A stretch of 64,000 nucleotides of DNA, taken from contig JAFXZE010000008.1 of the NCBI GenBank assembly GCA_017541375.1, positions 6,207 to 70,206 of the forward strand. Direction: 5' to 3'. The translations under genes were made by a program, and so were the position numbers. The stretch's first letter is position 1; each line of letters starts with the position of its first letter. The stretch comes from Clostridia bacterium (GTDB taxonomy: Bacteria; Bacillota; Clostridia; Christensenellales; UBA1242). The notes below the pieces were generated by a model. The model did no database searches and was not told where the DNA came from. It saw nothing but the letters and a program-made list of their open reading frames with translations. Shown here one piece after another: positions 1-64,000 of the stretch.

Positions 1-236
1 AACAACGTACTGGTGTGGTTGTAAGTAATCTTATGACAGGTACCGCTGTTGTAGCAATTATCAATAATGTGCGCCACCCAATTTACAACAAGATCGTTAA
101 GAAAACTGTAAAGTTTTTTGTAGATGATCCTAAAAATGAGTGTTCTATAGGCGATGAGGTCGTGATCGCTGAAACTCGTCCACTTTCTAAAAACAAACGT
201 TTTAGATTGGTAAAAATCGTTAAAAAAGCGAAATAA
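1..236 (+). CDS. rpsQ: 30S ribosomal protein S17, 5'-truncated by the window edge (frame 3)
   Basis: Translation ...QRTGVVVSNLMTGTAVV...ETRPLSKNKRFRLVKIV matches the S17 C-terminal signature (ETRPLSxxKRFRL). Sits just upstream of rplN as in spc operons. Confidence 0.9.
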   Translation, partial: QRTGVVVSNLMTGTAVVAIINNVRHPIYNKIVKKTVKFFVDDPKNECSIGDEVVIAETRPLSKNKRFRLVKIVKKAK

Positions 237-254
237 TTTAAGGAGAGAACTATT

Positions 255-623
255 ATGATAATGCCTCAAACTAAACTAAAAGTAGCCGACAACACTGGTG
301 CAAAAATTCTTATGTGCATTCGTGTGCTAGGCGGTTCTTTTAGAAAAACTGCAAATATTGGTGATGTAATTGTAGGAACTGTAAAGAGTGCTATCCCTGG
401 GGGATCAGTCAAAAAAGGTGATGTGGTAAAAGCTGTGATCGTGCGTAGTAAACGCGGCGTTTGCCGTTCTGACGGTAGTTCAATCTGCTTTGATGATAAT
501 GCTTGTGTAATTATCGACAAGGATAAACAACCAAAGGGTACTCGTGTATTTGGCCCAATTGCTAGGGAACTTCGTGAGCGTGACTTTATGAAAATTATTT
601 CACTTGCTAACGAAGTGCTATAA
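255..623 (+). CDS. rplN: 50S ribosomal protein L14
   Basis: [17 protein letters not shown]... is a typical L14 N-terminus. AAGGAG RBS 9 nt upstream. Operon order conserved. Confidence 0.97.
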
Positions 624-637
624 GGGAGGATGGAAAA

Positions 638-1165
638 ATGAACAGTAACTTAAGAACTGGCGACACAGTAATTGTGATAGCTGGTAAAGATAAAGGCAAG
701 AGTGGTAAAATCGTATCTTCCAATAGCGAAACAAAGCGAGTAGTTGTGGAAGGAATCAATATAGTACACAAACACTCAAAACCTCGTTCTCAAAAAGACA
801 GGGGTGGCATCAAAAAGAAAGAAGCTCCTATCGATGTATCAAATGTAATGCTCATTTGTAGTAGTTGTAACAAGCCTACTCGTATTGGGCACAAGTTTGA
901 CGAAAAGGGTAACAAGCACCGTGCTTGTAAACATTGTGGCGCATTGATTGACAACAAGTATGTAAAACCAAAGTCAAAGAAAGATGCTACAAAGAAAGAA
1001 AAAGAAAAGGTCGAGAAAGCAGAGACTAAGGAGATAAAAGAGACTAAAACTACAGCTCCAAAGAAAACTGCTCCTAAGGTAACAGCGTCTACAGTAGACA
1101 CAGCAAACAAAGTTGTTAGCACTACTCGTAGAAAAGCGCCTGTTGCAAAATCTCAAGGTAAGTAA
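638..1165 (+). CDS. rplX: 50S ribosomal protein L24 with CxxC...CxxC insertion and ~65-aa Lys-rich C-terminal tail
   Basis: KOW motif GDTVIVIAGKDKGKSGKI and EGINIVHKHSKP are L24-like. At 175 aa it is far longer than the usual ~100-105 aa. Confidence 0.93.
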   Translation: MNSNLRTGDTVIVIAGKDKGKSGKIVSSNSETKRVVVEGINIVHKHSKPRSQKDRGGIKKKEAPIDVSNVMLICSSCNKPTRIGHKFDEKGNKHRACKHCGALIDNKYVKPKSKKDATKKEKEKVEKAETKEIKETKTTAPKKTAPKVTASTVDTANKVVSTTRRKAPVAKSQGK

Positions 1166-1191
1166 ACCACAAACTAATGGAGGAATAAAAA

Positions 1192-1797
1192 GTGGCAGAA
1201 GAAGTTAGTCAGGTTGCTAAAGTAGCTGCAACCGATAGCAAAAAAAGTGTTAGCAAACCTCGTTTGCAAGTTTATTATGAAAAGACAGTAGTTCCTGCGT
1301 TGCAAAAAGCTAAGGGCTACAAAAATGTCAATCAAGTTCCACGTTTAAACAAGATTGTGGTAAATGCTGGTCTTGGAGACATAAAGGACAATGCAAAGAG
1401 CTTTAATATGGCTGTTGATGAGTTGGGTCTTATCACTGGGCAGAAGCCTATGGTAACAACAGCAAAGAAAGCCGTAGCAAACTTTAAGCTTCGTGAAGGA
1501 ATGAAGATTGGAGCAAAAGTTACTTTGCGTGGAGCAAAGATGTGGGAGTTTTTGGATAAATTAATCGCAATTGCTCTTCCACGTGTGCGTGATTTTAGAG
1601 GAGTCAGCCCAAAGTCATTTGATGGTAAGGGAAACTACTCTATGGGAATTAAGGAACAACTTGTTTTCCCAGAAATAGATTACGACAAAATAGAAAAAGT
1701 AAGGGGCTTCGATGTCTGCATTGTAACCAATGCAAAAACTGATGACGAAGCTAAGGCACTCTTAGTTGAGCTTGGAATGCCTTTCAAAAAGGCGTAA
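1192..1797 (+). CDS. rplE: 50S ribosomal protein L5 (GTG start, N-terminal extension)
   Basis: [14 protein letters not shown]...[28 protein letters not shown] are L5 signatures. GGAGGA RBS upstream of the GTG. Confidence 0.95.
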
Positions 1798-1807
1798 GGG
1801 GGAGAAT

Positions 1808-1993
1808 ATGGCAAGAAAAAGTTTGGTGTTAAAGTGCAAAAAGCCACAAAAGTTTTCAACTCGTGAATACACTCGTTGCTCAATTTGCGGTCGACCTCAC
1901 GCAGTTTTGAAAAAGTATGGCATTTGCCGTATATGTTTTAGAGAAATGGCATACAGAGGAGAAATCCCTGGTGTTAAAAAGGCAAGTTGGTAG
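1808..1993 (+). CDS. rpsN: 30S ribosomal protein S14 type Z (zinc-binding, 61 aa)
   Basis: [46 protein letters not shown]...W. GGGGGAG RBS before the ATG at 1808. The ORF-track start at 1766 is probably spurious. Confidence 0.95.
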
Positions 1994-2002
1994 GAGGTTA
2001 TT

Positions 2003-2401
2003 ATGGCAGTTACAGATGTTATTTCAGATATGCTCACTCGCATTAGAAATGCGATAAATGCAAAACACACCACAGTAGACATTCCTACTAGCAAGGTGAA
2101 AGTTGCTATTGCTCAGATTTTAAAAGATGAAGGTTATATTGCTGACTTTGCTGAGAAAGGTGAGGGTGTAGAAAAGCAAATCGCTATCACACTAAAGCTT
2201 GATAGCAAAGGTAAGTATGTAATCACAGGATTGAAGAGAATTTCAAAACCAGGTCTACGTATTTATGCTAGCGTAGATAAACTACCCAAAGTAATCAATG
2301 GACTTGGTATTGCGATTATTTCTACAAGTAAAGGTATTATGACGGATAAGCAAGCGCGCACGCAATGTGTTGGTGGCGAAGTTCTTGCTTACGTATGGTA
2401 G
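2003..2401 (+). CDS. rpsH: 30S ribosomal protein S8
   Basis: [17 protein letters not shown]... canonical S8 N-terminus, C-terminal GGEVLAYVW. Confidence 0.97.
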
Positions 2402-2413
2402 GAGGGTAATGGT

Positions 2414-2959
2414 ATGTCAAGAATAGGTAAAAAACCCATTGCGATTCCTGCTGGTGTAACAGTAAAAATCGAAGACAATGTTGTTACAGTTACAGGTAAG
2501 TTGGGGACATTAAGTCAACGCGTTAGTGATTTACTAAGTGTAGAAATCAAAGGCGCAGAAATCGTTGTTTCTATTGTAAAAGATACTCGTGAGTCAAATA
2601 GTTTGCACGGACTCACTCGCACACTTATATTTAATATGGTAGAGGGTGTATCAACAGGATTTACCAAAGATTTAGTAATCAATGGTGTAGGTGCAAAAGT
2701 ATTTTCAAAAGATCCTCACACTGTGGAGATGAAGCTTGGGTTTAGCCATCCAGTAGTGTTCACAGCTCCAGAGGGAATTACTCTGACTGTACCTAGCGTT
2801 ACAGAAATCAGAGTATTTGGATTTGATAAACAATTGGTCGGTCAAGTGGCTGCGAATATTCGTGCCATAAAGCCTGTCGAGCCATATCACTCATACGGTA
2901 TTCGTTATGCTAACGAAGTCGTTGTGAAGAAAGAGGGTAAGACAGCCGCTAAGAAATAA
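2414..2959 (+). CDS. rplF: 50S ribosomal protein L6
   Basis: [17 protein letters not shown]... canonical L6 start, and operon position. Confidence 0.97.
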
Positions 2960-2973
2960 GGGGAGAGTTCGAA

Positions 2974-3342
2974 ATGATTAAGAATTTAGACAAAAATAAA
3001 GAACGTGCTCGTCGTCATATGAGGGTTCGTAAGAATTTGGCTGGAACTGCAGAACGCCCTAGATTAGTGGTGTATCGTAGTTTGTCAAATATATATGTCC
3101 AAGTTATTGATGACAGTAAGGGCGTGACACTAGTGTCAGCTAGCACACTAGAGAAAGCTTTGGCTGCTAAGTTAAAAGACAAGACAAAGCAAGAACAAGC
3201 TTATATTATTGGAGAAACAATTGCAAAACGTGCAATTGACAAGAAAATCAACCAGGTTGTATTTGACCGTGGTGGATACATTTATACAGGTCGAGTAAAG
3301 AATGTTTCTGATGGTGCAAGAGCCGCAGGATTACAGTTTTAG
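2974..3342 (+). CDS. rplR: 50S ribosomal protein L18
   Basis: [35 protein letters not shown]...[13 protein letters not shown]...AREAGLQF-like. Confidence 0.97.
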
Positions 3343-3351
3343 GAGGAAATT

Positions 3352-3903
3352 ATGGCAGAAGTTAATAAGTTTGACAAGCGTCGCTCCGAAAAACAGACTC
3401 GTGGCAGACGTGATGACCGCAAACCTGTAGATGACGGCTTGACCAAGGTGATGGTAAACCTTCGCTTGGTGCAAAAAGTTATCAAGGGTGGTAGGACACC
3501 AAGTTATAGTGCATTGTGTGTCGTTGGAGACAAAAAAGGTCGAGTAGGAATAGGTACAGGTAAGGCAAGAGAAACTACCAATGCTATGGAAAAAGGATTT
3601 AATGATGCTAAAAAGCACATGATTACTATTACCATGGCAGGAACAACCATTCCTCATGAGATTTCTATGAAATATGGAGCTAGTAAAGTTGATTTGAAGC
3701 CAGCAAAGCCAGGTACTGGAGTGATTGCTGGTGGTGCTGCGCGTCCAGTGCTAGAACTTGCAGGAATAAAAGATATTACTGCAAAGAACCACGGAAGTAA
3801 CAACAAAATCAACACAGTTCGTGCTACATTTGAGGCTCTTAGAGCTTTGCAATCAGCAGAACAAGTAGCTGCTAATCGTGGAAAGAACACAGAAGATTTG
3901 TAG
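3352..3903 (+). CDS. rpsE: 30S ribosomal protein S5
   Basis: Central VVGDKKGRVGIGTGKA and C-terminal GTGVIAGGAARPVLELAGIKDI are S5 motifs. Confidence 0.96.
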   Translation: MAEVNKFDKRRSEKQTRGRRDDRKPVDDGLTKVMVNLRLVQKVIKGGRTPSYSALCVVGDKKGRVGIGTGKARETTNAMEKGFNDAKKHMITITMAGTTIPHEISMKYGASKVDLKPAKPGTGVIAGGAARPVLELAGIKDITAKNHGSNNKINTVRATFEALRALQSAEQVAANRGKNTEDL

Positions 3904-3913
3904 GAGGCGAATT

Positions 3914-4120
3914 ATGGAAAGCAAAACAAAAAAGCCTACTACGGCTAAAACAATTACAGTAAAATTAATTCACAGCGCAATAGGGACCAACCCAACTCAA
4001 CGCAAAACTCTCGTTGCTTTAGGATTAAAGAAAATCAATCAGGTAAAGACTTATCCTGATAACGAGGCAATTAGAGGAATGTTGAATATAGTTAGTCACT
4101 TAGTGCTTGTGGAGCAATAA
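3914..4120 (+). CDS. rpmD: 50S ribosomal protein L30
   Basis: ITVKLIHSAIGTNPTQRKTLVALGLKKINQ is an L30 motif. AGGAGG RBS before the ATG at 3914, so the track start at 3878 is unlikely. Confidence 0.9.
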   Translation: MESKTKKPTTAKTITVKLIHSAIGTNPTQRKTLVALGLKKINQVKTYPDNEAIRGMLNIVSHLVLVEQ

Positions 4121-4130
4121 GGAGGATATT

Positions 4131-4577
4131 ATGGAATTAAACACTTTATCTCCAGCTCCAAACTCCAAGCACCGCAAACGCATTGTAGGGCGTGGGCGTG
4201 GCTCTGGACTAGGAAAAACTTCTGGTCGTGGTGAAAACGGACAGAACAAACGTTCGGGGGGTGGTGTGCGTCCATTGTTTGAAGGTGGACAGATACCATT
4301 TATGCTCCGTATTGGTAAGCGTGGCTTTACTAATGGGAAATTTAAATCAGTTTACTCAGTTGTAAACGTTGGCGAGCTTGATGCTCTTGAGGCTGGCACA
4401 GTAGTTACTGCGGAGCTTCTAAAAGAAAAGAGAATTATAGGCAAAATTGAAAAAGACGGCTTGAAAATTTTGGGAGATGGAAAATTAACAAAGGCTTTGA
4501 CTGTTAAAGCAAATAAATTTACCCAAACAGCCATCAAAAAAATTCAAAAGGCTGGCGGGACAATTGAGGAGGCATAA
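4131..4577 (+). CDS. rplO: 50S ribosomal protein L15
   Basis: MELNTLSPAPNSKHRKRIVGRGRGSGLGKTSGRG... is canonical L15. AAGGAGG RBS before 4131. Confidence 0.95.
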   Translation: MELNTLSPAPNSKHRKRIVGRGRGSGLGKTSGRGENGQNKRSGGGVRPLFEGGQIPFMLRIGKRGFTNGKFKSVYSVVNVGELDALEAGTVVTAELLKEKRIIGKIEKDGLKILGDGKLTKALTVKANKFTQTAIKKIQKAGGTIEEA

Positions 4578-5905
4578 TGTTCCAAACATTAGTGAATGCG
4601 TTTAAGCAGAAGGATGTTCGTAAAAAATTATTTGTTATTTTGGGAATTATCCTAATTTATAGACTTGGGTGTTGGCTACCTATTCCAGGACTCAATGTAG
4701 ATGCGTTTTCTACAATGAAGGATGGTAGACCCGACACAGGATTTTTGGATCTACTTAGTAGTGTATCCGGTGGTGCACTATCAAATGGATCGCTACTCGC
4801 TCTCGGAGTAGTGCCGTACATTTCGGCATCAATTATTATGCAATTACTTACAGTTGCAATTCCTTCTCTAGAAAGACTCAGTAGAGCTGGGGAGGAAGGG
4901 CGTAAGAAGATTGCAGTTTATACTAGAATTGCGGCTTTGATATTCTCTGTAATTCAAGCTATCGCAATTGTAGTTGCTTTCTACGGTGATGGTGCAACAA
5001 ACTGTGTGATCAATTTAACTGCGTTTGGTGAGGGTACTCCTGTATGGATTATGCCAACAATTATTGCAGTTGTATTGGTTGCTGGTGGTATGTTTACACT
5101 TTGGCTCGGTGAAAAAATTACTGACCAAGGTATTGGTAACGGTGTATCGTTATTGATTTTTGTAGGTATTATTTCTAGTGCTGGTTTAGCATTGCTTGCT
5201 TCATTTAGGAATGTTTTTGCTTCAAATATTGATGAATTGTGGAATATCATTTTGTTTGCAGTAATACTTATAGCAGTATTTGCGTTGATGGTATTTGTAG
5301 ATTTATCAGAGAGAAAAATTCCAGTGCAGTATGCAAAGCAAGTAAAAGGACGCAAACTTTATGGTGGTCAATCAACAATGATACCGATGAAGCTTAATGC
5401 AAATGGTGTGTTACCGATTATCTTTGCGACAGCTTTGGTAACATTCCCTCAATTATTTACTCAGATGTTCTGGCCTAACAGTGGTTTCTATCAATGGTGG
5501 ACTATGAACCTTGGTGTTGGGACTCCATTATACTTTGTATTCAATGCTATTTTGATTTTCTTCTTTGCTTTCTTCTACGCTCAAATCAGTTTCAATGCAG
5601 AGGAAGTTAGTAGAAACTTGCAGCAAAATGGTGGATTTATCCAAGGGTATAGAGCGGGGAAACAAACTACAGATTATCTAAAACGAGTAAACAACCGAAT
5701 TACATTTTTTGGTGCGTTATACTTGGCTGTAGTATTCATCGTTCCTACACTAATATTCTCACTTGTGCAAGGTGTAAATACAAGTTCGTTAATGACGGCG
5801 TTTAGTGTGACTGGAATGTTGATCGTAGTTAGTGTTGCTCTAGAATTTGACAAACAACTTGATGCTCAGATGTTGATGAAGAATTATCGTGGCTTTTTAA
5901 AGTAA
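4577..5905 (+). CDS. secY: Preprotein translocase subunit SecY
   Basis: 442 aa, multi-TM. Motifs GxxPYISASIIMQLL and LNANGVLPIIFA, and position after rplO. Confidence 0.97.
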   Translation: MFQTLVNAFKQKDVRKKLFVILGIILIYRLGCWLPIPGLNVDAFSTMKDGRPDTGFLDLLSSVSGGALSNGSLLALGVVPYISASIIMQLLTVAIPSLERLSRAGEEGRKKIAVYTRIAALIFSVIQAIAIVVAFYGDGATNCVINLTAFGEGTPVWIMPTIIAVVLVAGGMFTLWLGEKITDQGIGNGVSLLIFVGIISSAGLALLASFRNVFASNIDELWNIILFAVILIAVFALMVFVDLSERKIPVQYAKQVKGRKLYGGQSTMIPMKLNANGVLPIIFATALVTFPQLFTQMFWPNSGFYQWWTMNLGVGTPLYFVFNAILIFFFAFFYAQISFNAEEVSRNLQQNGGFIQGYRAGKQTTDYLKRVNNRITFFGALYLAVVFIVPTLIFSLVQGVNTSSLMTAFSVTGMLIVVSVALEFDKQLDAQMLMKNYRGFLK

Positions 5906-5922
5906 TATAGGCAGGTTTTATT

Positions 5923-6573
5923 ATGAAATTGGTTATTTTAGGCCCTGCTGGTAGTGGTAAAGGGCAAAACACCGCACGCATTGCTAGAAAATATAACCTA
6001 AAACATGTGGTTGTGGGTGATATTGTAAAGAAAGAAATCAGAGAGAAAACTGATGTAGGCAAGATTATGTACGACTATACAAGTGTCGGCAAGTTCGTGC
6101 CTACCAATCTCGTGATGCAAGTGTTGAATAAACAATTAAAGAAACTTGATGGCTATGATGGGTATATTATTGATACAGCTCCGATAAATATGGAGCAATT
6201 CGAAAAAATGAATATAGAAGAGTTGGATGCTGCGATTTCATTAGAAGTGGCTGATTATGACATTTTGCGTGAAAGAGTACTCAATAGGTTGCGTTGTCCC
6301 AGTTGTTTTGCTGTGACTAGTGTATTAGATGCTCCAGAAGGACATTGCCTTGACTGTGGTGCAGAACTTGAGCATAGATATGATGACAACTTACCAACAT
6401 TAAATTTTAGGCTAAAACAGTATGAGAATGAGACAGTGCCTGTGATTAAATCTTTTAAGGCCTTGGGTAAATTAATCAAAGTGGATGCTAGTGGAGATAA
6501 AGATGAGGTGTTTAAGCAAATTTGCAATAAAATTAATCGCTTTTTCTCAAACAAGGCTAAAAAGGAGGTGTAG
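5923..6573 (+). CDS. adk: Adenylate kinase (divergent, Zn-lid type)
   Basis: P-loop GPAGSGKG, lid CPSC...CLDC...RYDDN, and position between secY and map. Several canonical AMP-site motifs look substituted (see findings). Confidence 0.85.
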   Translation: MKLVILGPAGSGKGQNTARIARKYNLKHVVVGDIVKKEIREKTDVGKIMYDYTSVGKFVPTNLVMQVLNKQLKKLDGYDGYIIDTAPINMEQFEKMNIEELDAAISLEVADYDILRERVLNRLRCPSCFAVTSVLDAPEGHCLDCGAELEHRYDDNLPTLNFRLKQYENETVPVIKSFKALGKLIKVDASGDKDEVFKQICNKINRFFSNKAKKEV

Positions 6574-6576
6574 TGT

Positions 6577-7344
6577 ATGATTAAAATTCTTACACCTCAC
6601 CAAATAGAATTGATGAAGCATAGCGGAAAAGTTATGCAACAAATATTCATTGGTTTAAAAACAGTCCTCAAACCTGGGATATCTACCAAAGAAATTGATG
6701 AATGGGTTTATAAATTCATAATTAATCATGATTGTAAACCTTCATGTTTAAATTATATGGGGTATCCAGCATCGGTTTGTACATCAGTCAATGATGTGGT
6801 TGTTCATGGAATTCCTAGCGAAAAGAAAATTTTAGCTGATGGAGACATAATCAGTGTGGATATTTGTGTAAATTATAAAGGTGTGCATACTGACGCTTGT
6901 AGGACATATTTGATTGGAAATGTTTCACCAGAAGCAAAACGTTTAGTAGAGGTGACTAAACAATCATTTTTTGAGGCAATATCCGGACTGAAAGCAGGAG
7001 ACAAAACAGGGGATATTGGCTATAAAGTGCAAACTTTTGTTGAAAAAAATGGCTATTCCGTTGTAAGAGATTTGCAAGGGCATGGCATAGGAACTTCTAT
7101 TCATCAAGATCCAGGCATACCCAACTTTGGTAAAGCAGGAACTGGTACAGTTTTAAAAGAAGGAATGGCAATTTGTATTGAACCTATGGTAAATATGGGG
7201 GATTATGAGGTCGTTTTTGAAAAAGATGGCTGGACTTGTAGAACCAAGGATGGAAGCTTAGCCGCTCATTATGAAAATACGATGTTGGTACACAGCGATC
7301 GTGTAGAACTTTTAACATTCGAGGGCAATGATGAACAAGTTTAG
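6577..7344 (+). CDS. map: Methionine aminopeptidase type I
   Basis: VVHGIPS...DGDIISVDI...GHGIG..IHQDP...ICIEPM...HYENT metal-ligand pattern. Confidence 0.96.
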   Translation: MIKILTPHQIELMKHSGKVMQQIFIGLKTVLKPGISTKEIDEWVYKFIINHDCKPSCLNYMGYPASVCTSVNDVVVHGIPSEKKILADGDIISVDICVNYKGVHTDACRTYLIGNVSPEAKRLVEVTKQSFFEAISGLKAGDKTGDIGYKVQTFVEKNGYSVVRDLQGHGIGTSIHQDPGIPNFGKAGTGTVLKEGMAICIEPMVNMGDYEVVFEKDGWTCRTKDGSLAAHYENTMLVHSDRVELLTFEGNDEQV

Positions 7345-7606
7345 GTTGGGTCAAGTAGTGCAATCAACAATGGGACATGATAAAGACGCCTACTATTTGG
7401 TTGTAGAGCTTGATGAAAATCGCATTTGGGTTGGCGATGGTAAATACAAATTACTAAATAAACTCAAATCAAAGAATCCGACTCACTTAAAGGGTATAAA
7501 TTTTTGTGATACAGAAATTTCTACCAAGCTAGAACAAGGGCAAAAAATTAATGATCAAATGATTTATCACGCATTACTAAAATTTAAAAAGTCGAATAAG
7601 GAGTGA
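7328..7606 (+). CDS. Small KOW-domain RNA-binding-like protein (YbzG-like, between map and infA)
   Basis: FRLGQVVQSTMGHDKDAYYLVVELD resembles a KOW motif. Same position as the small conserved gene in Bacillus-type operons. Start may be 7328 or 7331. Confidence 0.6.
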   Translation: MMNKFRLGQVVQSTMGHDKDAYYLVVELDENRIWVGDGKYKLLNKLKSKNPTHLKGINFCDTEISTKLEQGQKINDQMIYHALLKFKKSNKE

Positions 7607-7610
7607 ATGT

Positions 7611-7865
7611 ATGGCGAATGATGATAGTATCAAGGCGGAGGGAATAGTAATAGATGCTCTTCCTGGTGCCAACTTTAAGGTGCAATTACCTAATGGCTAC
7701 ATCGTAAATGCTTATATGGCAGGAAAAATGTATAATTCACACACCCGTGTGCTTGTGGGTGACAAAGTTACTGTTGTTTTGTCGCCATATGACTTGACTC
7801 ACGGACGTATTGTGTGGCGTACTGATGTACGTAAAAAAGCTAATCCGTCATCCGACGAAAACTAA
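7611..7865 (+). CDS. infA: Translation initiation factor IF-1 (with short C-terminal extension)
   Basis: S1-like fold sequence [31 protein letters not shown]...[21 protein letters not shown]. Confidence 0.93.
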
Positions 7866-7885
7866 ACCAACAAGGAGAAAACAAA

Positions 7886-7999
7886 ATGAAAGTAAGACCA
7901 TCTGTTAAACCTATGTGCGACAAGTGTAAAGTAATTCGTCGTGAAGGCAAGGTTATGGTAATTTGTAAAAATAAGAAACATAAGCAAGTGCAAGGCTAG
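7886..7999 (+). CDS. rpmJ: 50S ribosomal protein L36 (Zn form, 37 aa), absent from the ORF track
   Basis: Own translation: [46 protein letters not shown] 8 nt upstream. Confidence 0.95.
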
Positions 8000-8028
8000 T
8001 TATTTCCTTGCTTTACTTTGAAAATAAC

Positions 8029-8063
8029 CGAGATAAACCGCGGCTAATATTTGGCTTATCTCG
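8029..8063 (+). promoter_or_regulatory. Stem-loop in the 104-nt rpmJ-rpsM spacer (possible alpha-operon leader or processing structure)
   Basis: CGAGATAA...TTATCTCG 8-bp arms plus 2 inner CC/GG pairs. Only a TTT follows, so it is not a convincing terminator. Confidence 0.3.
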
Positions 8064-8102
8064 TTTACATAAAGTATTAATATTATTTTGGAGGAATTTT
8101 GA

Positions 8103-8492
8103 ATGGCTCGTATAGCTGGTGTAGACTTACCTAAAGAAAAGAGGGTAGAAATAGGACTTACTTATATCTACGGTATCGGTAAGGTAAAGTCTAATGAAAT
8201 TTTGCAAAGCGTTGGCATTAATCCTGACACAAGAGTAAAGGATCTGAGCGAACAGGAAGTTGCAAAAATTCGTGACTACATAGAGAAAAATAACGTGCTT
8301 GTAGAAGGTGACCTTCGTCGTGAAGTAAACCTAAATATCAAGCGCTTGATGGAAATTGGTTGTAACCGCGGTATTAGACATCGTAGAAACTTACCAGTAC
8401 ATGGACAGCGTACTAAGACTAATGCTCGTACTCGTAAGGGACCTAGAAAGACGGTATCTCGTGGTAAAGCCAAAGTAGGTAAAAAAGGTTAA
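8103..8492 (+). CDS. rpsM: 30S ribosomal protein S13
   Basis: [26 protein letters not shown]... canonical. Confidence 0.97.
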
Positions 8493-8515
8493 TAAATAAG
8501 GAGTAGTTCTGAATT

Positions 8516-8899
8516 ATGGAAAAACCAACAAAGAAGAAAAGAGTAACAAAGAATTTAGGCTCAGGTCAGGCTCACATCAAGTCAACTTTTAACAACTGTT
8601 TGGTATCTATTACAGACTTAGCTGGAAATGTTGTATCATCTTGTAGTAGTGGTGCGCTCAAGTTTAAGGGTGCTCGTAAAGATACACCATATGCAGCTCA
8701 GTTAGTTGCTGAGACCGCAGGTAAAAAGGCTTTTGATATGGGTATAAAATCTGTAGCTGTCTTTATTAAAGGTGCTGGTAGTGGTGGAGAAGCTGCTATC
8801 CGTGCTCTTACTAATGTGGGTCTTGAAATTACATCTATTAAAGATGTTTCTGGTATTCCTTTCAATGGATGCCGCCCTTCAAAACCTAGAAGAATATAG
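8516..8899 (+). CDS. rpsK: 30S ribosomal protein S11
   Basis: GQAHIKSTFNNCLVSITDLAGNV...TPYAAQL...DVSGIPFNGCRPSKPRR. Confidence 0.97.
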   Translation: MEKPTKKKRVTKNLGSGQAHIKSTFNNCLVSITDLAGNVVSSCSSGALKFKGARKDTPYAAQLVAETAGKKAFDMGIKSVAVFIKGAGSGGEAAIRALTNVGLEITSIKDVSGIPFNGCRPSKPRRI

Positions 8900-8923
8900 T
8901 TAAATAAACAAGGAGTTGTATTT

Positions 8924-9550
8924 ATGGCTAAATATACAGATGCAAGTTGCAAGTTGTGTAGACGTGAAGGTTGTAAGCTATTCCTTAAAGGAGAGCGTTG
9001 TGTAACAGGAAAGTGTGCTCTAGATCGTAGACCTACAGTGCCTGGTCAACATGGAGAAGCATCTTTACGCAAAAAACCAACAGGATATGCATTGCAATTG
9101 CGTGAGAAACAAAAAGTAAAACGTGCTTATGGATTACTTGAAACTCAGTTTAAAAAATATTACTTAGAAGCAAAACGTCAAAAGGGTGCTACAGGTGAGG
9201 TAATGCTCAGTTTGTTAGAGAGGAGACTTGATAATGTAGTATATCGTTTGGGGTTTGGTGTTTCAAGAGTTCAAGCTCGTCAAATAGTTAATCACCGTCA
9301 TATTACTGTAAACGGTAAAATTGTGAACATTCCATCATACTCTGTAAAGGTGGGAGATGTTATTGCGGTAAAGAGTTCTGATCTTGATACTGCACTATTT
9401 AAGGATATCAAAGGTGGCAAAATTATTGCTCCAAAATGGTTAGAGGTAGATGCTAGCACATTAAGTGGTAAAGTGATCGCTAATCCAGCTCGTGATGATA
9501 TCGATCTCAACATTAGTGAACACTTGATAATTGAGTTGTATTCAAGATAA
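8924..9550 (+). CDS. rpsD: 30S ribosomal protein S4 (Zn-ribbon type N-terminus)
   Basis: [26 protein letters not shown]...[14 protein letters not shown]...[15 protein letters not shown]. Confidence 0.97.
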
Positions 9551-9568
9551 TAAGGAGGGATTTTATTT

Positions 9569-10522
9569 ATGATGCAAATAGACAAGCCAAATTTGAAGTT
9601 TGAAGAATCGGACGATGGCGCTGTCGCAAAATTTACTATCGAACCACTTGAGCGTGGATTTGGTATTACCATAGGAAATGCTATGCGTAGAGTGTTGTTA
9701 GGGGGGCTGCCAGGAGCTGCACCAGTAGCAATTAGGATTCAAGGAGTTCAACACGAATTTAGTGCAGTGCCTGGAGTGGACCTTGATGTTGCTGATATTG
9801 TACTAAATATCAAATCTTTGATTGTGCGTACTGACAATACAGACCCTAATTTTAAGGCGACTTTGAATGTAAGAGTAAAAGGACCTTGTGATGTAAGGGG
9901 AAGCGATATAGTTTGTCCTTCCGGAGTTGAGATTATCAACTCAGATATGGTGCTTTGCCATGTAGCTGAAGGAGCTACATTTGATATGGAGATAATCATC
10001 GCGCGTGGTAGAGGTTACGTTTTGGCAAAAGATAACAAAGAGTACTGTGATTCAATCGGTTTTATTGCTGTGGATAGTATATTTTCTCCAGTAAGAAAGG
10101 CTGAGTATCATACAGAAAGTGCTCGTGTTGGACAAAACATCAACTTTGATAAATTAATTATGGAAGTAGAAACAAATGGTTCTACTACAGCAAAAGAAGT
10201 TGCTAGTTTGTCTGCAAAAGTACTAAATGACCACTTGGCTATGTTTATCGAGCTTGTTGAGGATATGTCTAGTCAATATTGCTTAGTTACCAAGGAAGAG
10301 GATGAGCATCAAAAGATTTTGGATATGTCAATTAATGAGCTTGACCTTAGTGTGCGTAGTACAAACTGTCTAAAGCGTGCTAATATAAACAATGTTGGTG
10401 ATTTGACTGCAAAGACTCACAAAGAGCTTGCCAAAGTGCGTAATCTTGGTAACAAGTCACTAGAAGAAATTGTCAAGAAGATTGAACAACTTGGTCTCAA
10501 GATGAGAGAAGATGAAGATTAA
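9569..10522 (+). CDS. rpoA: DNA-directed RNA polymerase alpha subunit
   Basis: FTIEPLERGFGITIGNAMRRVLL and C-terminal domain LDLSVRSTNCLKRANI..VGDL. Confidence 0.97.
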   Translation: MMQIDKPNLKFEESDDGAVAKFTIEPLERGFGITIGNAMRRVLLGGLPGAAPVAIRIQGVQHEFSAVPGVDLDVADIVLNIKSLIVRTDNTDPNFKATLNVRVKGPCDVRGSDIVCPSGVEIINSDMVLCHVAEGATFDMEIIIARGRGYVLAKDNKEYCDSIGFIAVDSIFSPVRKAEYHTESARVGQNINFDKLIMEVETNGSTTAKEVASLSAKVLNDHLAMFIELVEDMSSQYCLVTKEEDEHQKILDMSINELDLSVRSTNCLKRANINNVGDLTAKTHKELAKVRNLGNKSLEEIVKKIEQLGLKMREDED

Positions 10523-10540
10523 ATTTAAGGAGTTAGTATA

Positions 10541-11050
10541 ATGGCTGAATTAAAAAAATTGAGCAAACGCCCTTCGTTACGCGATAACATTGAGCGCAAT
10601 CTTGTAACTACACTTCTTTGGAAAGGCAAAGTGGAGACTACTTTTGCTAGAGCCAAAAATGTGGCTAGAATTACTGAGAAATTGCTTACAAAAGCTATCA
10701 ATACATACACAGACAGCGTAAAAGTAACTAAGACTGTAATGGTTGATGGTGTAGCAACAAAGAAAGAAGTCATTAATGATGGACCAAAGAAATTGAATGC
10801 AAGGCGTGCTTTGATGGCGTATTTATATGATGCGCAAGAATTGCGTGGTGCTAAAGAGTCAAAAGGTGATTTTATCGAGCGTACAAAAGATATTAAGCAC
10901 CCACTGCTAGAAAAGATTTTCAATGTTTACGCTCCCAAATATGCAGAGCGCAAGCAGGAAGTGGGTCAGGGTGGTGGATACACTCGCATAGTTAAGACTG
11001 GCCCTCGCCGTGGTGACGGTGCAGAAGGTGCAATCGTTTCATTAGTTTAA
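10541..11050 (+). CDS. rplQ: 50S ribosomal protein L17 (with internal insertion, 169 aa)
   Basis: N-terminal LRDNIERNLVTTLL..GKVETTFARAK and C-terminal GGYTRIVKTGPRRGDGAEGAIV. Confidence 0.93.
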   Translation: MAELKKLSKRPSLRDNIERNLVTTLLWKGKVETTFARAKNVARITEKLLTKAINTYTDSVKVTKTVMVDGVATKKEVINDGPKKLNARRALMAYLYDAQELRGAKESKGDFIERTKDIKHPLLEKIFNVYAPKYAERKQEVGQGGGYTRIVKTGPRRGDGAEGAIVSLV

Positions 11051-11076
11051 AAAAAGCCCAGCGGGCTTTTTTTTTT
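11051..11076 (+). terminator. Intrinsic terminator of the alpha operon
   Basis: AAAAAGCCCAGCGGGCTTTTTTTTTT directly after the rplQ stop. Confidence 0.85.
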
Positions 11077-11165
11077 GAACGCCAAGCGTTCAATCTTAGT
11101 AGCTTCGCCTAATGATAACCCAATTAAGGTGGAGCGGTTGCCGCTTCCGCCGTGCGCGTAGCACA
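11077..11165. repeat. GC-rich intergenic repeat, copy A
   Basis: Hairpin GAACGCCAAGCGTTC, then TAGTAGCTTCGCC and AAGGTGGAGCGGTTGCCGC. These modules recur at 32.7 kb and 61.7 kb (see findings). Confidence 0.6.
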
Positions 11166-11242
11166 ATATGAATATAAAAATTATTGTCAAATTTTTAGAC
11201 AAATAGTAGGTGATTGTGCTATAATAGCCGTGGAGGAACACA

Positions 11243-11965
11243 ATGGACACATACGTTGTGACAATAATAGTAATAACGGTTTTTGGTTCTATTACTTCTA
11301 TAGTTTCGTATTCTAATTCTCCATTCAAATTTCCATATAAGACAATTTATATTAACATTACAGCCCGTAGGCAAACTACAATCACTGAGTATATAGATTT
11401 TTATTTGATAGAAAATTCGATGAATGAAATAGATGAGTTTATATCATATCTTACATCATGGAAAAATATTTGTGAGAAAAAAATAGGAAGGAGCGTCTTT
11501 AAAAGGCGTAGATATCGTCAATTTCAAGATTGTTGTGATGATGCGCACGCTATAAAATTGGTTTTTTATAAGGAAAAGACCAGATATAAGCAAGTGAATT
11601 ATGTTCGCTATCCATACAAGGTCAAAGAGGTGAAAAAACTATTTAACACTAGTTATGACTATCTTCTGGGGCGATATAATAAGCTGAAAGAGATCAATTT
11701 TCAGTGCTCACTAGAAGATTACAATTCAAATAAGCAAAGGCAGCTGATGACAAAAGAGCTTAGGCAAAAAATTGCCGAGCGCGATAATTTCACTTGTAAG
11801 AAGTGTGGTAAATATATGCCTGATGGTGTAGGGCTACACATAGATCATATTATTCCTGTTTCCAAAGGGGGAAAAAGTGTGCCATCAAATTTACAAGTAC
11901 TTTGTTCCAAGTGTAATGGACAAAAATCTGATAAAATTGTAAAAAAATCTGAATCAAAATCATAA
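11243..11965 (+). CDS. HNH endonuclease-domain protein with N-terminal TM helix and unknown middle domain
   Basis: C-terminal FTCKKCGKY...HIDHIIPVSKGGKSVPSNLQVLCSKCNGQKSDK is a classic HNH/ββα-Me motif. N-terminal MDTYVVTIIVITVFGSITSIV is hydrophobic. Confidence 0.8.
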   Translation: MDTYVVTIIVITVFGSITSIVSYSNSPFKFPYKTIYINITARRQTTITEYIDFYLIENSMNEIDEFISYLTSWKNICEKKIGRSVFKRRRYRQFQDCCDDAHAIKLVFYKEKTRYKQVNYVRYPYKVKEVKKLFNTSYDYLLGRYNKLKEINFQCSLEDYNSNKQRQLMTKELRQKIAERDNFTCKKCGKYMPDGVGLHIDHIIPVSKGGKSVPSNLQVLCSKCNGQKSDKIVKKSESKS

Positions 11966-11984
11966 TACTTATTAAGTATAAATT

Positions 11985-12008
11985 AAAAAAGGCTATTAAG
12001 CCTTTTTT
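11985..12008. terminator. Intrinsic terminator (A-tract/T-tract flanked, potentially bidirectional)
   Basis: AAAAAAGGCTATTAAGCCTTTTTTG. Confidence 0.7.
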
Positions 12009-12009
12009 G

Positions 12010-12090
12010 TTAGCAGCGCAGTAGATGCAGCACTCGAAATCGCTCGAGCTTGATAGTTTTGTCTGCTTTAGCTACTTGAGCCTAACTGTA
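12010..12090. repeat. GC-rich intergenic repeat, degenerate copy D
   Basis: GCAGCGCAGTAGATGCAGCACTCGAAATCGCTCGAGCTTGATAG...TTTAGCTACTTGAGCC aligns loosely by eye (~60%) with copy B. Confidence 0.4.
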
Positions 12091-12103
12091 TGTATCTTAA
12101 ATT

Positions 12104-12138
12104 AAAAGTCTTAAAACAAATAGTTTTAAGACTTTTTT
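12104..12138. terminator. Intrinsic terminator downstream of yloV (bidirectional-looking)
   Basis: AAAAGTCTTAAAAC-AAATA-GTTTTAAGACTTTTTT. Confidence 0.75.
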
Positions 12139-12161
12139 CTAAGGTGAAGCACTTGGCACTT

Positions 12162-13802
12162 CTATTCTACACTGATTAGATAGTAATATACTGGTTGACC
12201 ACCAGAGATAATAGTGATTTCACAATCAGGATATTTTTTCTGTAAGCGTTTTTGTAGTTCCACAGCTTCAGCATCGGCAACGCCTTCACCATAGAATAGG
12301 GTAACGCTGACTTTGGTTTCGTCCATCATTTTTTCTACTAACTTATAAGTTGCCTCACTTACAAGAGTATCTTTAGTTTTTATTTTTCCACCTTCGATAC
12401 CAATTATGTCACCTTCGTTAAGGTCAAAGCCATCCAAGTGAGTTTTTCTCACAGAGTAGGTGACAGCACCACTACTAACATTTTGACGGGCTGTATTCAT
12501 AGCTTCAATGTTGTCTTCCACTGTTCCATCCATGTTGAATGCCAAGCATGCTGAAATTCCTTCAGGCACTGAAATAGTAGGGATGATGTGAATAAAGCGT
12601 TTAGTAAGATTTTGTGCTTGCTCAGCAGCTAATACAATGTTTTTATTGTTTGGCAGTACAAACACATGGTCACTAGGCACTTGTTCTACAGCTTTTGCAA
12701 TATCATCAGCACTTGGGTTCATTGTTTGTCCACCAGTTACAATTTGGTCAACACCTAGGTCACGGAAGACTGTGTCAATTCCTTTACCACTAGAGATTGC
12801 TACAATTCCAAATGGCTTGGTAAATTGTGCGGCTTTTGCTCTAGCCGCCTTTAATTCACGGTTTTGTTGCACCATGTTTTCGATTTTTACATTGTGGATT
12901 TCACCCAATTCTAGGGCATAACCTAGCGCTTTATTAGGTTCGTTTGTATGGACATGAATCTTTACTAGGCTTAAATCTCCAAAGCATATTACCGAATCTC
13001 CGATAGCCATCAACTTTTCACGCAACCTATCAATGTCTGATTCAGTGGTTTTTTTGTTGAGTTCGATTATCATAAATTCTGTACAATAACCAAATTCTAT
13101 ATCAGCCAAATTTTCATAATTAACTATTATATAATTATCTTCTATTGGTTTTGACTCTTGGGCCTCTTTTAATATTAGGTCTTCATCTTCATTGAGAAGT
13201 CCTTTGTATAGACCCGTAAATATTACAGTGAGAGCTTTACCACCAGCATCGACAACTCCTGCTGATTTTAGCACAGGAAGCAGTTCTGGAGTTTGCTCCA
13301 AAATTTCCTCACCAGTTTTTATTACTTGGTCAAAAAAGCCCTCAAAGTCTGCATGTTTTTTTGCTGCAGCCTCAGCGCCGTCCGCCATTACTCTAATGAC
13401 GGTAAGAATTGTACCTTCTTTTGGCACAGATACAGCTTTATATGCGTATTCTGCACCATTTCGAATAGCTTTTGCAAAGTTTTTGGTAGTTAGTTCTATA
13501 TTTTTTACGATTTCAGTCGACATTCCTCGCAAGATTTGAGATAAAATAACCCCCGAATTTCCTCGAGCGCCACGTAATGCACCTTTGCTCAATGCTTCAC
13601 CAATCGCACTAAGTGTGTTGGTAGGGCATTCTGCTACAGCTTTAGTCGCTGAATCAAAAGTTCTACTTGTGTTGCCACCAGTGTCACCATCCGGCACTGG
13701 ATATACATTTAACCTGTCTATATACTCCTTGTTGTTGTCTAGGTAGACATTAGCGGCGTTTATCATTCTACGTAATGTCGCGCCGTTTATACTCTTTTCC
13801 AT
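12162..13802 (-). CDS. yloV: DAK2 domain fusion protein (YloV family)
   Basis: N-terminal Dak2 motifs (VYPVPDGDTGGNT, RGARGNSGVILSQ) plus a DegV-like C-terminal domain. Conserved pairing with an Asp23 gene and divergent rpmB. Confidence 0.9.
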   Translation of the reverse strand: MEKSINGATLRRMINAANVYLDNNKEYIDRLNVYPVPDGDTGGNTSRTFDSATKAVAECPTNTLSAIGEALSKGALRGARGNSGVILSQILRGMSTEIVKNIELTTKNFAKAIRNGAEYAYKAVSVPKEGTILTVIRVMADGAEAAAKKHADFEGFFDQVIKTGEEILEQTPELLPVLKSAGVVDAGGKALTVIFTGLYKGLLNEDEDLILKEAQESKPIEDNYIIVNYENLADIEFGYCTEFMIIELNKKTTESDIDRLREKLMAIGDSVICFGDLSLVKIHVHTNEPNKALGYALELGEIHNVKIENMVQQNRELKAARAKAAQFTKPFGIVAISSGKGIDTVFRDLGVDQIVTGGQTMNPSADDIAKAVEQVPSDHVFVLPNNKNIVLAAEQAQNLTKRFIHIIPTISVPEGISACLAFNMDGTVEDNIEAMNTARQNVSSGAVTYSVRKTHLDGFDLNEGDIIGIEGGKIKTKDTLVSEATYKLVEKMMDETKVSVTLFYGEGVADAEAVELQKRLQKKYPDCEITIISGGQPVYYYLISVE

Positions 13803-13853
13803 TTGTTAAACCTCATATTATCATTTTATCAACGGGGAAAAGGGTGTAGGGGA

Positions 13854-14204
13854 TTAAACCCTTACACCTACCACATTGACGTTTACAGTATCTACAATCA
13901 TGCCAGAAAATTCTTCCACTTTATATTTTACTGCTTTTCGTAGCGAATCTGCTACTGCACTGATTGATACTCCATATTTTAGCACTACAAACAAATCAAT
14001 GAATATTCTATTGCCACTTGTGATGACTTTTACGCCTTTGCCTAGTTGTTGCTTTTTAAATAAGTCTGCTACATTGTCACTAAAGCGCTTGGATACTAGA
14101 TCTATTACGCCATAACAATCGAGAGCCGCACTGGCAGCAATTGAGGCAATTGCATCATCTGCAATGTATATTTTACCATAATAATTTGTCGTTGTTACTG
14201 ACAT
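13854..14204 (-). CDS. yloU: Asp23/Gls24 family envelope-stress protein (YloU-like)
   Basis: 116 aa, ...IADDAIASIAASAALDCYGV...NVNVVGV pattern typical of Asp23. Synteny with yloV and rpmB. Confidence 0.85.
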   Translation of the reverse strand: MSVTTTNYYGKIYIADDAIASIAASAALDCYGVIDLVSKRFSDNVADLFKKQQLGKGVKVITSGNRIFIDLFVVLKYGVSISAVADSLRKAVKYKVEEFSGMIVDTVNVNVVGVRV

Positions 14205-14329
14205 ACAACCTCGCTAAATTCGTACATAGTACGCTATATATTATATCGCTTTTTGGGGAAATTTTCAAGTATTTTACCCAAAAAATTTGTTATTTTTAAA
14301 AATAGTGTAAAAAATTTTTCGAAATAGTG

Positions 14330-14358
14330 TTGCCAAAAACAAAGTTTAATGATATAAT
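14330..14358 (+). promoter_or_regulatory. Sigma-A-type promoter for rpmB
   Basis: TTGCCA-17 nt-TATAAT. Confidence 0.6.
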
Positions 14359-14427
14359 ATATCTACAGTTTTCGGCAAATCAACCAATAAAAAGTTGTGT
14401 TTGATATAATTTACGGAGGTGATTTCG

Positions 14428-14631
14428 ATGAGCAGAATTTGTGAAAATTGCGGTAAAACCAAACTTGTAGCAAACGTTGTACAACGTGATAATCAAGGTG
14501 TGCACAGCCGCACCTCAACCCCAAAGAAAGTCAATTTGCAAAGTGTAACCGTTACTGATGAGAATGGTAGACCATGCAAGATGAAGCTTTGTACTCGTTG
14601 CATAAAGAAAATGAAAAGTGCTAGCAATTAA
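14428..14631 (+). CDS. rpmB: 50S ribosomal protein L28 (Zn-ribbon C+ form)
   Basis: MSRICENCGKTKLVANVV...CTRCIKK. GGAGG RBS 8 nt before the ATG at 14428. Conserved divergent arrangement with yloU-yloV. Confidence 0.85.
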   Translation: MSRICENCGKTKLVANVVQRDNQGVHSRTSTPKKVNLQSVTVTDENGRPCKMKLCTRCIKKMKSASN

Positions 14632-14645
14632 TTGCTAGTTTTTTT
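14621..14645 (+). terminator. Intrinsic terminator overlapping the rpmB stop
   Basis: Perfect palindrome CTAGCAATTAATTGCTAG followed by TTTTTTT. Confidence 0.8.
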
Positions 14646-14701
14646 GTTATCCGCAGCCCATGTGATGAACTATGCGCAAAATTATAAAAAGGAGTGAATT
14701 T

Positions 14702-15487
14702 ATGAAAAATATAGATCAGCTTATACAATTAAGTGAAGATATAATTAAGAAAGTTTATGGAGAAGCTTATAAAAAGGAGGCTAAAGATTATGAGGCTAAC
14801 TGTAAGCTGGTAAATTCATCTTTGGAGGCTATAATTGAGGCTGATAATGAAAAAACGAAACTACAAAAATCTAAAGTGATAGAGGCTATGGCAGCATTAT
14901 TTTTGACCGTTGGTGAGGATATTCCAAATAGAAGTGAGTTGGCGTTAGCAATGTGGAGAAGTGAGGCGGTGGCAAAAGCATTAAGTGGGACTAAGATATA
15001 TGGATATCCTTGTAAATTTGAACCTAAGGAAATATGGTTCGATGCTATAACACCCCAAAATGCATTTGTTTTGGACGATAATAGTCAGATTAGTTGTAAA
15101 TATGTTTTTGGACCAATTTTACCTGATAGAAAGACGGGAGAGTTGGTTGAAATGAAAAACATTAAGTATGTATTCCCATTGTTTTATGCATACTCTCCAG
15201 CAGGGGCTTCAGTATATAAATACCCTAGTGGGTTATATGCAGCAAGGAGATTTGTTTATGATTACGATATACAAGAAGTAACCGGTCATGTATCTCCCAC
15301 AGGAGAGGTGTGTATTAACTCGAGAATAGAAGGCTCAAAGAATGGTTTATGGAGTAAGCCTAAAAAATCTTCTGAAAAAGTCACATTTGAAGATTATTTT
15401 AGGGAAATTATAAAAAAGGATTATGAATATACACATCCAGGGGAAGTGCTTCATGCAACTGAAGAAACAACATCGTTTGATAGATAA
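14702..15487 (+). CDS. Hypothetical protein (no family recognised)
   Basis: Long ORF with an AAGGAG RBS 7 nt before the ATG at 14702, so the track start at 14672 is less likely. No motif recognised. Confidence 0.6.
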   Translation: MKNIDQLIQLSEDIIKKVYGEAYKKEAKDYEANCKLVNSSLEAIIEADNEKTKLQKSKVIEAMAALFLTVGEDIPNRSELALAMWRSEAVAKALSGTKIYGYPCKFEPKEIWFDAITPQNAFVLDDNSQISCKYVFGPILPDRKTGELVEMKNIKYVFPLFYAYSPAGASVYKYPSGLYAARRFVYDYDIQEVTGHVSPTGEVCINSRIEGSKNGLWSKPKKSSEKVTFEDYFREIIKKDYEYTHPGEVLHATEETTSFDR

Positions 15488-15572
15488 TTTGCAAAACAGT
15501 AATAATATTATCAAATACATTTGTATATGAGATAGCATTTGTGTTATACTTAAGAAAAAACAGGAGAAAAAA

Positions 15573-16097
15573 GTGTCGAGCAAATTAAAATCATTTTATA
15601 TGACATCCGCTATTATTAGCGGTATTATAATGCTTGTATTTATATTTGCAAAACCAGTGCCGTATCAGGGGCGGTTTACGCCTGAAGCGCAAGAAATACT
15701 AAATATTGTGAATGAAGAGCGGCTCAAACATGGGTTATCTCCATTAAAACTTAATCGTAAGCTATGTTTTATGGCTACGGATAAGGCTGTTGACATGCGT
15801 GATAAACATTATTTTGATCATACTAGTCCCACATACGGTTCTCCATTTCAGATGATGAATGATTATGGAATATATTTTACCGCAGCTGGCGAAAACATTG
15901 CGGCTGGATACTATAATTGTAAGCATGTTATGAATGGTTGGATGAACTCCTCAGGGCATAGAGCAAATATTCTCAATGGTTCTTTTACTGAGCTTGGGGT
16001 AGGATATGTAACAGGTGGTTCGTACGGCACTTATTGGGTACAGGAGTTTATCCGTCCATCAGCCAAACAGTCTAGTGGAGTAATATATAAAAAGTAA
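15573..16097 (+). CDS. CAP/SCP domain protein (YkwD-like) with N-terminal membrane anchor or signal
   Basis: FDHTSPTYGSP...GENIAAGY...WMNSSGHRANIL...ELGVGY is the CAP-domain pattern. GTG start after an AGGAG RBS. Confidence 0.85.
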   Translation: MSSKLKSFYMTSAIISGIIMLVFIFAKPVPYQGRFTPEAQEILNIVNEERLKHGLSPLKLNRKLCFMATDKAVDMRDKHYFDHTSPTYGSPFQMMNDYGIYFTAAGENIAAGYYNCKHVMNGWMNSSGHRANILNGSFTELGVGYVTGGSYGTYWVQEFIRPSAKQSSGVIYKK

Positions 16098-16103
16098 GAT
16101 TTT

Positions 16104-16126
16104 AGGCAAATAGGGTTGCCTTTTTT
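16104..16126 (+). terminator. Intrinsic terminator
   Basis: AGGCAA-ATAGGG-TTGCCTTTTTT. Confidence 0.7.
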
Positions 16127-16175
16127 CTATTTTTATGATATAATACACTCGATTGTTTTACAATCCTTGTCTAAA

Positions 16176-16280
16176 GTGGGCTGATATGCTCATGTGAGTG
16201 GGCTGATATGCTCATGTGAGTGGGCTGATATGCTCATGTGAGTGGGCTGATATGCTCATGAAAAGTGGGCTGATATGCGC
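16176..16280. repeat. Tandem array of a 22-bp unit GTGGGCTGATATGCTCATGTGA (3 perfect, 1 truncated, 1 variant copy)
   Basis: Read directly. Units at 16176-16197, 16198-16219 and 16220-16241. Then 16242-16260 (+AAAA) and 16265-16280 (GTGGGCTGATATGCGC). Confidence 0.95.
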
Positions 16281-16449
16281 TTAGGTTGGATAGATGCAAG
16301 CTATATACATGATGGTATAAGGGGAGAATATGCATAAAGCTATGTATTAAAAAGCATGGTGAGAGTAATTTTACGCCATTATCTAGTAAAAACTATGCGC
16401 AAAAATGCTTATGTTTAGACCGTTTAGTCCAGAAGGAAGGAGGTTCATT

Positions 16450-16731
16450 ATGAACAAGTATGAGTTGTTGTACATCATTTCATGTGATGCTACTGAGGAG
16501 CAACGTGAAGCTATCATTAAAAAATTTAGTGATATGGTTGAGCGTGATGGTGGAAAGGTAGAAACATTAGAAAAGATGGGCATGAAGAAATTTGCTTATC
16601 CTATCAATCACAAAAATGAAGGTTTTTATGTGTTGATGAATTTTGAGTCAAATCCAACACTACCTCGTGAGATGGAAAAGCAAATGATGCTCACAGACTT
16701 TTTTGTGAGAAAAATGTTTATTAAGAAGTAA
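16450..16731 (+). CDS. rpsF: 30S ribosomal protein S6
   Basis: MNKYELLYIIS... canonical S6 start. GGAAGGAGG RBS. Followed by ssb and rpsR. Confidence 0.95.
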   Translation: MNKYELLYIISCDATEEQREAIIKKFSDMVERDGGKVETLEKMGMKKFAYPINHKNEGFYVLMNFESNPTLPREMEKQMMLTDFFVRKMFIKK

Positions 16732-16743
16732 TTCGGAGGAATT

Positions 16744-17181
16744 ATGAACAAGATTGTTTTAATAGGTAATTTAACAAGAGATCCTGAAAGTTCTACAACT
16801 AACAGCGGAATCACAATGTGTAGGTTTGGTATTGCGGTAAACCGTCCATTTGCGAATGCTGATGGCGTGCGTGAGACAGATTTTTTCAACATCACCACAT
16901 GGAGAAATTTGGCTGATAGGTGCTCAAAATACCTCAAAAAGGGTAATAAAGTAGCCATTACTGGTACAGTACAAATTCGTAATTATGAGTCAAATGGTGA
17001 GAAGCGTATTGCCGTAGATGTAATAGCTGATGATGTGGAATTTCTTACACCAAAGGGTGAGGGCGGTGCTCCTTTATTTGAGGAAGAAAGTACTCCAGCT
17101 CCTGCTAGTGAGGATAAGTCTAAGGCTGCAGCAAAGGTTGTTGAATTAGAGCCTGTAGAAGATTCAGATCTACCATTTTAA
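16744..17181 (+). CDS. ssb: Single-stranded DNA-binding protein
   Basis: MNKIVLIGNLTRDPE... OB fold, acidic tail ending DSDLPF. Confidence 0.96.
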   Translation: MNKIVLIGNLTRDPESSTTNSGITMCRFGIAVNRPFANADGVRETDFFNITTWRNLADRCSKYLKKGNKVAITGTVQIRNYESNGEKRIAVDVIADDVEFLTPKGEGGAPLFEEESTPAPASEDKSKAAAKVVELEPVEDSDLPF

Positions 17182-17198
17182 TTTAAAAGGAGATAAAT

Positions 17199-17534
17199 AT
17201 GGCAACAGAAAATGAAAAGCAAGTAGCACAACCAGAAGTAAATATTGAGAATTTACCTGAAAATGCTACTATGGAAAAGGTTATGGAGCACAAAGGTGCC
17301 GAGATGTTACCTCGTCGTCGTCCACAACAAAAACGCAAAGTATGTCAATTTTGTGTAGATAAAGTAAAAGAGATTGATTATAAAGATGTGGCTAAGCTTC
17401 GCAGATTTATCACAGAGAAAGGAAAGATTGTTTCTCGTCGTCAAACTGGTACATGTGCGCATCACCAAAGAGAGCTAGCTACAGCAATCAAGCGTGCTCG
17501 ATACATGGCATTGATTCACTATGTAGGTGATTAA
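17199..17534 (+). CDS. rpsR: 30S ribosomal protein S18 (Cys-containing form, ~40-aa N-terminal extension)
   Basis: [70 protein letters not shown] before 17199. Confidence 0.9.
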
Positions 17535-17663
17535 TATAAAAAAAACATTGTAAATTTTTTTGCGATGTTTTTTTCATAGATTTATTGAGAAATAAAATAT
17601 TTACTAGACAATAAATTTTGATACTAGTAAAATAAAAATCTAAAGATTAAAATAGGAGGAGAA

Positions 17664-17813
17664 ATGGATACAGCAGTTGTTTTGCAAGCAGTTACAGTAA
17701 TTGTTGCAACTATTACATTATTTGCAGATTGTGTAAAACAAGATGAAATCGACAAACTGCGTAAAAAACAAAAGCATATAACAGCGAAGACAATTCATCT
17801 TCCAGATTATTAA
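17664..17813 (+). CDS. Small 49-aa membrane peptide (hydrophobic N-terminus, basic C-terminus), absent from the ORF track
   Basis: Own translation MDTAVVLQAVTVIVATITLFADCVKQDEIDKLRKKQKHITAKTIHLPDY. AGGAGG RBS 7 nt upstream and its own terminator downstream. Confidence 0.5.
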   Translation: MDTAVVLQAVTVIVATITLFADCVKQDEIDKLRKKQKHITAKTIHLPDY

Positions 17814-17845
17814 TTTTGTTGTTGAGGGTATATTTTTACAAAGAA

Positions 17846-17874
17846 GATCATAAACTTTTGGTTTATGATTTTTT
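17846..17874 (+). terminator. Intrinsic terminator after the small ORF
   Basis: ATCATAAAC-TTTTG-GTTTATGAT followed by TTTTTT. Confidence 0.7.
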
Positions 17875-17931
17875 ACTTTTAGGTTAAGTATTATTAATAT
17901 TGCAATAATGTAATTAAATATAAAAAATCTG

Positions 17932-17960
17932 TTGACAAATTTTTATTTTTATGGTATAAT
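17932..17960 (+). promoter_or_regulatory. Consensus sigma-A promoter (extended -10) for the 1022-aa surface protein gene
   Basis: TTGACA-17 nt-(TGg)TATAAT. Confidence 0.75.
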
Positions 17961-17992
17961 ACTCTCGAAAGGAATTGGGAGGGTCAATAAAA

Positions 17993-20900
17993 ATGAAAAA
18001 TAGGAGAGTTAGTATAGCCTTTTTGGCGCTTGTTTTTGCGTTCCTATTGCCAATAGGGATTGTTTTTAGTGCGCAACCTATCGAGCAAGTGAGGGCGGAG
18101 ATAACAGATTATAGCAATGTTGATTTGAGTGACCTAGAGATTATAAAAGATAACAGTAGTGAATTAAGTAAGGTTATAGCAATTAACGATGTGCGACACA
18201 GAGCAGATTTGTCTAGTAGTGAGTATAACAAAGTAAAACAGCAACTTGGATATATTTCTTTGTGTCCGAATTTGGTGTCAATTAATTTGGGTATAAAAGG
18301 TTTAACTGTTGATAAAAATGAAATCAACAGTTGGAAGTCAACAAAGTCTATTTCATTAAGTTTTACTGATGGAACAGTCGATTTTTCTGGGGTTTATAAT
18401 TCGAATGTGAATGACTTATTCTTATATAATTGTGATATGAGAAATTCTTCAGGTGTGGTTGGATTTATTAATTTAAAAACATATTCGTTAAATAGTGTAA
18501 GTGGATTTACAGAGGTTTATTTTGAAAACTTAAAACAATTGGAAACAGTGAATTTAAATGTTTTAAAAATTGATAATTACAACTCATTATGTTCGCATTT
18601 AGCAAATGTAGAAAATATTAGTCTTTGTGGTAATTTACAAAATTCCGATACAAAGTACTTGAGTAAACTGAAGAAAGTAAAAACTTTATCTTTGGAAGGT
18701 AGTTTTGTAGATGATATTAGCTTCTTGTCACAGTTACCTCAACTCGTAGAGGTAACCTTACCACTTGGTGTAGATAATTTGAGTGTATTGTATTCAATGC
18801 CAAATCTAAAGAAAGTGGAGTATGATGGGTATACTGCAGTTAATGTAGATAGTGCAATGCTTTCATACATGAATAGAAAAGGTATTCAACACTCAAATAT
18901 GGATAGTAGAGTCATAAGTAAACTCAATGAAGGTATCAACAGTTTGGGAATAACCTCTAGCATGGGGGAGAAAGATAAAATTGATAAAATTAGTCACTAT
19001 GTGACTCTGCATATGAGATACGATGATAATTACGCAACCTTTCCAAGAATAAATTGTGTAGTAAATGAAGCTGGAGTTTGTGGAAATTATGCAATGTTTA
19101 CTTACGCTATGCTTAAGATGGCTGGTATTGAAGCTTATTATGTAGGTGGAATTGCGTACGATAGAGATGGATATAAAGGTTTACATGCATGGAATGTTGT
19201 AAAATGTAATGGAGGCTGGTATGGAATAGATACTGCTTGGATGGATCCAGGTAGTAGCAATTCATACACTGCTAGTACATGGTCTGATGAGTGGTGTAAT
19301 TACTATTTCAAGAAAACCACCACAGACAACAAAAGTTGGCCGAATTCATTGTTCTTTTGGGAGTTTAGAGACAGAGGATTTGCTCTAACTCACATTACAT
19401 ACAATAATCCAGAAGAAATTTTAAACAATGTAGTGCAATCAGAGGCTGTTACACTAAGCCAAATAAAAGTAGAGACGCTTCCAAGTAAGCGTAGCTACAT
19501 TCAAGATACAGAGGATTTAGATCTTAGCGGAATAGCAATAAAGGCGTATTATAGTGATGGTTCTAGCAAGTCGATTAATGTATCAGATTGTACGATTAGT
19601 GGATTTAATAATAGCATACAGGGGACAAAGGTTGTAGAGGTTTCATACAATGGTAAGAGCGATTATTTTGAGGTAAGCATCATAGCAAAATCTCAACCAC
19701 AACCAGAGCCGCAACCAAAGCCACAACCTCAACCTGTGGTACTAGATTCAATTGGTGTAGTGTCATTACCTAATAAACTAAATTACATACAAAACACTGA
19801 AAATTTGATTCTTGACGGATTATCAGTGCGTGGATATTATAGTGATGGCACAAATAGAGGAATAGATATCAATGATTGTAGAATAACAGGCTTTTCAAAT
19901 GCGGTAGCTGGTTCTTGCAGAGTAGAAGTGTTGTATGGTGGAATGAAAGACTACTTTACTGTAAACATTATAGAAAAGCCTCAAGTTGTGTTGAATTCAA
20001 TAAAAGTAACACCTCCCACCAAGCTAAACTATATTCAAGATACAGAAAATTTGAATACTAGTGGAATGGTGGTAAAAGGATATTATAGTGATAATACTGA
20101 AAAAACAATAGCAATATCAGATTGTACTATTAGTGGATTTAGTAATAGCACTGTGGGTGAAAAGAGAGTTTATGTAGTATATGGTGGAAGGTTTGCATAT
20201 TTCACAGTAAACATTACAGAAAAGCCACAGCAAACACCAACACCAACTCCAACGCCTCAGACAGAGCAACAAGTTGAGCTAGTTTCGATAAAGGTATTGG
20301 TAAAGCCTACAAAACTCAATTATATCCAAAATGTTGAAAGTTTGGATCTTGCTGGAATGGTTGTAAAGGCATATTACAGTAATGGAACAGATAAATATTT
20401 AGCAATATCAAATTGTGATGTATATGGATTTGATAATAGTAAAGTTTGTCAAAAAAATATTTACATTTCGTATGAAAATAGATTTGATTATTTCATTGTA
20501 AACATCATACCAAATGGGCAAACTCAACCAGAACAAGATGAACAGCAATCACAAACTCAACCAGCCTCTCAACAAACTGAGGAGCAAAAAGACAATATTG
20601 ACAATAACGAAAAAGTTTTAGTGTCTATGGAAGTGTATAGAATGCCAAGTAAGACTACATATTTACAGAATAGTGAAAATTTAGATCTGACTTCGGGACT
20701 TTTAATGCTTCATTATAGTGATGACTCCGTTAGTATCACAAGTATGAGAAATGGAGTGGTAACAACTGGGGGGTTTGATAATTCGAAAGCTGGTGAAAAT
20801 ACTATACAAGTTTTCTATAAAAATGTGATGACAACTTTTAATGTAGAAATTATAGCAAATTCAGTATCTGGGAATGCTGAAAATAGTGTTAATACAAATC

Positions 20901-21043
20901 AAAGCAACAGTAAAGGATTGATTTTTGGTAACAAATCATGGGAAGAAATTGGAATATACACCCTAATAGTTGTGAGTGGATTGATAATGTTTGTGGTAAT
21001 AATATTACTAATTCGTCGAAAAGGTCAAAAGATAAAAAAATAA
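17993..21043 (+). CDS. Large surface protein: signal peptide, LRR region, transglutaminase-like Cys-protease core, 5 Big_3-type Ig-like repeats with Pro-rich linkers, C-terminal TM anchor
   Basis: MKNRRVSIAFLALVFAFLLPIG signal. GVCGNYAMF...GLHAWNVV...GIDTAW (Cys/His/Asp spacing of the transglutaminase core). Repeats ...YIQDTEDLDLSGIAIKAYYSDGS...ISGFNNS..G...V.V.Y.G. C-terminal IYTLIVVSGLIMFVVIILLIRRKGQK. Confidence 0.8.
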   Translation: MKNRRVSIAFLALVFAFLLPIGIVFSAQPIEQVRAEITDYSNVDLSDLEIIKDNSSELSKVIAINDVRHRADLSSSEYNKVKQQLGYISLCPNLVSINLGIKGLTVDKNEINSWKSTKSISLSFTDGTVDFSGVYNSNVNDLFLYNCDMRNSSGVVGFINLKTYSLNSVSGFTEVYFENLKQLETVNLNVLKIDNYNSLCSHLANVENISLCGNLQNSDTKYLSKLKKVKTLSLEGSFVDDISFLSQLPQLVEVTLPLGVDNLSVLYSMPNLKKVEYDGYTAVNVDSAMLSYMNRKGIQHSNMDSRVISKLNEGINSLGITSSMGEKDKIDKISHYVTLHMRYDDNYATFPRINCVVNEAGVCGNYAMFTYAMLKMAGIEAYYVGGIAYDRDGYKGLHAWNVVKCNGGWYGIDTAWMDPGSSNSYTASTWSDEWCNYYFKKTTTDNKSWPNSLFFWEFRDRGFALTHITYNNPEEILNNVVQSEAVTLSQIKVETLPSKRSYIQDTEDLDLSGIAIKAYYSDGSSKSINVSDCTISGFNNSIQGTKVVEVSYNGKSDYFEVSIIAKSQPQPEPQPKPQPQPVVLDSIGVVSLPNKLNYIQNTENLILDGLSVRGYYSDGTNRGIDINDCRITGFSNAVAGSCRVEVLYGGMKDYFTVNIIEKPQVVLNSIKVTPPTKLNYIQDTENLNTSGMVVKGYYSDNTEKTIAISDCTISGFSNSTVGEKRVYVVYGGRFAYFTVNITEKPQQTPTPTPTPQTEQQVELVSIKVLVKPTKLNYIQNVESLDLAGMVVKAYYSNGTDKYLAISNCDVYGFDNSKVCQKNIYISYENRFDYFIVNIIPNGQTQPEQDEQQSQTQPASQQTEEQKDNIDNNEKVLVSMEVYRMPSKTTYLQNSENLDLTSGLLMLHYSDDSVSITSMRNGVVTTGGFDNSKAGENTIQVFYKNVMTTFNVEIIANSVSGNAENSVNTNQSNSKGLIFGNKSWEEIGIYTLIVVSGLIMFVVIILLIRRKGQKIKK

Positions 21044-21060
21044 ACATATGTTAAAAAATA

Positions 21061-21105
21061 TGTTGAAGCACCGTGCACTTCCGTGCAGCAACGGTGATAT
21101 TGCGA
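21061..21105. repeat. GC-rich hairpin element, possible degenerate copy E of the intergenic repeat family
   Basis: CACCGTGCACTTCCGTGCAGCAACGGTG (nested inverted repeats). It shares CTTCCG..GTGC with copy A only weakly. Confidence 0.3.
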
Positions 21106-21108
21106 AAC

Positions 21109-21138
21109 AAAAAGGCTTATCAAAGCCTTTTTTGTTTT
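21109..21138 (+). terminator. Intrinsic terminator
   Basis: AAAAAGGCTT-ATCA-AAGCCTTTTTTGTTTT. Confidence 0.8.
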
Positions 21139-21256
21139 AAAGTTGATATTATTAGCTACAACTTTTTTTGTAAATATTTAACAACAAATTTTGTATTGCA
21201 AAAAAAATTGCATTATGATATAATAAACAGAGTATAAATAAAGGGAGCAGTGCAGA

Positions 21257-23230
21257 GTGGAAGAACGAAAATTTGAGTTAGTTTCTAAGTACAAGCCCAC
21301 TGGAGATCAGCCTCAAGCCATAGAGAAGCTGGTTGAAGGAGTAAAAGATGGATACCGCGAGCAAGTATTGCTTGGGGTAACGGGTAGTGGTAAAACATTT
21401 ACTATGGCTAATGTAATAGCAAAACTAAATAGACCTGCGCTAGTGTTGGCTCATAACAAGACTTTGGCAGCTCAATTATGTAATGAGTTTAAGGAGTTTT
21501 TCCCACACAATAGGGTAGAGTATTTTGTATCTTATTATGACTATTATCAGCCGGAAGCATACATACCGAGTAGTGATACATACATTGAGAAAGATTTGGC
21601 TTTAAATGATGAAATAGATAAACTTAGACATAGTGCGACATGTTCACTTATGGAGAGGAGAGATACTATTGTGGTGGCTTCTGTGTCATGTATTTATGGA
21701 TTAGGTAATCCTGAGACATATTACAATATGGGGTTGAGTCTACGCGTAGGTCAAGTTGTGGATATGCGTAAGATTATTTCGAAGCTTATCTCCATGCATT
21801 ATAGCCGAAATGATATGGATTTTGTGCGTTCTTGCTTTAGATTGAAGGGGGATACACTCGATATATTTCCATCATACAGTAGTGAGATAGCTGTGAGAGT
21901 GGAGTTTTTTGGAGACGAAATAGAGACAATATCAGAGTTTGACCCTGTAACAAATAGAAAAATAAATCATTTAGAGCACTTTTTATTGTTTCCTGCGACA
22001 CACTTTGGAGTTGAAGCGGAAAATTTATCTAATGCACTAGAGAATATCAAGGCGGATGCTGTGATTGCTGAAGAAGAGTTTACCAAGCAAGGTAAACTCA
22101 TTGAAGCACAGCGAATTAGAGAAAGAGTTGCTCATGATGTGGAAATGATACAAGAAATGGGATATTGTACGGGAATTGAAAATTATTCGCGCTATTTTGA
22201 TGGACGACAACCAGGTGAAGCACCTTATGTGCTGCTAGATTATTTCCCTGATGATTTTATTACTTTTATTGATGAATCCCATATTACTATTCCTCAAATC
22301 AGAGGTATGTACAATGGTGATGTAGCGCGCAAGAAGAACCTTGTCGATTATGGTTTTAGACTGGAGGCAGCATACGACAACCGACCGCTAAAATTTGATG
22401 AATTTGATGCCAGAGTTGGACAGATGATTTGTGTTTCTGCAACTCCCGCTGAGTACGAACTCAAACACGCTGGGCAAGTTGTAGAACAAATTATCCGTCC
22501 AACAGGATTACTTGATCCTCCAGTTGAAATCAGACCTACAAAAGGACAAATTGATGATTTGATGGGGGAAATCTTTAAGGTTGTGGAAACTAAAGGTCGT
22601 GTACTAATTACTACGCTTACTAAGCGTATGGCAGAAGACCTTACCACTTTTTTTCAAGAACACGATATCAAAGTTAAGTATTTGCACAGCGAGATAGATA
22701 CATTAGAGCGAATTGAGATTATCAACAGTTTGCGGGCTGGAGAATTTGATGTGTTGGTGGGAATAAACTTACTTCGTGAGGGAATAGATTTGCCCGAAGT
22801 AAAGCTCGTGGCTATATTGGATGCGGACAAAGAAGGATTTTTGCGAAGTGAAACATCTTTGGTGCAGATTATAGGTCGTGCTGCGCGAAATTCGGAGGCT
22901 AGAGTAATAATGTACGCTGATAACAAGACAGAAAGCATGGATAAAGCTATTACAGAAACTGAGCGTAGGCGTAATATTCAAATGCAATACAATAAAGAGC
23001 ACAATATTGTGCCAAAGACTATTGTGAAAGAAATCAAAAATACCATCGAGATAACTAAGAAAGTCAAAGAAGACAAAACTAAAATGACTGATAAAGAATT
23101 ACGGACTGAGATGGAACGCATCAAGGGCTTGATGCATGTGGCTAGTAAAAATCTAGAATTTGAAAAGGCGATAGAACTGAGAGAACAACTCAATGAATTG
23201 AGAAAACTAATGCGAGGTGGCAAAGAATGA
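21257..23230 (+). CDS. uvrB: Excinuclease ABC subunit B
   Basis: [20 protein letters not shown]...[10 protein letters not shown]..., C-terminal UVR motif. GTG start. 4-nt ATGA overlap with uvrA. Confidence 0.98.
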
Positions 23231-26040
23231 GAGATATAGTTATAAAAGGTGCAAAGGAAAATAATTTAAAAAACATTGATGTGACTTTGCCTCGAAACAA
23301 ACTGATTGTATTTACTGGGGTGAGTGGAAGTGGAAAATCAACCTTAGCATTTGATACTATCTATGCTGAAGGACAACGAAGATATGTGGAATCATTATCT
23401 AGCTACGCTAGGCAATTTTTAGGGCAAATGCAAAAACCTGATGTGGAGAGTATTGACGGGCTCAGCCCTGCTATTAGCATCGACCAGAAGACAACAAGCA
23501 ACAATCCTCGTTCTACGGTTGGTACGGTTACAGAAATTTACGATTATCTAAGGTTATTATTTGCGCGCGTAGGAACTCCACATTGCCCTAAATGTGGTAA
23601 GGTTGTGACAAAACAATCGATTGACCAGATTATTGACAAAATCAAAGCTGACATTGCAGTAGGCGAAAAGTTGATGATTCTTGCTCCAGTAATCCGAGGT
23701 CAAAAGGGAGAACATGTAAAGGTATTAGATGAAATTAGGCAGAATGGTTTTGCTCGTGTGGACATTGATGGAAAGATTTTTACCTTTGATGAGGAAATTA
23801 AACTAGAAAAAAATAAAAAACACTCCATTTCAATTGTTGTAGACCGTATTGTTATGAAAGAAGACATTGATAAACGACTTACCGAAAGTGTAGAAACAGC
23901 CCTCAAAGCATCCAAAGGAGTGGTAGTAGTAGTGACTCAAGCGCAAAATTATATGTTTAGCACTCAGTTTGCGTGTCAACATTGTGGAATTGGTTTCGAA
24001 GAGATTACTCCTAGGTTGTTTAGTTTCAACAGTCCGTTTGGAGCATGCCCCGAGTGTCATGGATTGGGATTTACGACTGAAATTGATCCGGATTTGATAG
24101 TAAAGGACAAAAATAAATCGATTGCTGAAGGAGCGATCAATGTAACAGGTTGGGGGCTTGATACGAGCTTGTTTAGTAGAAGTTATTTTGAGGCACTTAG
24201 CCAAAAATATCACTTTAGCCTTACTACGCCATTTAAAGATTTGCCTAAAGAAATTGTCGATATTTTGCTATATGGCAATTGTGGTGAAGAACTAGAAATT
24301 TCGTGGAATACTAAGAAATTTTCTGGAAATACTTATGGCAGCTACGAAGGAATTGTCAATAATCTTGCTCGCAGATACAAAGAAACTACGAGTGATTATA
24401 TCAAGGGTGAAATTGCCAAATTTATGAAAGAGCAACCTTGTAAAGTATGTAATGGTGAAAGATTAAAAGATGTAGCGCGAGCTGTCAAAGTGGGAAATAA
24501 GACTATTACCCAACTTTGTAATATGAGTATAGATGACTTGTATGCGTTTTTTGATGAGGCAAAATTTAAGCAAAACGTGGTAGCTGAGCCTATTGTAAAG
24601 GAGATTTTGGCAAGACTTCAGTTTTTGCGCGATGTTGGGTTAAATTATCTTACTCTTTCACGTAGCGCAGGCACATTGAGTGGTGGTGAATCACAACGAA
24701 TAAGGTTAGCAACTCAGATTGGTAGTGGCTTAACTGGCGTAATATACATACTAGATGAACCTAGCATTGGTTTGCATCAGCGAGATAATGATAAATTGAT
24801 AAATACACTTACACACCTAAGGGATTTGGGAAATACAGTAATAGTTGTAGAGCATGATGAAGATACAATGAGGGCAGCTGATTTCTTAGTAGATATAGGG
24901 CCATTTGCTGGGGTAAAAGGTGGAGAATTAGTAGCCACTGGTAGTGTGGATGATATTATTAAGGAGCCAAAATCTATTACCGGAAAGTATCTAAGTGGTG
25001 AAAAGAAGATTGAAATTCCCAAAAAGCGAAGAAAGGGCAATGGTAAAGTAATCAAACTCTGTGGAGTGAAGGAAAATAACCTTAAAAACTTTGATGTAGA
25101 GTTTCCTCTTGGCATGTTTACTTGCGTAACTGGTGTGAGCGGTAGTGGAAAGAGTAGTTTGGTGACGGATATCCTTTATCCTGCTTTATCAAATAGGCTC
25201 AATCGCAGTTCGCTTGCTGAAGGGCGATATGAGCGCATTGAGGGGGTAGAGAATGCAGATAAGGTAATCGCAATAGATCAAAGTCCGATTGGTCGTACTC
25301 CTCGCTCAAATCCTGCTACTTATACGGGTGTTTTTACTCAAATTAGGGAGCTTTTTGCTAGTACTCCAGCGGCGCAAGAGCGTGGCTTTACTAGTGGGCG
25401 ATTTAGTTTCAATATTTCTGGTGGTCGCTGTGAAACTTGTTGCGGTGATGGTATAAAGAAAATCGAGATGTACTTTTTGCCAGATATCTATGTACCTTGT
25501 GAAGTTTGTAAAGGTCGAAGATACAACCGTGAAACTCTCGAGGTGAAATACAAAGGCAAGAGTATATATGATGTATTGGAAATGACTGTGGAAGAAGCTT
25601 TGAAATTTTTTGAAAATCAGAGTGCAATTCGAACCAAAATTCAAGCCTTATACGATGTGGGGTTGGGATATATCAAGCTAGGTCAATCAGCCACCACGCT
25701 TAGTGGGGGAGAGGCTCAAAGGGTGAAACTTGCGACTGAACTTTCTAAAAAAAGTACTGGCCAAACTGTATATATTCTGGACGAGCCAACCACAGGACTT
25801 CATATTTATGATGTGGACAAATTGATTAGCATATTCAATAGATTGACCGATGCTGGTAACACAATTATTGTTATTGAGCATAACCTCGATGTAATAAAAG
25901 TAGCTGACCACATCATAGACATTGGTCCTGAAGGTGGAATAAATGGCGGTACAATCGTAGCGCAAGGTACCCCGGAGCAGATTGCCAAAAACAAAGCAAG
26001 CTACACCGGACAATTTTTAGCAAAAATTTTGAAAAAATAA
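23227..26040 (+). CDS. uvrA: Excinuclease ABC subunit A
   Basis: [51 protein letters not shown], two ABC modules, Zn fingers. Confidence 0.98.
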
Positions 26041-26067
26041 AAGAGTATTATTATTCATTGTAACAAA

Positions 26068-26103
26068 TAAAAACACTTTAACATTTCGTTAAAGTGCTTT
26101 TTA
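26068..26103. terminator. Bidirectional intrinsic terminator between convergent uvrA and the 1027-aa gene
   Basis: AAAAACACTTTAAC-ATTTC-GTTAAAGTGCTTTTT. Confidence 0.8.
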
Positions 26104-26106
26104 TTA

Positions 26107-29100
26107 TTATTTTTCTTTCTTTTGTTTATTTACTATCTTGTCGTATTCTTCTTCAAGAACCTTGAGGTCGAGTTCGATTTCGTTGATCTTGTTCTTCTGC
26201 ATTTCGATAGATTTTTCAATTTGTTTTACATCGACAGGATGCTCAGGATCTGATGGCCGACCAAGTTCTTCTTGTTCTTGAGCAAGATATAACTTAGATT
26301 GTTTAAGTTCTTCTTTTAAAAGTGTAATCTTGTGCTTAATTTCAGATTTGCGCTCTTTCTTATCAACATCTTTGAGTAGGGTATTGAGCCTATTGTAATC
26401 AGCCTCAGAAATTTGTTCTTTTTGACGAGGCTTGTTTGCTTTAGCTTTACGAATGAAATATCCTAAAATGGCAACTAATACTGCTACACCAATAATAGTA
26501 GTAGGAATAGCAAACCATGCGGAGGAGTCAAATCCTGTTTGAGTCTCTTCTGGGTTTTCTTCATCTGGAGTTGTTGATAAAATTATGTTGGATGGAACTT
26601 CAGTTTCGTAAGTAGCTGTTTGAGATTTGTATTCATCTTCAGTGAGTGACGTGATAGTTAAGTCGCCAAAGAATACATAACCAGATGATTTGATAAATTC
26701 ATTACCCAAACCAAATATTACAGAACCAGTTACAGATGTTTCTTGATATAGGTAAATAGTGTATTCGGTCCATTCGTTTGTCTTATCTTTGAAAGCTTCT
26801 GCAATTGTTTGAGTTTTATCTGATTTACTGGTGTTGATGCCAGTAAAGTATTTGTTTACACCTTCAATTTTGAATGTAGCACCAGCTTTTACCGTTTCTC
26901 CATTGTCATCATATAAAAAGTCATCACTTTGAGGAACATTTATAGTTTTTGCCCACACAGAAACTTTGTAATAAGTATTTGCATTAAAAGTGTAGGCAAA
27001 GTTGGTCTTTATAGTGGTGTTTGTAGCAGTTTTTGAGTAAATGTAGAATAATTCATCATTACTGTCGCTGTGGGTAGAGATAGAATTTTTGCTTACACCC
27101 ACATCAAATTCATCTGCCTTTACTATTCCAAAATCAGCATCGGCAGTGTTACTGATTACTGTCATGTAGCGAGGTGTTCCGTTATCGTTTGCAATTATTT
27201 GGTCATCTGCTAAATTTACTTTTATGTTTGTACTATTTTCAGTAGTGTCATTAAATGTGTCTTCCGATAGACTAGAATCAAATATACAGTTATCAAAGAA
27301 TACATATCCAGTAGCAGGGGAGTCTGTTTTTCCCAAGCCTAATGTGAGTACTAAATTTATATCTGTGCTAAAATTCTTGATAAATAGGTTGTATGTAGTC
27401 CAACCGCTATCATTAGGAAGTTGAAATTCGTAAATAATGTTTCCACTGTCGCTAGCAATAGTTGCATAACTATTTCCAGAATTTACTTTTGTGTAAACTT
27501 CAAAACTGATTTTTGCATATCCGCTAGCGCTAAGTGAAACGCTTTCACTGGAGTAAGCTTGATATGATGCATTGTCATCATTGTGAATCATCAATACATT
27601 GTCTGAGGTTCCACTAGCCTTGGTTGGGCAGGGGATTTTAGCATTTATTTCGTTCCAATTAGCAGGTAGTACATTTACGACTCCGCTAGTTGTATTGTTA
27701 CTATTCTGAGCAGTCCAATCTTCTGGCTCAAATATATTACTATCTTCTATTGTCACATTATTAAATGTTGAGTTTGCAAAGCTTAGTTCGGGAGTTGACT
27801 GCATGCTCAATGTAGTGTTGTTTGAATTTGCAGAGCTACTTGAAGTTTTGATAGTGTTTGTGATAATTTCGGTCTTTATGTCGGCAATGGCAATATATCC
27901 AGTAGCGTTGTTTGTATCGTCGCCTAATTCAAATTTTAGATAGCATGTTGTGTCAAATCTGCTGTCGCCTTGTATGTAAAAATCATACTTAGTCCAGTAG
28001 TTATTTATAGCGCTGCCTGTTACTAGAGAAGAAATACTTGCAGATTTTTCTTCTGGCTCAAGGGCAGTTTCGCTATTTGGCATGCCAAATACACTAAGTT
28101 TGCCTTCACCTGATGATATGTTATGCTTTGCCCATATACTTATGCGATATAATCCCATTCTTTCGATATTTATGTTGCTAGATTTTAGACTAGCAGAACT
28201 ATTGTTTGCAAGGAGAAGAGCTCCGCTTTTTATTTCCCTTTGGTTACTGCCAATGATGATGTTTTCGCCGTTTATTGTAGTAATAGAATCAAAGTCTGAT
28301 ATAAATTTTGCATTTGCGCTTGTCCAAAAGCTTAGGTCGGTAGTGAATGTACCATTCTTTACAAAACCATAGTCATTTGCCTCTACAACAATGTTACTGG
28401 TGGTAGTTAGGTCTATTTCTTTTGAAAAAGCAGATTCAGTTTTGTGTTGATTGTATTCATCAAGAGAATATTGTATAACTTTGACATTATCAAAGCAAAC
28501 AAATCCACTGCACGCATTACCATTTTTTCCACCTAAGAAGAGCTCAAGTTTGGCGGTGCTAGATTTATTGACGCTGGTTTTTACAAACAATGACACTTCT
28601 TGCCATACACTTTGGGTAGTGATGTTAGTGAGGTTGGCTGAGGTAAAGTCTTCTCCACTAAGATATATACTGGCATTAGCATCCCCATAAGTGTAGACAA
28701 ACATTTTGATTTCGTAAAAGCTATCTGCATTTAGTGTAAGATTAGATGAGGTTGCATATCCATAGTTGGTTGCATTATTTGGACTGTTAATGATGAGAAG
28801 CTTGGTGTCACTCGCATCTGGAGCATAGAAAAAGTTGGTAGTTATGTTGTATTCTTCAAATCCATAGTTTTTTCTATAATTATTAAAGTAAGTTGTGTTC
28901 AAATTGATAATACCAGTATATTCAGGGGATACTCCACTTCCGTCCGCTTTAGTCCAGCCTTTAGAAGGTGCCTGCGGGGAACTGGTTGAGCCACTTTCAG
29001 AGAAGTCTGCATTACTGAGCCCTACTGAGGAGGTGGCATCTAGCATTTTTGTTGAAGTAGTTTCAGCATAAAGACTAGCAGAGTTTTTGGGAGATTGCAA

Positions 29101-29190
29101 ATTACCTACGGCGATGGGTAATAATACAAAACTCATAGACAAAACTAATGCTAATAAAATTGATTTTAAATTGATACATTTTTTAGTCAT
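26107..29190 (-). CDS. Large type I membrane protein: signal peptide, ~5 CBM/galactose-binding-like jelly-roll modules, TM helix, ~110-aa cytoplasmic coiled-coil tail
   Basis: N-terminal KSILLALVLSMSFVLLPIAVG. Recurrent module ends GFVCFDNVKV / GYIAIADIKTE / GYVFFDNCIFD / GYVFFGDLTITS. TM IPTTIIGVAVLVAILGYFI, then a Lys/Glu-rich heptad-like tail. Confidence 0.7.
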   Translation of the reverse strand: MTKKCINLKSILLALVLSMSFVLLPIAVGNLQSPKNSASLYAETTSTKMLDATSSVGLSNADFSESGSTSSPQAPSKGWTKADGSGVSPEYTGIINLNTTYFNNYRKNYGFEEYNITTNFFYAPDASDTKLLIINSPNNATNYGYATSSNLTLNADSFYEIKMFVYTYGDANASIYLSGEDFTSANLTNITTQSVWQEVSLFVKTSVNKSSTAKLELFLGGKNGNACSGFVCFDNVKVIQYSLDEYNQHKTESAFSKEIDLTTTSNIVVEANDYGFVKNGTFTTDLSFWTSANAKFISDFDSITTINGENIIIGSNQREIKSGALLLANNSSASLKSSNINIERMGLYRISIWAKHNISSGEGKLSVFGMPNSETALEPEEKSASISSLVTGSAINNYWTKYDFYIQGDSRFDTTCYLKFELGDDTNNATGYIAIADIKTEIITNTIKTSSSSANSNNTTLSMQSTPELSFANSTFNNVTIEDSNIFEPEDWTAQNSNNTTSGVVNVLPANWNEINAKIPCPTKASGTSDNVLMIHNDDNASYQAYSSESVSLSASGYAKISFEVYTKVNSGNSYATIASDSGNIIYEFQLPNDSGWTTYNLFIKNFSTDINLVLTLGLGKTDSPATGYVFFDNCIFDSSLSEDTFNDTTENSTNIKVNLADDQIIANDNGTPRYMTVISNTADADFGIVKADEFDVGVSKNSISTHSDSNDELFYIYSKTATNTTIKTNFAYTFNANTYYKVSVWAKTINVPQSDDFLYDDNGETVKAGATFKIEGVNKYFTGINTSKSDKTQTIAEAFKDKTNEWTEYTIYLYQETSVTGSVIFGLGNEFIKSSGYVFFGDLTITSLTEDEYKSQTATYETEVPSNIILSTTPDEENPEETQTGFDSSAWFAIPTTIIGVAVLVAILGYFIRKAKANKPRQKEQISEADYNRLNTLLKDVDKKERKSEIKHKITLLKEELKQSKLYLAQEQEELGRPSDPEHPVDVKQIEKSIEMQKNKINEIELDLKVLEEEYDKIVNKQKKEK

Positions 29191-29328
29191 AATTAATTAC
29201 CTTTTAGTTGTGTTTTGTGCGCATAAAAAATGCACATAAGATAAACCTATTATATATCATAACCCAAATAAAAGCAAGTTTTTTGGGGTATATTCATAAG
29301 AAATATTTTGCATTTTTTTGAGGGAGAT

Positions 29329-29685
29329 ATGGAAACCAAAAAAGTATTATTAATTATTTTTGCAGGCGTATTTATTGGGGTAGCTAATGGTCTTTTTGGT
29401 GGTGGAGGTGGAATGGTTTGTGTGCCACTTTTACTTCTTTTGGGGCTAGATAATCAGCATGCTCAGGCGACAACTATTTTGATTATGCTACCCATTAGCC
29501 TAGCTAGTGCGATTATCTATCTAGTTAGCTCTACAGTTGAGTGGGATACCACGTTGTGGGTAGGGCTAGGTTCTGTTGCTGGAGGAGTATTAGGGAGCTT
29601 TTTACTAAGTAAACTCAACAACAAGGTGCTAGGGTTCATTTTTGCTTTTGTGGTTTTAGGTGTGGGAATAAGGTTACTATTTTAG
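29329..29685 (+). CDS. TSUP (TauE/SafE) family permease, half-size (4-TM) subunit 1
   Basis: GLFGGGGGMVCVPLLLLLG motif, ~118 aa. GAGGGAG RBS before the ATG at 29329. Confidence 0.75.
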   Translation: METKKVLLIIFAGVFIGVANGLFGGGGGMVCVPLLLLLGLDNQHAQATTILIMLPISLASAIIYLVSSTVEWDTTLWVGLGSVAGGVLGSFLLSKLNNKVLGFIFAFVVLGVGIRLLF

Positions 29686-29694
29686 GGAGGCGTT

Positions 29695-30072
29695 ATGTCT
29701 TTTTGGATATTTATCATTTTAGGATTTGCTGGTGGAATTGTAGGAGGTATGGGCTTAGGCGGAGGCACGCTACTTGTGCCACTATTGACACTGGTTGCTG
29801 GTGTAGACCAGCATTTGGCTCAAGCTATTAATTTGCTTGTTTTTTTGCCGACGGGCTTAGTAGCTCTCATTTTGCATATAAAAAATAAGCTAGTGGATTT
29901 TCGTCTGTTTTTTGCTGTTGCGCCAGTAGCTTTGGGGGTGGCAATTGGGTCAGCTTTTTTGGCTCAAGCGATTCAAAGCGACTTACTAGGGCATCTTTTC
30001 GGGGGGTTTCTTATTCTAATTGGGATAATTATGCTAATAAAAGCCATCAAGGATAGTAAGCAACAAAAGTAA
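29695..30072 (+). CDS. TSUP (TauE/SafE) family permease, half-size (4-TM) subunit 2
   Basis: GGMGLGGGTLLVPLLTLVAG motif, 125 aa, 9-nt gap from the first half. Confidence 0.75.
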   Translation: MSFWIFIILGFAGGIVGGMGLGGGTLLVPLLTLVAGVDQHLAQAINLLVFLPTGLVALILHIKNKLVDFRLFFAVAPVALGVAIGSAFLAQAIQSDLLGHLFGGFLILIGIIMLIKAIKDSKQQK

Positions 30073-30174
30073 ATTTGTTTACTACAAAAATTTTTTAAAT
30101 TTCATCAAAAGCCACTGCATTTTTTATTTTTGCTGAAAACACAAGCAAATTGGAGCATAAATGAATATACGGCA

Positions 30175-30245
30175 TAAGCTCATGGCGATGCTATGTAGAT
30201 GGTGTGTAATAACTTCCGCTTGGCGCTTGCTGGATGCTGTGACCA
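30175..30245. repeat. GC-rich intergenic repeat, copy F
   Basis: CATGGCGATGCTATG...CTTCCGCTTGGCGCTTGCTGGATGCTG. It shares TGGCGATGCTAT and GCGCTTG.GGA.TGC with copy G. CGCTTGGCG is the reverse complement of CGCCAAGCG in copies A and B. Confidence 0.6.
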
Positions 30246-30286
30246 CATTGCACAAGAGGTGTGTATGCTTAATTTTTAGTTCGATA

Positions 30287-30314
30287 TTGACATTTTTCTT
30301 TTTTATGGTAAAAT
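30287..30314 (+). promoter_or_regulatory. Sigma-A promoter for the 456-aa repeat protein gene
   Basis: TTGACA-16 nt-TAAAAT with TGG just upstream of the -10. Confidence 0.65.
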
Positions 30315-30352
30315 ATAGCATATTTAACAAAAAGTAAAAGCAAGGATAAATT

Positions 30353-31723
30353 ATGGAATCAAGAGAAGAAGTAGCTACTAAACATAATAGGTGTTTGGGG
30401 GTAACTAGGTTAATTAAAATGATAGAATTACACAATTTGAATCATCCGGAAGATTGTGATGAGATTGGTAAATGGACCTATAATTTGCCAAAGCAAAATG
30501 ATATAATGGAGTATATCAATGAGGACGGAACTGTTGCGTATTATAGAATTGGAGCAGCTATTACCAATTTAAAACAAGGTAAGTTAAAAACTACTCCAGA
30601 GTTGTTTGAGAAAGTTGCTAAAATAATGGTTATTGAGGGAAAAAGTGTCTACAACAAAAAAACGACCTCTCAACCAAATAGTCAAATGGTTAGTAGTAGT
30701 GGCGTAAGAGGACCTCAATTAGCTAATTTAACAAAACTTGTTATAGTAATTAAGCAATGCAATGCGCTCCATCCCGAAAACTGTGATAAAAATGGGAGAT
30801 GGATTCGAAATTTTCCAGTAACTCATGAGCAAGTATATTTAAAGAATCGAGATGGTAGAATAGTTAAATATAATTTAGGTAAAAAAATGTATGATGTAAG
30901 TCGTTCTTCTTTGATTGAGCAACCCGGTGAAGAGATTAAAGAGCTTGTTTATTGGGAAGTTTATCAGCAAATGAAACTTGGTCCAAAAACAAAAAGGACT
31001 AAAAAGCAAATGCAGACACCTCCACTAGTTTTAGAAGTTGACGATGAAATATTTAAATTATTTGATTCACGCAACAATACTGAAAAAGAGTCGTTATGTG
31101 CTGAAAACAAATCGGTTTCAAAACTAGTTGTTAAAAAAGGTATCGGCATTAGTGCGCCTGAAGTATCAAAGCTACTTGCTGTGATTAAGTTACGTAATAT
31201 TCTCCATCCTGAAGATTGTGATGAAAATGGAAAGTGGATTCGAAATTTCCCTGTAGTTCAAGAACAGATATGGTTAAAGAATCGAGATGGTGAAGTAGTG
31301 AAGTATAATTTAGGCAAAAAAATGTATATGACAGGTTTTTCGTCGATTGTTTATTTAGAGAATGAAGAAGTTAATAAACTTGTTAGTTGGAAAGATTATC
31401 AAAAAGGTAAACTTGGCCCAAAAGCAAAAAGGACTAAAAAACAAATGCAGACACCTCCACAAGTTTTAGCTGTTGACGATAAAACATTTAAATTATTTAC
31501 AGCATCTGATGAGACTAATAATAATTCCTTATATAATGAGGCTAAAAATGTTTCAAAAGGGGTTTCTGCTGTAATGTTAATGTTGCAAACTTTAAATGAT
31601 GATGAGATTGACAAGATTAGAAAATGTTTGTGTCCAACTTGTGAAAAAAGTTGTCTTGTAATTCCTCGCGATGCATTGAAAGCGGACAAGAATAGTAATA
31701 AAACTATCAATAGAAGCGAATAG
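30353..31723 (+). CDS. Hypothetical protein built of three tandem ~145-aa repeats plus a Cys-rich C-terminus
   Basis: Repeat core HPE(D/N)CD(E/K)(N/I)GKW(I/T)(R/Y)N(F/L)P...LKNRDG..VKYNLGKKMY...GPK.KRTKKQMQTPP.VL.VDD..FKLF occurs 3 times. Copies 2 and 3 are also near-identical at the DNA level in places. Confidence 0.7.
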   Translation: MESREEVATKHNRCLGVTRLIKMIELHNLNHPEDCDEIGKWTYNLPKQNDIMEYINEDGTVAYYRIGAAITNLKQGKLKTTPELFEKVAKIMVIEGKSVYNKKTTSQPNSQMVSSSGVRGPQLANLTKLVIVIKQCNALHPENCDKNGRWIRNFPVTHEQVYLKNRDGRIVKYNLGKKMYDVSRSSLIEQPGEEIKELVYWEVYQQMKLGPKTKRTKKQMQTPPLVLEVDDEIFKLFDSRNNTEKESLCAENKSVSKLVVKKGIGISAPEVSKLLAVIKLRNILHPEDCDENGKWIRNFPVVQEQIWLKNRDGEVVKYNLGKKMYMTGFSSIVYLENEEVNKLVSWKDYQKGKLGPKAKRTKKQMQTPPQVLAVDDKTFKLFTASDETNNNSLYNEAKNVSKGVSAVMLMLQTLNDDEIDKIRKCLCPTCEKSCLVIPRDALKADKNSNKTINRSE

Positions 31724-31854
31724 TTAATCAAATTTGGAAAAGCATGCTAAAAAGTGTGCTTTTTTATGTTTTATAAAGGGAAATGTTGTTTAAATTTTTT
31801 CTTTTTTTCTTTTTTAACTCAAAATAATAATGACACAAATTTAAGTAGTAAATG

Positions 31855-31915
31855 ATCTTGTGGCGATGCTATTAAGCTCAAGTACTTTGCGCTTGTGGAA
31901 TGCAGAGATGGTGCT
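31855..31915. repeat. GC-rich intergenic repeat, copy G
   Basis: TGTGGCGATGCTATTAAGCTCAAGTACTTTGCGCTTGTGGAATGCAGAGATGGTGCTG. GTGGCGA(T/A)GCTATTAAG matches the reverse complement of copy B (17 of 18). Confidence 0.65.
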
Positions 31916-31966
31916 GTAATGCAATTTTTTATTGGATTTGGCATATATAAGGGGAGGGGTGGGAAA

Positions 31967-32665
31967 TTGATAATAGAGTCGTTTGTTGCGTTTATGAATA
32001 AGATAATGTTTTTTTCTTCATATGTGGACAATGTGTCCAGCTTTCCAAAAACACTATCAGCAACAGAAGAAAAGGAGTGGTTAGAAAAACTAAAGCAAGG
32101 CGACAAAGAAGCAAAAAGCGTGCTAGTTTCACACAATCTTAGACTGGTTGCTCATATCGTAAAAAAATACAGTAATAGCGCAAAAGAGGCTGATGACCTA
32201 ATTTCTGTTGGAGCGATTGGGCTTATAAAGGCGATTGATAGCTATTCGCCAGAAAAAAATACTCAGCTCTCCACTTATGCGGCTCGGTGTATTGAAAACG
32301 AGATTTTGATGCTATTTCGCGCGAATAAAAAACACCAAAATAACTTATCACTCGAGGAAAGTGTTGGAGTGGAAAAAGACGGCAATGAAATAATGCTAGG
32401 TGATATGATTTGTGATAGTGAGCATGATGTGGAAGAAGAGGTTTCTACTCTTATCCTTAACGAACGACTGCGGCGTATTTTAGCGGAAAAGTTATCGGAG
32501 CGTGAGTACAAAATTTTGTGCATGCGCTATGGAATTGGTGGAGGGAAAGAGTTGACTCAGCGTGAAGTTGCTATACAAATGGGAATTTCGCGTAGCTACA
32601 TTAGTCGGCTCGAGAAAAAAGCGCTCTCTAGTCTAAAAGGTGAAGTTGAAGCGCAGCTATTATAG
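31967..32665 (+). CDS. sigK: Sporulation-type sigma factor, pro-sigma-K-like (probable TTG start; alternative ATG at 31919)
   Basis: [45 protein letters not shown]...[17 protein letters not shown]...[15 protein letters not shown]...[15 protein letters not shown]. It tracks B. subtilis pro-SigK (..[39 protein letters not shown]..) closely. GGGGAGGGG RBS precedes the TTG at 31967. Confidence 0.8.
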   Translation: [232 protein letters not shown]

Positions 32666-32699
32666 TTTTTTGTGCTACACTAAATATTGTTATTCTGAG

Positions 32700-32800
32700 T
32701 GTAGCGTGAGAATCTCACTTCTTTTGTAGCGACGCCGCTGCATCTCGGAAGCGCCAAGCGCTTGTAACTCATGATGCCCTTAATAGCTTCGCCACGAGCT
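32700..32800. repeat. GC-rich intergenic repeat, copy B (most complete)
   Basis: Hairpins GTGAGAATCTCAC, TGTAGCGACGCCGCTGCA and AAGCGCCAAGCGCTT, then TAATAGCTTCGCC. Modules are shared with copies A, C, F and G. Confidence 0.65.
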
Positions 32801-32865
32801 AATTAGAGACAAGGTTGCTAAACAAATTAATTATATAAAAGACACAGGGCCAAGTAAATAGAAGA

Positions 32866-32896
32866 TAAAAAACAGGCAATTTTGCCTGTTTTTTGT
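32866..32896. terminator. Bidirectional intrinsic terminator between convergent sigK and the PH-domain gene
   Basis: AAAAAACAGGCAA-TT-TTGCCTGTTTTTTG. Confidence 0.8.
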
Positions 32897-33285
32897 TATT
32901 GTTGCATTTCTCCGTACATGATGTTTCGAGATTTGCGGTCGCGCTCCACGAGCTCGTTGAGAAGGTTGCGCACCTTGTCTGGGTTTTTTATTCGGACTAA
33001 ATCCATAGTGGTGCTAGATGCATCTTTACAGTACACTTTTAGTGTGCCGGTGCCAAAAATGGTATTTGTAAAGGAGGAGAAAATAGAAACATCATCTACG
33101 CGGAAAAGCTGAGTTTCCTCAACACGAATGCTAAAAAAACCAACTTCGGAAATAAGTTTAATCCATTTGCCGGGTTTTTCAATAATAGAATAACGAGTAA
33201 AAGACCAAGGAAGGCCGCACCAGCGTTTGCGGTCATGCCAGTGTTCTATGCAATCAGAACCATATTTTTTTGCGTGATTTGTCAT
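32896..33285 (-). CDS. Bacterial PH domain (bPH_2/YdbS-like) protein
   Basis: ...FTRYSIIEKPGKWIKLISEVGFFSIRVEETQLFRVDDVSI..FTNTIFGTGTLKVY...L.RIKNPDKVRNLL resembles the bPH_2 pattern. GAGGTG RBS before the ATG at 33285, so the track start at 33351 is unlikely. Confidence 0.65.
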   Translation of the reverse strand: MTNHAKKYGSDCIEHWHDRKRWCGLPWSFTRYSIIEKPGKWIKLISEVGFFSIRVEETQLFRVDDVSIFSSFTNTIFGTGTLKVYCKDASSTTMDLVRIKNPDKVRNLLNELVERDRKSRNIMYGEMQQ

Positions 33286-33424
33286 ATTGTTCACCTCACT
33301 TGTTTTTTTTAGTATAGCATAGATAAAATTAAATGTAAACAATTTTGGCATAAAAATTAATTTTTTGGCAATTCAAGAAGTTATATATTTTTTGTATAAG
33401 CAAACAAATTGTGTCGATTTTTGT

Positions 33425-33453
33425 TTGACAAATAAGATAATTTTTAATAAAAT
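33425..33453 (+). promoter_or_regulatory. Sigma-A promoter for the giant lipoprotein gene
   Basis: TTGACA-17 nt-TAAAAT. Confidence 0.6.
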
Positions 33454-33527
33454 TATACTAGTGAAATTTGTGGGCTAGAGTAAATAAAAAACATCTTTAA
33501 AGACAAAATAAATAGTAGGGTAAAATT

Positions 33528-36500
33528 ATGAAATATAAATTTTGTGTATATTTATTTTTAACTATTGTGATTGGAATGGTAACTTGGTTTTCTGGCTGTG
33601 GTGATCAGTACAGTAAGTTAAAAATAGTGGTGAGTACCAGCGAGCTAACCTTTGACCTTGATAATGATGACGCTAGTGAGTACGAAGCAACCTTTACGGC
33701 GACTGTTGATGGAGCTAGTAAAGATATGGTTTCGGGTTTAATTTTGGAGCTATCAGATCAAACAGTAGCCTCTGCGTCAGTAATTAGTGCGGAGAATAAT
33801 AAGTATACTATTAAGGTTATAGCAAAAGGAGCAGGGGAAACTACACTAACCATCAAGACTAAAGAATCAGCTAAAGTATGCTATGAAGGCTTTAAAATAA
33901 TAGTTAGCAAAACTGCAGAAAGTTTGAGTAGTGTTACTCAAAAGTTTTCGATAAAGCGTGGGGATGAATTAAAGCTTTCGTTAGATGAAATGCTACGAGT
34001 TTATCCAGAAAGAATTTATCCTGCGATAGCAACATTTTCTATTTTACCTACTCCAAGTGAAGTAAGAGCAGATGAGGAGTTGAGCGTTTTAGAAAGAGAA
34101 ACAATTGCTGCTTTATGGGATGAGCAATATGGCGATAGTAGACTTTTGGGACTGTCTGTAAAAGATAATGTTTTAATTGCTAGCCCAGAGTGTGACGTGG
34201 GGGTTTTGCAGATATTAGCCGAAGTTAATGGACTATACAGTACTTTTCCAGTATTGGTGTATGAAAAAATCGAAAGCATCCAAATTTATGAAGTTGAAAG
34301 AGATGAGTTTAATAATTGGGTTGCCCTAGCTGAAGACCCTACACTAAACGTACATCTTGCTACAAATGCTAGTGTAGCCAAAAAGTATGCTGTTGTGTTG
34401 GATAATCAATTAAATACAACCCAGTTTCGTGTGGACGAAATTTTTGACGAGACAAACAAATTGACTATAGCGCAGCTTGAAGAATTGGAAATTAGAGGAA
34501 AAACATATACTTGTTTTTCTGTTGGGGGATTTAATGGCGGAGAAACTGTGCTTAGAATAAATGTAGATTTGCTATATGTAAATGACAATGAACAGGCTGA
34601 AGTGTTTACCACAATTCAAAAAGATTTTCCTGTAAAAATTGACACAGCGGTGTCTGGTATAGATTTGAAATGTAGTGATGGTGTTTTTGATGAAATAAAT
34701 CAAGTATATAATATTCAATCAGCATACGCAGCCAATTTATTAGGCGAAAAATTTACAGTCGAATTGTCACCAAAAGCAGCAACAGACCCATCTTTTTCAC
34801 TTGGTGTAGCATCTGATATGCAAGGTTTAGTCAGCGTGTATGTTAGCACAGATGATTTTGTGGAAAAACCTAGTGGGAAAGCTGAAACAGTAAAATATGA
34901 CTGGCAGGCCTCTTCAGCAATTAGGTTAAGAGGTAATTCTGTTATATACATAAAGTATGAAGGGAATGAAAATGCAGCCAAAAACTTTGATATCACCATT
35001 TTTGCAGGATTTGCTAATGAATGCGAGGCCACATTTAGTTTTAAAGTAGTGGATGCAGTGAAAAGTTTGAGTGTTTCTTCTGATGATATCAAATTGGTAT
35101 TAGGAAATGATATTTCGCAGGCTGATGGTGGAATGTTGCTTACAGTATCTGCTGCGACTACACAAGTGGATACTGTGTTAAAGATTTCTTCTAGTGTTGA
35201 TGTGGTCAACATCAAAGAAAGTACTGAGTACGGCAGAACGCCAAGTAATGGAGTATTGACAATCAATTACGAAATAACTGCAAAGGCTGAGGGGCGAACC
35301 GTAATAGAGATTTCCTCACTTAGTGGATATAGTTGTAGGATTGTTTGTAATTGCTATTTGGCTGTGGATAAATCTATAGCAAAGTTATATGTGCAGGATC
35401 AGACAAAAAATAATATAATAAATGTTGATAGTGCCACACTTATAGGAAATGAGCTAAATTTAAGTATGCGTAAGGGAAAAACTATCGATATTGGTTATCA
35501 GATGTTTGAAAACTATTATGATGAATCTTTCAAAGAACACTCCTATTATTTTGAAAACATTTCAGTAAGCAAAGAGATTGAATCAGATGTTTACGAAGAA
35601 ACCTTTGGCTATATTAGTGTAGATAGCTCAGAAATAATCACCAAGCATTCTTTCAAACTTACTCCAAATCAGGCAGCTGAAAATCAAAAATTTAAGATTG
35701 AATTAACAATAGGATTTGTAAAAAAGAGTGGAAACACTTGGAGTGAAGATAGCGTTACACTAAAAATTTTACTAGATGTTATATCGCCTATTAAAGATAT
35801 GTCTTGGGCAAGGGTGATAGATAGTGAACCTGCTACATTTGAGTGTATTGGCCAGTATAATACAGCAACATTATATCCCAAAAATGAAATCTATAGGGAT
35901 GATGAATCTTATCATGCTGAATTCTATTTTGCGTATGACTCCCTGATTGATACAGATATCGGAGTAGAATACTCTATTGATTTGGATTCTAATGAGTTAG
36001 CTTACGCGATAGATTTAGAAAATGTGTTAAGCAATTCTCAGTCATTGCTAAATTGCACCAAGCTTACACTCACATTTTTAAAGTGGCCAGAAGATAACAC
36101 TCAGCAGGCTTTGGACTTGAAAATCACAATCGTAACAATGAAATTTAGAGAGATAAAGCAATTAAGCTGTTATGTATCTTTAAAACATCCTTTAAAAGTG
36201 AATGAGCTGAAGTTAGCTGGAGCAAAAAAACATGCTGTAATATTTGGAGAAGATGATAGTGAGATCTATCAAGAGCGTGATATGGAGCTAAATTCTAGCA
36301 ACATGACTACAGCTGGTAATGAAACAACTTATAGCTTCGCAATAAATAAACTAGCTGGGGCTGAGCGCTTTGATGAAATAGAGCTTTTAATAAATGTTAG
36401 TCCACTCAACGCCCTAAACACACAATATGGAATGTATGTAAAGAATAGTATTAATGGGCAATTTAATCCACCTATAAAAGACTATTTCAAATTTGAGAAT

Positions 36501-39500
36501 AATAGAATTATTTATCAAAAAATTGATGATAAAGATTTTACTGGTCTGGTGACGATTTATATCTATCCATTAGATCACGAAGTGGATGGGGTGGAAGTTA
36601 ATGACCAAATCATAAGAAATGGAACTGATTTAGAAAATCCTACTCCATGGCCATTTATCAAAATTGAGCTTTCAATTTGTAATGGTAGTCAAGGAAATCC
36701 ATATCAGATTTATGACGCAAATGACTTTTTGGATATTTATTCTTTAAGTAACAGTCGTGTTCCCAATAGGTTGCATCGCTATGTATTAAAAAATAATATC
36801 GACCTAAGTAAATTATATATGGAAAAAAGTGAGTTAACCCAAAATAGGTTAGCCCAAATTGGTTCGTTCTTTGAATTTCAAGATATTTTAGAGTCAGAAA
36901 GCAAGAATGGATTTAGTCAAAGATACGCAGTAAGTGGAATAAGGTTAAATAAAGTAGTCTCAGATGAGGACAACAAAAATTATGTAGGGCTATTCTCAAT
37001 TCTTTCTGGAAGTATTACAAATGTTAATTTTAATGTAGACATGGATTTTGCAACCGAGTCGACGATAAATGTAGACTATTTAGGGTTGCTTGCTGGTAAG
37101 GTGAAAAACAAACTTGGAGATTATGAAAATTATACTGATTATAAAAATATAAGCGGTGTAAAAGTGCAAGGTTCGCTTCTAGATATAAAGATTGGTGGAG
37201 TTAATACTGATTTAATCTACATTGGTGGTGTTGCTGGATTAGTTGATAACAATGTTGAGATAGAAAGGCTAAAATTTTCTGGAATTATCGATTTAAACCT
37301 AGCCGCTAATGGAAGAGTTGGTGGAATGTTTGGGAAATCGAATTCTTCTATAGACAATATCTCAAATAATACTGAGTTTAGCCAACAAAGTATTGAACTT
37401 AATGTTTATGCGTCTCCAAATACTCTCACCGATGTAGCTATAGGTGGATTGGTTGGAGAATTTGCTGGAGCAATGATAAGCAATGTGGGTGTTGCAGGAA
37501 AAGTCTATGCGCCTACCTTAGATAGAGTGGGTGGTGTAGTGGGCTTCAATGATGGGGGCAATTTAGTTAACATAAAAACCACGGCTAATGTTGTTGGGCA
37601 CTCAAATGTTGGTGGGGTTGTAGGTTATAATAGCAACAGTGGAGTTTTAACCGCTGTGTATGCAGAAAACTATGTTTCGGACACTATGTTTGAGTATGCT
37701 TTAGCAAGAGGATATAGTAATATCGGTGGTATAATAGGGTATAGCGAAGGTGGCGAGATTTCATATAGCTATGTTCAAACATTTGCGTATAGAATGTTTA
37801 AAAAATTATCTATAAGCACTCAAGCGGACTATGTAGGAGATGTTTGGGGAACTGTTAATGTGGGGGGACTTGTTGGTTTTGCCCAAGATATAACAATTTT
37901 ATCTTGTTTTGCTAATATCAATATTCAATTAAACTGGATCGGTGATGACCCTAAGAATTTGGGAGGTTTGATTGGATGTTGCGAAGGTGGAAAAATTCAA
38001 CATGCTTATGCAAATTGTCGCACATTCAAAGGTGGAAATAGTAGCAATGTAGGTCAATTAATTGGTAAACTTAGCGGATATGTGCAAACAGAAGGATTTG
38101 TTAATGTATTGGGTAGTGAAATCAAAGATGTGTATGGATACGTTTTTGAAGAAAACATAAATGTCCTAGTTGGTAGAGATTTGTCTTGGGTTGGTGAGAT
38201 TATTTTGACTTATACTGCTGATGATGACGAAATTACTATACCACATAGCTTTGATATGGTAGATTATTACTTCGTGTCCGAAGAGGCTATAGAAAATATT
38301 GTAGGTATTACTAATAGAAATCATGAGGAACTACAAAATATCAACCTTAGATACAGATTACCAGTAGAGCATGACGAAGGTGATGTCGAAAAGTGGTTAG
38401 AGGGGGTAGATGATGAAAACGATTACTTACCTCGATTAACAAAAGAAGATGGCTCTCAACTGAATCCTCCTCCAGTAGAAAGTTTGACTATTACTCCCAA
38501 AATTATAGAAAATATTCCAGAAGATGAAGATGTAACAACGGCTGGAGTGAGTGTATTTGATAATGGTGGCCCTATTGGTTTGATTATCGATTTAGCTTAT
38601 AGAGATGGGGAAGATAATGGCATACTTTTGGGGCAAATTGCTGAGATAAAGATAGAAAAACTAGGTGCTTCAACTGAAGTAGACATTACCTCATCAAATC
38701 CTAGTGTAGTTAGTCTTATACTAGATGAAAATGAGCATAATTACAATTTTGAATCAAATAGAATACTACCTAAGGCAATAGGGGCATCCACAATTACTGT
38801 AGTCTCAAGAGCAACCCCTAGCATAAAGGCAATGCTATATATCAATGTAATTTGTTCATCTGGCTTTGGCGTAAAGAAAAATGCTGAAGACATTGTAGGT
38901 ATTAGCATTATCAACGATGGTAGCGAGAATATTTCTTCCTACAATTATAATGTAAGAATAAATGAATCTCAAGTATTGCAAGGTTATTACTTAAACAATG
39001 GTAGTTATGAGCAAAATAATAACGTCGAGTATGGATATATTGTAGATGACGATGAAACAATACTTTCTGCTACGCAAAATTATACCATAAATGTTGATGA
39101 AACTAAAATAGTAGGTGTAAAAGCATATTGGGTTCTTGATTTTGGCGGAGAAAAGTTTATTAGTGAATTCAGTAGTGATATAATTTTCTTTACATTTAAT
39201 CCATATTATCCAATACAAAATTTTGATGTGTCTTGCACAGATGCTACACCGAGTAGTGGAGAATCTACGCGGTTTGTAGCTAGGGTAGAGGCAGAGTATG
39301 TTGGAGATATTAATATTAGTTATAGTGTAACTGGAGACCATGTTGAATATATAGATAAAGTGCAAGTTTTAGTGGTAGATAGTAGCACTCCTAGTAAATA
39401 TAAAGAGCTAAGAGTTGAAGTATATCTAAATGATGAATATAAAGCTATTTCATCACCGTTAGAATACAAATTTACATTTAAAGCTACCACTCAGTATGAG

Positions 39501-42500
39501 GCGGAAAGTAGTGAAAAAGACATAGATATTAGCTTTTTACCAACGAATGTGAATAAGGTAAATCTATCATTTTATACCAAAGGTCTAGAAATGTTAGAAA
39601 AGGGCGAAGAAATGCCATCGTTATCAATATCTACTACGGAAATGGGGGTACTAATGATTGAGGTTGTGCAAGATTATGCCGACTTTGATTATTGTGTAAT
39701 ATATCCTTTAGTTAGTGATGGAGATGTATCTATTCAGCAATTGGTTAAAAAGTACGATGAAAATCTTTTGCCACAAATTCACAACCTAGAGACCACCTAT
39801 ATCGACGGTGGGGTGTTTATTGGTAAGTATTCCGAATTAATAGGGGTCAACTTTGCTCCATTTTCGGGAGTGATGTATGCTAGAGTGTTGATAGGTGGTA
39901 AATTTGTTGAAGGCGATACTTGTCCAATACAGGTAAAACTCTTTAAAAACGGAAATATAGAAGTAGCTTCAGCACAAATTGTTTTGGTTACTGACTTTGT
40001 GTCACATGCAACTTTGACGTTAGATCAATCTACTCAGTCAAGCTACATTGATAATACTGTGGGATTGGGTACCCAAGCTAGATTGGTCCTAAATGGGGAA
40101 TTTAGAAATTGCGTTTTAAACAGACTAGACATTTTGGATAATGCTGGTAGTAGCATATTAGCTACAGGTTTAGAAAATGCATTGGATAAGTGTTATATTA
40201 GTTTTAAAAATCTCAATAATTTGGGGAGTGCAGGACGAGAAGTTGTAAACAGAGAGCTGTGGTTATATGTCGGTCCGGGAATTAGTGAAAGTGTTACATA
40301 CATAACTGTAGTACTTAACTATACACAACAAAGTGTTGCAGATAAATTGCCATATAGCTTGATTGTGAAATTAAAACTGTATTTAGTAGCTTATCAAGTT
40401 ATCTCAGCTACTGTGACCAATTTAGATAATGGTGCATTAGTAGTACAAACACAAACACCTGCCGACCTGATTGCTATGCTAAATTGTCTAGAGCCTGATT
40501 ATGAAGTTTATAAAAATTATGTAGCTACTCCAGTAGCGCAAAACGACTTTAATGAAGCAGTCGAGGTTATTAAAGCGAAATTGAAAACTGCAGAAAGTCA
40601 ATTAAATATCTGCTACAATGGTATATTAATTTGGGAATACAAGCCTTTTAATGGAAATTATACAAAAATCAATCTACCTACTCAAGGAAATAAGATTAAT
40701 TATGGTGATTTTTATATCCAAATGCGTAATGGTGACTCTAATGAGTATCTCAACTATGTTATCGAGGGCATAAATACTGTTTCTGATTTGTCATTTAAAT
40801 TAAGGTTTAAGTTTGGTTATAGTGAACAAGTGCTTGTGAGAATAAAAGATGGAGATACCGAAAGTGGACTTGTTAATAACCAAGCTAAAGAGATAGACTT
40901 TGAGTTTAAGGTAAACATAATCGGTGGAACAGTGATAAACACTCATCCCACTCCTATAAGTAGCGCATCAGAGTTTAGGTCTATAGTAAATGGTGGAAGT
41001 TACATACTAAGTAGAGATATTGATTTGGGATCTGATTGGGAACCACTGGACTTGGTGACTCAAAATGGCAATAGCTTAACTCTTGATGGAAACGGATTTA
41101 TTATCAAAGTTAGTGGTTTCAAAGTTGATGATAACAAAAATAACATTGGAGTATTTAGCACTATTGGCTCTAATGTAGTGCTGACTAATCTTATTATTGA
41201 TGTAGATATCAATGTAATCGATTTGCAACAACATAGTAGTATAAACTTTGGTTTCTTAGCGGGAAGTAATCAAGGAATTATTTATAATTGTGATGTGCTT
41301 ACCACCTCACTTGGCGAAGTGACTGTCATAAATGGGGCAAAAGAGGAGGCTATGGCGGCTAGCACTAATGATGAATTTAATAACCAAAATCAGACAGCTG
41401 AACAATTGTTGGTGGAAACTAATCCCACAAAATACTCTGTATATATCGTAGTAAGTAAAAATACTATCAGTAATATGGGTGGGTTTGTAGGAGTAAATGA
41501 TGGATACATAACTAATTGTCGTGTAGGAAGACTCACTGAAAATAGTACAAAACTTAAAGGAACAGACAAACAAGTCACTCAAGGGATAAATATCTTTGGT
41601 TATGGCAACCTTGGTGGGTTTGTCGGTGTAAACAATAGGACTATTTCAAATTCTTACTATAAAAATGGTGATATCATAAACTATGCAAGATCATCCGCAA
41701 CTACCGGTGGCTTTGTAGCGAGAAATAGCGGCTCAGGACTAATTTTTGGATGCTTTGTGGAGGGAAGAAGAGCAGATGGTAGTCGCCAGCCTCGGTGCGA
41801 ATATGGTGGAGTAAGAGCTGTCGTCGGTACGGTGGGCGGTTTTGTGCATAACAATTCTGGTAAAATAGAAAATAGTTACTCAAATATTCGGTTAATAGGT
41901 GCTTCAATTTATGTTGGTGGATTTGTTTATAACAACTTTACCACATCGCGTATAGCAAATTGTTATACAGCATGTGAAGTAGATGAATCCAACGTATCTA
42001 CAGGAGTATTTATAGGTAGAGATCGTACAGGAAGAATAATGCAAGAGAATGGAGCTGAGATTACTAATTCTTACTATTACACAGACCAGCTTGTTGCAAG
42101 TAATCCTCAAAAAGAGTATGTTACTCCAGTTGATCTAAAAGGCTGGTCCGACCGCACTGGAAAATCATTTACTGGTTTTGTATTTGGTCAGAATGGAGTA
42201 AACTGTGTTTGGCAATTTGATAATTTGCATTCAAGTTTTGGTCCACAACTTTCCTTTGCGGATACTATTTATTACTCTCATAGAGACATAACTAATAATT
42301 ATGCATATTCAGTAGGTGAAGGGCTTGGTACGCGCTATAACCCAATACTAATCACAAGCTTTAATGAAGAAAATAGTTATTCTAGCTGGGCGAGTGTATT
42401 TGAAAATAACGCAATAATAGGGGCTGACAATAGCCGCAAAGTGCCTAATGGTGTGTATATTTCATTGCTTAGGGATATAACATTTGTAGGGAGAGAAGAA

Positions 42501-45500
42501 TATACTCATTCATTCAAAACTGATTTTAGTGGTGTATTATATGGGAATGGATACACATTATCTGGCCTGAGTTATAATTCTAGTGAAAATGTAGATAATT
42601 TTGGCTTGTTTAAGACAATTGATAGCGGACAAGTACACAGCTTTAATATTTCTGTAGGAAATTACATTTCAGCAGCCGACAATTTTGGAGTACTGGCAGG
42701 TACAATAAAAGGTAATTCATTTATTGATAATGTAAAAATATATGAAGGCATCTTAAATGGTAGACAAAATATTGGTGGACTTGCTGCTATAATTGAAGGA
42801 AATAGTTTTGTGCAATATGTTGTTGTACAAAACATATCGATTAATGCATCAGAGGTTCCCAATGTTGGAGAATATTATGTAGGTGGAGTTGCTGGAAAAA
42901 TCGATTTGGATGAAAGTACTGCTAACAGCATAGATAATTCACCACGGATTTATAGTTTGATAGCTCAAGGTGATATAAATTTAACAGGATATGTGGTAGG
43001 TGGAGTAGTTGGTTATATAGGTTCCAACACCGAAACAGACAACATAGCATTATATGTTGAACAATTTGCTAACAGCAAGTTGAAGTCTAATGGTGATTAT
43101 GTTGGTGGAATAGTAGGTAGGTTAGAAGGAACATTGAGTTCGGCCTACTTAGGCGCAAGCATAATTTCACAAAAACAACTAGATGAAAATGGTACTTATG
43201 TTGGATATTTAGGTTTATTCACTGATAATACTTCTTCAGCTGGTGGTTTAGTTGGAATATTAAATGGCGGAACATTACAGTACTCATACAGTAGAGCGGG
43301 CGTAGAAGCCAATACTGCTGCAAATAAGTATAAAGGAAGTATCATAGGAGAGGCGATAAGTGGCTATATAAATGAAATTTATACGATTTCTACACTTGAT
43401 GTTATAGGAAATATAATTAGTTGTGTAGAAGAAAAAGTCGTATTGATATCAAATTCAGCTATTTTAGATATCGATTCGCCTGACTATGTATTTAAAGACT
43501 TCAATGCAAAGAAATGGGTGTTAGAAAATGGGAAATTCCCAACTCTAATTAACAACTATGTGTTTAATGTGGTAATTCCTGAAGATCCAGGTGAAATAGA
43601 TGAAAAAACTTATTTAGATAATGTCATCGCAGCTATTTTAAGTGCTGATTCACACACAACTATAAGCTTAGAGAGGGATATTACTATTACGGTTAGTGAC
43701 GGGCAATACATAGACCCAGATTCTAGCGAAGTGGTCTCTGGTAAGGTGTGGGCATCGATAGAAGATGGTGTTATTAAACTATCCAAATATCAATATACGC
43801 CTTTATCAAATCTAAAAGATAGTAGTCAAAAAGTATTATCAGGCGGGCTAGAGGGACGAGTAGAAGACAATGGTACAATTCGAAACGCAAAGATAACATT
43901 TGTTGGGCTAGATGATAGCTATAATTCGTTCTTTGGTGAACTGAATAACTTTAGCATATTGAATGTGGATTTTGAATTTCAATTTGTTTCAAACACCAAC
44001 ATATCGACCAATTCATTTGGGCTACTAGCAAGTAAAGCAAGTGCTTGTACATTTGAAAATATGTCTGTTGAGTTTAGCAATTTATCATCAATCGAACAAG
44101 AAAATCATTCAATATTTAATGTGGGTATGATTGTTCCAGAGGCAAGTAATTCTGTATTTTGTAATGTAAACATTGTAGGGCAAACAGATTTGATAATATT
44201 TGATGATACTTATGTAAATATTGGTGGATTGGTTGGTAAAAATACTAATGAAGGATATAGTTTAACATTCTCTATTATTGATGTTTCAAATCTAAGATTG
44301 AGTGTTACTAATGCTGGAGGAAGTGGGACAAGCTCTAATCTGCAAGTTTCTCTTGGTGGAATCATAGGCTATTCCAGTGAAATGGTGTTGATAGAAGAGT
44401 GCAATGCTATATCAAACTTAACCTGTACATTGGGTAACTATAGAAATACGAGTGAAGTTTACATAGGTGGAATGATAGGATATACCGGAGTGGAAAATTC
44501 ATACATAAAAGAATATTTCACTCAAGCAAGCGTTCCTAATATTATTGTTTCTATAGATTCAACTAACCCAACACTTTATGTAGGAGGATTAGCTGGTTGG
44601 TTCGCGGGCGAAGTATTAGAAAATCGTGTCGCATCCGAGATTATAATTACTTCTACTTTATCCAATCCAACAGATATGGTAGTTGGTGGAATAAGTGGAT
44701 ATATTTCCAATACTTATAGGCGAAGTGTTATCCCAGTACAAAACAATAGTTATAGTGGAAGTATTCATATAGTAGGCAATGGTGCAATCAGTTGTGGCGG
44801 AATTTTTGGGCAATATGATATGAAATTTAATGCTGATAACTCTAATACTGAATGTACGATGCTGTATAACACGACTTTTAGTGGTAGCATATCTATAACT
44901 GATGGAGGAAATAACGCCGTCAGCACATACGTAGCCAATACTTATGTTGGTGGAATTTTAGGCCAGAGCAATACAATTATTTCTTCGCAAGGAATAAAGT
45001 TTGATTTGTTTAAAGTTACTAATGCCATAATAGAAGATAGTGCAAATATTGCGATAAATTACTCTACAGCAAGCAATGATATAACAGTTTATGTTGGCGG
45101 TCTAGCAGGAAAAACTGACAGTATGTTATATTATAATACATCGAAGGCTAGCATAAATGTAGTTCGAAATTCGGCTGATGATGAAAAGACATTCATCGGT
45201 GGACTGGTCGGAGATATGCAAAATAGTTCCCATCAAGATAACGAAGTGATTTATTCAGTTAATGTTTCAAATGTCTCTACTTTAAATATAAAAGTTATGT
45301 TTGCCAAACTTATAGATAGCGCTGATGTATTAGGTAATGTGACTTCTATTGAGTTTATTCAATATAATTATAGTTATACTCTAGACCCTAAAAACAAACT
45401 TAGCATCAACGAGTTAGGTTTAAACAATTATTTTGTTACAGATAATCTGAGTGTATATTTATACGAAAACAAAACTAAATTGTTGTTTGTAGGTGAGGGG

Positions 45501-46097
45501 AAAATTATTGCAAAGGAAAACTTAAATAATTTGTTTGTGCGAATCATACCCAAAATAGAGCAAATTCAATCTATCAAGACGGAGCAATTAGATACTAGTG
45601 AAGTAACAAGCATGGCAAGCATGTTCTATGGATGTAGTGGGCTTACATATCTAGATATTTCTAATCTAAATGTAGCAAAAGTTACTTCTATGAGTAAATT
45701 ATTTGCTTATTGTGGTAACTTGACTAATATAAAGTTTGGCAACAATTTTGGTATTAAAGCAACCAACATGAGTTATATGTTCTATAGATGTTCTAGTCTG
45801 CAGAACTTGGATTTGAGTAATTTTAGTACTGATAAAGTGACTAATATGAGTTATTTGTTTGCTTATTGTAGCTCACTTTCTAGGGTTTATTTGTCAAGTT
45901 CATCTGGGTGGACTACGACAAGAGTATCAAACAGTAGTGACATGTTTAAGGGGTGTAGTGCCTTAGTTGGGTATTATAAAGATGAAGAAAATTATGAATA
46001 TACTACAACATATAGCTCTAGTCATGTAAATAAAGATTATGCAAAGATACGTACACAAACTGAAGAAGGGTACTTTACAAGTTTGTTATTTAAGTGA
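33528..46097 (+). CDS. Giant (4189 aa) putative surface lipoprotein: lipobox, Big_2-like Ig domains, four blocks of GLUG-type repeats, C-terminal DUF285/BspA-type 26-residue repeats
   Basis: Uninterrupted 12.57-kb ORF. N-terminal LTIVIGMVTWFSGC (lipobox-like). Big_2-like ..TIKVIAKGAGETTLTIKT.. Dozens of xIGG(V/L/I)(V/A)G(Y/F/L) motifs at about nt 36980-38080, 41140-42020, 42595-43350 and 44015-45220. C-terminal TSMASMFYGCSGLTYLDISNLNVAKVTSMSKLFAYCGNLT... at about nt 45590-45975. Confidence 0.85.
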   Translation: MKYKFCVYLFLTIVIGMVTWFSGCGDQYSKLKIVVSTSELTFDLDNDDASEYEATFTATVDGASKDMVSGLILELSDQTVASASVISAENNKYTIKVIAKGAGETTLTIKTKESAKVCYEGFKIIVSKTAESLSSVTQKFSIKRGDELKLSLDEMLRVYPERIYPAIATFSILPTPSEVRADEELSVLERETIAALWDEQYGDSRLLGLSVKDNVLIASPECDVGVLQILAEVNGLYSTFPVLVYEKIESIQIYEVERDEFNNWVALAEDPTLNVHLATNASVAKKYAVVLDNQLNTTQFRVDEIFDETNKLTIAQLEELEIRGKTYTCFSVGGFNGGETVLRINVDLLYVNDNEQAEVFTTIQKDFPVKIDTAVSGIDLKCSDGVFDEINQVYNIQSAYAANLLGEKFTVELSPKAATDPSFSLGVASDMQGLVSVYVSTDDFVEKPSGKAETVKYDWQASSAIRLRGNSVIYIKYEGNENAAKNFDITIFAGFANECEATFSFKVVDAVKSLSVSSDDIKLVLGNDISQADGGMLLTVSAATTQVDTVLKISSSVDVVNIKESTEYGRTPSNGVLTINYEITAKAEGRTVIEISSLSGYSCRIVCNCYLAVDKSIAKLYVQDQTKNNIINVDSATLIGNELNLSMRKGKTIDIGYQMFENYYDESFKEHSYYFENISVSKEIESDVYEETFGYISVDSSEIITKHSFKLTPNQAAENQKFKIELTIGFVKKSGNTWSEDSVTLKILLDVISPIKDMSWARVIDSEPATFECIGQYNTATLYPKNEIYRDDESYHAEFYFAYDSLIDTDIGVEYSIDLDSNELAYAIDLENVLSNSQSLLNCTKLTLTFLKWPEDNTQQALDLKITIVTMKFREIKQLSCYVSLKHPLKVNELKLAGAKKHAVIFGEDDSEIYQERDMELNSSNMTTAGNETTYSFAINKLAGAERFDEIELLINVSPLNALNTQYGMYVKNSINGQFNPPIKDYFKFENNRIIYQKIDDKDFTGLVTIYIYPLDHEVDGVEVNDQIIRNGTDLENPTPWPFIKIELSICNGSQGNPYQIYDANDFLDIYSLSNSRVPNRLHRYVLKNNIDLSKLYMEKSELTQNRLAQIGSFFEFQDILESESKNGFSQRYAVSGIRLNKVVSDEDNKNYVGLFSILSGSITNVNFNVDMDFATESTINVDYLGLLAGKVKNKLGDYENYTDYKNISGVKVQGSLLDIKIGGVNTDLIYIGGVAGLVDNNVEIERLKFSGIIDLNLAANGRVGGMFGKSNSSIDNISNNTEFSQQSIELNVYASPNTLTDVAIGGLVGEFAGAMISNVGVAGKVYAPTLDRVGGVVGFNDGGNLVNIKTTANVVGHSNVGGVVGYNSNSGVLTAVYAENYVSDTMFEYALARGYSNIGGIIGYSEGGEISYSYVQTFAYRMFKKLSISTQADYVGDVWGTVNVGGLVGFAQDITILSCFANINIQLNWIGDDPKNLGGLIGCCEGGKIQHAYANCRTFKGGNSSNVGQLIGKLSGYVQTEGFVNVLGSEIKDVYGYVFEENINVLVGRDLSWVGEIILTYTADDDEITIPHSFDMVDYYFVSEEAIENIVGITNRNHEELQNINLRYRLPVEHDEGDVEKWLEGVDDENDYLPRLTKEDGSQLNPPPVESLTITPKIIENIPEDEDVTTAGVSVFDNGGPIGLIIDLAYRDGEDNGILLGQIAEIKIEKLGASTEVDITSSNPSVVSLILDENEHNYNFESNRILPKAIGASTITVVSRATPSIKAMLYINVICSSGFGVKKNAEDIVGISIINDGSENISSYNYNVRINESQVLQGYYLNNGSYEQNNNVEYGYIVDDDETILSATQNYTINVDETKIVGVKAYWVLDFGGEKFISEFSSDIIFFTFNPYYPIQNFDVSCTDATPSSGESTRFVARVEAEYVGDINISYSVTGDHVEYIDKVQVLVVDSSTPSKYKELRVEVYLNDEYKAISSPLEYKFTFKATTQYEAESSEKDIDISFLPTNVNKVNLSFYTKGLEMLEKGEEMPSLSISTTEMGVLMIEVVQDYADFDYCVIYPLVSDGDVSIQQLVKKYDENLLPQIHNLETTYIDGGVFIGKYSELIGVNFAPFSGVMYARVLIGGKFVEGDTCPIQVKLFKNGNIEVASAQIVLVTDFVSHATLTLDQSTQSSYIDNTVGLGTQARLVLNGEFRNCVLNRLDILDNAGSSILATGLENALDKCYISFKNLNNLGSAGREVVNRELWLYVGPGISESVTYITVVLNYTQQSVADKLPYSLIVKLKLYLVAYQVISATVTNLDNGALVVQTQTPADLIAMLNCLEPDYEVYKNYVATPVAQNDFNEAVEVIKAKLKTAESQLNICYNGILIWEYKPFNGNYTKINLPTQGNKINYGDFYIQMRNGDSNEYLNYVIEGINTVSDLSFKLRFKFGYSEQVLVRIKDGDTESGLVNNQAKEIDFEFKVNIIGGTVINTHPTPISSASEFRSIVNGGSYILSRDIDLGSDWEPLDLVTQNGNSLTLDGNGFIIKVSGFKVDDNKNNIGVFSTIGSNVVLTNLIIDVDINVIDLQQHSSINFGFLAGSNQGIIYNCDVLTTSLGEVTVINGAKEEAMAASTNDEFNNQNQTAEQLLVETNPTKYSVYIVVSKNTISNMGGFVGVNDGYITNCRVGRLTENSTKLKGTDKQVTQGINIFGYGNLGGFVGVNNRTISNSYYKNGDIINYARSSATTGGFVARNSGSGLIFGCFVEGRRADGSRQPRCEYGGVRAVVGTVGGFVHNNSGKIENSYSNIRLIGASIYVGGFVYNNFTTSRIANCYTACEVDESNVSTGVFIGRDRTGRIMQENGAEITNSYYYTDQLVASNPQKEYVTPVDLKGWSDRTGKSFTGFVFGQNGVNCVWQFDNLHSSFGPQLSFADTIYYSHRDITNNYAYSVGEGLGTRYNPILITSFNEENSYSSWASVFENNAIIGADNSRKVPNGVYISLLRDITFVGREEYTHSFKTDFSGVLYGNGYTLSGLSYNSSENVDNFGLFKTIDSGQVHSFNISVGNYISAADNFGVLAGTIKGNSFIDNVKIYEGILNGRQNIGGLAAIIEGNSFVQYVVVQNISINASEVPNVGEYYVGGVAGKIDLDESTANSIDNSPRIYSLIAQGDINLTGYVVGGVVGYIGSNTETDNIALYVEQFANSKLKSNGDYVGGIVGRLEGTLSSAYLGASIISQKQLDENGTYVGYLGLFTDNTSSAGGLVGILNGGTLQYSYSRAGVEANTAANKYKGSIIGEAISGYINEIYTISTLDVIGNIISCVEEKVVLISNSAILDIDSPDYVFKDFNAKKWVLENGKFPTLINNYVFNVVIPEDPGEIDEKTYLDNVIAAILSADSHTTISLERDITITVSDGQYIDPDSSEVVSGKVWASIEDGVIKLSKYQYTPLSNLKDSSQKVLSGGLEGRVEDNGTIRNAKITFVGLDDSYNSFFGELNNFSILNVDFEFQFVSNTNISTNSFGLLASKASACTFENMSVEFSNLSSIEQENHSIFNVGMIVPEASNSVFCNVNIVGQTDLIIFDDTYVNIGGLVGKNTNEGYSLTFSIIDVSNLRLSVTNAGGSGTSSNLQVSLGGIIGYSSEMVLIEECNAISNLTCTLGNYRNTSEVYIGGMIGYTGVENSYIKEYFTQASVPNIIVSIDSTNPTLYVGGLAGWFAGEVLENRVASEIIITSTLSNPTDMVVGGISGYISNTYRRSVIPVQNNSYSGSIHIVGNGAISCGGIFGQYDMKFNADNSNTECTMLYNTTFSGSISITDGGNNAVSTYVANTYVGGILGQSNTIISSQGIKFDLFKVTNAIIEDSANIAINYSTASNDITVYVGGLAGKTDSMLYYNTSKASINVVRNSADDEKTFIGGLVGDMQNSSHQDNEVIYSVNVSNVSTLNIKVMFAKLIDSADVLGNVTSIEFIQYNYSYTLDPKNKLSINELGLNNYFVTDNLSVYLYENKTKLLFVGEGKIIAKENLNNLFVRIIPKIEQIQSIKTEQLDTSEVTSMASMFYGCSGLTYLDISNLNVAKVTSMSKLFAYCGNLTNIKFGNNFGIKATNMSYMFYRCSSLQNLDLSNFSTDKVTNMSYLFAYCSSLSRVYLSSSSGWTTTRVSNSSDMFKGCSALVGYYKDEENYEYTTTYSSSHVNKDYAKIRTQTEEGYFTSLLFK

Positions 46098-46099
46098 TA

Positions 46100-46130
46100 A
46101 AAGAAACAGATTATTTTCTGTTTCTTTTTA
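46100..46130 (+). terminator. Intrinsic terminator after the giant gene
   Basis: AAGAAACAG-ATTATTTT-CTGTTTCTTTTT. Confidence 0.8.
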
Positions 46131-46212
46131 CTTTTAATTTGCAAAAAAATTCTGTTTGTTGTATAATGAAAAGGTAGATAAAAGAGAAAGTTGTAAAACA
46201 TAGGAGGAGAGT

Positions 46213-47790
46213 GTGATATTTCACTTTAGGCCCATATTTTTAGGGTTTTTGTTTTTAGCTTTTGGAATACTTATGATGAAACTATTTACATTTGATAGCC
46301 ATCTATATCTAGTCATTCCACTCTTAATGTTTGTAGCTTATTTTGTTGTATTGGCATGTTCTAGAATATTTAGTGAAAAGTTTTTTATCAGTCTAAAGAA
46401 AAGTGTGAGTTATGTATCAGTAAGTCTGGTGGCTTTTGGTGCTGGCATTGGAGTGTTTTCATTAGTAAAGTTAGAGTACAAGGTAGATTTTGTTCCACTG
46501 GAATCTACTCCGTATGAGATAACCGGAGTAATGGATGGAAATGTGTTGAGCAATAGCAAGGCTGAGTATTTTTTTCTGAATAATGTGTATGTGTTTGAAG
46601 ATAATCAAGAAGTGCATCTAAAAAGAAATTTGAGAGTATATGTATCCAAAGAATTAGCCAGTCAACTTGATTTAGAACAAATAAAATCAGGTGATCAAGT
46701 GTTCTTTAAGGCATATTTAGACATGACTCCTGTGTTTAAGACTAACGGCATTGACTCGTTTGCATATAAAAACAATTTTCAGCATACAGCATATCTCTAT
46801 TCCACTAATGTAGCTTTTGTTGAAGGGAAGATGGATATATTTGATTTTACTAAAAATGCTGTCCATGATTTATATCAAAAGAATTTTGATCCGTTGTATG
46901 CTGGGTTTGCTCTGTCTGTGATATCTGGAGATAAAACAGAACTCGATAGTGAGATGTATTCCAATTTTTCTCGGGTAGGCATTGCTCACATCGTTGCTAT
47001 TAGTGGATTGCATGTAGGCTTTTTGGTAGTGATGCTCTTGTGGATGTTAAAGCGAAGTAGATTCAATAGGTGGGTAAAGCTTAGTATTGTAGTGGGAGTT
47101 TTATCAGTATATGCTATCTTTTGCGGCGCTAGTCCTAGTGTTGTTAGGGCAAGTATTATGGCGGTGATACTGTTGATTGGAAATTTATTTGGTAAACAAA
47201 CAGATAGCTTAAATAGTGTTTCACTTGCGGGGGTACTTATACTTTTGTTTGCGCCGTTATTTCTATTTGATTTGGGATTTTTGCTTAGTTTTGCTGGCGT
47301 GTTTGGAATATTTTTCCTTTACCCAGTATTAAAAAATGCGTTAAAGTTTTTGCATTACAAATGGATAATAAAAAGCCTAGCCATTACACTTAGCGCCGAT
47401 ATTGCTACATTACCAATCATTGCTAACCATTTTGGTTTTATTTCAGTTGTGAGTTGTATTTCCAATCTTGTTTTAGTGCCGCTATTTGGATTTATTTTCA
47501 TGCTCCTATTTGTGTTGACGATTATATGTTTGATTTTGCCATTTTTAGGATTTTTATTGCGTATTTGTCAATGGGGATTGTTAATTATCGAGCGTGGAGC
47601 AGCGTACTTAGCTTCATTACCATTTGCTAGTTTTGATTATTCTGGATTTAGAACTGGAGCACTAATTTCATACTATACGGGCATGTTTTGTGCAAGTAGA
47701 TATTTGATTATTTCACCCAAATCTAAAATAGCTTTAGTTTCACTTTGTTATGGGATATTTACTTGTTTTGTGTTGTTTGCACTAATTTAA
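46213..47790 (+). CDS. comEC: ComEC/Rec2-family DNA internalisation channel protein (short form, no C-terminal metallo-beta-lactamase domain)
   Basis: Polytopic. ...FSRVGIAHIVAISGLHVGFL... and ...ASPSVVRASIMA... are competence-domain motifs. GTG start after AGGAGGAG. Followed by holA as in many Bacillota. Confidence 0.85.
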   Translation: MIFHFRPIFLGFLFLAFGILMMKLFTFDSHLYLVIPLLMFVAYFVVLACSRIFSEKFFISLKKSVSYVSVSLVAFGAGIGVFSLVKLEYKVDFVPLESTPYEITGVMDGNVLSNSKAEYFFLNNVYVFEDNQEVHLKRNLRVYVSKELASQLDLEQIKSGDQVFFKAYLDMTPVFKTNGIDSFAYKNNFQHTAYLYSTNVAFVEGKMDIFDFTKNAVHDLYQKNFDPLYAGFALSVISGDKTELDSEMYSNFSRVGIAHIVAISGLHVGFLVVMLLWMLKRSRFNRWVKLSIVVGVLSVYAIFCGASPSVVRASIMAVILLIGNLFGKQTDSLNSVSLAGVLILLFAPLFLFDLGFLLSFAGVFGIFFLYPVLKNALKFLHYKWIIKSLAITLSADIATLPIIANHFGFISVVSCISNLVLVPLFGFIFMLLFVLTIICLILPFLGFLLRICQWGLLIIERGAAYLASLPFASFDYSGFRTGALISYYTGMFCASRYLIISPKSKIALVSLCYGIFTCFVLFALI

Positions 47791-47847
47791 TAAAATAAAC
47801 TTTACAATACTTTGGTTTTATGCTAAACTCTCGACTAAGGAGTCAAG

Positions 47848-48810
47848 ATGAAATTTCAAGATTTAAAGAAAAATTTAGTGAATAATTTGCCAAATTTATT
47901 TTTTATCAAAGGCGAAGATGCTTTTTTACGGGATAAAGCCGTAGAGATGATAAAAAATAGGGCTGTAACATTAAAAGAACTCAATGTGATTTGTTTTGAT
48001 GATGAAAGTACAGATATGGTTTCTATCATCAATTCTTGTAGGTCGTTACCTATGATGGATGAGCATAAAGTAGTAATCTTAAAAAACTTAGCTATCAAAA
48101 AGGCTGAAGAATTAGCTCCATTAGTGCAATATGCCTCATCCCCAGTGGATACGACTATTTTGGTAGTGGTGGCAAATGAAAATATAGCTTTATACAAAAA
48201 ATATGAAGAAAAGGCTGTTGTGGTGGATTGTTCTTATCTTGATGGGGTAATGTTGAGTAAACTCATTGTTACTGAGTTATCCAAAAGAAAAGTGCAGATA
48301 AATCAAGATGCACTTAATGCCGTGATAGAATATTGCAACTATGACTATACTCGCATAAGTAATGAAGTAATTAAGTTATCCAATTTTGTAGGAGATGGAC
48401 AGATTATCAATTTGGAAACAGTCAAGCAAAATGTAACTAAAGATGTGGAATATGACATATTTGAGTTTACTAATGCAGTATCAGGGCGAGATGGAAAAAC
48501 TGCTATTTCAATTGTGAAAAATTTACTTATGCATAAAGAGCCACCTATAAAATTGATGGTACTTATTCACAACTCATTTAGACGCATGTTTTTTGCTTTG
48601 AGTACAACAGCTGATAATGAAACAGTTGCATCTCAACTTGGTACAAAACCTTATGCGGTAAAGATAGCAAGGGAACAGGGAGCCAAATTTGGCATAGCTA
48701 AATTAAAAAAATTTATGGATTTGGGCGCAAAACTTGATTTTGATATCAAAAATGGAAAGATGGCGGAGGAAAATGCGTTGATATTTTTTGTAACATCAAT
48801 CTGTGCTTAA
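47848..48810 (+). CDS. holA: DNA polymerase III delta subunit
   Basis: 320 aa. N-terminal ...LFFIKGEDAFL.DKAV..I... pattern, and the conserved comEC-holA synteny. Confidence 0.8.
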   Translation: MKFQDLKKNLVNNLPNLFFIKGEDAFLRDKAVEMIKNRAVTLKELNVICFDDESTDMVSIINSCRSLPMMDEHKVVILKNLAIKKAEELAPLVQYASSPVDTTILVVVANENIALYKKYEEKAVVVDCSYLDGVMLSKLIVTELSKRKVQINQDALNAVIEYCNYDYTRISNEVIKLSNFVGDGQIINLETVKQNVTKDVEYDIFEFTNAVSGRDGKTAISIVKNLLMHKEPPIKLMVLIHNSFRRMFFALSTTADNETVASQLGTKPYAVKIAREQGAKFGIAKLKKFMDLGAKLDFDIKNGKMAEENALIFFVTSICA

Positions 48811-49836
48811 AACCCCAAATCTTGTGAGAACTTCATCAACAATTGTATGTGAATGTGATGCTATATCGTTTGCAAAAATATAGCTTTGATTATCTTTTCC
48901 AAGGATAGTAACATAATCATTTACTTTCATTTGAGGTGATGCCTCAATAATACTCATATTCATGCAAATGTCCGCTACAAAAGGGCATTTTTTATCTTTA
49001 TATAAGACCCAACCAGATTGGGCCCACGCATAGGGTAGCCCATCAGCATAGCCAATACTTAGAATGGCAACAGACATGTCTTTAGGTGCTTTGTGATTGC
49101 TGCCATAGCCAATATATTCATCTTTTTTTATTTTTTGTATTTTTATTATTCGAGCTTGAATAGATAGTACTGGGGTTGTTTTTGGATGGCCATATCCATA
49201 TACCCCAGCCCCAATCCTTACCATACCCAAGTAGTTTACTTGGCGCCAATACTGTGTATTAAAGAGGTGGAATATTGTTTTAGTAATGCAAGAAGTTAAA
49301 TCGTTAAATTGGGCGATTTGTGCTCGAGTACGAGATTTATTTGCACCATCGCCAAGATGGGAGTATACACTACTCAAATTTAAATATTTATTTTGTTTTA
49401 TTATAGCTAACATACGAAATATATCTTTTTTGTTACTTATTCCCAAGCGATGTAATCCAGTGTCTAGTTGTAAGTGTATGGAAATTGTTTTTTTTAGATT
49501 TTTAGCGATAATTTCTATCATTTTGAGTTGGGTGATATTATCAACACTAATTTCGACATTTTGTTGTATAGCTGTAATTAAATTATCAAAGTTACAAGAG
49601 CCGAGCACAATTATATGTTTTTTAGTGATTTTTCTCAAATTGATAGCTTCTTTATTATCAATTACAGCAAAGTAGTCCACATAATTTTCGATTGCCTTAG
49701 CTATTTTATTTAATCCATGACCATAAGCATTACTTTTTATGACAGCGCATAGTTTTGTGTTGTGAAGGTCAGCTTTTATATTTAAAATATTGTTTTTTAG
49801 AGCGTTGTAGTCAATCGATTTTATAATGTTTTTCAT
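48796..49836 (-). CDS. alr: Alanine racemase
   Basis: PLP-Lys motif AVIKSNAYGHG. AAGGAGG RBS before the ATG at 49836 (track start 49905 unlikely). The 3' end overlaps holA by 15 nt, convergently. Confidence 0.9.
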   Translation of the reverse strand: MKNIIKSIDYNALKNNILNIKADLHNTKLCAVIKSNAYGHGLNKIAKAIENYVDYFAVIDNKEAINLRKITKKHIIVLGSCNFDNLITAIQQNVEISVDNITQLKMIEIIAKNLKKTISIHLQLDTGLHRLGISNKKDIFRMLAIIKQNKYLNLSSVYSHLGDGANKSRTRAQIAQFNDLTSCITKTIFHLFNTQYWRQVNYLGMVRIGAGVYGYGHPKTTPVLSIQARIIKIQKIKKDEYIGYGSNHKAPKDMSVAILSIGYADGLPYAWAQSGWVLYKDKKCPFVADICMNMSIIEASPQMKVNDYVTILGKDNQSYIFANDIASHSHTIVDEVLTRFGVLSTD

Positions 49837-49937
49837 TGCTCCTCCTTGAGTGTAGATTATTCCAAATGTAGAATTTATGTGAAAGTAGGGGAGTTTTCTT
49901 GACAAAGCATAAAAAAAACTATATAATCAAACTACTT

Positions 49938-50024
49938 GGAGAGGTGTCAGAGTGGTCGAATGTGCCGGCCTCGAAATTCGGTATGCCAAAAGCATCGAGG
50001 GTTCGAATCCCTCCCTCTCCGCCA
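49938..50024 (+). tRNA. tRNA-Ser (anticodon CGA), class II with long variable arm, encoded CCA
   Basis: Hand fold: acceptor GGAGAGG/CCTCTCC, T-arm GAGGG-TTCGAAT-CCCTC, variable arm ATGC-CAAAA-GCAT, anticodon loop CTCGAAA. One mismatch each in the D stem and anticodon stem. Confidence 0.8.
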
Positions 50025-50059
50025 GTAGAAACCAATTTGAACCGCAGGGTTCTTTTTTT
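50019..50059 (+). repeat. Left copy of a perfect 41-bp direct repeat (last 6 nt of tRNA-Ser plus its terminator)
   Basis: CCGCCAGTAGAAACCAATTTGAACCGCAGGGTTCTTTTTTT, identical to 59217-59257. Confidence 0.95.
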
Positions 50060-50138
50060 AGTTTTTGCGATAACTAAGAGATTTTTAGGCAAAATTATAG
50101 TTAATTTGTCTTATTATCATTTTAATAAGTTAAGTTTG

Positions 50139-50167
50139 TTGACAAAAAAATAATTATATGTTATCCT
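50139..50167 (+). promoter_or_regulatory. Candidate promoter of the peptide/radical-SAM operon
   Basis: TTGACA-17 nt-TATCCT (consensus -35, weak -10). Confidence 0.45.
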
Positions 50168-50191
50168 TCTACTTGAAGGAGGATTTGCGCT

Positions 50192-50251
50192 ATGGCGAAA
50201 AGAATTACTTTAAAGAAAATGACGATTTACACAAGTTGCATGTCAACCTAA
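50192..50251 (+). CDS. 19-aa candidate RiPP precursor peptide MAKRITLKKMTIYTSCMST, absent from the ORF track
   Basis: GAAGGAGG RBS 9 nt upstream of the ATG. Basic N-terminal half and a Thr/Ser/Cys/Tyr-rich C-terminal half. Directly upstream of two radical-SAM genes. Confidence 0.6.
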   Translation: MAKRITLKKMTIYTSCMST

Positions 50252-50263
50252 TTTAAGCCACAG

Positions 50264-50297
50264 CTAAATTCATCATTTGATGAGTTTAGTTTTTTTT
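50264..50297 (+). terminator. Strong intrinsic terminator/attenuator between the peptide gene and the maturase genes
   Basis: 11-bp stem CTAAATTCATC/GATGAGTTTAG (one G-U pair), 4-nt loop, then 8 T. The RBS of the next gene starts right after the T-run. Confidence 0.8.
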
Positions 50298-50307
50298 AGG
50301 AGATGTT

Positions 50308-51213
50308 ATGGTTTTATTTTTTATTATTCACACAAAATGTGATTTATGCTGTAAAGATTGCTTTTATTCAAAAGGATATGAAAAAAGGGATTCTAGCGAA
50401 TTAAAGCTAGAAGATATAGAATTATTTGTTAAAAAAGTTTACGACTTAAGTTTTAAAACAATTATTCTGACTGGAGGAGATCCTCTTTATTCAAAGCGTA
50501 AATATGTTACCTATGCATTAATCGAATGTTTAAAAAAATACAAGTTAAGAGTTATAATTAATACTAGTGGCGCAAAATTGAATTCTATCGATATACAAAC
50601 TTTAATCAACTTAAATGTTGATAGAATAGATTTTTCGATTAATTCACTTGATGAAAATATTCATAATTCTGAACGAGGAAATTATCAAGACACTGTTTTT
50701 GCGATGAAAAGTCTTTTGAAAAATGGGTATGATAAAATCACTACTACTACAGTTATAACAGAAGAAAATGCGTATAAAGCACTGGAAACACTTCGATGGT
50801 TAAAATCTTTAGGTATAAAAGACATAAGATATCAACCTTTATTTAAACAAACAGCCCAAAATTATCAAATAATAAGAGATGCAATGTTGGAATGTAATAA
50901 AGAATTTGGTAATTCGCATTCAGAGTATTATTTATTACAGTGCGATAGAGCATATAATAACAAAATTCCTCAAGAGAATTCAGTATGTATGATGGGGAAA
51001 AATTTATTTGTAAGTGATGCATTAGGGAATATTTATCCTTGTTTTCATCGATTCGATGTAAATTTTGGAAATATCTTTACAGATGATACTTCATTTTTAA
51101 AGGACAAATTAATACATAATAGTTTTTATTCAGAAAGGCATGATTGTTTTGGTAAACATTGTGTTTCATTGTTCGATAACGGTGATTTTTGGAAAAAGGA
51201 AAAAGTTTTATGA
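50308..51213 (+). CDS. Radical SAM enzyme with C-terminal twitch/partial-SPASM-like Cys cluster
   Basis: CDLCCKDC (CX3CX2C) at residues 11-18, GGDPL, C-terminal CMMGKNLFVSDALGNIYPC...CFGKHC. Confidence 0.85.
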   Translation: MVLFFIIHTKCDLCCKDCFYSKGYEKRDSSELKLEDIELFVKKVYDLSFKTIILTGGDPLYSKRKYVTYALIECLKKYKLRVIINTSGAKLNSIDIQTLINLNVDRIDFSINSLDENIHNSERGNYQDTVFAMKSLLKNGYDKITTTTVITEENAYKALETLRWLKSLGIKDIRYQPLFKQTAQNYQIIRDAMLECNKEFGNSHSEYYLLQCDRAYNNKIPQENSVCMMGKNLFVSDALGNIYPCFHRFDVNFGNIFTDDTSFLKDKLIHNSFYSERHDCFGKHCVSLFDNGDFWKKEKVL

Positions 51214-52487
51214 AAAAGTACGTATACCCCTACAAGATATTTACAAATGAAAAAGTAATGTATCATTTTAATGTGGATAAGTTGTATATAACAGAAGTTA
51301 ATAATAATCATTTAGACTTATTGAATAAACTTGCTCAATTTGATTACGAAGAAGTGCAAGCTAACATTTTAGATGAGGAGCAAAAACAGTGTCTGAACGA
51401 TTTGATTGAATTTGAAATGATAACTGATGAGCAACCTAATATAAAAGAGCCAACTGTAGTTTGTAAACCTACTTCCTATCGTATAGTTTTAACGGAACAA
51501 TGTAACTTAGCCTGTGTTGAGTGTTTCGCAACAAAAAATATTAATTGTTTGAAAACTATGGATAGCGAAACACTGTTTGAGGTGCTTGAATATTCGTTTA
51601 AGAATAATAACAATAAATCTACACAGTATTGTTTTTTTGGTGGGGAACCTTTAATAAAGTTTGATTTAATAAAAGAAGCTGTTGCTAAAATTGAAGAAGC
51701 AGAAAAGAATCATTTAGTAAAGAATCCAGTTTTATTGATTACAACAAATGGAACGATATTAAATGATGAAATAATTGATTTTTTTATTGATCATAATGTA
51801 AGAGTAGGCGTGTCTATTGATGGTCCTAAAGAAATACACGACAAATTGCGACCATATAAGGATTTACGTGGGACTTTTGATGATGTAAAAGAAAACTATA
51901 TGAAAATGTATAATAAAGGAGTTAATCTACATGTTTTAATTACTCCTAATCCTGATTTTTTGGGTAATCTAAAAGATATTGTAAAGTATGTGCTTGAAAA
52001 TTTTCCAATGAAAGAATTGACAATTAATACCCCCTTTAAATACGATACTTTGCAATGGTCCGTTGATGGAGAAAAATATGCTCATATATTATTTGATATT
52101 TATAAATTAACCCAAGAATTTGGCGTTATCCTCGATTCTGCATTGTCGGTAGTGTTGGGGAGTATATCAAATGGCATTAGAAGACAAACTCCGTGTTCTA
52201 TTTTAGGAGATGAATTTATGACTTTGGTTACTCCTCATGGGGAAATGTCAAGATGTGCACAAAAATATGATTCCCAAATTTCTTTGGGAAACATCAAAAA
52301 CGTGAGTGTATCGGATAATTGTAAGAATTGTTATGCATACGGTTTTTGTGGTGGAGTATGCCCTGCATATAAGGTTTTGTCTGGTATGTCTACTGATTCA
52401 AACAAGTGTAAATTTATGCATGCTATATTACCTAATTTAATAAATTATTTAAAAATGTTTGAGGAGACATCTGATGATCTTCAGTAA
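51210..52487 (+). CDS. Radical SAM/SPASM peptide maturase with ~95-aa N-terminal (RRE-position) extension
   Basis: CNLACVEC (CX3CX2C), GGEPL. Complete SPASM signature CSILGDEFMTLVTPHGEMSRC...CKNCYAYGFCGGVC (CX2CX5CX3C). ATGA start/stop overlap with the upstream gene; an alternative start exists at 51189. Confidence 0.85.
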   Translation: MKKYVYPYKIFTNEKVMYHFNVDKLYITEVNNNHLDLLNKLAQFDYEEVQANILDEEQKQCLNDLIEFEMITDEQPNIKEPTVVCKPTSYRIVLTEQCNLACVECFATKNINCLKTMDSETLFEVLEYSFKNNNNKSTQYCFFGGEPLIKFDLIKEAVAKIEEAEKNHLVKNPVLLITTNGTILNDEIIDFFIDHNVRVGVSIDGPKEIHDKLRPYKDLRGTFDDVKENYMKMYNKGVNLHVLITPNPDFLGNLKDIVKYVLENFPMKELTINTPFKYDTLQWSVDGEKYAHILFDIYKLTQEFGVILDSALSVVLGSISNGIRRQTPCSILGDEFMTLVTPHGEMSRCAQKYDSQISLGNIKNVSVSDNCKNCYAYGFCGGVCPAYKVLSGMSTDSNKCKFMHAILPNLINYLKMFEETSDDLQ

Positions 52488-53637
52488 AGATATGTTTTTT
52501 ACAACCAAGTTTATTGATAGTGATCCCATATATGTAAAATTAGAAAAAGCAGGGTATATTAAACAAATAAGCTCTGGTATATATGCTTACTTAGAGCTTT
52601 TTAATAAATTATTAAGTAATATCTGTAATGAGATAGGTAACATATTTAAAGAATACAACATTAGTGAAGTTAAAATGCCTCTGTTACAGGATGCTAATTT
52701 ATGGAAAAACTCTGGGCGATTTGACATTTATGGTAAAGGTTTGTTTGTTACGGGGGAAAATGCTGAATATGTTTTGAGTGCAACAAGCGAAGAGGCGATT
52801 ATTAAATTGATAGATCTATTAGGGATTGAAGAGAAGCAATTACCATTTTGTGTATATCAGATTTCAGAAAGGTTAAGGAATGAATTACGTACTGCTTATG
52901 GTTTATTTCGAACAAAAACTTTCACACTAGCAGATTGTTATGCGATTGTCAATAATACAAATGATTTGGCACATTATACCCATATATTTAAAGAAATTTT
53001 TCACAAAATAGGTGTAAAATTTAATTTGGCACTGCATGAGGCTATTCACTTGGGACACAACCAGACCATTTCCATTTGGTGTAATTCAAAACTAAATCAA
53101 AGCCACCCCATAGTATGCAAAAATTGCAATAATTCATTTCGTAATAAATCTTTAATTACTAAATGTCCTATATGTAATTCTGCTAATGTAGCACGAGCCG
53201 TGGGGGCTGAAATTGGTGATATAGCAACAATACAGCAACTAATTAGTACAAAAAAAATTAATAATACTCATATTGTTACAATGGGAATTGGGTTAACTAG
53301 GCTTATTCAATTAATTGCAGAGCAAAAAGTATATAAAAATGGCTTTGATTGGGATTATTGGTATGCTCCATACAAAGCATATATTGTGGCTAGTAATGAA
53401 AGGAGAAACGAGGCACAAAAAATATATGACATACTAAATAGTAAGATAGATGCTCTTTTCGATAATAGAGCAAAAAGTATAGCCACGAAACTAATAGATG
53501 CTGATTTGATCGGTTGCCCATATAAAATCATATTAGGTAATAATACATGTATCGATACGGTCGAAATAAAAAGAAGTAATAAAATGTTAAAACTAAAAAG
53601 TGAGCAAGTTTTAAAATATATATTAGATAATAGATAG
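52474..53637 (+). CDS. Minimal bacterial-type ProRS-like class II aaRS paralogue: no INS editing domain, CxxC...CxxC insert, degenerate motifs
   Basis: AGYIKQISSGIYAYLELF, MPLLQDANLWKNSGRF and LRNELRTAYGLFRTKTFTLADCYA align with the motif 2 region ([25 protein letters not shown]). MGIGLTRLIQLIAEQ is motif 3. An HGTP-type anticodon-binding domain follows (YKAYIV...LFDNRAKS...DADLIGCPYKIILG). The 14-nt overlap with the upstream gene has a GAGGAG RBS. Confidence 0.75.
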   Translation: MIFSKDMFFTTKFIDSDPIYVKLEKAGYIKQISSGIYAYLELFNKLLSNICNEIGNIFKEYNISEVKMPLLQDANLWKNSGRFDIYGKGLFVTGENAEYVLSATSEEAIIKLIDLLGIEEKQLPFCVYQISERLRNELRTAYGLFRTKTFTLADCYAIVNNTNDLAHYTHIFKEIFHKIGVKFNLALHEAIHLGHNQTISIWCNSKLNQSHPIVCKNCNNSFRNKSLITKCPICNSANVARAVGAEIGDIATIQQLISTKKINNTHIVTMGIGLTRLIQLIAEQKVYKNGFDWDYWYAPYKAYIVASNERRNEAQKIYDILNSKIDALFDNRAKSIATKLIDADLIGCPYKIILGNNTCIDTVEIKRSNKMLKLKSEQVLKYILDNR

Positions 53638-53664
53638 TTGAAATAACTAGTTTAGGAGAATAAA

Positions 53665-55092
53665 ATGAATAAACAAAGAGAATTAGTAAAAAAAGATAAC
53701 ATGGCAGAGTGGTATCAAAATGTTATAGAAAAGGCTGATTTAGCCGAACATTCACCAGTAAAAGGCTGCATGACCATAAAACCTTATGGTTATGCTATTT
53801 GGGAATTAATAAGAAATGAATTAGATATTTTAATAAAAAAACATGGGGCAAAGAATATGAGTTTTCCTCTTTTTATTCCTTATTCATATTTGTCAAGAGA
53901 GAAGGATCATGTTGAAGGATTTAGTCCTGAAATTGCTGTGGTTACACACGCTGGTGGTAAAAAATTACAAGAACCTTTGGTCGTTCGACCAACGTCCGAG
54001 ACGATCATTCATGAAAGTATGAGGAGATGGATTTATTCATATAAAGATTTGCCCCTAAAGTTGAATCAGTGGTGTAATGTTGTGCGTTGGGAAAAGCATC
54101 CTCGTTTATTTTTAAGAACTTCCGAATTTCAATGGCAGGAAGGGCATACTGCACATGCAACGGAACAAGAAGCACGACAAGAAGTGGAAAGTATGGTTGA
54201 ACTTTACTACAATTTTATTAAAGATGTTTTAGCTATTCCTACAGTAAAGGGACAGAAATCAGAAAAGGAAAAATTTGCAGGAGCGGTTGATTCATATAGT
54301 GTAGAGGCACTTATGCCAGATAATAAAGCTGTTCAAATGGGAACAATTCATTACTTAGGTTTGAATTTTTCAAAAATAGCAGATGTGAAATTTGTAGATG
54401 AAAGTGGTGCTGAAAACTTTGTATATATGACAAGCTGGGGAGTTTCAACAAGGCTCATAGGGGCATTGATAATGACTCATGGTGATGATAAAGGATTAGT
54501 TCTTCCACCGAAAGTAGCACCAGTTCAAATTGTTATTGTACCTATTGGTAATACTTTAGAAACAGCGCAACGCTTATTTAATGAATTAAACAATAGTGGT
54601 TTTAGAGTGGAGTTAGATGATCGTCAAGATGTGCGACCAGGAGCTAAATATTTTGAAAATGAAATGAGAGGTATTCCTGTCAGAATAGAAATAGGTGAAA
54701 GGGAAATTGAGAATAATGAAATACAGTGTGTAAATAGAGTTACAGGAAAGAGGACGGTATTATCACTTGGTTCAGATTATATACAATCTATAAAAGATTT
54801 ATTACAAGAAATTCAATCTACACTTTTAAAAAATGCAACAGAAAGAATGAGAAATAGCGTGGTAGAAGCGAAAACAAAAGAAGAATTTTCCGATTTGATA
54901 GAAAACCAAAAGGGTTTTATAAAAGCTTGTTGGTGTGATGAAAAAGAATGTGAAGTAAGCATTAAAGATAAAACTGGAGCAAATAGCAGAAATTTACCGT
55001 TTGCCGAAAACGAAAAAGAATTGACTGATTGTACTTGTGTTTGGTGTGGTAAAAAGGCTAAGAAAATTGCATATTTTTGTAAAGCTTATTAA
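53665..55092 (+). CDS. proS: Prolyl-tRNA synthetase, archaeal/eukaryote-like type (full length, with C-terminal Zn-binding domain)
   Basis: EWYQNVIEKADLAEHSPVKGCMTIKPYGYAIWE, RPTSETII, FLRTSEFQWQEGHTAH, SWGVSTRLIGALIMTHGDDKGLVLPP. C-terminal CWCDEKEC...CVWCGKKAK...KAY ends in the conserved terminal Tyr. Confidence 0.9.
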   Translation: MNKQRELVKKDNMAEWYQNVIEKADLAEHSPVKGCMTIKPYGYAIWELIRNELDILIKKHGAKNMSFPLFIPYSYLSREKDHVEGFSPEIAVVTHAGGKKLQEPLVVRPTSETIIHESMRRWIYSYKDLPLKLNQWCNVVRWEKHPRLFLRTSEFQWQEGHTAHATEQEARQEVESMVELYYNFIKDVLAIPTVKGQKSEKEKFAGAVDSYSVEALMPDNKAVQMGTIHYLGLNFSKIADVKFVDESGAENFVYMTSWGVSTRLIGALIMTHGDDKGLVLPPKVAPVQIVIVPIGNTLETAQRLFNELNNSGFRVELDDRQDVRPGAKYFENEMRGIPVRIEIGEREIENNEIQCVNRVTGKRTVLSLGSDYIQSIKDLLQEIQSTLLKNATERMRNSVVEAKTKEEFSDLIENQKGFIKACWCDEKECEVSIKDKTGANSRNLPFAENEKELTDCTCVWCGKKAKKIAYFCKAY

Positions 55093-55110
55093 TAACTGGG
55101 GAAAATATTT

Positions 55111-56214
55111 ATGAAGCCATATAGTCTAAATAAAAATGATAAGATAGCAATAATTTCTCTATCGGGTGGAAGTTTAGGAGAAGCATACAATAAGCCAATA
55201 GTTGAATTGGGTATAAAGAGATTAAAAGATTTGGGTTTTGTCACTGTTTTTACACCCAATAGCCTAAAGGGTATAGATTTTTTACATAACAATCCAAAGG
55301 CACGAGCCGAAGATTTAAAGGCGGCTTTTAGGGATGATAGCATTAAAGCAATTCTATGTGCAATTGGTGGGGATGATACAATACTAACGATTCCATATCT
55401 ATTAAGTGATAGTGAATTTATTTTAAATGTAAAAAAGCATCCGAAAGTTTTTTTCGGATACTCGGATTCAACAATAAATCATTTAATGTTTTGTAAGTTA
55501 GGATTACAAACATACTATGGAATAAGTTTTATAACAGATTTTTGCGAATTAGCGCCCAATATGATTCCTTATACTTTAAATAGTTTTGTAAATTTTTGTA
55601 ATAATCCAAAAGCCTTTTCCATTACGCCAAGTAAGTATTGGTATAGGGAAAGAGATGATTATTCAATCAAGAATTTAGGATTTGAAAGAATTGCTGTTGA
55701 AGAGGAGCGAGGATACATCTTTTTTAATAGTATGAAAAAAGTAAAAGGTGAATTATTTGGTGGTTGCATAGAAATCTTATCTGCTTGTTTGGGAATAATA
55801 GACAAAGATTGGTTTTATCATAAAGAAATTGTAGATATTTTTTATAAGATTGCCGATAAATTTAAGCTTTTTCCGACAAAGGATTATTTGAAAGGCAAAA
55901 TTCTATTTCTAGAATCAAGTGAGGTGTTTATTAAACCTGAAAAATTGAAACAATTTCTATTGAAACTTGAAGAATTGGGAATACTAGCAGTTTTGAATGG
56001 TATTATCGTATCAAAACCTATGGAAGAAAAATATTTTGATGAGTATTTATCTGTTTATAAAGATGTATGCTCAAAATATAGTTTTCCTGTAATATATAAT
56101 TTTAATTTGGGGCATTCATGTCCGAGAAATATATTGCCATATGGTGTTAAATGTGAAATTGATCCTGTAAACAAGACGATTAGAATAGTCGAAAAAATGA
56201 CTTGTGACAATTGA
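55111..56214 (+). CDS. Peptidase S66 (LD-carboxypeptidase / MccF-like serine hydrolase), long 367-aa form
   Basis: IAIISLSGGS, nucleophile elbow GYSDST, C-terminal NLGHSCPRNILPYG (catalytic His region). The length fits the MccF-like rather than the short LdcA-like subgroup. Confidence 0.8.
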   Translation: MKPYSLNKNDKIAIISLSGGSLGEAYNKPIVELGIKRLKDLGFVTVFTPNSLKGIDFLHNNPKARAEDLKAAFRDDSIKAILCAIGGDDTILTIPYLLSDSEFILNVKKHPKVFFGYSDSTINHLMFCKLGLQTYYGISFITDFCELAPNMIPYTLNSFVNFCNNPKAFSITPSKYWYRERDDYSIKNLGFERIAVEEERGYIFFNSMKKVKGELFGGCIEILSACLGIIDKDWFYHKEIVDIFYKIADKFKLFPTKDYLKGKILFLESSEVFIKPEKLKQFLLKLEELGILAVLNGIIVSKPMEEKYFDEYLSVYKDVCSKYSFPVIYNFNLGHSCPRNILPYGVKCEIDPVNKTIRIVEKMTCDN

Positions 56215-56259
56215 GCATTTATCTATCTAGTTAAGCCTATCTTGCGCCGCCAATTTTTT

Positions 56260-56281
56260 AGGAGCTTCGGCTCTTTTTTTG
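56260..56281 (+). terminator. Intrinsic terminator ending the operon
   Basis: AGGAGC-TTCG-GCTCTTTTTTT (short stem, UUCG loop). Confidence 0.6.
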
Positions 56282-56470
56282 TTATTTATGATAAAGACAC
56301 TTACTTAGCACCTATACCCACAAACAAAAGCAAATATATAAGGAGATAGGATATAAACTTTTTGTAAATTAATTTTTAATTAGAAATTTTGTCGTCTATA
56401 AACTGGGGTTTAGTTGCTAAAAATTTCTGTTTATGCTATATTAAGAGAAAACAAAAAAGCGAGGTAAAAA

Positions 56471-58843
56471 ATGAACAAAGAAAACGGTGTGCTAAGTGGA
56501 CCGATTACAAAAGAGGAAATAGAGTTACTCATTTCCAATCCAAAGAAGTTTTGGGAAGGAGTAACCAAGATTGATAAGAGGACTTTTAAGGGCTGTATCT
56601 CTCTAAAGGACATAACTATTCCCGATAGTATAACAAGTATTGGTGACGGAGCATTTGATGACTGTGACAGACTAGAAAGTATTACTATTCCTGAGAGTGT
56701 AACAAGTATTGGTAAGTCGGCCTTTTATGGATGTAAAAATCTCAATAGCATCAACATTCCCGATAGTATAACAAGTATTGGTGAAGATGCTTTTTCGGGT
56801 TGTGAAAGTCTAGAGAGAATTACTATTCCTGATAGTGTAACAAGTATCGGCGATGGTGCTTTTTTTGGTTGTGAAAGACTAGAAAGTATTACTATTCCTG
56901 AAAGTGTAACGAGCATTGATGATTATACTTTTCTGAACTGTAAACAACTCAATAGTATCATCATTCCTAATAGTGTAACCAATATTGGATACAAAGCGTT
57001 CGTTGGGTGTACGAGTTTAACTAGTGTAACAATCCCAAATAGTGTAACAAGTATTGGAGCAATGGCTTTCAGTAGCTGTAGTGGATTAACCAGTGTAACA
57101 ATACCCAATAGTGTGACAAGTATTGAATACCTGGCTTTCTGTAGGTGTACTAGCTTAACCAGTGTAACAATACCTAATAGTGTAAAAAGTCTTGGAAGTA
57201 GGGCATTCGAGATGTGTACTGATTTAACCCGTATTACTATGCTGATGGGAATTAGTTGTGGCTCTGATTCTGTTGAGTGGGATAAGTTTAAATTTATACA
57301 ATTTCATGAAGATGGAAAAAACTTAAGCCTACTAAGCTCTCCACCGAAAAATGCTACAAATTGCATCGCTGCATCTCCAGACACCATGTTTAAGTGTGTC
57401 ACAAGTAGAAATTATGGAAAAAATACCATTAAACAGCAAAAGTTAAATCAAGAATTGGAAAAGCAGGGGCGCAAACCACTAAAATTGCCTGATTTTATGC
57501 TAGATACTTTTCCGCACGAGCAATTTAACAATATCTTTTACAACAATAATATCACTAGATGGCGAAATTTAGTGAAAACTCTTGAATTTGATAAATTACC
57601 AGATACCAAAAAAAATAATAGCCTAACCGATTTGTTGAAAATATATTATGCCATAGGTGGTTTTTCCGAGGTTCAAAGCGATAGTATAAGTGCATATAAC
57701 TATATTCTAGAGCACGTTGTGTCGAAAGAAGCTACATCTAGCGCAAACGGAGATTTTATTCACAAAGCGTTTTCAAAAGTGCAACTTGAAGGGCCGTATA
57801 ATAAAGATTTTGCTAAATTTTTTATGATGTATTATGATGACCCAGACTTCAAGCGGTTTAATCTCAAAGATGAAGATGATATGTTTATCGATTCGAAGAG
57901 CTTTTGTTGGGAGGCAGCCCACAACTCGTTTGGAAGAATTCAAAAAGATTTCCCAGGTAAGGTTGTAAGTGGCACAACTGGCAGGGAGGATTTATTGGAT
58001 CCACCATTTGTGATGAAGCATAGTATAATAGTTCAATATGAGAATGTTGAGCCAGGGAATGAATCGTTAGCTGAGTTAGTGGGGCGGTATGGCTATACGC
58101 AAAGTCAGTTTGAGTATATTCAGACCATCTACAACTATGCCAAAGCGCACAAAGATGAATATGTTATCATGGCTGACAAAGCAAATGAAGATGATCCAGT
58201 GAAATTTAGAGCGTTAGCAAAAGATGATCCTCTTGGTTTTGTATTGGGTGATATCACTAATTGTTGCCAACACATTGGGGGAATGGCACAAAGCTGTGTG
58301 GACGATGGATACAAAAATCCTAATGCAGGTTTTATAGTATTTGAAGAAAGTATACTAGATGATAATGGATTAGACACAGGAGAAAAGCGAGTGTTAGCAC
58401 AAGCCTACGTGTGGTATGACCCAGATACCAAGACAGTTTGCTATGACAATATTGAAATACCGGATAAGATTTTGGCAAAATTGCGCAAGGGAGATAAGCA
58501 TGGCAGCCTGATATCGGCAAAATCTTTGATTAGTGCAGTGGAAAAATCTGCTGAGTCAATAATACTTGCGATGAACAGAAAAGGAATTGAGGTAGAGCGA
58601 GTAACCACAGGAGAAGGGTATAATGACTTGAAGAAAGAATTGCAATCAAACTTTCCTCGAGAAAGTCCACCAAAATCGAAGGGCCCTAAAGGTGTATATA
58701 CAGATGCAAAAACAGCCCAATATATACTTTCTACATATGACAAAGTGACCAAGAAATATGGCGGTATAGTAAAGGATGCTCTAAAAGAGGCGACAAAAGG
58801 CCTAAGTGAAATAAAAACAGCCACTCAAGGCCGACAAGCATAA
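56471..58843 (+). CDS. BspA-type (LRR_5) leucine-rich-repeat protein without signal peptide, ~500-aa uncharacterised C-terminal domain
   Basis: About 8 repeats of ITIP(D/E/N)SVTSIG..AF.GC..L.S. The N-terminus MNKENGVLSGPITKEEIELL is hydrophilic. No motif recognised in the C-terminal region (..GDITNCCQHIGGMAQSCVDDGYKNPNAGFIVFEE..). Confidence 0.8.
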   Translation: MNKENGVLSGPITKEEIELLISNPKKFWEGVTKIDKRTFKGCISLKDITIPDSITSIGDGAFDDCDRLESITIPESVTSIGKSAFYGCKNLNSINIPDSITSIGEDAFSGCESLERITIPDSVTSIGDGAFFGCERLESITIPESVTSIDDYTFLNCKQLNSIIIPNSVTNIGYKAFVGCTSLTSVTIPNSVTSIGAMAFSSCSGLTSVTIPNSVTSIEYLAFCRCTSLTSVTIPNSVKSLGSRAFEMCTDLTRITMLMGISCGSDSVEWDKFKFIQFHEDGKNLSLLSSPPKNATNCIAASPDTMFKCVTSRNYGKNTIKQQKLNQELEKQGRKPLKLPDFMLDTFPHEQFNNIFYNNNITRWRNLVKTLEFDKLPDTKKNNSLTDLLKIYYAIGGFSEVQSDSISAYNYILEHVVSKEATSSANGDFIHKAFSKVQLEGPYNKDFAKFFMMYYDDPDFKRFNLKDEDDMFIDSKSFCWEAAHNSFGRIQKDFPGKVVSGTTGREDLLDPPFVMKHSIIVQYENVEPGNESLAELVGRYGYTQSQFEYIQTIYNYAKAHKDEYVIMADKANEDDPVKFRALAKDDPLGFVLGDITNCCQHIGGMAQSCVDDGYKNPNAGFIVFEESILDDNGLDTGEKRVLAQAYVWYDPDTKTVCYDNIEIPDKILAKLRKGDKHGSLISAKSLISAVEKSAESIILAMNRKGIEVERVTTGEGYNDLKKELQSNFPRESPPKSKGPKGVYTDAKTAQYILSTYDKVTKKYGGIVKDALKEATKGLSEIKTATQGRQA

Positions 58844-58866
58844 ATAGAGGAGGTAGGAATAGGAAT

Positions 58867-59106
58867 ATGAAAATTGAAACGGAAATAAAACAGGCGCAAA
58901 AAGCATTGGATACGGTTTTACAAAAACTAAATGAACTCGAAAAAGAAAAAGCTGGTATTATGAAAAAATATACAAAAGCAAACGATGCTGAAAAGAAAAA
59001 AATTGAAAAAGAAATGTCTGCTAGCGTAAAAAAGTACCAAAAACTATCTGAAGCTGCGTTGCTAGTGAGTCAAAAGATAAAGAAAATGAAAAGTCAATGC
59101 TGTTGA
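58867..59106 (+). CDS. Small Lys/Glu-rich coiled-coil protein (79 aa), unknown function
   Basis: GAGGAGG RBS. Heptad-like sequence ending QCC. Confidence 0.55.
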   Translation: MKIETEIKQAQKALDTVLQKLNELEKEKAGIMKKYTKANDAEKKKIEKEMSASVKKYQKLSEAALLVSQKIKKMKSQCC

Positions 59107-59216
59107 AAAATGTAGTACGTTTTTTTATGTTTTAGGTGGAAGGAAATAATATGAGTAATTTTGATAATTTGGCTTAAATACCAAAGAAAGTCGGTTCTTA
59201 TTATACACCTCTTGCG

Positions 59217-59257
59217 CCGCCAGTAGAAACCAATTTGAACCGCAGGGTTCTTTTTTT
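59217..59257 (+). repeat. Right copy of the perfect 41-bp direct repeat (tRNA-Ser 3' end plus terminator)
   Basis: Identical to 50019-50059. Also acts as a terminator hairpin GAACC-GCAG-GGTTC followed by T7. Confidence 0.95.
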
Positions 59258-59301
59258 GATGTTTAAGTTTTAAATAGAGTTGTAAAATTTTTTGTTTTTG
59301 G

Positions 59302-59330
59302 TTGACATTTTTAAGTATTAGTGGTATAAG
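59302..59330 (+). promoter_or_regulatory. Sigma-A promoter for pyrG
   Basis: TTGACA-17 nt-(TGg)TATAAG. Confidence 0.7.
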
Positions 59331-59343
59331 TAAATTATCAATT

Positions 59344-59396
59344 AAGGAGTTTTATTTACGTAAAATTACGTAAAAAAAAACTCCTTTCTTGTTTTT
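59344..59396 (+). promoter_or_regulatory. pyrG 5'-leader terminator/attenuator hairpin
   Basis: AAGGAGTTTTATTTACGTAA..TTACGTAAAAAAAAACTCCTT (about 19 bp of pairing) followed by TCTTGTTTTT, ending 15 nt before the pyrG ATG. Confidence 0.6.
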
Positions 59397-59410
59397 ATAG
59401 GGGGATTATT

Positions 59411-61012
59411 ATGACAAAATATGTGTTTGTAACTGGTGGGGTAGTGTCTGGAATTGGTAAAGGGATAATTGCTGCAAGCCTTGGTAGATTATTAAAAATG
59501 CGAGGGTTTAAGATTCAAGTTGAGAAATTTGACCCATATTTAAATGTTGACCCAGGTACTATGAATCCTAATGAACATGGTGAAGTGTTTGTAACAGACG
59601 ATGGAGTCGAGACCGACTTGGATTTAGGTCATTATGAGAGAATGATAGACATTAGTTTGAATAAGTTTTCAAATCTTACGAGTGGAAAAGTGTTGTGGAG
59701 TGTGTTAAATAAAGAGAGAAATGGGGAGTTTTTAGGTAAGACTGTGCAGATTATTCCTCATGTAACCAATGAGATAAAGAGTTTTATTCGTCAAAATGTG
59801 GAAAATACTAAGCCAGATGTATTGATAACGGAAATTGGGGGAACGATTGGGGACATAGAAAGTCAATCATTCATTGAGGCTATTAGACAATTTTCGCTCG
59901 AGGTAGGGCTAGAAAACTGTTTATTTATCCATGTTTGTTTAGTTCCATTTATTTCTGGGTCAGATGAGTATAAAACAAAACCTACTCAACATTCCGTGAA
60001 AGAGTTGCAGGGAATGGGAATTAGACCAGATATAATCATAGCTCGAAGTGACACAGCGATTGATGAAAGTTTGATTAAAAAAATTGCAATGTTTTGTAAT
60101 GTGAAAGAAGATTGTGTGATAAACGACATAACACTTGACGACTTGTATTTTTGTCCCAACTTTTTACATGATAAAGGCTTTGATGAAGTGGTGGTTAGAG
60201 AGTTGAATTTACCAGCAACCAAGATTGATTTTGCCGATTGGGATAAAATGCTTAAGAAAATAAAAAATCGGAGTGGAAACGTAACCATTGCAATTGTTGG
60301 AAAATATTGCAAACTTCGTGATTCATACATTTCAATTGTGGAAGCATTGAATCACGCTGGATGTGAAAATGGTGTTTTTGTAAACATTAAGTGGATTGAG
60401 TCGGAAGATATTAAATCTGAAGAAGATGCTAAAGACCAACTTTTAGATGTGCAAGGAGTGTTGGTTCCGGGGGGATTTGGTAGTCGTGGAATAGAAGGGA
60501 AAATTATTGCATGCAAAGTGGCGAGAGAAAATAAAATTCCGTATTTTGGAATTTGCTTAGGAATGCAGATTGCTGTGATTGAATTTGCTAGAAATGTTGC
60601 AGGCATCAAAGAAGCTAATTCGAGGGAATTCGCTCAAAAAGGAGATTTTGTAATCGATTTGATGCCAGATCAAGTTAACCAGCAAAAAGGTGGAACAATG
60701 CGACTTGGCGCCTATGATTGTGAAATAGTGCCAAATACAATTATGGAAAAATCATATAAATCAATGAAAATTTCAGAAAGGCACAGACATAGATATGAGT
60801 TTAACAATGATTACAGAGATATTTTAGTGAAAAATGGCTTAATTGTTTCGGGGGTTAATCCTCAAAAAAATATTGTTGAAACAGTTGAATTTAATAATCA
60901 TGGGCAATATTTTATCGGTGTGCAGTTTCATCCCGAATTTAAGAGTAGACCCACGTCGCCACATCCGTTGTTTGTCGCTTTTGTAAACGCAGCTAAAGAA
61001 TTAAAAAAATAA
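59411..61012 (+). CDS. pyrG: CTP synthase
   Basis: MTKYVFVTGGVVSGIGKGI..., glutaminase domain GICLGMQ...VQFHPEF. Confidence 0.98.
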   Translation: MTKYVFVTGGVVSGIGKGIIAASLGRLLKMRGFKIQVEKFDPYLNVDPGTMNPNEHGEVFVTDDGVETDLDLGHYERMIDISLNKFSNLTSGKVLWSVLNKERNGEFLGKTVQIIPHVTNEIKSFIRQNVENTKPDVLITEIGGTIGDIESQSFIEAIRQFSLEVGLENCLFIHVCLVPFISGSDEYKTKPTQHSVKELQGMGIRPDIIIARSDTAIDESLIKKIAMFCNVKEDCVINDITLDDLYFCPNFLHDKGFDEVVVRELNLPATKIDFADWDKMLKKIKNRSGNVTIAIVGKYCKLRDSYISIVEALNHAGCENGVFVNIKWIESEDIKSEEDAKDQLLDVQGVLVPGGFGSRGIEGKIIACKVARENKIPYFGICLGMQIAVIEFARNVAGIKEANSREFAQKGDFVIDLMPDQVNQQKGGTMRLGAYDCEIVPNTIMEKSYKSMKISERHRHRYEFNNDYRDILVKNGLIVSGVNPQKNIVETVEFNNHGQYFIGVQFHPEFKSRPTSPHPLFVAFVNAAKELKK

Positions 61013-61018
61013 CTTGTA

Positions 61019-61068
61019 AAATCTTTACTTTTTAAGTGTAAAAGCAGTTTTAAAGTAAAGATTTTTTA
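61019..61068 (+). terminator. Intrinsic terminator after pyrG
   Basis: AAAATCTTTACTTT...AAAGTAAAGATTTTTT (14-bp arms). Confidence 0.75.
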
Positions 61069-61565
61069 TTCATTAGGTTAAGATGTGAAAGATTGTGGAT
61101 AGTACCGATAAATTCAGAAATTTGGGTGAATAAAAATTCTGTCGTCTTTAGCCCTTTAAATTCCGCCAAATAATAATGATATGAGCCGTAGACTTTTTTT
61201 GATTTTTGCGATATATAAAGACTTTTCTTAATTTTTGTTTTTGCGGAATGGATATAAATTAAAGTTGCGTTTTTATAAAAAAGGGATTGTTATTTTGTCT
61301 ATTTTAGGAATGCTTTTAATTCTATCATTGATTTATTATATAATTAAAAGAGTTAAATCCAATTAGTATATTCTAGTTTAAATCGTTATTAGTAGAATTC
61401 ATACATAAATATCTTCTCAATTTTATTGAAGAGTATATGGAGTAAATTGAGCGGGATATGATATGATTAATGAAGTAAAAAACAGGCCTATAATCAGGTC
61501 TGTTTTTATTGTTATTATGTCATTCTGTTAGTTGTAAAAAATATCTCCAAAACATGTTATTTTGT

Positions 61566-61595
61566 TTGACTTTTTTTATCGAAAATTGGTAAAAT
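61566..61595 (+). promoter_or_regulatory. Candidate extended -10 promoter for the downstream LRR surface protein gene (about 170-nt 5' UTR)
   Basis: TTGACT-18 nt-(TGg)TAAAAT. Confidence 0.5.
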
Positions 61596-61691
61596 ATATG
61601 ATATAAGATTTTTATCTTAAATAAACTAGAAATGTGTAACATGTTTAGTAAGTGAGTGAGCAACTAAGCTTAAGCTCTTGGCATTTTGCGG

Positions 61692-61745
61692 TGCAGCGGC
61701 GTCGCTGCAAAAAGGAAAAGCTTTCAAGGCGGAGCGGTAGCTGCT
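61692..61745. repeat. GC-rich intergenic repeat, partial copy C
   Basis: Hairpin TGCAGCGGCGTCGCTGCA is the reverse complement of the copy B hairpin, with 1 mismatch. AAGGCGGAGCGGTAGCTGC matches copy A AAGGTGGAGCGGTTGCCGC (16 of 19). Confidence 0.6.
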
Positions 61746-61764
61746 ATCAAAAAGGAGATATATT

Positions 61765-64000
61765 ATGAAAAAAATGGGGAATCAAGCAAATATCTGTGCA
61801 TATGTAGGCTTTACGCTTACACTAGTTTTAGCGATGGTGGGGATATTCGCTTTTGGTTTAGGTTCTCATACGCGTACTCGCGCGGATAGTGTTGAGGCTG
61901 CAACAAGTGGCTACTGGACCTATACCGTGGCTAGTAACAAAGCCACAATTACCGCCTACAGCGGTACGGCAACTGACTTGACTATTCCGTCAACATTGGG
62001 CGGCTATTCGGTCACGGCTATTGGAGCAAGTGGCGCTTCTGCTACTTTCCTTACAAATGTACGTACGACCTTGACTAAAGTAACTATTCCAGCAAGTGTA
62101 ACAGAAATTAATTCAAGTGCTTTTAGTCGATGCACTGCGCTGACTACTGTAGCATATGCAGATGGGAAATGTGCAAACCTAAACTATTATAGAACAAGTG
62201 CTTTTTATGGATGTACAGCTTTAGTAGATTTTAAGTTTTCAAAAGGTTTCAAACAAGGATATGAATCCGTTTTATCTGGGTGTACTAACTTACAGCGTGT
62301 AGGGTTACCTATCAAAGCATACAGTTCAACTGTACCATTTACATTTGGTCTATGGGGATGTTTTAATAATTGTACATCACTTAGAGAGTTTTATCTAATA
62401 GATTATGGTGACAATGTAACAAAACCTTTCCATGGCGTAGATGAAAATGGGGTTTTATATCGTTTAGGATACAATAATAATCAGCCATATTATGGTGTTG
62501 TCGAAATTGTTCCTAATGCCTTTAATGGTGTTAATGGGTGTTTTACTATCCCAAGTACGGTTTACGATTTTTATAATTATTCATTTTTTGGTAGTAAGCT
62601 TACTAAGATTAAAATACCAAGCAATAATACAAACATGCTTAAGCTTGATTATGCTCCAATTAATAATTCAAATATTGCCGCTTTCGAGGTTGAATCTGGC
62701 AACCCTTCGCTTTATGCTATAGATGGGGTATTATATGGTAGGGTTTCATCTACACAGGTAAGATTACTTGCGTATCCCGAAAAGAAAGCTGGTAGTTCAT
62801 TTGTTATACCCAATGATGTTACACATGTTTGTCAAAATTCTTTTATGAATATTGAACAACTTACCAGCATTACTATTGGTAATAGTGTAACAAATATTGA
62901 CTATGGTGCTTTTAGGGGCACTTCAATAACATCCTTGCATATTCCAGCAAGTGTTAAATATATAAATTCTACTAGTAATATCTTTCCCAATACTGTAACT
63001 ACACTTACTGTAGATCCAGCAAATACCAATTTTAAAAGTGAAAATAATGCGATTTATTCCAAAAATGGGGAAACATTGTATTTCATAGCTCCACAACTAA
63101 CAGCTTTTTCCATTCCTGATGCTGTTAAAACAATAAGTGATACTGCTTTTTATAGCTCAAAAGTTGCCAACATAACAATTCCTGCTAGTGTTTCATTTAT
63201 TGGAGGTCAGTCATTTCGTGGCTCTAACAGTCTGGCATCTGTAACTTTTATGCACACCAGCATACCAACAGGCTTTACAATGGGGGGAAATGCATTTAAT
63301 AGTATCTCCGCACTTACAACAGTTAATCTTCAAAATCGTAATGTGTATAATTATTTCAAGTCGCATTTTACCTCAGGTTATTTTGCTAACGCACCAAGTT
63401 GTTTTAAGTGTCTTGATTACACAGTTACGCTCACGCTAAACAACAACGGAGACACAAGCACAAAGCTCTACTCTTGGGGGAATGGCAGCAATTATTCGAT
63501 GTATAGCAACGCCAACCACACCACATCGGCTTCTAGTGTTACTGTACCTACAAGAGCGGGATACACTTTTGATGGATATTGGCTCGATAGCGATGGTGAT
63601 TCCACTCAATACATCACAAAAACGGGGACTTTTGTGAGTGGAATAGCTGATATAGACGCGGATTCTACGCTCTATGCTCACTGGATTCCAGCCACGCCTC
63701 TTCTGTGGTCCACTCTTGGTGGAGCTGCAAAAATCTACCCAGTAGATAGCGAAACTGGAATGGTGCGTGCTGAGGTTACAGAAGCCTACGCAGGCTACAC
63801 TTTCGCTGGTTGGAGCCTCAATGACGGCACAAACATCAGTTCATACACAGTAGAGGGTGGGAATCCGAAAAAGGTTGTGGATATCCCCGCAAGCGTGCTA
63901 AATGGCAAAATTCTCATCGCATCGTTTAAGCAAAATAACACAGTTGTGGATACTTACGCAAACACGACACACAACTATCTTGTAGCGACAACAAACGGCG
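61765..64000 (+). CDS. Surface protein, 3'-truncated by the window edge: signal/anchor, BspA-type LRR_5 repeats, Listeria-Bacteroides (Flg_new) repeats
   Basis: Own translation from the ATG at 61765 (AAAGGAG RBS): MKKMGNQANICAYVGFTLTLVLAMVGIFAF..., ..LTIPSTLGGYSVTAIG.., ..ITIPASVSFIGGQSF.., then ..PTRAGYTFDGYWLD.. and ..AGYTFAGWSLNDG... I saw no stop in this frame up to 64000. Confidence 0.8.
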   Translation, partial: MKKMGNQANICAYVGFTLTLVLAMVGIFAFGLGSHTRTRADSVEAATSGYWTYTVASNKATITAYSGTATDLTIPSTLGGYSVTAIGASGASATFLTNVRTTLTKVTIPASVTEINSSAFSRCTALTTVAYADGKCANLNYYRTSAFYGCTALVDFKFSKGFKQGYESVLSGCTNLQRVGLPIKAYSSTVPFTFGLWGCFNNCTSLREFYLIDYGDNVTKPFHGVDENGVLYRLGYNNNQPYYGVVEIVPNAFNGVNGCFTIPSTVYDFYNYSFFGSKLTKIKIPSNNTNMLKLDYAPINNSNIAAFEVESGNPSLYAIDGVLYGRVSSTQVRLLAYPEKKAGSSFVIPNDVTHVCQNSFMNIEQLTSITIGNSVTNIDYGAFRGTSITSLHIPASVKYINSTSNIFPNTVTTLTVDPANTNFKSENNAIYSKNGETLYFIAPQLTAFSIPDAVKTISDTAFYSSKVANITIPASVSFIGGQSFRGSNSLASVTFMHTSIPTGFTMGGNAFNSISALTTVNLQNRNVYNYFKSHFTSGYFANAPSCFKCLDYTVTLTLNNNGDTSTKLYSWGNGSNYSMYSNANHTTSASSVTVPTRAGYTFDGYWLDSDGDSTQYITKTGTFVSGIADIDADSTLYAHWIPATPLLWSTLGGAAKIYPVDSETGMVRAEVTEAYAGYTFAGWSLNDGTNISSYTVEGGNPKKVVDIPASVLNGKILIASFKQNNTVVDTYANTTHNYLVATTNG

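Follow-up and report, generated by a model that had tools for sequence, protein, structure and literature searches.

A stripped-down prolyl-tRNA synthetase paralogue travels with a short peptide gene, two radical SAM enzymes and a complete ProRS

The stretch of DNA analysed here, referred to as the window, comprises 64,000 nucleotides, and all coordinates are positions in it. It carries an operon in which a paralogue of prolyl-tRNA synthetase (ProRS) is surrounded by the following features.

50010-50066, + strand: left member of a pair of 57-nt direct repeats (41 nt exact), which overlaps the 3' end of tRNA-Ser(CGA)
50139-50167, + strand: promoter-like site TTGACA-17-TG-TATCCT, 5' of the operon, assigned by consensus match only
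50192-50251, + strand: 19-codon precursor-type ORF, MAKRITLKKMTIYTSCMST, with a GGAGG RBS upstream and homologous ORFs elsewhere
50262-50299, + strand: 13-bp hairpin plus T-run, an attenuator-type terminator directly 3' of the peptide gene
50308-51213, + strand: radical SAM enzyme 1, 301 aa, with a Cys-rich SPASM-like C-terminus (Pfam Radical_SAM, Fer4_12)
51210-52487, + strand: peptide-maturase-type radical SAM/SPASM enzyme 2, extended N-terminally by ~95 aa (Pfam/NCBIfam)
52474-53637, + strand: INS-less ProRS paralogue, 387 aa (ORF, Pfam, NCBIfam, PDB alignment, AF2 model, tree)
53665-55092, + strand: complete archaeal-type ProRS of a lineage that co-travels with the cassette (TIGR00408)
55111-56214, + strand: S66 peptidase, MccF-like branch (Pfam, PDB matches)
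56260-56283, + strand: terminator-like hairpin at the operon end

The right copy of the direct repeat lies at 59208-59264, and the pair bounds a 9.2-kb segment that bears the operon. An equivalent hairpin is found 3' of the peptide gene at locus L001. Radical SAM enzyme 1, for which no NCBIfam model reached its cut-off, has an orthologue in at least 15 loci. Radical SAM enzyme 2 matched the NCBIfam models PapB, nif11, CcpM and QhpD-like, all under cut-off, and also lies directly upstream of the paralogue at locus L003, where the paralogue is 33% identical. The S66 peptidase matched the MccF-like structure 4e94 with 299 bits, E. coli MccF with 63 bits and LdcA with 35 bits. On TIGR00408 the downstream ProRS scored 557.7 bits against a cut-off of 437, which bears out an earlier note on this DNA that had placed the paralogue directly upstream of a complete, archaeal-like ProRS.

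The paralogue ORF starts with ATG, has GAGGAG 7 nt before this start and shares 14 nt with the radical SAM gene upstream of it; an identical 387-aa product is present in a public protein collection. Pfam assigned the domains tRNA-synt_2b and HGTP_anticodon, and the top NCBIfam models were those of bacterial ProRS, as expected from the ProRS-type alignment, anticodon-binding domain included, that had been proposed by eye. Whole-protein scores remained far under the cut-offs, however, with 201.7 vs 558 bits for the equivalog NF006625 and 180.5 vs 306.7 bits for TIGR00409. In the PDB alignment, residues 23-209 matched residues 26-218 of E. faecalis ProRS and residues 269-379 matched residues 440-557, so that the ~220 residues holding the INS editing domain are reduced to ~59 in the paralogue; the claimed absence of this domain is thereby confirmed. 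The AF2 model (pLDDT 87, pTM 0.88) had E. faecalis and R. palustris ProRS as its nearest structures, at a TM of about 0.85. In the tree, the paralogue family was monophyletic within bacterial-type ProRS on a long stem (SH-aLRT 100, branch 1.21). The family is rare, with ~14 clusters among the best 150 matches from 1.84 billion representatives. A closer kinship to another aaRS family was considered as well, and by NCBIfam, PDB, structure and tree alike the nearest relatives were ProRS. The paralogue is a diverged, stripped-down derivative of bacterial-type ProRS and of no other aaRS family.

Within the paralogue, four segments were located, and the sequence strings that the earlier note had quoted from three of them all proved accurate.

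52876-52923, + strand: motif 2, RNELRTAYGLFRTKTF, with R135, E137, R139, R146 and F150 invariant in the family
53116-53175, + strand: CxxC-N12-CxxC zinc knuckle, CKNCNNSFRNKSLITKCPIC, with the family-invariant R223 (family alignment)
53209-53301, + strand: EIGD (in place of EVGH) through motif 3 GIGLTR, string EIGDIATIQ...MGIGLTR (family alignment)
53359-53634, + strand: HGTP-type anticodon-binding domain (Pfam E 5e-9; family alignment)

The zinc knuckle had been described as a ribbon with a 13-residue spacer that takes the place of the INS domain. The spacer has 12 residues, and the four Cys have aligned counterparts in canonical bacterial ProRS, namely in 48 of 79 sequences with INS and in 26 of 49 without it. 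In the canonical enzymes that carry them (~60%), they flank the INS insertion point. Since INS-bearing ProRS share these Cys, the knuckle is no substitute for INS; the zinc ribbon is, judged from the alignment, an ancestral trait of bacterial ProRS. Canonical minimal ProRS, among them P0024 and P0026, have the same knuckle, and conservation of the region amounts to 0.34 within the paralogue family vs 0.26 in canonical ProRS.

Residue conservation was scored over 20 members of the paralogue family, with roles of motif 2 residues taken from PMC13629369 and PMC11229370 and those of the proline pocket and lid from PMC13629369. For M. tuberculosis ProRS, 12 residues contacting Pro-AMP have been named (PMC13629369). 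Nine of these are conserved in the paralogue family: eight (T104, E106, R135, E137, F150, E246, G273 and R276) in 90-100% of members and the ninth, G248, in 70%, with Ala in the remainder. The motif 2/3 ATP ligands and the TxE amine clamp, including R146 and G271, are likewise found in 90-100% of the 20 members, and E246, D249, G271, G273 and R276 are invariant in the EIGD-motif 3 segment. On the metal and proline side, the family shows uniform switches, i.e., H to D249 (100%), the SxEF Glu to S200 (95%) and M to L152. The proline lid and pocket are lost or changed: MGCY is gone, MK of F.MKD reads LA and the GG proline-binding loop is unconserved. Across the canonical bacterial ProRS used for comparison, 81-97% keep the residues that are replaced here. 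Motif 2 carries the family-specific switches D136N, R141A and E149(S/T). That normally invariant positions are changed had been noticed before; the changes turned out to be family-wide and systematic, but the shift in motif 2 is milder than supposed, as it retains its catalytic Arg and Glu, its loop Arg and the Phe that stacks on adenine.

One explanation would be a genuine second minimal ProRS, inhibitor-insensitive or stress-specialised, with a pocket reshaped to keep out a toxic analogue of proline or of the adenylate. Elements for both half-reactions are present (ATP site, TxE, R139 and anticodon-binding domain), INS-less canonical ProRS with the same knuckle exist, and resistance copies of aaRS are common in antibiotic clusters (PMC11229370, PMC12945691). 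We nevertheless consider this decidedly unlikely, in view of the uniform loss of the 81-97%-conserved residues (H to D, SxEF Glu to Ser, MGCY, proline-binding loop), the long stem branch and the scores far under ProRS cut-offs. Moreover, the cassette already contains a complete ProRS, which would make a second resistance copy redundant at nearly every locus. Canonical INS-less ProRS (R. palustris 2i4l and the 413-422-aa P0024-P0026) do share the fold, with a TM of 0.78-0.82 to 2i4l/2i4n, as well as the domain order, the lack of an editing domain, in many cases the CxxC...CxxC, the motif 2/3 ATP ligands and the anticodon-binding domain. However, they keep RDE..RPR..REF.MKDAYSF, SxEF, EVGHIF and MGCYGIG, all uniformly replaced in the paralogue family, and they reside in ordinary translation-gene neighbourhoods instead of a radical SAM cassette.

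R144 of E. coli ProRS is required for tRNA charging and dispensable for activation (PMC11229370). Its equivalent is R139, the first Arg of RPR and the tRNA acceptor-stem Arg, which is invariant in the paralogue family. The anticodon-binding domain holds the ProRS consensus (D330, R332, G337, D342-A-D-L, G347 and P349) and is conserved at 0.37 inside the family vs 0.34 in true ProRS. No domain has diverged less from true ProRS (0.29, a tied value), and none drops as little below the identity level among true ProRS. From R139 and the retained domain we infer that the paralogue uses tRNA; retention of the domain may be structural rather than functional, which counts against the reading favoured below. 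If so, the paralogue could act as an MccB-like, tRNA-independent adenylyltransferase that places AMP onto the C-terminal carboxylate of the radical SAM-modified peptide, for example a ring formed from its invariant Ser-X end, with the anticodon-binding domain serving folding or dimer stability only. The ATP site is fully conserved, the opened proline lid could let a peptide chain exit the amino-acid pocket, the paralogue is the sole ATP-using enzyme in the cassette, and McC-type immunity hydrolases flank it. We regard this as unlikely, given the invariance of R139, whose E. coli counterpart serves charging and not activation, and the ProRS-specific consensus of the anticodon-binding domain. 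In addition, the acyl-adenylate product would be labile, and the obligatory complete ProRS next door would be left unexplained, save as resistance.

The gene order radical SAM enzyme 1, radical SAM enzyme 2, paralogue is conserved in Clostridia, Bdellovibrionales, Moraniibacteriota, Uhrbacteria, Acidobacteriota and Kribbella alba, with CPR among the carrier groups, and in 13 metagenome loci. The cassette consists of a short basic peptide, the two radical SAM/SPASM enzymes, the paralogue and a complete ProRS of the co-travelling lineage. The paralogue is present in 0 of 40 relatives; its sporadic distribution, together with the repeat-bounded segment at a tRNA gene, indicates that the cassette is horizontally mobile. 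At 14 other loci, small ORFs homologous to the precursor lie at the equivalent position, and [TSA][SP][CG]xSx forms their C-terminus. Across loci the precursors are basic and 18-36 aa long, and their final residue varies (T, G, K, D or A) and is never Pro or Asn; the latter counts against the reading favoured below. A short conserved precursor beside a maturase that has an N-terminal peptide-binding extension marks radical SAM/SPASM RiPP clusters of the sacti- or ranthipeptide-like kind, and the cassette shows this arrangement. No specific NCBIfam maturase model reached its cut-off for the radical SAM enzymes of the cassette. The lack of Cys in the precursor cores of two lineages, Acidobacteriota and Kribbella, obscures the chemistry of these enzymes and likewise counts against the reading favoured below. 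Our literature search found no publication describing the paralogue family or the cassette.

A complete ProRS adjoins the paralogue in 17 of 19 informative non-redundant loci, and the count includes a cassette variant whose tailoring enzymes differ. The cassette ProRSs from Clostridia, Bdellovibrionales and Acidobacteriota group together with support (99/97), and 12 housekeeping ProRS from the order to which the window belongs fall outside this clade. Two distinct ProRS lineages side by side, as previously reported for this locus, are hence a pairing conserved across phyla, which argues that it is functional and not accidental. A further ProRS is encoded elsewhere in 7 of 9 carrier genomes. 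In the window's genome, the picture is blurred by a third ProRS, of bacterial type, and by a remnant of the native ProRS gene, and for this reason a spare resistant copy is not cleanly demonstrated there. Regulatory class II aaRS paralogues exist, such as HisZ and the PolG2 accessory subunit with its aaRS-like fold. A non-catalytic paralogue that acts as decoy, sensor or regulator by binding the product, tRNAPro or the partner ProRS (heterodimer, inhibitor sequestration) would fit its constant position beside a full ProRS. This is highly improbable, as R135, E137, R146, F150, E246, D249, G271, G273 and R276 are strictly invariant across phyla, as in an active enzyme; a heterodimer in particular is unlikely because the two proteins differ in architecture.

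An immunity-family hydrolase often flanks the cassette, a feature shared with microcin C clusters by family membership. S66 was found in the window and in Bdellovibrionales loci, S51 in at least eight loci (L003, L011-13, L037, L043, L044, L048 and L049) and a HIT hydrolase in L048. S66 (MccF), S51 (MccG) and HIT (MccH) are the three families known to confer immunity to McC-type peptidyl-nucleotides (PMC9239234, PMC7157772). None of the loci showed a transporter or exporter gene, an unusual situation in an antibiotic cluster and one that counts against the reading favoured below. S51 and S66 peptidases are common and have other roles, including LD-carboxypeptidase, dipeptidase E and leader removal, and these roles count against an immunity reading. 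PQQ and mycofactocin are made from peptide C-termini by radical SAM/SPASM enzymes, and a PEARL-like pathway that builds a small metabolite or cofactor related to proline on a scaffold peptide, with no antibiotic involved, would make use of such hydrolases. In that case, the paralogue would add an aminoacyl-tRNA-derived amino acid to the C-terminus, the radical SAM enzymes would modify it, and the S66/S51 carboxypeptidase would release it and recycle the peptide. The short peptide with its conserved C-terminus, the carboxypeptidase-type hydrolases, the retained tRNA handles and the missing exporter are all consistent with this pathway. It appears quite unlikely all the same, since a variable last residue is unusual for a scaffold that is recycled, toxicity management is suggested by the extra ProRS lineage, which is obligatory, and by the MccF-, MccG-like and HIT-type hydrolases, and a sporadic cassette on a mobile segment contrasts with the lineage-wide retention expected of a cofactor pathway.

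Because it co-travels with a peptide gene, two radical SAM enzymes and a spare ProRS, the paralogue probably helps to make a compound aimed at ProRS. Tentatively, and going by sequence, it could well be a biosynthetic ligase that uses ATP and tRNAPro on the way to a Trojan-horse compound directed at ProRS; the ProRS next to it would be an insensitive spare. Such a ligase would be a neofunctionalised bacterial-type ProRS and no housekeeping synthetase: it would have kept the class-II adenylate pocket, the alpha-amine clamp, the acceptor-stem Arg and the anticodon-binding domain and dispensed with the editing domain and with the closed pocket specific for proline. The two radical SAM/SPASM enzymes would tailor the C-terminal part of the short basic peptide. 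The paralogue would bind an adenine nucleotide and tRNAPro, or Pro-tRNAPro from the neighbouring ProRS, and couple a prolyl or adenylyl unit to the modified part. The product would be a peptide-carried prolyl-adenylate mimic, a Trojan-horse inhibitor of ProRS. The co-transferred ProRS may serve as the producer's insensitive replacement enzyme and possibly as supplier of Pro-tRNA, and the flanking S66, S51 or HIT hydrolases may detoxify the processed warhead. The cassette contains no nucleoside-modifying enzyme, and no ThiF/E1-like MccB domain was detected in the cassette proteins scanned, which leaves the route to a stable (non-anhydride) adenylate mimic unexplained. In its boldest form, which we consider doubtful, a class-II aaRS fold would have been recruited as a RiPP tailoring enzyme that, with ATP and tRNAPro or Pro-tRNAPro, adds a prolyl-adenylate-like warhead to a peptide end sculpted by the radical SAM enzymes. 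This would be the first natural peptide-carried ProRS inhibitor, a radical SAM counterpart of microcin C spread by HGT among gut Clostridia, CPR, Bdellovibrionales, Acidobacteriota and actinomycetes and accompanied in every case by an insensitive ProRS of its own.

The analogues originally suggested, EpmA/PoxA, HisZ, AsnA and the amino-acid:carrier-protein ligases, also reuse the class II core non-translationally with degenerate specificity residues. These enzymes are tRNA-independent, have lost the anticodon-binding domain and derive from LysRS, HisRS, AsnRS/AspRS or SerRS, whereas the paralogue family descends from ProRS and keeps both this domain and the acceptor-stem Arg. AcmF/AcmD and SbzA are better analogues for that reason. 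In ascamycin biosynthesis of Streptomyces sp. 80H647, AcmF is a truncated AlaRS-like transferase, and AcmD is an additional AlaRS with a double role, the supply of Ala-tRNA and resistance; SbzA is an aaRS-like enzyme of the SB-203208 cluster (PMC12945691). By its logic, the AcmF/AcmD pair is the closest analogue of the paralogue and its ProRS. AcmF and SbzA are likewise truncated aaRS-like proteins with catalytic and tRNA-recognition parts only, without editing domain and in a clade of their own, and their clusters, too, include a hydrolase; the product there is an aminoacyl-adenylate mimic against the respective aaRS. As here, AcmF stands beside an additional complete aaRS of the same specificity, in that case supplying aminoacyl-tRNA and conferring self-resistance. 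The likeness is one of logic alone and implies no homology: the ancestors were AlaRS (class II, other subclass) and IleRS (class I) instead of bacterial-type ProRS, and the acceptors are nucleoside sulfamates or altemicidin instead of a ribosomal peptide with two radical SAM enzymes. AcmF has, furthermore, lost most ATP-site residues, and the analogy is incomplete because the paralogue family keeps them, with invariant ATP ligands. Microcin C also involves a short ribosomal peptide modified C-terminally, an adenylate-forming enzyme, MccF/MccG/MccH-type hydrolases and an aaRS as presumed target. The present cassette differs in having no ThiF/E1-like MccB, peptides of 18-36 aa without terminal Asn, two radical SAM enzymes and an aaRS gene of the resistant-target type, and its presumed target is ProRS and not AspRS.

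ProRS is targeted by halofuginone-type compounds and by newer antibacterial and antimalarial leads. If the favoured reading holds, the paralogue would stand for a new family of enzymes, ligases that descend from ProRS and act on a new substrate with their adenylate and tRNA handles intact, and the product would probably represent a new class of ribosomal-peptide natural products against an essential, clinically pursued target. The logic of an aaRS-like enzyme plus a resistant aaRS, so far confined to actinomycete nucleoside antibiotics, would then extend to RiPPs and to uncultured bacteria with small genomes, CPR and gut Clostridia among them. Should the inhibitor idea be wrong, a remodelled ProRS, a complete ProRS and two radical SAM enzymes strictly co-inherited across phyla would still form an unexplained functional module. 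For genome mining, the paralogue motifs RNExRPA and E(I/V)GD beside a full ProRS provide a signature. Kribbella alba JCM 14306 (WP_344116644.1) is a cultured carrier, which makes the hypothesis directly testable.

The 387-aa paralogue is encoded by a real gene. GAGGAG stands ahead of the ATG of its reading frame (52474-53637), which shares 14 nt with the end of the preceding gene, and a product identical to the letter is found on 15 contigs in the public protein collection. The motif strings quoted in the earlier note were confirmed by translation. Pfam recognizes the class II core (tRNA-synt_2b) and the HGTP anticodon-binding domain. The top NCBIfam matches are bacterial prolyl-tRNA synthetase (ProRS) models at 201.7 and 180.5 bits, against cut-offs of 558 and 306.7; no NCBIfam model reaches its cut-off on the paralogue or on the two radical SAM enzymes, rSAM1 and rSAM2, of the same operon. 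PADLOC assigned no defence system to the paralogue and returned only a generic rSAM-core likeness of rSAM2 to viperins. In a search against solved structures, residues 23-209 aligned to E. faecalis ProRS 26-218 and residues 269-379 to 440-557. Because this alignment skips from 218 to 440 and leaves the region of the INS editing domain uncovered, that domain is missing, as had been read from the sequence. An AF2 model, computed with the family alignment as input, was confident (pLDDT 87, pTM 0.88). Its best structural matches were the ProRS of E. faecalis, S. aureus, P. aeruginosa and R. palustris, with archaeal-type ProRS, ThrRS and GlyRS ranking below, and bacterial-type ProRS is thus the nearest fold in the structural check that the earlier note had proposed.

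Within a compact operon the gene comes fourth; the elements of this operon in the window are as follows:

50139, promoter-like site, first element of the operon
50192-50251, 19-codon ORF MAKRITLKKMTIYTSCMST with a strong ribosome-binding site
Between the 19-codon ORF and rSAM1, hairpin and T-run
After the hairpin, in this order, rSAM1, rSAM/SPASM enzyme 2, paralogue, ProRS, S66 peptidase
52474-53637, + strand, paralogue
53665-55092, archaeal-type ProRS, full length, with a ProRS-C_1 domain
56260, terminator, end of the operon

The same gene order occurs on gut-metagenome contigs (paralogue 64-69% identical), in Bdellovibrionales MAGs, two CPR phyla, an Acidobacteriota MAG and the cultured actinomycete Kribbella alba (25-35% identical), and in 13 further metagenome loci. 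Small ORFs at the position of the 19-codon ORF, the putative precursor peptides, have a basic N-terminal half, often with (K)ARRI.L, and a common C-terminus [TSA][SP][CG]xSx (YTSCMST, RSSCHST, RTSCQSG, HTSCLSG, RASCQSA, RSPGRSK, RTPGRSD). Of 40 relatives at genus, family or order level, none has the paralogue. A 57-nt direct repeat (50010-50066 and 59208-59264; 88% identical, 41 nt exact), which overlaps the 3' end of tRNA-Ser(CGA) and its terminator, bounds a 9.2-kb AT-rich segment containing the operon. Taken together, the absence from relatives and the repeat-bounded segment at tRNA-Ser suggest that the cassette of precursor ORF, rSAM pair, paralogue and ProRS is horizontally mobile. Within the 9.2-kb segment no integrase was seen; the segment resembles an island without integrase, or what remains of such an island.

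A HMMER search of 1.84 billion representative proteins returned a group of 378-410 aa at 155-600 bits, above an ordinary ProRS background of up to 150 bits; the family signature is present in 14 of the best 150 matches, the window protein included. Source records name the members "hypothetical protein" or "proline--tRNA ligase". In a maximum-likelihood tree rooted on archaeal-type enzymes, the family forms one clade (SH-aLRT 100) with a stem of 1.21 substitutions per site, nested inside bacterial-type ProRS. The phylogeny suggested earlier therefore places the paralogue in a monophyletic, long-stemmed family within that type. Two candidate members, P0005 and P0009 (27% identity, 410-419 aa), adjoin rseP, frr and nusA; both are ordinary minimal ProRS and were excluded.

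Column statistics of the family were read against the Pro-AMP contacts of M. tuberculosis ProRS (PMC13629369), residues being mapped to the solved E. faecalis and M. tuberculosis enzymes by motif alignment rather than by coordinates. Retained and mostly invariant are the TxE clamp (T104, E106), the motif 2 Arg/Glu (R135, E137) and loop Arg (R146), the adenine-stacking Phe and Arg (F150, R276), the ribose/metal Glu (E246) and the motif 3 glycines. Switched throughout the family are, in the motif 2 region, RDE to RNE, RPR to RPA, REF to x(S/T)F, MKD to LAD and AYSF to xYAL and, further on, the Glu of SxEF to Ser, GED to KQC and EVGH to E(I/V)GD. The Phe of HIF and MGCY are lost, and the Gly-rich proline-binding loop varies in both length and sequence. 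As judged from sequence, the pattern is a split one: adenylate chemistry and the amine clamp are under strong purifying selection, and the proline pocket, closed and hydrophobic in true ProRS, has been taken apart. Considering both halves of this pattern, it is quite unlikely that the paralogue is a still-genuine, inhibitor-insensitive ProRS, and very improbable that it is a non-catalytic decoy.

The earlier note had proposed that a zinc ribbon replaces the INS domain. The paralogue does carry a CxxC-N12-CxxC knuckle (C215, C218, C231, C234). When 20 family members were aligned with 133 canonical bacterial ProRS, the complete set of four Cys also appeared in 48/79 INS-bearing and 26/49 INS-less canonical enzymes. 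Canonical minimal ProRS with normal motifs, such as P0024-P0026, carry the knuckle as well. In long canonical enzymes the first Cys pair precedes INS and the second follows it, e.g., CNECGY...(INS)...CAHCKSG...ELGHIF. Since the four Cys flank INS in canonical ProRS, the knuckle is ancestral at the base of the INS insertion point, and the proposed replacement does not hold. What is peculiar to the family is a higher conservation of the knuckle region than in true ProRS (mean pairwise identity 0.34 vs 0.26), with Q209 and R223 invariant.

In E. coli ProRS, R144, the first Arg of the RPR motif, adjoins G72; without it, tRNAPro is charged more than 1000-fold less well, and activation is little affected (PMC11229370). 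Its counterpart R139 is invariant in the family according to the column statistics. Within the family the anticodon-binding domain is as well conserved as the catalytic core. Its mean pairwise identity is 0.37 within the family, 0.34 within true ProRS and 0.29 between the two, whereas the catalytic part around EVGH/motif 3 gives 0.40, 0.52 and 0.29, respectively; measured against the norm among true ProRS, the former has diverged least and the latter has dropped most. A likeness to tRNA-independent class II paralogues had been drawn earlier; these shed their tRNA-binding modules, whereas the family keeps both the anticodon-binding domain and R139, which sets it apart from them. Given these tRNA handles, we consider a tRNA-independent, MccB-like adenylyltransferase unlikely. 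A search of the cassettes for a dedicated tRNA gene found none, the only tRNA genes nearby being tRNA-Ser at the insertion site in the window and an unrelated tRNA-Ala in locus L012; the genome of the window has three ordinary tRNAPro genes.

A complete ProRS adjoins the paralogue in 17/19 informative non-redundant loci, mostly downstream, sometimes upstream or divergent. In the window, the directly downstream archaeal-type enzyme noted before scores 557.7 bits with TIGR00408 (cut-off 437). An archaeal-type partner is not obligatory: in L048 the paralogue is paired with a bacterial-type minimal ProRS, so the rule is "a complete ProRS", not "an archaeal-type one". In a variant cassette (L038, L039, L040, L042, L047) the genes follow in the order archaeal-type ProRS, bearing an N-terminal extension of ~60 aa, paralogue, GFO/IDH/MocA-type oxidoreductase and a different rSAM/SPASM enzyme; in L038, L040 and L047 the last two take the place of the rSAM pair, and the ProRS-paralogue pair is retained. 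No precursor peptide was found in those variant-cassette intergenic gaps that were searched. A PEARL-like scaffold pathway leading to a small metabolite is in our view unlikely.

The cassette ProRS of the window is 82% identical to other Clostridia cassette copies, 57% to Bdellovibrionales copies and 48-51% to most same-genus ProRS. In the ProRS tree, Clostridia, Bdellovibrionales and Acidobacteriota cassette copies form a supported clade (99/97) apart from 12 same-order housekeeping enzymes, a comparison set drawn from one order only. Being nearer to a Bdellovibrionales cassette copy than to most congeners, and grouping with cassette copies, it was rejected as the housekeeping gene of the host. 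Of nine carrier genomes, seven have a separate bacterial-type ProRS elsewhere, and eight have an archaeal-type one, in each case solely the cassette copy. The motif 2 loop reads HPRLF in 14/14 cassette-lineage ProRS (window 54100-54108, ProRS residues 146-148) vs xTRPF in the 12 same-order housekeeping enzymes; S87, V174 and V241 are likewise common to the lineage. Corresponding loop positions are important for acceptor-stem recognition in B. thuringiensis ProRS2 (PMC11229370). As a lead, HPRLF may be a resistance or specificity determinant.

Two genomes of the same genus, G014 and G017 (loci L029 and L030), are without the paralogue and rSAM genes, and their only ProRS is of the cassette lineage, 72% identical to the window copy. 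Either the cassette was lost and a resistance-type gene stayed behind as an orphan, or these copies may represent the donor lineage; both are possible explanations. Most same-genus genomes have an archaeal-type ProRS only. The window's own genome, G000, carries on contig C7 (240113-240483) an archaeal-type ProRS relic in which residues ~10-35 are joined straight to the C-terminal ~107 (zinc-binding domain), the catalytic and anticodon-binding parts being deleted. With the G014 and cassette-type ProRS the relic shares 51-57% identity, and a gene found beside ProRS in G014 is ~5 kb away; apparently, the native ProRS decayed once other copies had arrived. A third ProRS-family gene on this contig (392064-393317) encodes a 417-aa INS-less bacterial-type protein with canonical motifs (RDE, REFVMKDAYSF, ELGHIF, GCYGIG) and no zinc knuckle, and sits among GNAT acetyltransferase rather than translation genes.

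Hydrolases accompany many cassettes. The S66 protein of the window scores 299 bits against MccF-like 4e94, 63 bits against E. coli MccF and 35 bits against murein LD-carboxypeptidase, and in Bdellovibrionales loci an S66 gene follows ProRS. At least eight loci have S51 peptidases beside the cassette. Around the L048 cassette (3005-10962) lie three S51 peptidases together with a HIT-domain hydrolase and an HD phosphohydrolase, so that hydrolases of the nucleotide and aminoacyl-nucleotide type are densely packed there. MccF (S66), MccG (S51; PMC9239234) and MccH (HIT; PMC7157772) represent the three families shown to protect against microcin-C-type peptidyl-nucleotides, which they do by cleaving the aminoacyl-nucleotide warhead (PMC9239234, PMC7157772). 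The hydrolase families, the additional ProRS and the preserved adenylate pocket in the paralogue converge, as an association and not as proof.

The closest worked-out logic, by analogy, is that of ascamycin. There, AcmF, which is truncated, AlaRS-like and forms a clade apart, moves alanine from Ala-tRNA onto an adenosine sulfamate, the extra complete AlaRS AcmD provides the Ala-tRNA and has a lower sensitivity to the product, and the hydrolase AcmE removes the alanyl group; SbzA has a similar double role for an IleRS inhibitor (PMC12945691). The cassette repeats this trio of a synthetase-like enzyme without editing domain, an extra complete synthetase and at least one hydrolase, but here the synthetase in question is ProRS, and a ribosomal peptide with radical SAM tailoring is added. 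In kind it would match known pairs of an aaRS-like biosynthetic enzyme and a resistance-type aaRS. The paralogue is probably a neofunctionalised biosynthetic enzyme of this ProRS-centred secondary-metabolite cassette. On the strength of the repeated trio we tentatively propose it as a ligase that would use ATP and tRNAPro or Pro-tRNAPro to attach either a prolyl or an adenylyl unit to the C-terminal part of the peptide after its modification by the rSAM enzymes, giving a peptide-carried prolyl-adenylate mimic; substrate and product are deduced from sequence conservation and gene neighbourhood. Weighing on the ligase reading are cassettes without an exporter or an evident route to a hydrolytically stable adenylate analogue, precursors that do not end in Pro, and two lineages without Cys in the core. 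Full-text literature searches on ProRS paralogues in RiPP or radical SAM settings and on ProRS self-resistance clusters yielded no account of this cassette. If peptide-linked chemistry were confirmed, this would be, to our knowledge, the first aaRS-fold RiPP tailoring enzyme.

Individual loci show further peculiarities. In Kribbella alba (L017, 5641-6786) a DUF455 ferritin-like di-iron protein follows the paralogue, with no peptidase there and ProRS upstream and divergent. The cassette ProRS of a Moraniibacteriota MAG (L013, 6510-7912) is split into two frames of ~274 and ~257 aa, through a frameshift (pseudogene) or an assembly error. Inside the repeat-bounded segment of the window, a BspA-type LRR protein is encoded at 56471-58843, its gene containing four 69-nt-spaced copies of a 207-nt repeat (56562-56975).
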